A DNA stretch of 20,235 nt, taken from Candidatus Lindowbacteria bacterium RIFCSPLOWO2_12_FULL_62_27. Lineage in GTDB: Bacteria; Lindowbacteria; 2-12-FULL-62-27. A model generated the notes under the pieces. The model did no database searches. It saw nothing but the letters and a program-made list of their open reading frames with translations, and was not told where the DNA came from. The translations under genes were made by a program, and so were the position numbers. The stretch is taken from assembly GCA_001784175.1 (NCBI GenBank), contig MFPR01000012.1, forward strand, positions 62,001 to 82,235. Reading direction: 5' to 3'. This document shows positions 1-20,235 of the stretch, one piece after another (the stretch's first letter is position 1; each line of letters opens with the position of its first letter).

Positions 1-1330
1 CCTCCGGCTCCGCAAGGGCCTCCGGCGGCCCACACGGGTGCATGTCCGACGCGGCCGGATCGGGCGGCGCCGGCGTCAGGGCTTCGATGGGCGCCGCCGC
101 TTCGGGCGCGGCTAAAGGAATGGATTCATCTTTTTCCTTAGTTGCCGGCGCCGGCAGGACCGAAGGCGCAGAATCGGCGCGGGCCTGCGCCGGCGGCGCC
201 GTCGCGCAATTTTTGCAGAGCCACGCCGCGCCGCGAAGGAGCGCCCCCAGCGCGTCGGCCGGATCGGAGACGGCGCGCGCGAAGTCGTTCGCGTCCTGGC
301 CGTGCGGAAACTCGACGCGGAAACACTCAAAGCCCCGCGCGCACAAGATCGGCGCGAGCTTCGCCGCAGCGCGCTCGCCGGCGTCGTCGCGGTCGTAGGC
401 GATCAACACTTTTTTGATTCCGTATTTTTTGAACGCGGCCAGATGATCCTGTGTGAATCCCTCGATCCCGTAGCTGGCCGTGACGTTGCGGTATCCCGCG
501 CACCAGAACGTCAGCGCGTCGATCAACGCCTCGCACAAAATCACTTCGGTGGATGCGGCCAGGGCCGACACGTTCCAGACGCCTTTGTGCGGCCCGGGCA
601 AATACAAATGTTCCGGGGCGTCCCGGCTGGTCTTTTGGATTCGACGGCCGTAGATTTCGGTCACGGCGCCGCTTTCGTCGAACACCGGAAACTCGACGCA
701 GCCGCAAAAATGTTCCCGGAACGTTTCCCGATAAATGCCCAGACGCCGCAGCCGGTCCCGAAGGTCGCGGCCTTCCTTCACCGCCGAAAACGGCAGGCGA
801 TAGCCGAGCGTGCGGTTGGCGTAGCCGAGTTTGAAATGGTCAAGGGCGCCGGCGTGGCCGATCCGCCGGCGTTCGAGGTAAGCCAGCGCGTCCGGCGAGT
901 CTTTCAGGGTCTCGTGATAGAACTCGACGACCTGGCGCAGCGCCGTTTGATCGTCGGCGGTTCGTTCGATGGGCGGCGGAAGTTTTTTGACGGAGAGGGC
1001 GACCGGCGGGCGTTTGGGGTTGATCTGCGACAGCGCCACATCATGGCGGCGCAGAAGTTCGACGGCGTGCGTGAAGGACACGCCCTCCGCTTTCATCACC
1101 CACGCGATCACGTCGCCTCCGGCCTGGCACGCGCCGAGACAGTGCCAGAGATTTTTTTCCGGCGTAATCACGAGAGATGGTGAGTGATCCGAGTGGAAGG
1201 GACACAGGCCAATCAGGTCCTTTCCGTGGGGTTTCAATTCGACGCCGCGGCGTTGTGCCAGGTCCGCGACGCTCACGTCGCGTTTGATTCGGTCGAGTTC
1301 TTCTTGCGGGATTCGCCGGCGTGCTCCCAT
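1..1330 (-). CDS. CHC2 zinc-finger/Toprim DNA primase (primase-helicase copy A), runs off the window edge
   Basis: Manual translation from ATG 1330: MGARRRIPQEELDRIKRD...GLCPFHSDHSPSLVITPEKNLWHCLGAC (CHC2)...CEALIDALTFW...YDRDDAG...GQDAND (Toprim). Collinear with the protein at 7529-10627. Absent from the ORF track because no stop falls in the window. Confidence 0.93.
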   Translation of the reverse strand, partial: MGARRRIPQEELDRIKRDVSVADLAQRRGVELKPHGKDLIGLCPFHSDHSPSLVITPEKNLWHCLGACQAGGDVIAWVMKAEGVSFTHAVELLRRHDVALSQINPKRPPVALSVKKLPPPIERTADDQTALRQVVEFYHETLKDSPDALAYLERRRIGHAGALDHFKLGYANRTLGYRLPFSAVKEGRDLRDRLRRLGIYRETFREHFCGCVEFPVFDESGAVTEIYGRRIQKTSRDAPEHLYLPGPHKGVWNVSALAASTEVILCEALIDALTFWCAGYRNVTASYGIEGFTQDHLAAFKKYGIKKVLIAYDRDDAGERAAAKLAPILCARGFECFRVEFPHGQDANDFARAVSDPADALGALLRGAAWLCKNCATAPPAQARADSAPSVLPAPATKEKDESIPLAAPEAAAPIEALTPAPPDPAASDMHPCGPPEALAEPE

Positions 1331-1432
1331 ATTTCCCTTAGCTGCCTCTCTGCCCGAAATCGGGCGGTTTTGGAAAACGTGTCAAGGGGGTCGCTTCAAA
1401 AATTCGCTCTTTTTACGACCATCTAAAAACGA

Positions 1433-1467
1433 CTTGACTTATAGACCATTTGGTCTATACTGTCAAG
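1433..1467. promoter_or_regulatory. Overlapping divergent sigma70 promoters with a palindromic operator (module A)
   Basis: CTTGAC-T-TATAGACCA-TT-TGGTCTATA-CT-GTCAAG. Plus strand reads TTGACT-16-TATACT; minus strand reads TTGACA-17-TATAAG. Lies between the divergent XRE and primase genes. Confidence 0.75.
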
Positions 1468-1512
1468 CGTTATTTTGGAGAGGGTCTATCTGCAACTAAA
1501 AGGAGGAATACA

Positions 1513-1929
1513 ATGGACGTGGAAAAAAATTGTGAAGGAGTGATGTCTATGCCACGTCCACCGTCCAAGGCGTCGCGGAGGGATGCGAAATATAATCAAG
1601 AATTGGCCGAACGAATCAAAGCAGTCCGTAAGTCCCGAGGTTTAACGCAGGCAGAACTGGCGGAGAGAATCGGAGAAACGCAAAGGGCTCTTAGCCACTA
1701 CGAAATGGCTCAGCGCAGGCTACCGGCGGAGACTCTCTTGAAAATTGCACAGACATTACGAGTTCCAATGACAGAGTTGACCAATGGAAAGTATGTATCA
1801 CCGCCCAAAAATGGCCGAAAGCTTCGCGCGATCGTGGAAAAAATAGAAACGCTACCACCCAAAAAGCAACAGCAAGTTGTCGATTACATCGCGTTCATTT
1901 CCCAGAATGGCCAGCGCGTAGCAGCCTAA
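1513..1929 (+). CDS. XRE/HTH_3-family transcriptional repressor (module A)
   Basis: LAERIKAVRKSRGLTQAELAERIGETQRALSHYEMAQRR is a typical Cro/CI HTH. AGGAGG at 1501-1506 favours ATG 1513 over TTG 1450. Confidence 0.92.
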   Translation: MDVEKNCEGVMSMPRPPSKASRRDAKYNQELAERIKAVRKSRGLTQAELAERIGETQRALSHYEMAQRRLPAETLLKIAQTLRVPMTELTNGKYVSPPKNGRKLRAIVEKIETLPPKKQQQVVDYIAFISQNGQRVAA

Positions 1930-1987
1930 CCCGAAAAAGAAAAACCCCGAAGTCGTCGAGCCGCATCACGCGAATGTGATTGAAGTC

Positions 1988-2017
1988 GCGTCGCCTATGA
2001 CCGGTCATAGGCGACGC
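1988..2017. repeat. Perfect 30-bp palindrome 1
   Basis: GCGTCGCCTATGACC|GGTCATAGGCGACGC. Confidence 0.9.
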
Positions 2018-2157
2018 TCGCCGGCGACTCCCGCCGCGCGTGGCATGGCTCGCGGGCGCGGGAGCGCTTGCGCTCCCGGCGCGGCGCATTCGCGCCGCTC
2101 ACCCGCGAGAAAACCAGCCCCGCCCGGAGCAGACTTCCCAAGTACGAGCACCCGCCG

Positions 2158-2830
2158 CCCCAAAGCAAAACCAAACAGAGCAGAGCATATTTAAAGTCGC
2201 CGCCCCTCGTACGAGATTCGGGCACGGTCCCGCTGACATGGAGATAAACAGCTTGCGGTAGGGGCGTCGTCCTTCCACGCCGTGGCCGGACACTTCACCG
2301 GCCACGTCGCACGGCCGACGCCCCGGTATTGATGGGCCGGATCGGGCGTGACGTCCCTCCCCCATGCCTTGGTTTCCCCCCGTGCAGCCCCCCTTCCGAG
2401 GCACCCCCTCCAAGTAATCGGAACCCGCACGGGGGGAACCCCATCGGGGGAGGATGACGCGGCCCACGGAACCGGGCCGCCCGGCTACCTTGCGGCGAAA
2501 ATCGCTTCGCGGATTCTCTTCGCCGCAGCCGGGTCACGCCCGAACCATCCGGCCCAAATGAGATTGAGGCGGGACCGAAAAGAAAAAGCTGACGGGGCGG
2601 CGACAACACCGCCGGCGGTGACCCCTCCGTGGGGCGTCGTCGCTGACACCGGAGGCGACGACGTTGGCCGGCGGACATCGTGTCCGCCGGAAAGAAAACG
2701 GCGGCTGAAGGAAAAAAGCCGGCCCCGTGTTCGTCCACGCCGGAAGCGTTGCCGGTTCCTTCTTTCAGCTGCGGGTTTCCGGGTTCTGGATCCGCGCGGG
2801 ACACGATGTCCCGCGCCCAAGTTTGTGCCA
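2158..2830. ncRNA. Large structured non-coding element (RNA or ssDNA), copy A main part
   Basis: Nested long-range stems 2196-2206/2594-2604, 2225-2233/2569-2577, 2261-2269/2316-2324, 2343-2352/2533-2542, 2356-2363/2446-2453 and 2374-2385/2427-2438. Homologous to 11626-12270 with compensatory changes. No conserved ORF. Confidence 0.7.
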
Positions 2831-2893
2831 AGGCCGGCCAGTTGCGCAGGGGATCCGGAAGCGTGGATTTATCTTTCAGCTACCTGCTTTTGA

Positions 2894-3451
2894 TTACTGC
2901 GCCGCGTTGTTTCTAAAAAATCGAGGGATGTTGAATAACCAAAACAGTATTCTCCACAGGATAAAGGGAATCCATTTAAACTTTTCGGCCCGTTCAGCCG
3001 ATACACTCTTGCGAAAGTGATAATGAAATCTCTGGAGTAACCACCGACCAACATTTGGATTTTCGATATAGAGTCCAAACGCGGTCTGATTTTTCATTTC
3101 CGGTTCGTAGGAACTCCCAAAAGCGACTATAAATTTGGAGCCCTCGTCTACTGATATATACCGTGCCGTTCCAAAGGGTTTATAGCGAATCAATGCACCA
3201 ATTTTTTCAGCATGCGCCTTTGCCGTGTCCGTACCGACTTGTTTGAAAAACTCGATGTCCGTAATAATAAACCGAATTTTCAACTCATGGTTGTTTATAG
3301 CTCTTGTCGAAATGGCCTTGGCAAAGGGCTCGTTTTTCAGCCACGACATATCCTGGCCAATGGCGTTTATTTGGTCTTTAGCGGAGGTCACAAGCTGTAA
3401 CGCCTTCGTCAAGACTTCTTCTTTACTATTCAAACAGCTGAAATTGTCCAT
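2894..3451 (-). CDS. Low-GC cargo protein, possible TrmB-C/PLD-like fold, with a hydrophobic C-terminal tail
   Basis: 185-aa AT-rich ORF. The pattern SAKDQINAIG...KIRFII...RYISVD...GLYIENP...F resembles PLD-like/TrmB effector folds but lacks a clear HKD motif. The fold call is tentative. Confidence 0.7.
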   Translation of the reverse strand: MDNFSCLNSKEEVLTKALQLVTSAKDQINAIGQDMSWLKNEPFAKAISTRAINNHELKIRFIITDIEFFKQVGTDTAKAHAEKIGALIRYKPFGTARYISVDEGSKFIVAFGSSYEPEMKNQTAFGLYIENPNVGRWLLQRFHYHFRKSVSAERAEKFKWIPFILWRILFWLFNIPRFFRNNAAQ

Positions 3452-3478
3452 CTCGTTTCGTCTCCGATGTAATTGTAT

Positions 3479-3749
3479 GCGGACATTTTGTGTCCGCCTG
3501 GAAAAAGTGCGGCCGGATCAGGCGCGCGGTTCGGATTCCGTAATTTCGCCGCGCGGGACACGATGTCCCGCGCCCAGGATTGTGCCAGGGAGGGCCGTTC
3601 AATACATGCGGCCACCTCGTGGCCGCATCCGACAGCGGGCTATCGGCTGAGGCCGGGCTGGATCAGGTCTCCGACTCAATTCCCGGCCGCCGGGAACGCT
3701 GGCGTTCCCGCAGCCGACTACATACAAAAAGCGTTGCGAGAGGCGCAGA
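3479..3749. ncRNA. Structured element copy A, distal hairpin array
   Basis: Hairpins 3479-3497 and 3551-3573, GCGGCCAC-CTC-GTGGCCGC and GGGAACGC-TG-GCGTTCCC. Ends in AAAAGCGTTGCGAGAGGCGCAGA (3727-3749), identical to 12395-12417. Confidence 0.65.
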
Positions 3750-3752
3750 TCA

Positions 3753-3782
3753 GCGGCGCATATCACCGGTGATATGCGCCGC
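3753..3782. repeat. Perfect 30-bp palindrome 2
   Basis: GCGGCGCATATCACC|GGTGATATGCGCCGC; 24/30 identical to palindrome 1. Confidence 0.9.
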
Positions 3783-3865
3783 GGTGGAAACTTCGATCAC
3801 GGCCGGCGGCTCGTCGGGCTTCTGATTTCAAACAGCGGTCAGTCGGCGAATGTTACAATGTTAAA

Positions 3866-3904
3866 GAATGACCCCTTTTTCCTCGGAATGACCCCTTTTT
3901 TCCT
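3866..3904 (+). repeat. Short tandem direct repeat
   Basis: GAATGACCCCTTTTTCCT (3866-3883) and GAATGACCCCTTTTTTCCT (3886-3904). Confidence 0.85.
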
Positions 3905-3911
3905 ATGACTA

Positions 3912-4448
3912 CTATCCCGTAGGAATGATCCTTTCCCATCGCTTTCCATAAAATTCTCGAAGTCCTTTAAATATTCTAAAAATCACCCAAGAACTAAACA
4001 ATCCAAATCCGATAAAAATATAGGGCTTCCATGTTATATCTCTAACAAGACAACTATCACCCGGCCTTTGTGGATCATAGTAAACGGTGACCGAACTATG
4101 TTTAGGGAATTTCTTGACGATTGATTCCATGTTCTCCTTTGTACCTTCGGCAGAGCCGTCTATTGTATAATAATGACCAATGTAATACTCGCTGTTCACT
4201 ACGTACTCGTACGACATATTAATTCTAAATTCTTTTATGGGATATTCTGGATTTGCTATTTCTTTATAACCAATGTCTAATATCCTTCCATCCGCTACTT
4301 TCCAGTTGCCTATGTCATATTTAACACGAATGTCCCTAAAGCCAAAATATAGACCACCGATGGCTAAAAAGCCAAAAACTAGTACTAACATCACAACGCC
4401 CATCCAAAAGATTGAACTCGTCAAAATTACACGCGGATCTACTTTCAC
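3912..4448 (-). CDS. DUF3592-like membrane protein, putative immunity protein for Rhs tip 2
   Basis: N- and C-terminal TM helices flank NWKVADGRI...YEYVVNSEYY...VTVYYDPQRPGDSCL, the DUF3592 pattern. Low GC and directly downstream of the toxin tip. Confidence 0.8.
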   Translation of the reverse strand: MKVDPRVILTSSIFWMGVVMLVLVFGFLAIGGLYFGFRDIRVKYDIGNWKVADGRILDIGYKEIANPEYPIKEFRINMSYEYVVNSEYYIGHYYTIDGSAEGTKENMESIVKKFPKHSSVTVYYDPQRPGDSCLVRDITWKPYIFIGFGLFSSWVIFRIFKGLREFYGKRWERIIPTG

Positions 4449-4468
4449 GATAAAAATCTACAGCCTCA

Positions 4469-5758
4469 TCAGTTGAACATGGCCTCGACCATTCCTTGTA
4501 TCAACCTCATCCCGCCGTCCAATCCCTTTGTAAGAAATACAGCGCCAAGGCCGTCAGTGATCCGAGCCTTAAATGCAACATCAGCGGCAGCCACACCCCT
4601 AATACCGGCAAATACAGATTGAGCGAGAGCCTGTTTAAAAGTATCGAATATGAGATTGCGTGTTTCTTCAGATGACGCCGGGATGCCGTTGGCCTCAAGG
4701 GTGTTTACAACATACTGCGTTGCATTTTGGGAAAAACTCACCAAGCCCTGTGAAAATACACTGCCTCCAGCCGCCACCAATGTACCAAGAGTATAACCAA
4801 CGCCCCCACCTACAAAGCCTATTAAAAATCCCGATTTAAGCGCCGGCACAGTACCAATTTTTTTTCTCCATATCATGGCATTCGCCAACGAACCGACTAG
4901 GCCAGATATGGTACTCGCCGTCATGAATTCACCCAACGAAAATTCGCCCGACGGATCAATTGCGTTTATCGGGTTGCCACTAGTATAAAGATAAAGGCTA
5001 TTTTCATTACGAATAATTGCTTTATCGATACGAGGGTCTTCCGAGAGAAACCGGCCTGTTTCAGGAGAATAATATCGACTTCGGAAGAACACCAAATCTA
5101 TTTCCCTGTCAAACTCTCTTCCGGTATAGCTATAGCACTGTTCGAGGGCCTTGCCCGACGAGCGGACGATTTTTCCGAAGCTGTTGTAGGCCAGTTCTCC
5201 GGTGATCGTGCCATCCTTCCCGATCAACTCTGTAATGCTGTGGAGTCCGTCCCGCAAGTAGTAGTCGGTAGAAATTTCCTTGGTGGTTGGATTTTCTGTG
5301 TGAACAATAAACGGTTCATCATCTATATTACCAAAATCGATGTTTCCATCTGCCGGCCCATGGGTGAAATCCGTTGCGCCCCATGCGATCCAGAAGCCCG
5401 TCAACTCTCCAAGCCCTTGTGCGGTTTCGGCTAAAGGGGATGCGGTGTCTTCATAAGCCGTTGAAAAAATATCTGAAATTTTGCGCGACCCCCTGATGCG
5501 ACTTTCCACCCCCTCACTCATGTCCGTTGCCGATCGAGCAATCGCATCAGAGGGGTTTGGGACTTCCTGTTTCTTCGGTGATTCCGTGGGCGTCCATGCG
5601 CCGGGGAACGGAATCACATCTATCTTCACACGCCGATTTGTCGGACGTGATTGAGTGGGTCGAGACGCTACGCGCGCCGGATCGAGGGCCAGAGCGCCGA
5701 ACGTCGGACACACAGCCGACCTCGAAGGACGCGCGGGAAAAGCGATGACCTTGCTCAC
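4469..5758 (-). CDS. Orphan Rhs core end plus toxin tip 2, fused in frame to a non-Rhs N-terminal leader
   Basis: FTHGP...DEP...YYLRDGLHSI...YNSFG...YTGREFDREIDLVFFRSRYYSPETGRFLSEDP...NPINAIDPSG, followed by a Gly-rich hydrophobic tip. Rhs similarity starts at about 5369. Confidence 0.88.
   Translation of the reverse strand: MSKVIAFPARPSRSAVCPTFGALALDPARVASRPTQSRPTNRRVKIDVIPFPGAWTPTESPKKQEVPNPSDAIARSATDMSEGVESRIRGSRKISDIFSTAYEDTASPLAETAQGLGELTGFWIAWGATDFTHGPADGNIDFGNIDDEPFIVHTENPTTKEISTDYYLRDGLHSITELIGKDGTITGELAYNSFGKIVRSSGKALEQCYSYTGREFDREIDLVFFRSRYYSPETGRFLSEDPRIDKAIIRNENSLYLYTSGNPINAIDPSGEFSLGEFMTASTISGLVGSLANAMIWRKKIGTVPALKSGFLIGFVGGGVGYTLGTLVAAGGSVFSQGLVSFSQNATQYVVNTLEANGIPASSEETRNLIFDTFKQALAQSVFAGIRGVAAADVAFKARITDGLGAVFLTKGLDGGMRLIQGMVEAMFN
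5353..5369. repeat. 17-bp direct repeat, candidate att site (copy 2)
   Basis: CCGGCCCATGGGTGAAA, identical to 13872-13888. Confidence 0.75.
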
Positions 5759-6015
5759 ATCGGCACCAGGCCGCTAAAGACGGTCACGCGTTCCGGCAAG
5801 ACCGGCCACGGTCTGCCGGGCGGTCCAACAATCTCTCGCGGCTTGCCGAACCGCGCCCGCGCGAGTTGATGACCGACGCGCCGCTCTTTAAGTTTTCGAA
5901 TTTGTTTTTGTAAACGGAAACGCTCTGTCCCCACCGTCGAGAGCATCCGGACGGTGAGGCGTTGAATCTTCTGCTCTGTCCGATCCAAATAGGCGTTACC
6001 CGTTGGAAGATTCAT
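5755..6015 (-). CDS. Small basic hypothetical protein
   Basis: ATG 6015 MNLPTGNAYLDRTEQKIQRL... Its stop overlaps the next ATG (ATGA, 5755-5758). RBS is weak. Confidence 0.4.
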   Translation of the reverse strand: MNLPTGNAYLDRTEQKIQRLTVRMLSTVGTERFRLQKQIRKLKERRVGHQLARARFGKPREIVGPPGRPWPVLPERVTVFSGLVPM

Positions 6016-6064
6016 CAAGGGAAATATAGCACAATCCCAGGAGAGCAACAACAAAATTGTTCCG

Positions 6065-6325
6065 TCAAATTCCTCTGTAAACCTCGCGCCGATGGCGTAC
6101 ATAGTAGACGATCACCAGCCGCGCGGCCGTGTCCACTTCGTAGACGATCCTGTAATCTCCCACGCGAATCCGCCAGAGCCGTTCCGCATTCGACAGTTTG
6201 ACGCATTGATTGGGAAAGGGGTTGGAAGCCAGGGAGTCAATCCATCGCCGGATCCGGGCCACCATCCCGGCGGGTAAACGACGCAGGTCTTTCCAAACGG
6301 ACGGCTTTACTTCAACGCGATACAT
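6065..6325 (-). CDS. relE: RelE/ParE-family type II toxin
   Basis: MYRVEVKPSVWKDLRRL...WRIRVGDYRIVYEVD...VRHRREVYR, the RelE signature. Confidence 0.93.
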   Translation of the reverse strand: MYRVEVKPSVWKDLRRLPAGMVARIRRWIDSLASNPFPNQCVKLSNAERLWRIRVGDYRIVYEVDTAARLVIVYYVRHRREVYRGI

Positions 6326-6503
6326 TCCGTTTGAGCCGCCGCTTCATGTCCTCCCAGCTGATCGTTTTTTCCCGCCGCCGTTCGGCCACCACCGCCAGAT
6401 CGTGCAGGTCTTCGACCATCTGCTCGTAGCGTTCAATCGGCAGAATCGCCGCCGTCCTTTTGCCTTTGGGGTCAACCACAAACTGCGCTTGGGCTTTGTT
6501 CAT
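6312..6503 (-). CDS. RelB-like antitoxin
   Basis: 63 aa, FVVDPKGKRTAAILPIERYEQMVEDLHDL...ISWEDMKRRL. Overlaps the relE start and the integrase stop. Confidence 0.85.
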   Translation of the reverse strand: MNKAQAQFVVDPKGKRTAAILPIERYEQMVEDLHDLAVVAERRREKTISWEDMKRRLKRNVSR

Positions 6504-7501
6504 AATGGAAGCATACCAACGTCGCCGTCCTCTGGCAATTTTTGTTCATCCGGTTTGAGTTTTGCGGCGGGGTGCGTGGCGGTGTGAATCTCCTTGAGCT
6601 TTTTGATGGCGACGTGCGTGTAGATTTCGGTCGTCTGTAGGACCGCGTGGCCAAGCATCGCCTGAATGTAGCGGATGTCCGCGCCGCCTTCGAGCATGTG
6701 GGTGGCGCAGGTGTGGCGGAACAGGTGGGACGCGCCGCGATGGGTTACGCCGCATTTGCTCAAATGCGAGATCACGCACGCGGTCAGACGGCCGCGGGGC
6801 ATGCGGCGGCCGGCTGGCGTGAGAAAGAGCGCGCCCGGGTCCGGCGGTGTGACCAGATGCGGGCGTCCGTCATGGAGAAACGCGCGGATCCAGCGGCAGG
6901 CGCGCTCACCGATGGGGACGACGCGGTCTTTGCGGCCCTTGCCCTGGCGGACGAAAACGATGCCGGTCTCAATGTCCACGTCGTCGACGTTCAGGTTGCA
7001 GACCTCCATCCGGCGGATCGCCGTTGAGTAGAGCGTTTCGAGGATGGCGCGGTCCCGCAGGCCCAGGGGCGTGCGAAGGTCGGGCGCGTTCATGACGCGG
7101 CCGAGTTCCTCCTGGTTGAGGATTTTTTTCGGCAGGCGTTTGTCACGGCGTGGAATATCAATGTCGGCGACGGGATTGTAGAGGACAAGATTTTGTTTGG
7201 CGAGCCAGCGGAAAAAGGACCGGAGGTTGGTGAGGACGGTGTTTTGATAGGCGAGACTGATGGGCCGGTCGGTGCGGGGGTTGATCGAGTGAAAGAGAAA
7301 CCGCTGGAAGCGTTCGACGATGGGGCGCGTGACTTCGGTGGGACGTAACACGCCGCGCTCCTCGCACCAGATCGTAAATTTTCGAAAGGAATAGATGGCG
7401 CGGTTGAGCGTGTCGGGTGTGTGGCCTTTGACTTGCATCGCCTCCGTGTACTGCTCGATCCGCGCGGCGAATCCGGCCAGATCGCGCTGGGTGTCGCTCA
7501 T
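6500..7501 (-). CDS. XerC/XerD-like tyrosine recombinase (element integrase)
   Basis: SAM-like N-terminus. Catalytic R (TAIRRME), K (GKGRKDRVVP), HLFRH, LGH and Y (TTEIYTHV) are all present. Confidence 0.96.
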   Translation of the reverse strand: MSDTQRDLAGFAARIEQYTEAMQVKGHTPDTLNRAIYSFRKFTIWCEERGVLRPTEVTRPIVERFQRFLFHSINPRTDRPISLAYQNTVLTNLRSFFRWLAKQNLVLYNPVADIDIPRRDKRLPKKILNQEELGRVMNAPDLRTPLGLRDRAILETLYSTAIRRMEVCNLNVDDVDIETGIVFVRQGKGRKDRVVPIGERACRWIRAFLHDGRPHLVTPPDPGALFLTPAGRRMPRGRLTACVISHLSKCGVTHRGASHLFRHTCATHMLEGGADIRYIQAMLGHAVLQTTEIYTHVAIKKLKEIHTATHPAAKLKPDEQKLPEDGDVGMLPL

Positions 7502-7528
7502 CTTTAGCAGCTAAGGAAAAAAATATTG

Positions 7529-10500
7529 CTACGACGCCGTTTTGGGGCGCTTGGCGTCTTTCTCTTTTATATGCGTTTTCGCCCGATTTTTGAGAAGTGC
7601 GTTTGAAGCGGTCGGCGTTGTTGGAGTTGCGGAAGAATCCACACCCGGACCACCCCCGGACCGGGGGCGGACCGCGCCCGGACCGGACCCGGACCGCGAT
7701 CCCTCCGACCCGGACCGGTCGGCATTTTGCCAGGACCGGTCGCCGTCGTAAGGCTGTTCGAGTGTGGCCGGATCGATCAGGCCCATGCAAAACGGCGCGC
7801 CGTCCTTGCCTTGGCCGTCGTAGATCAACTCGTAGACGAAGGACTGACCGCGCCCGCGGTGGAGGATGAGAAACTCCATTTCGACCAGGCGCGCCATGTG
7901 GATTTTGAGCGGCGTGTCGCTCCATCCCGTGAACTCGCGTACGTCGCGGCGGCCGAACCGGAAAGCGGCGCGGGTTATTTTGCCGCCGTTTGTTTTCGCC
8001 GTCACCATGTCGTCAAGAAGAGTGAGCAGGCGGCGTGTCTGCGGCTGGAGTTCATCGAGGGACCGGCCGAGGACGACGTTGGCGATGCGGTTGGCGCCCT
8101 CGATGTCTTTCGGCATGACCTCGATGTAGGAAATCACGCGCGGGCCGTCCTGCGTTTGTTTGACGGGGCGCTGGTACTGATGCAAAAGCGCAATGGACCG
8201 GATCAGCGTCAGATATTTCGGATGGTCGCGCCGCGTCCGCAGTTGGGTGCTCAAGAATTTGAGTTGTTTGGCGTAGCGGTTCACGACGCGGATCGGGCGC
8301 AAAAGGCGCTGGGCGTTTTGGTGGCGGCGCAGGATGTCGTCGCGCCGTTCCTGACGCAGGACGCCCTCAAGCGTCTCGCGTTCGCGCTGTAGCTCGTGGA
8401 TCCGCTCCGTCTGCTCGCGGTCCTCGTTGATCGTGATGACCAGGACGCGGTTTAGGAGTTCCTCGTCAATCTCGTAATTGGTCGTCGTGATGATGATGAC
8501 GACCGGCCCCTCGACTCTCGACTCAAACGCGACGTGCTTGCCGGTCGTCGGGTCTTTGCCGGTGGACGCAATCACCAGCTTGCCCTCGCTCTGTAGAAGT
8601 TTGATCGCGTAGGTGGCGTTCTCCGCGCCCTTTTCCTCGACGATGGCGAGGATTTTGTGTTTGAGATTTTTTTCGCCCATGTAAAAGAGTGCCTGGCCGG
8701 TGACGGCGCTGAATTGTTCGCGCTCCTCTTTCGGCATGAGCGACAAAATGGCGTCCATGAGCGTGGTCTTGCCGGCGGCGCTGGCCGACTGGATGATGAT
8801 CGCCAGCGGGTCTTTGAACTTGCGCGACACGCACGCGAGGTATCCGGTGAGGGCGTTGACTTCCTCTCCGACAATGCCGATGGACTCGAAGTCCTTGACG
8901 ATCTGGTCCAGCAGATCGGGCGCGCGAAGAAACGCCAGCGCTTCCTCTTTCTCCGCCTCGGTTAACGTCACGGTTGCATCTGGCGGGTTGATCGCCTTTT
9001 GGATGAGGTTGTCCTGGAGTTCTTCGAGTTTCAGAAGCAACCGGCGCAGGTCGTCTTTCAACATATCTTCGGACAGGCTGGTCTCGGTCGAAGCGGCTTT
9101 GAGAAACGCCGCGCGGTGCCTGGCGTTTGCCAGGTCCACGGTGTCGAGGTGGAAGCGGTCGCCGATCGACACGCGCACGCTCACGCGCAGGACGCCGTAG
9201 GTCGTGTTCTTTTCAATGCCGCGAATCCGCCACGCGCGGCCGTCAAAGACTTCATCGAGTTGGTGGCCGTTACCGGACGGGATCGCCGCCGCCTCCGGCC
9301 TCGCGTGGGCCTCCAGCGGCGCGCACTCGTGCAGATCCGCCGCGGCCGGATCAGCGCCTCCGGCGCCACAAGTGCCGATGTCTCCGACATCGGCCGGATC
9401 GGGCGCCGCCGGCGTCAGGGATTTCTCGCCTGGTGATTCTTCGGCGGCTGAAGGTGGAGAAATTTTTTCTTTAGCTGCTACCGGCATGTCTACGATTGAC
9501 GATTTGCCTCTGCCGATCCACGCCGCGCCGCGAAGGAGAACTCCCAACGCGTCGGCCGGATCGGAGACGGAACACGCGAACGAGTTCGCGTCCTCACCGT
9601 CGGGAAAGTTTACGCGCGACACTTCGAAGCCGTATCCCATCAGGATCGCCGCCAGTTTCGTCGCGGCGCGGTCGCCTGCCTCGTCCCGATCATAGGCGAT
9701 CAACACTTTTTCGACTTCGGACATCCTGAGCGCATGGAGATGATCCGCCGTGAATCCCTCGACACCGTAGCTGGCCGTGACGTTGCGAAAGCCCGCGCAC
9801 CAGAACGTCAGCGCGTCAATGAGGGCTTCGCACAGGATCGCTTCTTTACTCGCCGCTAAAGAAGAAACATTCCAGACGCCCTTGTGCGGCCCGGGCAGAT
9901 AGAGGTGATAGGCCGTCCCGTCGCGCAGGTCGTCCCGAATCTTGCGGCCGTACATTTCGGTGATGCTTCCGTTTTCGTCCATCACGGGAATGACGATACT
10001 GCCGTTGAATCGTTCATGACCTTTGACGCTGTAGACGCCGAGTCGTTGAAGCTGGCCGCGAATCTTCGCGCCCTCGTCGCGGTTTGAGTCGGCGAGATAG
10101 TAGCCGAACGTTCGGTTGGAATAGCCGAGTTTGAAATGGTCGATGGCGCCGGCGTGGCCGATCCTGCGGCGTTCGAGGTAGGCTAGGGCCTCCGGCGAAT
10201 CTTTGAGCGTCTCGACGTAGAAATCGACGGCGCAGCGCAGCGCCGTCTGATCGGACGCGCCGATCGGAATGGGACAGGGAAGTTTTTTGACGGTGCCGAC
10301 TTTGACGACGGGCCGGGCAGTCGCCGGCGTGAGCGCGACGTCATGCCGGCGCAGAAGTTCGACGGCCTGACGGAAGGACACGCCCTCCGCTTTCCGAACC
10401 CAATCGATCACGCTGCCGCCCTTCGGGTCCTGGCACGCGCCGAAACAGTGCCAGAGGTTTTTGTCAGGCGTGATGACAAGAGACGGGTTGTGATCGTTGT

Positions 10501-10627
10501 GGAAGGGGCACAGGCCGATCAAGTCCTTGCCATGCGGCGCGAGTTCGACGCCGCGCCGCCGCGCGAGGTTGGCGACGGCAACGGCTCGTTTGATTCGTTC
10601 AAGCTCTTCGTCAGGAATCCGTCCCAT
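7529..10627 (-). CDS. CHC2 zinc-finger/Toprim primase fused to a P-loop (AAA+/MCM-like) helicase (copy B)
   Basis: CPFHNDH...WHCFGAC; CEALID/YDRDEAG/GEDANS; Walker A SASAAGKT; Walker B LAIVEE; ELLNR. Start set to ATG 10627 by alignment with copy A. Confidence 0.94.
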   Translation of the reverse strand: MGRIPDEELERIKRAVAVANLARRRGVELAPHGKDLIGLCPFHNDHNPSLVITPDKNLWHCFGACQDPKGGSVIDWVRKAEGVSFRQAVELLRRHDVALTPATARPVVKVGTVKKLPCPIPIGASDQTALRCAVDFYVETLKDSPEALAYLERRRIGHAGAIDHFKLGYSNRTFGYYLADSNRDEGAKIRGQLQRLGVYSVKGHERFNGSIVIPVMDENGSITEMYGRKIRDDLRDGTAYHLYLPGPHKGVWNVSSLAASKEAILCEALIDALTFWCAGFRNVTASYGVEGFTADHLHALRMSEVEKVLIAYDRDEAGDRAATKLAAILMGYGFEVSRVNFPDGEDANSFACSVSDPADALGVLLRGAAWIGRGKSSIVDMPVAAKEKISPPSAAEESPGEKSLTPAAPDPADVGDIGTCGAGGADPAAADLHECAPLEAHARPEAAAIPSGNGHQLDEVFDGRAWRIRGIEKNTTYGVLRVSVRVSIGDRFHLDTVDLANARHRAAFLKAASTETSLSEDMLKDDLRRLLLKLEELQDNLIQKAINPPDATVTLTEAEKEEALAFLRAPDLLDQIVKDFESIGIVGEEVNALTGYLACVSRKFKDPLAIIIQSASAAGKTTLMDAILSLMPKEEREQFSAVTGQALFYMGEKNLKHKILAIVEEKGAENATYAIKLLQSEGKLVIASTGKDPTTGKHVAFESRVEGPVVIIITTTNYEIDEELLNRVLVITINEDREQTERIHELQRERETLEGVLRQERRDDILRRHQNAQRLLRPIRVVNRYAKQLKFLSTQLRTRRDHPKYLTLIRSIALLHQYQRPVKQTQDGPRVISYIEVMPKDIEGANRIANVVLGRSLDELQPQTRRLLTLLDDMVTAKTNGGKITRAAFRFGRRDVREFTGWSDTPLKIHMARLVEMEFLILHRGRGQSFVYELIYDGQGKDGAPFCMGLIDPATLEQPYDGDRSWQNADRSGSEGSRSGSGPGAVRPRSGGGPGVDSSATPTTPTASNALLKNRAKTHIKEKDAKRPKTAS
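7647..7741 (+). repeat. Helically phased GGACC(G) repeats, iteron-like
   Basis: GGACC at 7647, 7658, 7669, 7680, 7691, 7712 and 7733, plus one off-phase copy at 7685. Confidence 0.7.
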
Positions 10628-10726
10628 ATTTCCCGTATCCACCGATCCGCCCGAAACGGGCGTTTTTTGAAAATGTGTCAATGCCGGGTGGGATAATTTT
10701 CGAGACGATTTAACCCACCCGAAAAC

Positions 10727-10776
10727 CTTGACAAACAGACGCCAATTATTTACATTTTATGCAAATAGAAGTCAAG
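10727..10776. promoter_or_regulatory. Divergent promoter/operator region (module B)
   Basis: Inverted CTTGAC (10727) and GTCAAG (10771) enclose the imperfect palindrome TATTTACAT-TTT-ATGCAAATA. Confidence 0.6.
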
Positions 10777-10869
10777 ACGTTTTTTGGATATTTTCCAACC
10801 AAGAAACGGTGCGGGCCAGAGCGGAGATAAACTGGAGGTGATGAAGGTTTGCTTTCTGGAGATAGTATA

Positions 10870-11250
10870 ATGAAACTACAGAAACCGAAGCCGGAGACTT
10901 TCGGATTCCGTCTACAGCAGTTTCGGCTGCAACGGGGTCTGACTCAGGCCGAGATTGGGAAGAAGATCGGGCTGTCGCTGCGGATGCTGAGCTACTACGA
11001 GGGCAACCACGGCCGCCTTCCGCCTGTCGATGTCGTGATGAAATTGGCGAAGGTGATTCGTGTGCCTGTTGACGATTTGCTTGGCGCCGACGCCTCCGAC
11101 TTCGGGCCGCCGCCGCGTTCCGTCAGGCTGCTAAAGAGATTGCGCCGGATCGAGCAGCTGCCGCGCCATCACCAGCGAGCGATCATGGAACATTTGGACG
11201 CGCTCCTGGCAAAACGCGCCAACGGCAATGGCCGGCGCGTGACTGCCTAA
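10870..11250 (+). CDS. XRE/HTH_3-family repressor (module B)
   Basis: FGFRLQQFRLQRGLTQAEIGKKIGLSLRMLSYYEGN HTH. Start is ATG 10870 or TTG 10849. Confidence 0.92.
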   Translation: MKLQKPKPETFGFRLQQFRLQRGLTQAEIGKKIGLSLRMLSYYEGNHGRLPPVDVVMKLAKVIRVPVDDLLGADASDFGPPPRSVRLLKRLRRIEQLPRHHQRAIMEHLDALLAKRANGNGRRVTA

Positions 11251-11610
11251 ATGGGCGGCGACGATTCCGAGCAAACCATTCGACTGCTGACGGAAATCAG
11301 GGACCAACTCAAGCGGATCAGCGCGAAGCTTTCAAATCTGGACGATGTCCGTGTCGGTATCAACGAGCTTGTCCGATATTTTTATGACAGCAAGCCTCGA
11401 TCGCCGTTGGATGATACAGGAAAAAAATACAGCCCCCAAAAAATTCGAGAAGAACATCCCCAAGCATATCAGCCGTGGACGTCCCAGGAAATCGAACGAG
11501 TGGAAAGGGGTCATTCGGAAGGCAAAAGCATAAGGGAGTTGGCCGCCGACCTCGGACGACAACCGGGTGCGATTCGGTCCAGATTGAGTAAATCCGGCCT
11601 GCTAAAATAG
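11251..11610 (+). CDS. Small protein with a C-terminal Myb-like/HTH domain
   Basis: AYQPWTSQE...GKSIRELAADLGRQPGAIRSRLSKSG. Starts immediately after the XRE stop. Confidence 0.8.
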   Translation: MGGDDSEQTIRLLTEIRDQLKRISAKLSNLDDVRVGINELVRYFYDSKPRSPLDDTGKKYSPQKIREEHPQAYQPWTSQEIERVERGHSEGKSIRELAADLGRQPGAIRSRLSKSGLLK

Positions 11611-11625
11611 AAATTCACACATCAC

Positions 11626-12417
11626 CCCCAAAGCAAAACCAAACAGAGCAGGGCGTATTAAAGTCGCCCCGCCTGGGCAGAAGTGTGGGCACGGCCCGCT
11701 CGAATTGTGGGCGATGACCACTTACACGTAGAACGCGCCGGCCTCTCGCGCCGCGAAAAACGCGCGGCGCACGGCCGGCGCTCCGACGACGAGCGGGGCG
11801 GACCGCGCCCCCCGCCGCAGGTTCTCCTCCCCTCAACCTCTCCTCTCCTTGGCATCCCTGTAATAAGGAAGCATCAATGAGGGGAGGAGACCCAGCTCTT
11901 GGGGGGCGCTACGCCGGCGGCCTCCGTCCCTCCGCCGAACATGTGGCGCAACGTCCTGTTGCGCCACCGGCTCCGGAACTCCGGCCTTGTCGTTCCGCCC
12001 CGAACTTCCCGCACACGCGGGCCTCACTGACACCTGAGCTTGTACGGCGGGGCGAGAATCCGCTGTAGGAGACCCATCCATGGGGCGGCGTCACTGACAA
12101 TCTGGGGTGACGCCGACTGGCCGGCGGACATCGTGTCCGCCGGAAAGAAAACGGCGGCTAAGAAAAAAGCCGGGCACAAGCGCGGCCGCGCCGGAAGCGT
12201 TGCCGGTTCCTTCTTTCAGCTGCGGGTTTCCGGTTTCAGGATTCGCGCGGGACACGATGTCCCGCGCACAGCTTCAAGCCATGGACGGCCGTGCGGGCAC
12301 TTCGTGACCGCACCCGAAAGACGGGGTGTCGGCGTGAGCGGCCACGAATGTGGCCGCGCCGGGAAATCAGGATTTCCCGCACGCCGAATGATGCAAAAGC
12401 GTTGCGAGAGGCGCAGA
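11626..12417. ncRNA. Large structured non-coding element (RNA or ssDNA), uninterrupted copy B, ~790 nt
   Basis: Stems 11664-11673/12046-12055, 11693-11699/12017-12023, 11735-11743/11773-11781, 11794-11802/11994-12002, 11805-11813/11901-11909 and 11823-11835/11878-11890, then a hairpin array. Same topology as copy A. Confidence 0.72.
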
Positions 12418-12424
12418 CCCAAAG

Positions 12425-12650
12425 ACGGCGACAGGGCGCTGAACGTATCCGGCGTAAACGTCACCCCGGTGAGCCGGTCCAGCGCGTCGTAGCCGTACTG
12501 CCGCGTTCCGTGCCGGTCCGTCATGGCAGTGCGGTTGTCGTTTGAGTTGTACTGATACCGGAAAAAACTCGTGAGCGCGCCGGCGTGCAGGTGTTCGATA
12601 TCGGTCACCCTGTTTTTCGAATCGTATTTCCATTCCGACACCAGCTTGCC
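12425..12650 (-). pseudogene. Displaced internal Rhs YD-repeat fragment
   Basis: GKLVSEWKYDSKNRVTDIEH...YQYNSNDNRTAMTDRHGTRQYGYDALDRLTGVTFTP. High GC. Rhs similarity ends where the structured element begins. Confidence 0.85.
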
Positions 12651-13105
12651 CCCTTTTCTTTCCTACTTTTGCTAGGGCAGAAAATAAGAAGTATAGTCAA
12701 AATAATTGCGAAAGCCACAACAAAAATATGCACGCACGTCAAAAACAAAACAAAATTAATGGTACCCATAGTACCCAAATAATTGTCTAGTACATAATTA
12801 TATTTTGATAAGATATTATTTACAAAAATAGGAAAATCGCTATTATTAGAATACATGAAATAATGCACGAAAATGAAAAACGATATCGACCAGCAAAACA
12901 AGATGATATAATTAATCAGAATATTCGAATTCCGCTTTCTTATAAGAAAATAAATTAAATGCGCAACGATTAAGAAAAGGTTACCCGCTGCCAAGATCAC
13001 CCTATCGTCGATAGATTTAATAAATATACCTATAACAAAAACAGATATATACACCGACACTATGAAGCGGGGAAATTCACGCAACGAAGAATAATCAAAC
13101 TTCAC
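12605..13105 (-). CDS. Multi-pass membrane protein, putative immunity protein for Rhs tip 1
   Basis: 166 aa with about 4 hydrophobic segments, very AT-rich, 2 bp downstream of the tip 1 stop. Confidence 0.8.
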   Translation of the reverse strand: MKFDYSSLREFPRFIVSVYISVFVIGIFIKSIDDRVILAAGNLFLIVAHLIYFLIRKRNSNILINYIILFCWSISFFIFVHYFMYSNNSDFPIFVNNILSKYNYVLDNYLGTMGTINFVLFLTCVHIFVVAFAIILTILLIFCPSKSRKEKGASWCRNGNTIRKTG

Positions 13106-13107
13106 TT

Positions 13108-13888
13108 TTATAAATCTGCTTGTAAATCTTGTGGAACTGAAGATTTGATTAACTCATAGGCTTCATCATTTGTACTAAAGTTCTGCCTCAACCATGTCCA
13201 ATCCTTGTCCTTACCTTCTTCGATAATTTTCTGCAGATTAGTTCTAAATGTTGTTACACTAGTCTCTAATCCTTCCAACGTCGTTTTCTTTGATGCGGAT
13301 ATATTACCGGTTAGTGCACTATTAATGTTTCTCAGCATTTGAGAGGCCTTCGCATTTAATAAGTCTAGTTTGGATTTATATATTGCTTTCAATAATAATT
13401 TAAAGCCATATGCGGCCACACTAACTACTATCGCACTAACAACCAGTTTCTCGATTAGTGTAAGCTGCCCGAACGGATCCACAGAATTAATAGGGTTTCC
13501 TTCTGTATATGTATACTTGTGATGGGTTTTAGGTTGATCAAGAGATTTAAATACGTTTTCGGACTGTAAGAAATTCCCGCCAATAGGATCATAATATCTA
13601 GCGCGGTAAAAAATGAGGCCAATTTCATCATCGTGTTCCCTGCTGGTATATCCATAGATGTCGGACGGTGGCGTTTCGGTAGGATCGTGACCGGATGGAA
13701 GCAGGATTCGCTTTCCGTAGGCTTTATAATCGTATGTTTTTACGGTTTCGCCTGTCGGGGTCAAAACTTCACGGACAGAATTTTGGGCGTCGTGCAAAAA
13801 GAAAAATTTTGCCGGCGGCGCTCTTGTGCCCGATGTTCCTTGTGTATATGCAATCAGCGGTTCATCGATGCCCGGCCCATGGGTGAAA
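13108..13888 (-). CDS. Rhs core end plus toxin tip 1, out of frame with the upstream Rhs gene and lacking its own credible start
   Basis: FTHGPGIDEPL...HDAQNSV...YKAYG...YTSREHDDEIGLIFYRARYYDPIGGNFLQ...NPINSVDPFG, then a low-GC tip. Confidence 0.85.
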
Positions 13889-16800
13889 AAGTGATACCTG
13901 TCAGGTGCCCGTTGCCGTCGCGCTGATAGCCGACGGATCCTTCGGGATTGGTCATCCGGGTCAGAACCTCTCCTCCGGCCCACTCCCGCGTCTCCGTCCG
14001 AACCGCGCCCGACGGCGAGCGGGTGGTCTGCTCCACCAGGTTGCCAGACCCGTGATATTTGTTGGTGATGATCGTGCCGTCGGGATCGGCCTGCTCGATG
14101 AGCCTGCCTTGACTATCGTATTTGTAGCGGGTGGTTTGTCCTTGCGCGTCCGTCATGGAGATGCGGTTTCCGAATCCGTCGTAGGAGTACGTGTTCACAA
14201 GGGCGCTGTCGGCAAAGACGGACGTGAGGTTGCCGTATGCGTCGCGGCCGTACGTCCAGACATGACCCTCCGCGTCGGTCATTCCCACGCGCCACCGGCT
14301 GCTCCAGCGGTAGGTCGTGATGTCGGCGTTGTTGCGACGCATGACAACAGGATTTCCGTGCTCGTCATATTCGATCTCGGTGACGACGTCCTGAGGCCCC
14401 GATCCGCCGCCCAGCGTTACGCCTGTCGTCCGCGTTTTTGTGAGATCGCCATGCTCATTGTATGAAAATTCCCGGACACTGCCATCGGGGTCGACCGTCC
14501 GGGTAACGCGACCCTGAGGATCATATGAAAAATTCGTGGTGTGGCCATCGATCGTCTCGGAAAGAATCCAGCCCTCCTCGTTGACGACGCGGCTTGTGCG
14601 GCTTCCTAGGCTGTCCCTGCGTTCGACGATGTGTCCGGCTTTATCGTAGGAAAAATTCTCGACAAGGTCGCCCCTCTTCTTCTCTAAGAGCCACCCTTGC
14701 GTGTTGTAGCGCCGCTCAACCGGCGGTAGGCCGCCCACCACGCCCAGCCTAGTCAGGTTGTTGTTGGCGTCATACTCGGCCTCCATCTCCATCGCGATGC
14801 TCTCGCGGCGGATGCGGTTTACCCGCCCGGCAAGATCGTATGAAAAATGCGTGGCATGATCTCCCGTTTGAACATCCGAAAGACGGCCGGTCCCGGCTTC
14901 ATAGACAAAATCCGACGTGTAGGCGTGCGGCCCGCTCTGCGCAAGAATGCGGGTAAGACGGTTTAATCCGTCATAGGTCGCGGACAACGCGACGGTGGGA
15001 TCGGCGGAAGTTGAGCCTTGAGACGTAAGGCCGGTGATCAATCCACGTCTGTTGTACGAAAGATTCGTCGTCAGAGGCGAAAGTCCGGGCGAGGCGCGGA
15101 CATGCCGGGTCAGGCGGCTTTCAGGATCGTAGGTCATCGCCTCCGCTTCGGCCCCGTCCGAAAATTGCGTGAGATTTCCCAGCGCGTCATAATTCATGGA
15201 CGTTGCGCGCGGGTTTGCCGATCCACGGATCATGGAGGTCGGGCGATTGAGCTGATCGTACCCATAGGAAATCCTGAGGCCGTCCGGCCGGCGCTCCTCA
15301 ATCATCAGGCCACGCTCGTCAAAGGAGTAGTCTGTTCGGACGGCGCCGACGCCGCTTACGTTTCTCTGAACGGAGGCCAGTCGGTCAGAGGCTGCGTACT
15401 CGAAGGCGATCGTTTGCCCGTTGGGGCTGGAAATTTCCGTCACATTTCCCCAGCCGTCGTACGCCACAGCCGTGACGAGGTCGGATTCATCCCCGCCAAG
15501 CGCGACGCCTACCGTCCGGAGGGTCGCGGGCCGGCCCGCGTCGTCATACGAAAAAAGTGTCGTGCCGCCGGGGCCTTCCTCTTTGTCGGGCAGGCCCATG
15601 GATTCTTTTGTTCCATAGGTCAAGGTTGTTGTAGATGCAGGCGTCGTCACGCGGCTTACATTGCCATTCGCGTATTCCAGCGCGGTCGTGCCCCGTGCCG
15701 GGTCCGTCATGACGGAAACTGTTCCGTCGGCGTTTCTTCCCACGGAAAACGCAATATCCCCGCTTTCGGATTTCAGAAAATTTCCGGCGGAGTTGTAGGC
15801 GAAATTCACAGGAGAGGATGAAATGCCCTCCAGTCGACCCGGGTGGTTTCGTTTCGGATCGAAATCATCAAGGTTGTCTGGGTAAGTCCACGTGACAGGA
15901 TCGGAGCCGGTCCATCGGGCCAGGTTCTTCATGCGGTCGTATTCGAGAGAGATCGCGTGTCCGTTCGCCTCCACGATTTGGGACGGTCTGCCCAGCGTGT
16001 TCCACTGAAGGGTTGTGGCCGCGTTATGTGGGTCTGTGACTGCATCGATCCGGCCCCCACCGATGGGCTGTCCGGCGAGGTCGAAATTTCGCCACGGGTC
16101 GTACATGACGGCCGTGAACGCGCCCGCCGCGTCGATCAGGCTGGTTTTGTTTGTCACGATCCCGCTTGACGGCTCGTACGCGAGGCTCAAGCGCCCGTCC
16201 GGCGGGGCGATGGAGATCGCGCGGTTGAAGGGGTCGTATGCGACTGAAACCTGATGGGGGCCTTGGCGAACTTCCGTCATAAAGCCGGCAGGAGCGTAGG
16301 TGTATTCTATCGGGTCCCCGGCCGGCCGCGCCACACCCGCCAGCTTGGCCGTTTCGTCGGGACGGCCATCCACATATAAATACAAATATTGAAGCAGGCG
16401 TCCCATTGCGTCGGTGATTTTCGTGATGAGCTGTGATCCGGGGAGATATTCAAAAAGCAGCGTCCGGGACGTGCTGGCGGAAACGACCTGCGTGAGACGC
16501 GCCTCATCGTCGTAGTCGAGGTCGACGGCGTTGCCGTTCGGGTCCTCGATCCGAGTAAGCTGGGCGATCCGCGTCCGTCCTTGGAGAATATCGAAGGTAT
16601 ACCGCGTGCCGTCCTTGCGGGTCATCTCCAGACGTTTTTCGGAAGTCTTGCGCAGGCGCATCGGTTCCGCGCCCGTTCCGGTGACCTGTCGATACTCGAT
16701 CAGTTCACGTCCGTCGACGATCGTTTTCTCGATCGGCCACGGCCGGATGAACGTGTGACGCGTGCCGTCCTCGTCGATCAGGATCACCGCCGTGTCCAGC

Positions 16801-18635
16801 ACATGGGTCATCAGACTCATATCCCAGTATGCCGCGTCGTCACCCACGATCAGGAGATTGTAGTTGTGCGTCCAGCCGCGCCCGAAAGGGAGCGGGACCG
16901 GCTCGGCATCCGGTGCGTCCTTTCGCAGGACGTTCAGATCCTGCGTCATGTCCATGCCGTTGAAGGTCCGTACGAGTCCGAGAAACGGGCCCACATTCAC
17001 GTTCTCGACGTCCAGAGACTGGACGATCAGATTGCCGTTGGACACGTTCACCCCCGCGTCCTCCGTCGGCGAGGCGAAGGCCTGATCCGCCTCGATGCCG
17101 AGCATCGCCGGCAGTTCCAGGATGGCGGGTCGATAGTCCGTGACGGTGGTGCGCACCGGCCGGCCGACGGCCGCGCCGTCAATCCTGAGGCGAAGCTCAT
17201 ACGTCCCGGCTGGAAGTCCCGGCCGCGCAAAATGGCCGTCAGGATCGACAGGAATCGTCAGGTGCGGCGATTGCTTGTCCACGAGCGAAAACGGGTATTG
17301 CAAGTCGTCAAGGGCGAAGTAAAATCCGCGCCCATCCTGCAGATGGCGCGCCTCGATTTCGATATTGGCCGGCATCTGTCCGTAGGGTGAAACAACCCTT
17401 CCAAAAACCACGTATTTGAATGTGCCCCACTGCGCCACGCCATCTTCGATCCACGACAACAGCACAAACCGATCGGCTGTTTGCAGGACTTCCAGCAGTG
17501 CGTCCGTATCCGCGCTCAGTCCGCTCAACACGAGGATTCGATTGGGATCGGTGACAGGGGGCTGGAAAAACCGGCCATCCAAGTCTACCCGGCTCAGACC
17601 GAGATTGGCAGGCATCAAACGCTGTCCGAATCTGGGTTGATTCTTGCCAGTCCAGACAATCGCCGCGCCGGTCGGCCCGCCGCGCGCGACGTAAAAAACG
17701 CCCACAGCTTCCTGCGTGGTCCCGCCAAAGAACAGTTCCTCGCCCGTTTCGGGATCCACAAAAAACATGTCATCCGGATGGACGCCCAAGATGTCAGGCG
17801 GAACGGGATCATAACGATTCGTCGAGCGCGTGAATACGAAGGTTTGCGCTGGAGGATGCGGCTCCCGGGCACCCAGATCGGTTGAGAATTCAAACGTGAA
17901 ATCCGCGTTCAGATGATACGCGCTCGTGAAGCAGTCCCGTTCCTCGCCGAGGGGTTGCGTTTGAAGAACGTCGGGCACGTATAGCCGCGCTGTAAGGACG
18001 GCGGGCGACAGGCCGTGATTGCCCTCTGAGACCGTACCCAAATCACAGGTCGTCGGGCCGGGATCGTTCTGAATCGGGCCGTTGCCGATGAAATTGCCGT
18101 CGTGAATTTCACCTATCCCAATGCGGCCATAGACGTCCTGAAATTGGAAAAAATGCGCGTGATCCAAAAACGGATACACCAGACCGTTGCCCGCAAATAT
18201 CCCCGATACATTGATCGTGACCACGTCCCCTCCCAGACGTGGTCCCACGTTGCTGAGATGCGCCGCAATGCGCGCGTCCAAATCAGGCGCATGCAGAATC
18301 TGAATCGGCAGATCAGGAAGGCCACCCGATGGCCCGGTACGGCGGAACTCATGAGCGGGAACGGATACCGGAAACAACATCGAAGTCAAGACTGGCGGAT
18401 CGCCCACAGTATATTCGAGCGTGGCCGTCGACGACGCCGGATTGGTGACCAGATACAGAATGTTGCCTTCCGTCATTCCTTCGAGGAACGGTCCCGTTAC
18501 GAATTCGTTGACTCCGACCTGCGGCGCCGGCATTCTTGTCTGCACAAGTTCCGGAATGAGATCGCCGGCAAAGGCGCCCGTGGGAACCAGCGGAACCATC
18601 AAGACCACGAGAACATGGACAACAAATCCGGCCAT
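13854..18635 (-). CDS. Large secreted Rhs/YD-repeat protein, truncated before the Rhs core end
   Basis: Signal-peptide-like MAGFVVHVLVVLMVPLVPTGAFA at ATG 18635 (TGATG overlap with the upstream gene). DUF6531-like GVNVSNGNL...PFGRGWTHNY, then many YD repeats. No in-frame DPxG. Confidence 0.92.
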   Translation of the reverse strand: MAGFVVHVLVVLMVPLVPTGAFAGDLIPELVQTRMPAPQVGVNEFVTGPFLEGMTEGNILYLVTNPASSTATLEYTVGDPPVLTSMLFPVSVPAHEFRRTGPSGGLPDLPIQILHAPDLDARIAAHLSNVGPRLGGDVVTINVSGIFAGNGLVYPFLDHAHFFQFQDVYGRIGIGEIHDGNFIGNGPIQNDPGPTTCDLGTVSEGNHGLSPAVLTARLYVPDVLQTQPLGEERDCFTSAYHLNADFTFEFSTDLGAREPHPPAQTFVFTRSTNRYDPVPPDILGVHPDDMFFVDPETGEELFFGGTTQEAVGVFYVARGGPTGAAIVWTGKNQPRFGQRLMPANLGLSRVDLDGRFFQPPVTDPNRILVLSGLSADTDALLEVLQTADRFVLLSWIEDGVAQWGTFKYVVFGRVVSPYGQMPANIEIEARHLQDGRGFYFALDDLQYPFSLVDKQSPHLTIPVDPDGHFARPGLPAGTYELRLRIDGAAVGRPVRTTVTDYRPAILELPAMLGIEADQAFASPTEDAGVNVSNGNLIVQSLDVENVNVGPFLGLVRTFNGMDMTQDLNVLRKDAPDAEPVPLPFGRGWTHNYNLLIVGDDAAYWDMSLMTHVLDTAVILIDEDGTRHTFIRPWPIEKTIVDGRELIEYRQVTGTGAEPMRLRKTSEKRLEMTRKDGTRYTFDILQGRTRIAQLTRIEDPNGNAVDLDYDDEARLTQVVSASTSRTLLFEYLPGSQLITKITDAMGRLLQYLYLYVDGRPDETAKLAGVARPAGDPIEYTYAPAGFMTEVRQGPHQVSVAYDPFNRAISIAPPDGRLSLAYEPSSGIVTNKTSLIDAAGAFTAVMYDPWRNFDLAGQPIGGGRIDAVTDPHNAATTLQWNTLGRPSQIVEANGHAISLEYDRMKNLARWTGSDPVTWTYPDNLDDFDPKRNHPGRLEGISSSPVNFAYNSAGNFLKSESGDIAFSVGRNADGTVSVMTDPARGTTALEYANGNVSRVTTPASTTTLTYGTKESMGLPDKEEGPGGTTLFSYDDAGRPATLRTVGVALGGDESDLVTAVAYDGWGNVTEISSPNGQTIAFEYAASDRLASVQRNVSGVGAVRTDYSFDERGLMIEERRPDGLRISYGYDQLNRPTSMIRGSANPRATSMNYDALGNLTQFSDGAEAEAMTYDPESRLTRHVRASPGLSPLTTNLSYNRRGLITGLTSQGSTSADPTVALSATYDGLNRLTRILAQSGPHAYTSDFVYEAGTGRLSDVQTGDHATHFSYDLAGRVNRIRRESIAMEMEAEYDANNNLTRLGVVGGLPPVERRYNTQGWLLEKKRGDLVENFSYDKAGHIVERRDSLGSRTSRVVNEEGWILSETIDGHTTNFSYDPQGRVTRTVDPDGSVREFSYNEHGDLTKTRTTGVTLGGGSGPQDVVTEIEYDEHGNPVVMRRNNADITTYRWSSRWRVGMTDAEGHVWTYGRDAYGNLTSVFADSALVNTYSYDGFGNRISMTDAQGQTTRYKYDSQGRLIEQADPDGTIITNKYHGSGNLVEQTTRSPSGAVRTETREWAGGEVLTRMTNPEGSVGYQRDGNGHLTGITFSPMGRASMNR
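13872..13888. repeat. 17-bp direct repeat, candidate att site (copy 1)
   Basis: CCGGCCCATGGGTGAAA, at the Rhs core/tip 1 junction. Confidence 0.75.
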
Positions 18636-19111
18636 CAGCGCGCCTGTCGTGGACCCGGGGCCATATAAATCTTTGGAATCAGACCTCGTTCCCGCGCCAT
18701 GTCGGCGTACCGCTCCGACTCGGCACGCCGGCCCATCCTTTGATGGATCGCGGCGAGCGAGAAAATTACCGAGTTGGTCACGGTCCACGCGCGCCGCCGG
18801 TCCGGCGGCGCTTCGGCGGGCAATTTCGGGGGCATCCAGAGCGCGCGCTTTTTCAGCGCGTCCTCACAGGCCTGAAACGCCGCCAGCGCATCCGCCAGGC
18901 GGCTGTTGCGCCAGAGGTCCAGCCCACGTTTGTGTTCCTGATCGATCAGAGAACAGACCTGGGAATCGGACGCACCTGCGGGGATTTCAATCCCGGCGGA
19001 CGCAGGGGATGTAGAGAGGGTGCAGAGAAGAATAAACAAAGACAATACACAATGATTTGCTGGCGGCGACCGTCGCCTGTTTGCACCCACAGACCTCTGT
19101 TCCAGATCCAA
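18635..19111 (-). CDS. Exported TPR-like helical protein coupled to the Rhs gene
   Basis: GGAGG RBS before the TTG start, hydrophobic signal ending ASA, TPR-like helices (GLDLWRNSRLADALAAF; LAAIHQRMGRRAESERY). Confidence 0.7.
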   Translation of the reverse strand: MDLEQRSVGANRRRSPPANHCVLSLFILLCTLSTSPASAGIEIPAGASDSQVCSLIDQEHKRGLDLWRNSRLADALAAFQACEDALKKRALWMPPKLPAEAPPDRRRAWTVTNSVIFSLAAIHQRMGRRAESERYADMARERGLIPKIYMAPGPRQAR

Positions 19112-19133
19112 CCACCTCCCCTCAAACCGGCGC

Positions 19134-19161
19134 AGGGTAGCTAAAAAAGATGGAATGTCAA
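19134..19161 (-). promoter_or_regulatory. Putative sigma70 promoter of the TPR-Rhs operon
   Basis: TTGACA-16-TACCCT on the minus strand, in an AT-rich gap. Confidence 0.5.
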
Positions 19162-19194
19162 GTAGAATTTCTACATATTACGACACAACTTAAA

Positions 19195-19743
19195 TTAAGG
19201 TCCCCCTCCCACCTCCGCGTCCTGAAAAATCCGGCTGCCGATGGTGCCGCGCTGGTGCTGGTATTTGCCGCGGTAGGGGCGCATGCACGGGGAGGAGAGG
19301 CGGGCCAGGACGAGCTGGCAGATGCGCCGGCCCGCCGAGAATTTCAACGGCAGGCGGTTGGCGTTGTAGAGTTCCAGCGTCAGGGTGCCCTCGAAGCCCG
19401 GGTCGACCCAGCCGGCGTTTTGGATGAAGAGGCCCATCCGGCCCACGGAGCTTCGGCCCTCCACGAAGGCCGTCAGGTCGTCCGGGAGGCGGATGGATTC
19501 CATCGTGGTGGCGAGCAGGAACGAGTGCGGCGGGATGACGATTTCGTCCGCATGGATGTCGACATACCGGGGATCGGTTTCCATCGTGATCGATTCCATC
19601 GCGTTCTCGTCGATTTTCAAATAGTGCGAGCCCAGCCGCAGGTCCACCGACGCCGGCTGGATCTGGCCGTCCGACAGCGGCTCGATCGACAGTTTTCCTG
19701 ACGCCAGCCACTCTGAAATATCCCGATCGCTGAGGATGGACAT
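19195..19743 (-). CDS. dcd: dCTP deaminase
   Basis: ILSDRDI...[11 protein letters not shown]...[11 protein letters not shown]...[15 protein letters not shown]...RICQL...YRGKYQHQ. Confidence 0.97.
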
Positions 19744-19744
19744 G

Positions 19745-20179
19745 CTATCGTCCGGACGAGCCGAATCCCCGCGCGCCGCGCGTGGTTTCGGCCAGGTCTT
19801 CGGATTCGACGGGGTCGAGCCGCTCGATTTTCTGGATCAATAGTTGCGCGATGCGGTCGCCTTTTTGGATCGCATATTCCGTGGAGCCGTGATTCACGAG
19901 AACCACCCGGATCTCGCCCCGGTAGTCCGCGTCGATAACGCCGGCCAGAGTGCCGATCCCGTGGCGCATCGACAGGCCGCTGCGCGGCCACACGAGGCCG
20001 ACGCACCCGGCCGGGATCTCGATCGAAATCGCAGTCGGCACGGTTTCGACCGCGCCGGCCTTCAGGAGCCGTTCTTCCGACGCGCACAGATCAAGTCCTG
20101 CCGCGTCCGGTGTGCCGCGCGAAGGCAGCGTCGCATCCCCGGACAGCCGTTTGACCCGAAGGACGGATTCATTTTCCAT
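19745..20179 (-). CDS. dut: dUTPase
   Basis: [29 protein letters not shown] and [10 protein letters not shown] motifs. GGAGG RBS precedes ATG 20179. Confidence 0.97.
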
Positions 20180-20186
20180 TTGTCTA

Positions 20187-20229
20187 CTCACCTCCTCTCC
20201 CCCCACAGGGGGGGGAGGACTGAGGTGAG
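20187..20229. repeat. GC-rich intergenic inverted repeat (REP-like hairpin)
   Basis: CTCACCTC...CCCCCC-ACA-GGGGGG...GAGGTGAG. Confidence 0.5.
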
Positions 20230-20235
20230 GGGGGC

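Follow-up and report, generated by a model that had tools for sequence, protein, structure and literature searches.

Tandem primase-integrase elements carrying Rhs tips within an Rhs gene of a Lindowbacteria genome, and their probable part in toxin-tip exchange

Results

Two elements of about 9 kb lie in tandem inside one Rhs gene of Candidatus Lindowbacteria bacterium RIFCSPLOWO2_12_FULL_62_27, and they probably belong to a widespread class of integrative, self-replicating elements that attach at the core/tip boundary of toxin genes, so that their integration swaps tips. We analyzed a window of 20,235 nucleotides, meaning the whole stretch of DNA under study, and followed the array past its left edge on contig G000:C12; both elements and three junctions were mapped at base precision. 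The repeat unit claimed by an earlier, sequence-only reading of this DNA was found twice, on the minus strand, each element carrying an Rhs tip, an immunity-like gene, an XRE gene, a primase-ATPase, a XerC-like integrase and a toxin-antitoxin (TA) pair. The locus has the features of an Rhs polymorphic toxin locus (YD-repeat core, core-associated domain, variable tips and downstream small genes), with its carrier split.

The 5′ part of the host gene (13854..18788, minus strand) is an ORF of 1644 aa with YD repeats and a DUF6531 domain. It had been taken for a full-size Rhs gene, which it is not: the ORF ends at 13854, 34 nt beyond site A, and has neither the Rhs core-associated domain nor a tip. 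Site A (13872..13888, minus strand), an attL-like 17-bp sequence, TTTCACCCATGGGCCGG, forms the left border of element 1. Tip 1 (13108..13888, minus strand), in a different phase from the Rhs ORF upstream, joins an Rhs core-associated domain to a helical C-terminal domain of about 115 aa, and is followed by putative immunity gene 1 (12605..13105, minus strand; 166 aa, hydrophobic, low GC), named from its position, which matched no Pfam or NCBIfam family. A leftover Rhs YD-repeat fragment (12440..12641, minus strand; RHS_repeat match) and structured non-coding region 1 (11640..12430, minus strand), with 23-bp palindromes at 12245-12267 and 12121-12143, come next. On the plus strand, XRE repressor 1 (10849..11250), divergent from the primase, has a 119-aa HTH protein behind it (11251..11610), and in the gap between repressor and primase an operator-like inverted repeat (10727..10776, no strand assigned) was seen directly in the sequence. 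Primase-ATPase 1 (7529..10681, minus strand) has a CHC2 zinc finger, a toprim domain and a C-terminal P-loop region (PF27228, MTBMA_p00010_2nd), and contains a host repeat of about 55 bp at 9343-9397. Downstream lie tyrosine recombinase 1 (6500..7501, minus strand), which scores above the cut-off of NCBIfam NF002331 (PRK01287; 383 vs 371 bits), a RelB-like/ParE-RelE TA pair by Pfam profiles (6065..6503, minus strand), a small ORF (5755..6102, minus strand) also present 3′ of the integrase in one relative (G001), and the element 1 end (5370..5758, minus strand), which encodes a leader of about 130 aa in frame with tip 2 and matches the element 2 end over about 100 bp at 74% identity.

Site B (5353..5369, minus strand), the second 17-bp copy, is the attP-like junction between the element 1 end and the start of element 2. 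Here tip 2 (4469..5369, minus strand) joins the Rhs core-associated domain to a hydrophobic, Gly/Ala-rich C-terminal domain, and putative immunity gene 2 (3912..4448, minus strand) codes for a DUF3592 membrane protein, its function likewise deduced from position. Structured region 2 (1930..3760, minus strand; palindromes at 3551-3573, 2794-2816 and 2668-2690) includes a 185-aa ORF (2894..3451, minus strand) flanked by two copies of a 48-bp palindrome-bearing repeat; its predicted fold may be PLD/TrmB-effector-like, which we offer as a lead only. XRE repressor 2 (1450..1929, plus strand) and operator-like inverted repeat 2 (1433..1467, no strand assigned), again visible directly in the sequence, precede the 5′ part of primase-ATPase 2 (1..1330, minus strand), whose remainder continues beyond the window edge to G000:C12 position 60223. 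Further left on the same contig are integrase 2 (G000:C12:59213-60196), a second putative TA pair, site C (58278-58282), an Rhs 3′ part of 748 aa (56078-58324) and an immunity-like gene of 362 aa (54990-56078).

What had been claimed of the individual parts was partly borne out. The two primases are collinear (57.6% identity across about 1050 aa), and the predicted second integrase exists, with 63% identity. The repressors are only 34% identical, the two immunity-like genes do not match each other, the operators differ, with CTTGAC...GTCAAG bounding both, and the tips have just the Rhs core-associated domain in common (TIGR03696, above cut-off; 32-34% identity). From position and composition we infer that the tips are toxins and the small genes behind them immunity genes. 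Profile searches and predicted folds gave no family and no confident fold for any tip (single-sequence folds were of low confidence, pLDDT 49 for tip 1 and 35 for tip 3), and a PDB sequence search with tip 3 and with the ATPase half returned 0 matches each. Tip 3 has what we take to be a peptidase-M15-like motif, without Pfam support. The structured regions fold much better than shuffled sequence (z -6.6 as DNA, -5.9 as RNA), with 0 Rfam matches at E≤1, and the palindromic region is a candidate oriT. Half of structured region 1 (11650-12080) recurs at other mobile-looking loci in the same genome, which partly rules out that the region is specific to the element.

A search of the 4.39-Mb genome that allowed up to 2 mismatches returned the 17-bp site exactly twice; 0.001 exact copies are expected by chance. 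A third copy had been predicted, and none was found at that tolerance: site C has just TTTC in common. Both the Rhs 5′ part and the Rhs piece past site C are in codon phase 2, and the tips and leaders are in phase 0. The elements split the host Rhs mid-core and out of phase; therefore, no tip is fused to the carrier here. A sequencing error as the cause of the frameshift at site A was rejected, as none of the four read sets has an indel there, and a programmed frameshift at the short T run of this site is unlikely. The elements appear to have landed on a secondary TTTC site, mid-core and in the wrong phase, by which the only Rhs-core gene of the host would have been broken and not re-armed. 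No empty site was seen among the contigs of the four runs. When the collinearity of the two Rhs halves was tested with homologs, the best outside matches were 21-30% identical.

Depth over the elements was about twice that of the flanks (contigs at 14.8-18.6 vs 8.0-8.5, 35-46 vs 18-21, and 11-19 vs 6.6-8.8), as had been predicted; the values of runs X1 and X2 are almost the same, and the genome may derive from all four runs. Contigs break at site A and at both ends of site B in 4 of 4 runs, and contig ends coincide with the predicted branch points. Doubled depth together with breaks at the sites points to circles or tandem copies, which fit depth and contig ends alike and cannot be told apart; from the same data we infer junctions of end 1 to tip 1 and of end 2 to tip 2. 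Duplication of the whole array (E1-E2-E1-E2) was rejected, since site B would then stay unbranched. A 92% copy on contig C26 accounts for variant letters in the TA region of element 2.

Primase homologs are linked to polymorphic-toxin tips, as the sequence-only reading had supposed. Co-oriented Rhs or CdiA sequence adjoins the element in 11 of 17 primase-selected genomes and in 0 of 8 control loci, and toxin linkage was present in 9 of the 11 plasmid-collection records examined and in 8 of the 9 from E. coli, whose matches are not independent, as 41 of 56 are at least 99% identical. CdiA is thus a target as well as Rhs. The primases form at least 8,000 clusters, and no relative was found in viral contigs or phage records. 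Element-sized circular records exist for Lonsdalea and Shigella, which could be collapsed tandem repeats; another record (L007) has MobA upstream, two Leptospira records have neither Rhs/VENN carriers nor orphan tips, and the region is fragmentary in E. coli IH5. Intact copies occur in cultured E. coli, for example MP1.

At 10 of 16 outside loci, carrier similarity begins abruptly past the element end, at a conserved motif, and in tandem copies it begins at the identical offset; the remaining six gave no clear junction. Element ends directly adjoin the conserved motif of the core/tip boundary (DPIG, VENN). The shared core sequence varies by lineage (4 bp only at site C), no more than 4-17 nt are common to junction and carrier, and the DNA upstream is unrelated. 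E. coli JNE120442 and 200164 have one tip cassette in common, with 0 differences across the 700 nt that start at the first base of the DPIG codons: in one strain it lies in frame in a full Rhs gene at the ansP locus, in the other after an element end at the kdp locus, with unrelated upstream sequences and the switch at the first base of the core motif. In G790, the core motif within the carrier ORF is where a tandem duplication of 8,850 bp (99.7% identical) begins. G790, G998, MP1/R12 and others have an intact, in-frame carrier immediately upstream of the element, and in EC10, SCU-113, KW21 and 200164 it is an orphan module, and not the carrier, that contains the left element junction. Leaders are fused in frame to tips. 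Site-specific loss was ruled out for two pairs that differ in having one or two copies: the differences fall in stretches of homology, which lie about 700-770 nt upstream of the core in R12/MP1 and further away in KW21/EC10, and not at the site.

Discussion

Alongside the observed anatomy, sites, toxin linkage, precise in-frame core/tip switches of relatives and doubled depth here, all read from sequence data, we propose the following mechanism. The element is ordered with tip and immunity gene first and primase-ATPase, integrase and end sequence last; after excision it would form a circle, with its end joined to the tip. The integrase would insert this circle into a toxin gene where the motif matches, placing the new tip in frame behind the resident core and leaving the former tip as an orphan on the far side of the element; tandem arrays would be built by repeated arrival or by amplification. 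The assignment of the core/tip switch to the integrase and of circle replication to the primase-ATPase is conjectural, as is the mode of movement between cells; no transfer or packaging genes were found in the elements. The sequence-only reading is supported overall, as neither the linkage of primase homologs nor the check for a chimeric array refuted it. Tandem accumulation and in-frame delivery of tips are both seen in relatives. At this locus the landing site lies mid-core and the tips are out of phase, so that the carrier has gained none.

An artifact of assembly that joined two separate elements or strains is highly improbable. No listed contig spans the whole region, and the doubled depth of the elements would fit such an artifact, but in 4 of 4 runs the contig of the Rhs 5′ part continues into tip 1 without a branch, in run X5 the left-flank contig continues into end 2, the two Rhs halves share their phase, and complete genomes show the same tandem layout. 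The graph of short-read contigs is consistent with the assembled order. Only slightly more credible is the idea that ordinary homologous recombination built the arrays, by C-terminal displacement (Jackson et al., 2009), and that a satellite-like element unconnected with them lies there by chance. Although copy-number changes in E. coli do map to homologous stretches and long-core orphans are present in the same arrays, such short sharing at the junctions, next to unrelated upstream DNA, argues against it, as do a toxin linkage far above that of controls and the location of both elements in the single Rhs-core gene of this 4.39-Mb genome.

The elements might instead be selfish parasites of toxin loci, for which the conserved motif is a reliable landing site, the tips hitch-hike or serve as addiction modules expressed from the element's leader, and exchange of the carrier tip is an occasional by-product. 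The broken host gene at the Lindowbacteria locus, the frequent position of elements behind orphan modules, and the in-frame leader-tip fusions and TA pairs, which fit addiction, all favor this account; we still consider it unlikely, given the intact, in-frame carriers directly upstream in G790, G998, MP1/R12 and others and the precise switch observed between carrier and orphan. Its mechanism is the same as that of tip exchange by integration, and only the beneficiary differs.

Tip exchange by an integrating element has partial parallels in known systems. Phage satellites (PICI, P4-like) and other primase-integrase elements combine a tyrosine integrase, a divergent XRE gene, a primase-ATPase and accessory TA genes. 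Like them, the present elements measure about 9 kb and have a tyrosine integrase, flanking att repeats (17-bp and 4-bp cores), a primase-replicase module and a divergent regulator; unlike them, they have a short XerC-like integrase (PRK01287) downstream of the primase and co-oriented with it, and their target is the core/tip boundary of a toxin gene. No gene for packaging or for interference with a helper (terS, capsid or capsid-size proteins, AlpA) was found among 19 ORFs compared with Pfam and 7 with PHROGs, a scan in which several small ORFs match no family, and no relaxase family, as expected of an integrative mobilizable element, appeared among the scanned ORFs. Some genomic islands integrate in a coding gene and supply a replacement end of it; here too the attP side bears a 3′ part of the target gene, but that part brings a different, variable toxin domain together with an immunity gene and does not restore the original protein. 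As in integrons, a tyrosine recombinase lies beside an array of exchangeable cassettes, and one ORF stands between palindromic repeats; in contrast to integrons, the integrases score 109 and 104 bits (TIGR02249 cut-off, 265) and each unit has its own integrase and replicase. The elements differ from IMEX, which use the host XerCD at dif, in that each unit has its own recombinase, below the XerC/XerD equivalog cut-offs, and in that the sites lie within Rhs coding sequence and not at dif.

The Rhs C-terminal displacement model has an incoming tip displace the resident one downstream via a circular intermediate, and predicts an episomal tip pool for which no integrase or replicon was then known (Jackson et al., 2009; PMC2935791). 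Orphan-tip arrays and a circular intermediate are common to that model and ours; here, however, the tip is accompanied by a dedicated recombinase and a replicase, and at the junctions orphan and carrier have 4-17 nt in common instead of a long stretch of core homology. Other work mentions Rhs-adjacent integrases in Snodgrassella and Gilliamella (Steele et al., 2017; PMC5727410), XerC/D genes beside polyimmunity loci (Zhang et al., 2012; PMC3482391) and Xer-dependent systems beside poly-immunity arrays in Xenorhabdus and Photorhabdus (Martinkus et al., 2026, via citation), and such recombinases were suggested there to aid exchange; primase, element boundary, attachment site and circle are not defined in the passages available from PMC5727410 and PMC3482391. 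No description of the element was found in the literature searched; Martinkus et al. (2026) may overlap with the present findings. In term searches, its primase and Xer-like integrase were absent from Ogier 2016, Poole 2011, bioRxiv 2025.05.08.652813, PMC8138268, PMC11278526, PMC3032704, PMC8386352 and PMC4758244, and primase or XerC appeared only in other contexts in PMC4428218 and PMC10210955.

The chances are about even that this family is the missing episomal pool together with its dedicated recombinase: self-replicating circles, spread over several phyla, that would read DPIG, VENN or HGP, re-arm Rhs and CdiA carriers in a single step and keep the displaced tip expressed by placing it behind the element's own leader, signal-peptide-like in CdiA-type elements. 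How Rhs and CDI weapons acquire and swap tips has been a question since 2009, and the element would supply an integrase and a replicon with defined sites. The Lindowbacteria window would then represent a natural mis-targeting event with an apparent signal of in-situ amplification. With intact copies in cultured E. coli and so many primase clusters, the tip-swap question becomes directly testable. PRK01287, a large subfamily routinely annotated as 'xerC', would gain a function if this reading is true, and attachment of the element at the core/tip boundary may explain how bacteria swap their weapons.

Layout of the Two Elements

The window covers G000:C12:62001-82235 of the source genome. Downstream of an Rhs ORF of 1644 aa (18788-13854, minus strand), a unit made of an Rhs tip, a small immunity-like gene, a structured non-coding region, a divergent XRE gene and a primase-ATPase gene occurs twice. 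This repetition, noticed in the sequence-only reading, was borne out: element 1 goes on with a tyrosine recombinase (integrase 1) and a RelB/ParE-type pair, and once the contig was extended leftward element 2 also proved complete, with primase 2 (57.6% identical to primase 1), the predicted second integrase (63% identical to integrase 1), a putative TA pair and an end that matches end 1 at 74% identity across 97 bp. These are the only two primases of the family in the source genome, where no further loci match the tips of either element. On the 3' side of element 2 we found a 748-aa Rhs 3' part, a 362-aa immunity-like gene and housekeeping genes, which from their motifs we take to be nrd and pur. 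The 17-bp sites A (13872-13888) and B (5353-5369) are the only copies in the source genome with up to two mismatches allowed, and 0.001 exact copies are expected by chance. The third such site that had been anticipated is therefore missing, the far border of element 2 (site C, G000:C12:58278-58282) having only TTTC in common with sites A and B. Nor is the upstream Rhs gene full-size, as it had been called: a profile search found no Rhs core-associated domain, and the stop codon lies 34 nt beyond site A. Counted at the TTTC that they share, codon phase is 2 for the Rhs 5' ORF and for the Rhs piece that follows site C, and 0 for tips 1 and 2 and both element leaders (ORFs encoded at the element ends). 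The simplest reading of this arrangement is a single Rhs gene interrupted in mid-core by two out-of-phase insertions, which leave both tips unfused to the carrier, the toxin gene hosting the elements; a homologue search on the two Rhs halves gave no confirmation of collinearity. Element 1 itself contains an Rhs fragment (12440-12641) that breaks off at a YD-repeat position of the kind at which the host Rhs was broken, a hint that an equivalent mid-core site had taken an insertion before. Before the Rhs gene (18635-20206) lie ordinary genes, namely a 158-aa ORF, dCTP deaminase and dUTPase. Several YD-motif-rich ORFs on G000 contigs C6, C2, C14, C34 and C12, with 3,600-22,000 codons between stops, have no match to Rhs tips.

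Proteins, Structured Regions, and Leaders

Both integrases score above the NCBIfam NF002331/PRK01287 cut-off (383 and 382 vs. 371 bits) and miss those for XerC, XerD and integrons; by eye, their catalytic residues appear intact. The primase combines CHC2 and toprim domains with a P-loop region at its C terminus, which belongs to family PF27228; its helicase part is putative. TIGR03696 was above cut-off in all three tips (3/3), tip 3 being the end of the 748-aa Rhs 3' part, and profile, PDB and fold searches gave no tip domain a family or a confident fold. The C-terminal domain of tip 3 (L001:12081-12560, G000 C12) has a pattern reminiscent of M15 peptidases that Pfam, PDB and fold searches did not support, and the gene downstream encodes a hydrophobic anchor at its start. 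The structured regions, whose folding gives z -6.6 and -5.9, match no Rfam family and are in part common to genome G001 and other loci of the source genome. Half of structured region 1 (11650-12080) recurs at 81-87% identity in G000 (C27:81159-81551, C27:61957-62155, and C28:94515-94943), beside restriction-modification-like, LexA/S24 and integrase genes. A small integrase and XRE unit (L002, G000 C9:34247-37019) carries part of structured region 2 and no primase, and its XRE shares 36-40% identity with the two element XREs. A cassette-like 185-aa ORF (2894-3451), missing from element 1, is flanked on each side by a copy (2792-2839, 3549-3596) of a 48-bp repeat that bears a palindrome; its PLD/TrmB-effector-like fold is a lead only. 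The primase 1 linker contains in frame a ~55-bp host repeat (9343-9397) with dozens of copies genome-wide, which suggests that element 1 has resided in the source genome for some time.

Element ends often encode a leader in frame with the tip that follows. The element 1 leader recurs in conserved form in G001; TTTC is again the point at which it meets, in phase, an Rhs piece akin to the 3' part in the host. Enterobacter, Salmonella and Erwinia leaders look lipoprotein-signal-like by eye; the leader is absent in E. coli, G998 and Paraburkholderia (7-12 open codons). In CdiA-type elements (L040:14489-15352, L083, L015), a lipoprotein-like leader is fused in frame to the orphan VENN tip, the product being annotated "adhesin."

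Depth and Contig Breaks

Coverage of the elements was raised, as had been expected. Over C12:57201-77200, in four of the 15 listed runs (X1 and X2 near-identical in values, and all four possibly the source of the genome itself), contig depth inside the elements was ~2x that of the flanks (14.8-18.6 vs. 8.0-8.5 in X1, 35.3-46.1 vs. 17.6-20.9 in X5, 10.6-19 vs. 6.6-8.8 in X7). Contigs broke in 4/4 runs at either end of site B (inner end and start) and at the start of site A; the Rhs 5' contig extended 30 bases into tip 1 (4/4), and the X5 left-flank contig broke 29 bases past the end of the site C core. Together with 31-letter words, these positions give ends 1 and 2 two successors each and tips 1 and 2 two predecessors each, and leave tip 1 as the sole continuation of the Rhs 5' part. 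With junctions read from contig breaks, the pattern fits monomer circles or an array of the order 1-1-2-2; it fits neither a duplication of the element pair nor an empty site. A second chromosomal copy elsewhere may also lie behind the doubled depth. The contigs shown did not include short junction contigs, and 602 pieces and 316 loose ends lie outside them. Many assembly contigs with this primase (L048, L009, L072, L042) are element-sized (5.5-7.9 kb) and begin at a tip motif or break off where the element ends, the pattern to be expected if units are repeated or circular.

Linkage to Toxin Genes

The primase family comprises at least 8,000 clusters at E<=1e-50, with no relatives found in viral contigs or phage records. 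Only four genomes of the collection belong to the phylum of the source genome. Three overlapping samples (400, 401 and 301 genomes) yielded 17 distinct genomes, two of them sample centres; the counts are floors because just two candidates per genome were scored. The proposed linkage of primase homologues to toxin tips was recovered: co-oriented Rhs or CdiA sequence adjoins the element in 11 of the 17 genomes (G246 weakly, G546 by motif only) vs. 0/8 control loci with distant primase hits. The other six are G109 (ambiguous), G005 (tip/immunity-like pairs in repeated form, without carrier) and four contigs of 1-5.8 kb without any signal. The G005 elements are flanked by tip/immunity-like pairs of no recognized family (L061:11623-12719, L062:1163-2533, L062:8699-9747). 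Eleven of 34 plasmid-collection records were examined and nine were Rhs- or CdiA/FHA-linked, including two element-sized circular records (11.3 and 8.8 kb) that could be either genuine circles or repeats that were collapsed; in two Leptospira records the element follows a ~2,000-aa "peptidase M23" gene, with no orphan tip. Leptospira plasmids L082 and L084 have the primase-integrase module between this gene and parA/parB, and large plasmid-backbone repeats. The integrase and element end occur in 56 of 5,426 complete E. coli genomes, 41 of the 56 near-identical; nine records examined placed them at the ansP-vgrG Rhs locus (six) or the kdp locus (two), one being fragmentary. L007 (MobA) and L010 (a hydrolase and the following gene) depart from toxin linkage.

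Junctions and Tip Switches

At 10 of 16 outside loci, similarity to the carrier sets in abruptly at a conserved motif (DPIG, YNYFR or RYLQS in Rhs; VENN or nearby in CdiA) just past the element end, with an offset identical between tandem copies; the other six had no clear junction. An in-frame state is partly inherent in aligning homologous coding DNA; what is informative is how abruptly the similarity starts and that the DNA upstream is unrelated. In G790, an 8,850-bp duplication (99.7% identical) begins within the carrier ORF at the core motif, making the carrier's tip part of the element unit, and the last copy is followed by a different tip. E. coli JNE120442 and 200164 share a cassette that differs at 0 of 700 nt and at 1 of 1,730 and opens with the first DPIG codon base; the former strain carries it in frame within a 1531-aa Rhs, the latter directly behind an element end at a different locus. 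In these two cases the tip swap itself is seen, its direction not being readable in the E. coli pair. The expected tandem accumulation is thus seen both here and in G790. The idea that the Rhs 3' end is the landing site and that new tips are delivered is supported for the relatives, with junctions at core/tip motifs and in-frame fusions (G790, E. coli), but not for our locus, where insertion is mid-core and out of phase and neither tip is joined to a carrier.

Discussion

The element resembles satellite-type integrative elements in its mode of working, but differs from phage satellites, integrative mobilizable elements, integrons and IMEX, as the packaging, relaxase, integron and IMEX tests were all negative. 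Episomal tip circles were predicted when, in the portions available, no Rhs-linked integrase was known (Jackson et al., 2009; PMC2935791), and the accessible parts of two papers describe recombinase genes near toxin or immunity arrays and define no element (Zhang et al., 2012, PMC3482391; Steele et al., 2017, PMC5727410). The paper of Martinkus et al. (2026), to which Xer-dependent systems adjoining poly-immunity arrays are credited, may overlap with the present account. A full-text search, whose coverage leaves out most subscription journals and supplements, found no description of the element. Because public records routinely annotate its genes, the parts count as known, and what we claim as new is the element and its site.

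The source-genome locus, with both tips unattached, would suit a selfish parasite for which tip exchange is incidental, an explanation we find rather unlikely beside the swaps seen in G790 and E. coli. That arrays arise from homologous recombination, with the element a bystander, draws on the one-unit differences of R12/MP1 and KW21/EC10: their crossovers fall within upstream homology and, together with several E. coli elements that begin in orphan modules, argue against a purely site-specific picture. Other modules, however, diverge within ~13 nt of the first DPIG base, leaving too little identity for homologous recombination, and we give this account little credence. An assembly chimera seems very improbable, given that the Rhs 5' contig continues into tip 1 in all four runs and that the two Rhs halves share one codon phase. 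What we say of catalysis, of replication, of toxicity and of how the element passes between cells is inferred. Probably, then, we are dealing with a self-replicating integrative element that uses the toxin core/tip boundary as its att core: integration there would exchange the carrier's tip, repeated integration would build arrays, and at the locus studied here the element would have been mis-targeted.

Follow-up and report, generated by a model that had tools for sequence, protein, structure and literature searches.

A modular non-coding element with strand-symmetric covariation in integrative and defence islands of Candidatus Lindowbacteria

The non-coding block at positions 11626–12418 belongs to a family of structured elements that is real, absent from Rfam and restricted to a barely studied groundwater phylum. 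Its 792 nt are made up of three or four consecutive non-coding modules, each folding separately, instead of a single fold, and intramolecular base pairing within these modules is clearly maintained in the single-stranded state. The window, that is the whole stretch of 20,235 nt that was analysed, is the final 20.2 kb of contig MFPR01000012.1 from a Candidatus Lindowbacteria genome of 4.39 Mb in 44 contigs. The original prediction had described a single multi-branched fold of about 800 nt, present twice in the window (copies A and B below); what is found instead are separable modules that also occur alone, shuffled or inverted. Assignment of the gene content by Pfam (19 window ORFs scanned) gave, in window order:

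2–1330, minus strand: DnaG-type primase
1450–1929, plus strand: XRE regulator
after the XRE regulator and before three cargo ORFs: copy A
3912–6102, minus strand: the three cargo ORFs, one of them DUF3592
6500–7501, minus strand: tyrosine integrase
7529–10681, minus strand: primase-helicase of 1050 aa
10849–11610, plus strand: XRE gene and second HTH gene
after this XRE/HTH pair: copy B, followed by a truncated YD-repeat fragment and two low-GC ORFs
12419–12641, minus strand: the truncated YD-repeat (Rhs-like) gene fragment, with Pfam RHS_repeat matches, abutting copy B
beyond the two low-GC ORFs downstream of copy B, minus strand: Rhs protein of 1644 aa

The two primase modules of the window are 77–84% identical to each other. 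An Rhs cassette had been expected beside both copies, and the cargo beside copy A turned out not to be Rhs; next to copy B, the ORF at 12216–12641 resembles the large Rhs protein over residues 1–64 only. Neither tRNA nor tmRNA genes were found in the window, and PADLOC assigned none of nine cargo ORFs to a family.

Copy B is organized as follows, where C to F are further copies in the same genome, L071 is a metagenome contig, and labels beginning with L or G denote other loci:

11626–11663, plus strand: leader, conserved and A-rich, with an AT-rich hexamer as its last bases immediately ahead of the closing stem; 92% identical to 2158–2194
11664–12055, strand unassigned: domain 1, 392 nt, multi-branched in the predicted folds, with a 10-bp closing stem and about 10 nested helices
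11735–11781: two-part hairpin P3 inside domain 1, outer helix 11735–11743/11773–11781, inner helix 11748–11755/11763–11770
11794–12002: variable sub-domain of domain 1, closed by 11794–11802/11994–12002
12056–12086, plus strand: conserved tail after the closing stem, common to B, A, C, D, F, L071 and G001:C276
12087–12290: domain 2, with hairpins 12087–12114, 12121–12143 and 12245–12267 and a GC hairpin region at 12155–12215
12326–12418: three-way-junction module X, in which S1 (12329–12336/12380–12387) encloses S2 (12338–12345/12350–12357) and S3 (12360–12367/12372–12379)

A leader-type block also precedes the closing stem in F, L071, L060, L047 and G003:C73, and in all nine copies that keep their 5' end the leader with its AT-rich hexamer stops a few bases before that stem. 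Domain 1 of copy B is 81–83% identical to copies C and D (contigs C28 and C27), from which its closing stem differs by one compensated pair, and 87% identical to the truncated copy E. P3 is the most widely kept piece of this domain. The sub-domain carries a long hairpin (11823–11890) with an apical loop that A and B have kept in common, while the same slot is occupied by a different long hairpin in F and L071 and by an inverted junction module in G001:C276. Domain 2 is 83–92% identical to positions 2592–2839 of copy A. Module X of copy B scores 81.4 bits with R1, our covariance model of the junction module, and ends at a 23-nt terminal block; elsewhere, as in copy A, the module runs on into a palindrome and a terminator-like end module, both of which copy B lacks, its breakpoint lying at the broken YD-repeat gene.

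The region around copy A contains, in addition, an insertion and a third, partial copy:

1930–2157, minus strand: third partial copy, inverted, with module X at 2020–2110, palindrome and terminator-like end, abutting the XRE gene stop
2158–2839, plus strand: left part of copy A, with leader 2158–2195, domain 1 2196–2604, and tail plus domain 2 2605–2839
2840–3548, minus strand: low-GC insertion within copy A, containing a 185-aa ORF at 2894–3451
3549–3830, plus strand: right part of copy A, with hairpin, module X 3639–3750, terminal block, 26-nt palindrome and terminator-like end module

Copy A had been placed correctly by the original prediction, its extent (2158–2830 plus 3479–3749) being too short since the element reaches approximately 3830. 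A 48-nt direct repeat (2792–2839 and 3549–3596), which contains a perfect hairpin, flanks the inserted 185-aa ORF, for which neither Pfam nor PADLOC gave a match. The R1 scores of module X are 93.9 bits in copy A and 77.9 bits in the third copy, the latter being 84% identical to the copy on contig C9, and inverted junction modules bracket the 185-aa ORF in the window.

Comparison of copies A and B was based on the four stem pairs that had been quoted as equivalent despite differing sequence, all of which are present and complementary in both copies:

closing stem: A 2196–2206/2594–2604, B 11664–11673/12046–12055
second long-range stem: A 2225–2233/2569–2577, B 11693–11699/12017–12023
sub-domain stem: A 2343–2352/2533–2542, B 11794–11802/11994–12002
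long hairpin: A 2374–2385/2427–2438, B 11823–11835/11878–11890

Minimum-energy folds computed independently for A, B, C and D have the same nested architecture, in which the closing stem encloses the second long-range stem, P3, and a sub-domain with the long hairpin and three or four smaller hairpins; when the second long-range stem is imposed on B, the fold becomes 1.7 kcal/mol less stable. At the level of sequence, the blastn alignment of domain 1 between A and B is limited to its first ~37 nt, with none across 11701–12043. The linear blocks that the two copies were said to share are indeed there (37-nt leader 92% identical, 23-nt terminal block 100%), domain 2 is 85–92% identical, and leader, domain 2 and terminal block exceed the primase genes (77–84%) in conservation. 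No reading frame is conserved, as had been proposed: the longest internal ORFs of A and B have no significant similarity, and an 83%-identical block common to both is broken by indels of 1 and 2 nt. The fold of copy B is more stable than that of shuffled sequences, a check that the original prediction had itself put forward, and than that of GC-matched genomic DNA. On the plus strand, the whole element folds at −415.9 kcal/mol against −347.4 ± 8.4 for its shuffles (z −8.15, none of 20 as good), the minus strand reaching z −5.91 (again none of 20). Domain 1 has a minimum free energy of −216.6 kcal/mol; its 100 dinucleotide shuffles lie at −170.2 ± 6.3, 150 GC-matched windows from the same genome at −177.2 ± 12.7, and no member of either set is as low. 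That the family was not recognised is in line with an Rfam cmscan of the entire window on both strands with permissive filters, which gave no match at E ≤ 1 to any of the 4227 families of Rfam 15, including GOLLD, ROOL, HEARO, OLE, raiA and STAXI.

Selection had been proposed to act on a single-stranded structure; in three covariation tests the pairing proved to be maintained, with both selection and another mechanism allowed as its cause. For the junction module, 90.7% of 535 cells are paired versus 71.3 ± 1.3% in shuffled alignments (none of 500 as high), a figure that is inflated because the 22 rows of this alignment (A3) were fitted to the model and 13 of them are its training rows. Eighteen of its 26 pairs changed on both sides versus 12.8 ± 1.5 after shuffling, the covariation score is 0.419 versus 0.135, and slid controls are 33–56% paired. 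A fourth helix considered for this module was rejected, being 77% paired with one pair unpaired in 12 of 21 rows. In P3 (alignment A5, eight copies, MAFFT), 82.7% of the cells are paired versus 76.0 ± 1.4% shuffled and 27–46% slid, and seven pairs have double changes versus 3.6 ± 1.1 (3 of 500 shuffles as high). Finally, between the short-type domains 1 of F and L071, 16 of 87 predicted pairs changed on both sides, three on one side, and none is broken. As the copies are mutually related, these covariation counts do not represent independent events. RNAalifold applied to the close copies B, C, D and E found four compensated pairs and a different middle structure, in an alignment in which MAFFT mis-registers several helices. 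Unpaired bases of the element are conserved across genera, and junction bases are invariant.

The prediction had called the G-U evidence for a strand mixed, and this description holds, since G–T and A–C appositions are about equally rare and the better-folding strand varies among copies. In helices 1–3 of 19 junction copies, the 408 cells comprise 373 Watson-Crick pairs, 8 G–T, 5 A–C and 22 others. For F and L071, the strands fold at −165.4 and −167.1 kcal/mol, with 6 G–T and 5 A–C among 194 cells, so that neither set of copies has a G-U excess on either strand. The minus strand folds 11–20 kcal/mol better for B, A, C and D, and the plus strand for F (by 6 kcal/mol) and the whole L071 element (by 32 kcal/mol). 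Of the marks of a structured RNA acting from one strand, compensatory changes are present and strand asymmetry is absent. Since the element folds equally well on both strands, a classic RNA gene read from one strand is not the most likely interpretation, and the near-pure Watson-Crick pairing, as judged from aligned copies, fits single-stranded DNA or an RNA made from both strands better than a one-strand RNA.

This genome holds at least six copies of domain 1 (A, B, C, D, E and F) and four junction modules. Domain 1 is shorter in F (contig C9) and L071, at 261 and 282 nt, where its closing stems are perfect over 22 and 28 bp and P3 is retained; in closing stems generally, the outer tips are conserved and the inner parts variable. 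L071 represents the full chain in 683 nt (leader, domain 1, tail, hairpin, domain 2, module X, end module). Other loci have deletion derivatives or mosaics, the modules recurring shuffled, truncated, nested and in either orientation, and truncation or rearrangement affects about half of all copies. A cargo gene, AIPR, is bracketed by inverted junction modules in G001:C276, while at two G002 loci such modules lie about 400 nt apart with nothing between them. In a phylum sample of four Candidatus Lindowbacteria genomes, model R1 has 18 matches (4, 8, 4 and 2) and model R2, built on P3, has 10, three of them new; each model matches in all four genomes and in none of 147 genomes of other families, stricter filters being used there for R1. 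A weak BLAST match in a distant genome (G056, 62 nt, 77%) was not confirmed by R2. Within the genomes and contigs searched, the family occurs in a single candidate phylum only, where its copies sit in integrative and defence islands. The constituent hairpins were found nowhere in the genome outside copies of the element, and the idea of a dispersed mini-palindrome was rejected, the long hairpin being confined to copies of this element. Searches of the literature on the phylum, judged by titles and abstract openings, and on structured RNAs of integrase/primase islands gave no description of it.

Analysis of the surroundings of the copies reveals terminator-like sites on both strands in domain 2 of B (12155–12207), A (2739–2756 and the opposite strand) and L071 (4684–4726), the core of this domain being a GC hairpin with an A-run before it and a T-run after it. 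Further sites lie at the outer end of the end module (3803–3817 in copy A, 1960–1946 in the third copy); of 12 aligned copies of this module, 9 close with a hairpin and, after it, a T-rich tract. In copy F no terminator-like site was detected by the scan. A sigma-70 scan of B, A, L071 and F detected no promoter at the leader, with a consensus that may not be that of this phylum. Five loci (B, A, D, L071 and G002:C135) have the block in a gap between convergent genes, with the regulator side on one flank and cargo on the other; both orientations towards the regulator occur among them. Copies F, G001:C276 and G003:C73 lie between co-directional genes, and copy C between divergent ones. Neighbouring genes include XRE regulators, integrases, type I restriction subunits, an SNF2/PLD protein, AIPR, MvaI/BcnI, ParE and Rhs. 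A general tie to the primase, as implied by the original prediction, was not borne out: among the loci with scanned flanks, a primase gene is found only at A, B and L071. The idea that the type of domain 1 tracks the neighbouring XRE protein was also dropped, domain 1 of B and D being 83% identical and their XRE proteins 29%.

Strand symmetry, independence of orientation and two-way terminator-like sites in convergent gaps together fit a structure that forms in transcripts of both strands, and we tentatively favour, as possible though short of probable, a cis-acting structure that would work as a two-way terminator and would insulate the regulator side of the islands from the cargo side. Both DNA strands would be transcribed into the block, a regulator-side operon entering from one flank and a cargo operon from the other; the block would then act in cis at the RNA level, stopping transcription from both directions and leaving each transcript with a very stable 3' structure, and the regulatory module of the island would thereby be insulated from cargo. 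Only Watson-Crick pairs would be tolerated, and either orientation would work, because both transcripts must fold. The modules that copies have in common may further allow homologous recombination, and shuffled copies, inverted copies and those flanking cargo would then be accounted for. If true, this proposal would show mobile islands shielding a control module from cargo transcription. Against it stand the terminator-free copy F, the positions of C, F, G001:C276 and G003:C73 outside convergent gaps, and the lack, to our knowledge, of any terminator of comparable size or complexity. Several features go beyond what a generic terminator requires: the conserved leader always stops at the closing stem, the apical loop is conserved, junction bases are invariant, and between A and B the stems have diverged more quickly than the loops. 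Bidirectional intrinsic terminators do resemble domain 2 in its GC hairpin, its A-run and T-run and its terminator score on both strands in B, A and L071, copy F again excepted; however, that motif makes up about 60 nt of a 700–800-nt block, whose branched domain and three-way junction have no counterpart in them.

The same leader suggests a somewhat unlikely alternative, a dedicated gene (or two) for a large non-coding RNA, in which the leader would be the promoter, the RNA would start at the closing stem, comprise the 260–410-nt branched domain and stop at the hairpin or terminator that follows, and would act in trans or as a scaffold of the island. The constancy of the leader and hexamer in front of the closing stem speaks for this reading, the sigma-70 scan, silent there, against it. 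The domain is closed by pairing of its two ends, as are many stable RNAs. Loop and junction bases are conserved while stems diverge to the point that domain 1 cannot be aligned between A and B by blastn, and terminator-like sites follow downstream on the same strand. One helix in domain 2 of L071 has, by eye, four G-U pairs that form on the plus strand only. Opposed to a dedicated RNA are the want of a G-U excess on either strand, perfect helices of 22–28 bp, which are unusual in stable RNAs, modules whose orientation varies both among themselves and with respect to adjacent genes, and the truncated or rearranged state of about half of the copies. A precedent, and no more than that, is the reported occurrence of non-coding transcripts at very high abundance in a phage and in integrative satellites of it (PMC7567579). 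Among the large ornate RNA families of phages and prophages, GOLLD and ROOL (Rfam; PMC12286853), which have no assigned function, likewise have a conserved multi-branched structure of several hundred nt on mobile elements; the present element differs from them in having neither an Rfam match nor strand asymmetry, in its long perfect helices, in its shuffling and inverting modules, and in not lying near tRNAs, of which the window has no gene.

Near-exclusive Watson-Crick pairing, with G–T and A–C equally rare, is also what DNA hairpins predict. A folded single-stranded DNA site could form during transfer, replication or recombination and be used by the tyrosine recombinase or primase of the island, for example for second-strand priming or for capture and exchange of cargo. 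We hold this to be unlikely. Structure is conserved rather than sequence in integron attC sites, the attP of CTX phage and the single-strand origins of rolling-circle plasmids, and the islands do contain tyrosine recombinases, a DnaG-type primase at three loci, a cargo ORF between direct repeats that include a perfect hairpin, and cargo bracketed by inverted junction modules. On the other hand, the primase is limited to those three loci, orientation to the island core varies, no shared cleavage-type core was recognised, no relaxase, rolling-circle Rep or HUH gene was detected by Pfam among the 19 window ORFs, and the Y1_Tnp genes, of which each of the four phylum genomes has 6–10, are absent from the contigs and positions of the copies. 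An integron attC is an imperfect hairpin of 57–141 nt at each cassette end, in one orientation, and known attC sites close over far less than the 250–390 nt seen here. With attC and the CTX attP the element shares a kept structure with variable sequence and the proximity of tyrosine recombinases and cargo genes; it differs from them in being 5–10 times larger and branched, with domains of 260–410 nt in mixed orientations, in forming no same-orientation cassette arrays, and in having no core triplets that we recognised as conserved. The single-strand origins of rolling-circle plasmids and the initiation sites recognised by primases (sso, ssi) are similar in being non-coding, 150–300 nt long and extensively structured, with low sequence conservation and a few conserved loop motifs, yet they are strictly orientation-dependent and work with a rolling-circle Rep, whereas the element's orientation varies and the HUH Rep or relaxase that accompanies an sso or oriT was not found among the 19 window ORFs.

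Equally unlikely in our judgement is a reading that leaves the nucleic acid open, in which the branched domain would serve integrative islands as a specificity module of a new kind, a single-stranded fold of 260–410 nt (RNA or DNA) with fixed architecture, a few fixed loop and junction bases and freely changing stems. It would be read by an island protein. This could be the tyrosine recombinase, for capturing or swapping cargo, the domain then being a very large, branched counterpart of attC, or else a factor for immunity or regulation. Such a module would rank with the largest structured non-coding elements so far described from mobile DNA of bacteria, and specificity residing in the RNA or single-stranded DNA would define a new class of large functional fold.

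The least probable reading, that these are selfish or neutral mosaic palindromic repeats, peculiar to this lineage, of REP/BIME or MITE type, accumulating and nesting in non-coding DNA of the islands and with stems kept perfect by hairpin-templated correction instead of function, could account for mosaic, nested and truncated copies in both orientations, for closing stems that resemble terminal inverted repeats in their fixed outer tips and variable inner parts, for purely Watson-Crick stems and for the tandem array of four end modules at G003:C140, with the 6–10 Y1-transposase genes per genome also in its favour, but it is opposed by the few copies (four junction modules and six domains 1 in 4.4 Mb), by constituent hairpins absent elsewhere in the genome, by the lack of any target-site duplication visible by eye, by unpaired bases conserved across genera, and by a leader and domain 2 more conserved between the two tandem islands than the primase genes. 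The nearest concepts, namely REP/BIME, ornate phage RNAs, folded single-stranded DNA sites and bidirectional terminators, are none of them a match for membership. REP and BIME elements, which are thought to act on termination and on the stability of mRNA 3' ends, are like the present family in being extragenic palindromic mosaics of alternating orientation with conserved linkers, often located after genes or between convergent genes and folding on both strands. In contrast, the units described here are far larger, with branched domains closed over 250–390 nt, they occur in 2–8 copies per genome instead of hundreds, so that the high dispersed copy number of REP, BIME and REPIN sequences is not seen, and they are confined to mobile and defence islands with no copy beside a Y1 transposase gene. 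Of MITE-type features, the closing stems, like inverted ends, have 10–28 bp, no duplication is apparent by eye, and the copy number is low.

Structured non-coding elements of several hundred nt are rare in bacteria, and most of them have no known function. What is unusual in this one is the strong covariation of stems without strand preference, together with modules that recombine, invert and bracket cargo genes. Whichever reading holds, models R1 and R2 provide a handle for mining groundwater metagenomes. Pattern scans in viral contigs gave 21 stretches for the 16-nt 5' pattern, all of them chance matches in coding DNA, and none for the tail pattern. Those of species-representative genomes and JGI metagenomes contributed two new loci only: the genome contigs gave 12 stretches, two of them true, and the JGI metagenome contigs 18, including seven family members, five of which are this genome's own sequence.

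Comparison of the two primase modules that lie in tandem in the window (1-1376 vs. 9292-10673) reveals a DNA identity of 77-84%, and the XRE proteins that adjoin them share an identity of only 35%. On the basis of sequence, the arrangement looks like two related islands that were inserted side by side and whose regulator genes were swapped. The same island layout is found in a metagenome contig (L071, nucleotides 287-4442), where a gene for a 1041-aa primase-helicase is followed by a ParE-type toxin gene that is convergent with a complete copy of the folded non-coding element.

Three further features of the window are:

2840-3548, low-GC insertion (GC about 46-50%) within copy A, between 48-nt direct repeats
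12419-13983, on the downstream side of the gene for the 1644-aa Rhs protein: two AT-rich ORFs plus a YD-repeat fragment that is truncated
5353-5369 / 13872-13888 and 6863-6878 / 14146-14161, two pairs of exact direct repeats of 16-17 nt

The insertion in copy A carries an ORF of 185 aa, for which no match was obtained in Pfam or PADLOC. On the Rhs side, the two ORFs have a GC content of 31-36%, and the Rhs-like part of the truncated fragment ends at the start of copy B; a rearrangement appears to have severed an orphan cassette here. Both pairs of short repeats join the cargo/integrase region of the first island to the end of the Rhs gene and may represent either chance matches or recombination scars.

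In each of the four phylum genomes (G000-G003), 6-10 genes spread over many contigs encode a Y1 transposase domain within reading frames that are open for about 290-340 aa, and none of them adjoins a copy of the element. Copy C, on another contig of the genome from which the window comes, is adjoined by a cassette (L018, G000:C28, 8950-12912) that encodes an S24 peptidase similar to LexA, a Y-family polymerase with IMS domains, an SRAP protein and also an integrase, and thus represents an island-borne mutagenesis module of the SOS type. At a further locus (L013, G003:C140, ~970-1860), the palindrome and end module of the element are repeated four times in tandem with a spacing of ~150 nt and are ORF-free between units. 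The sequence flanking this array is also present after copy A (window 3830-3900).
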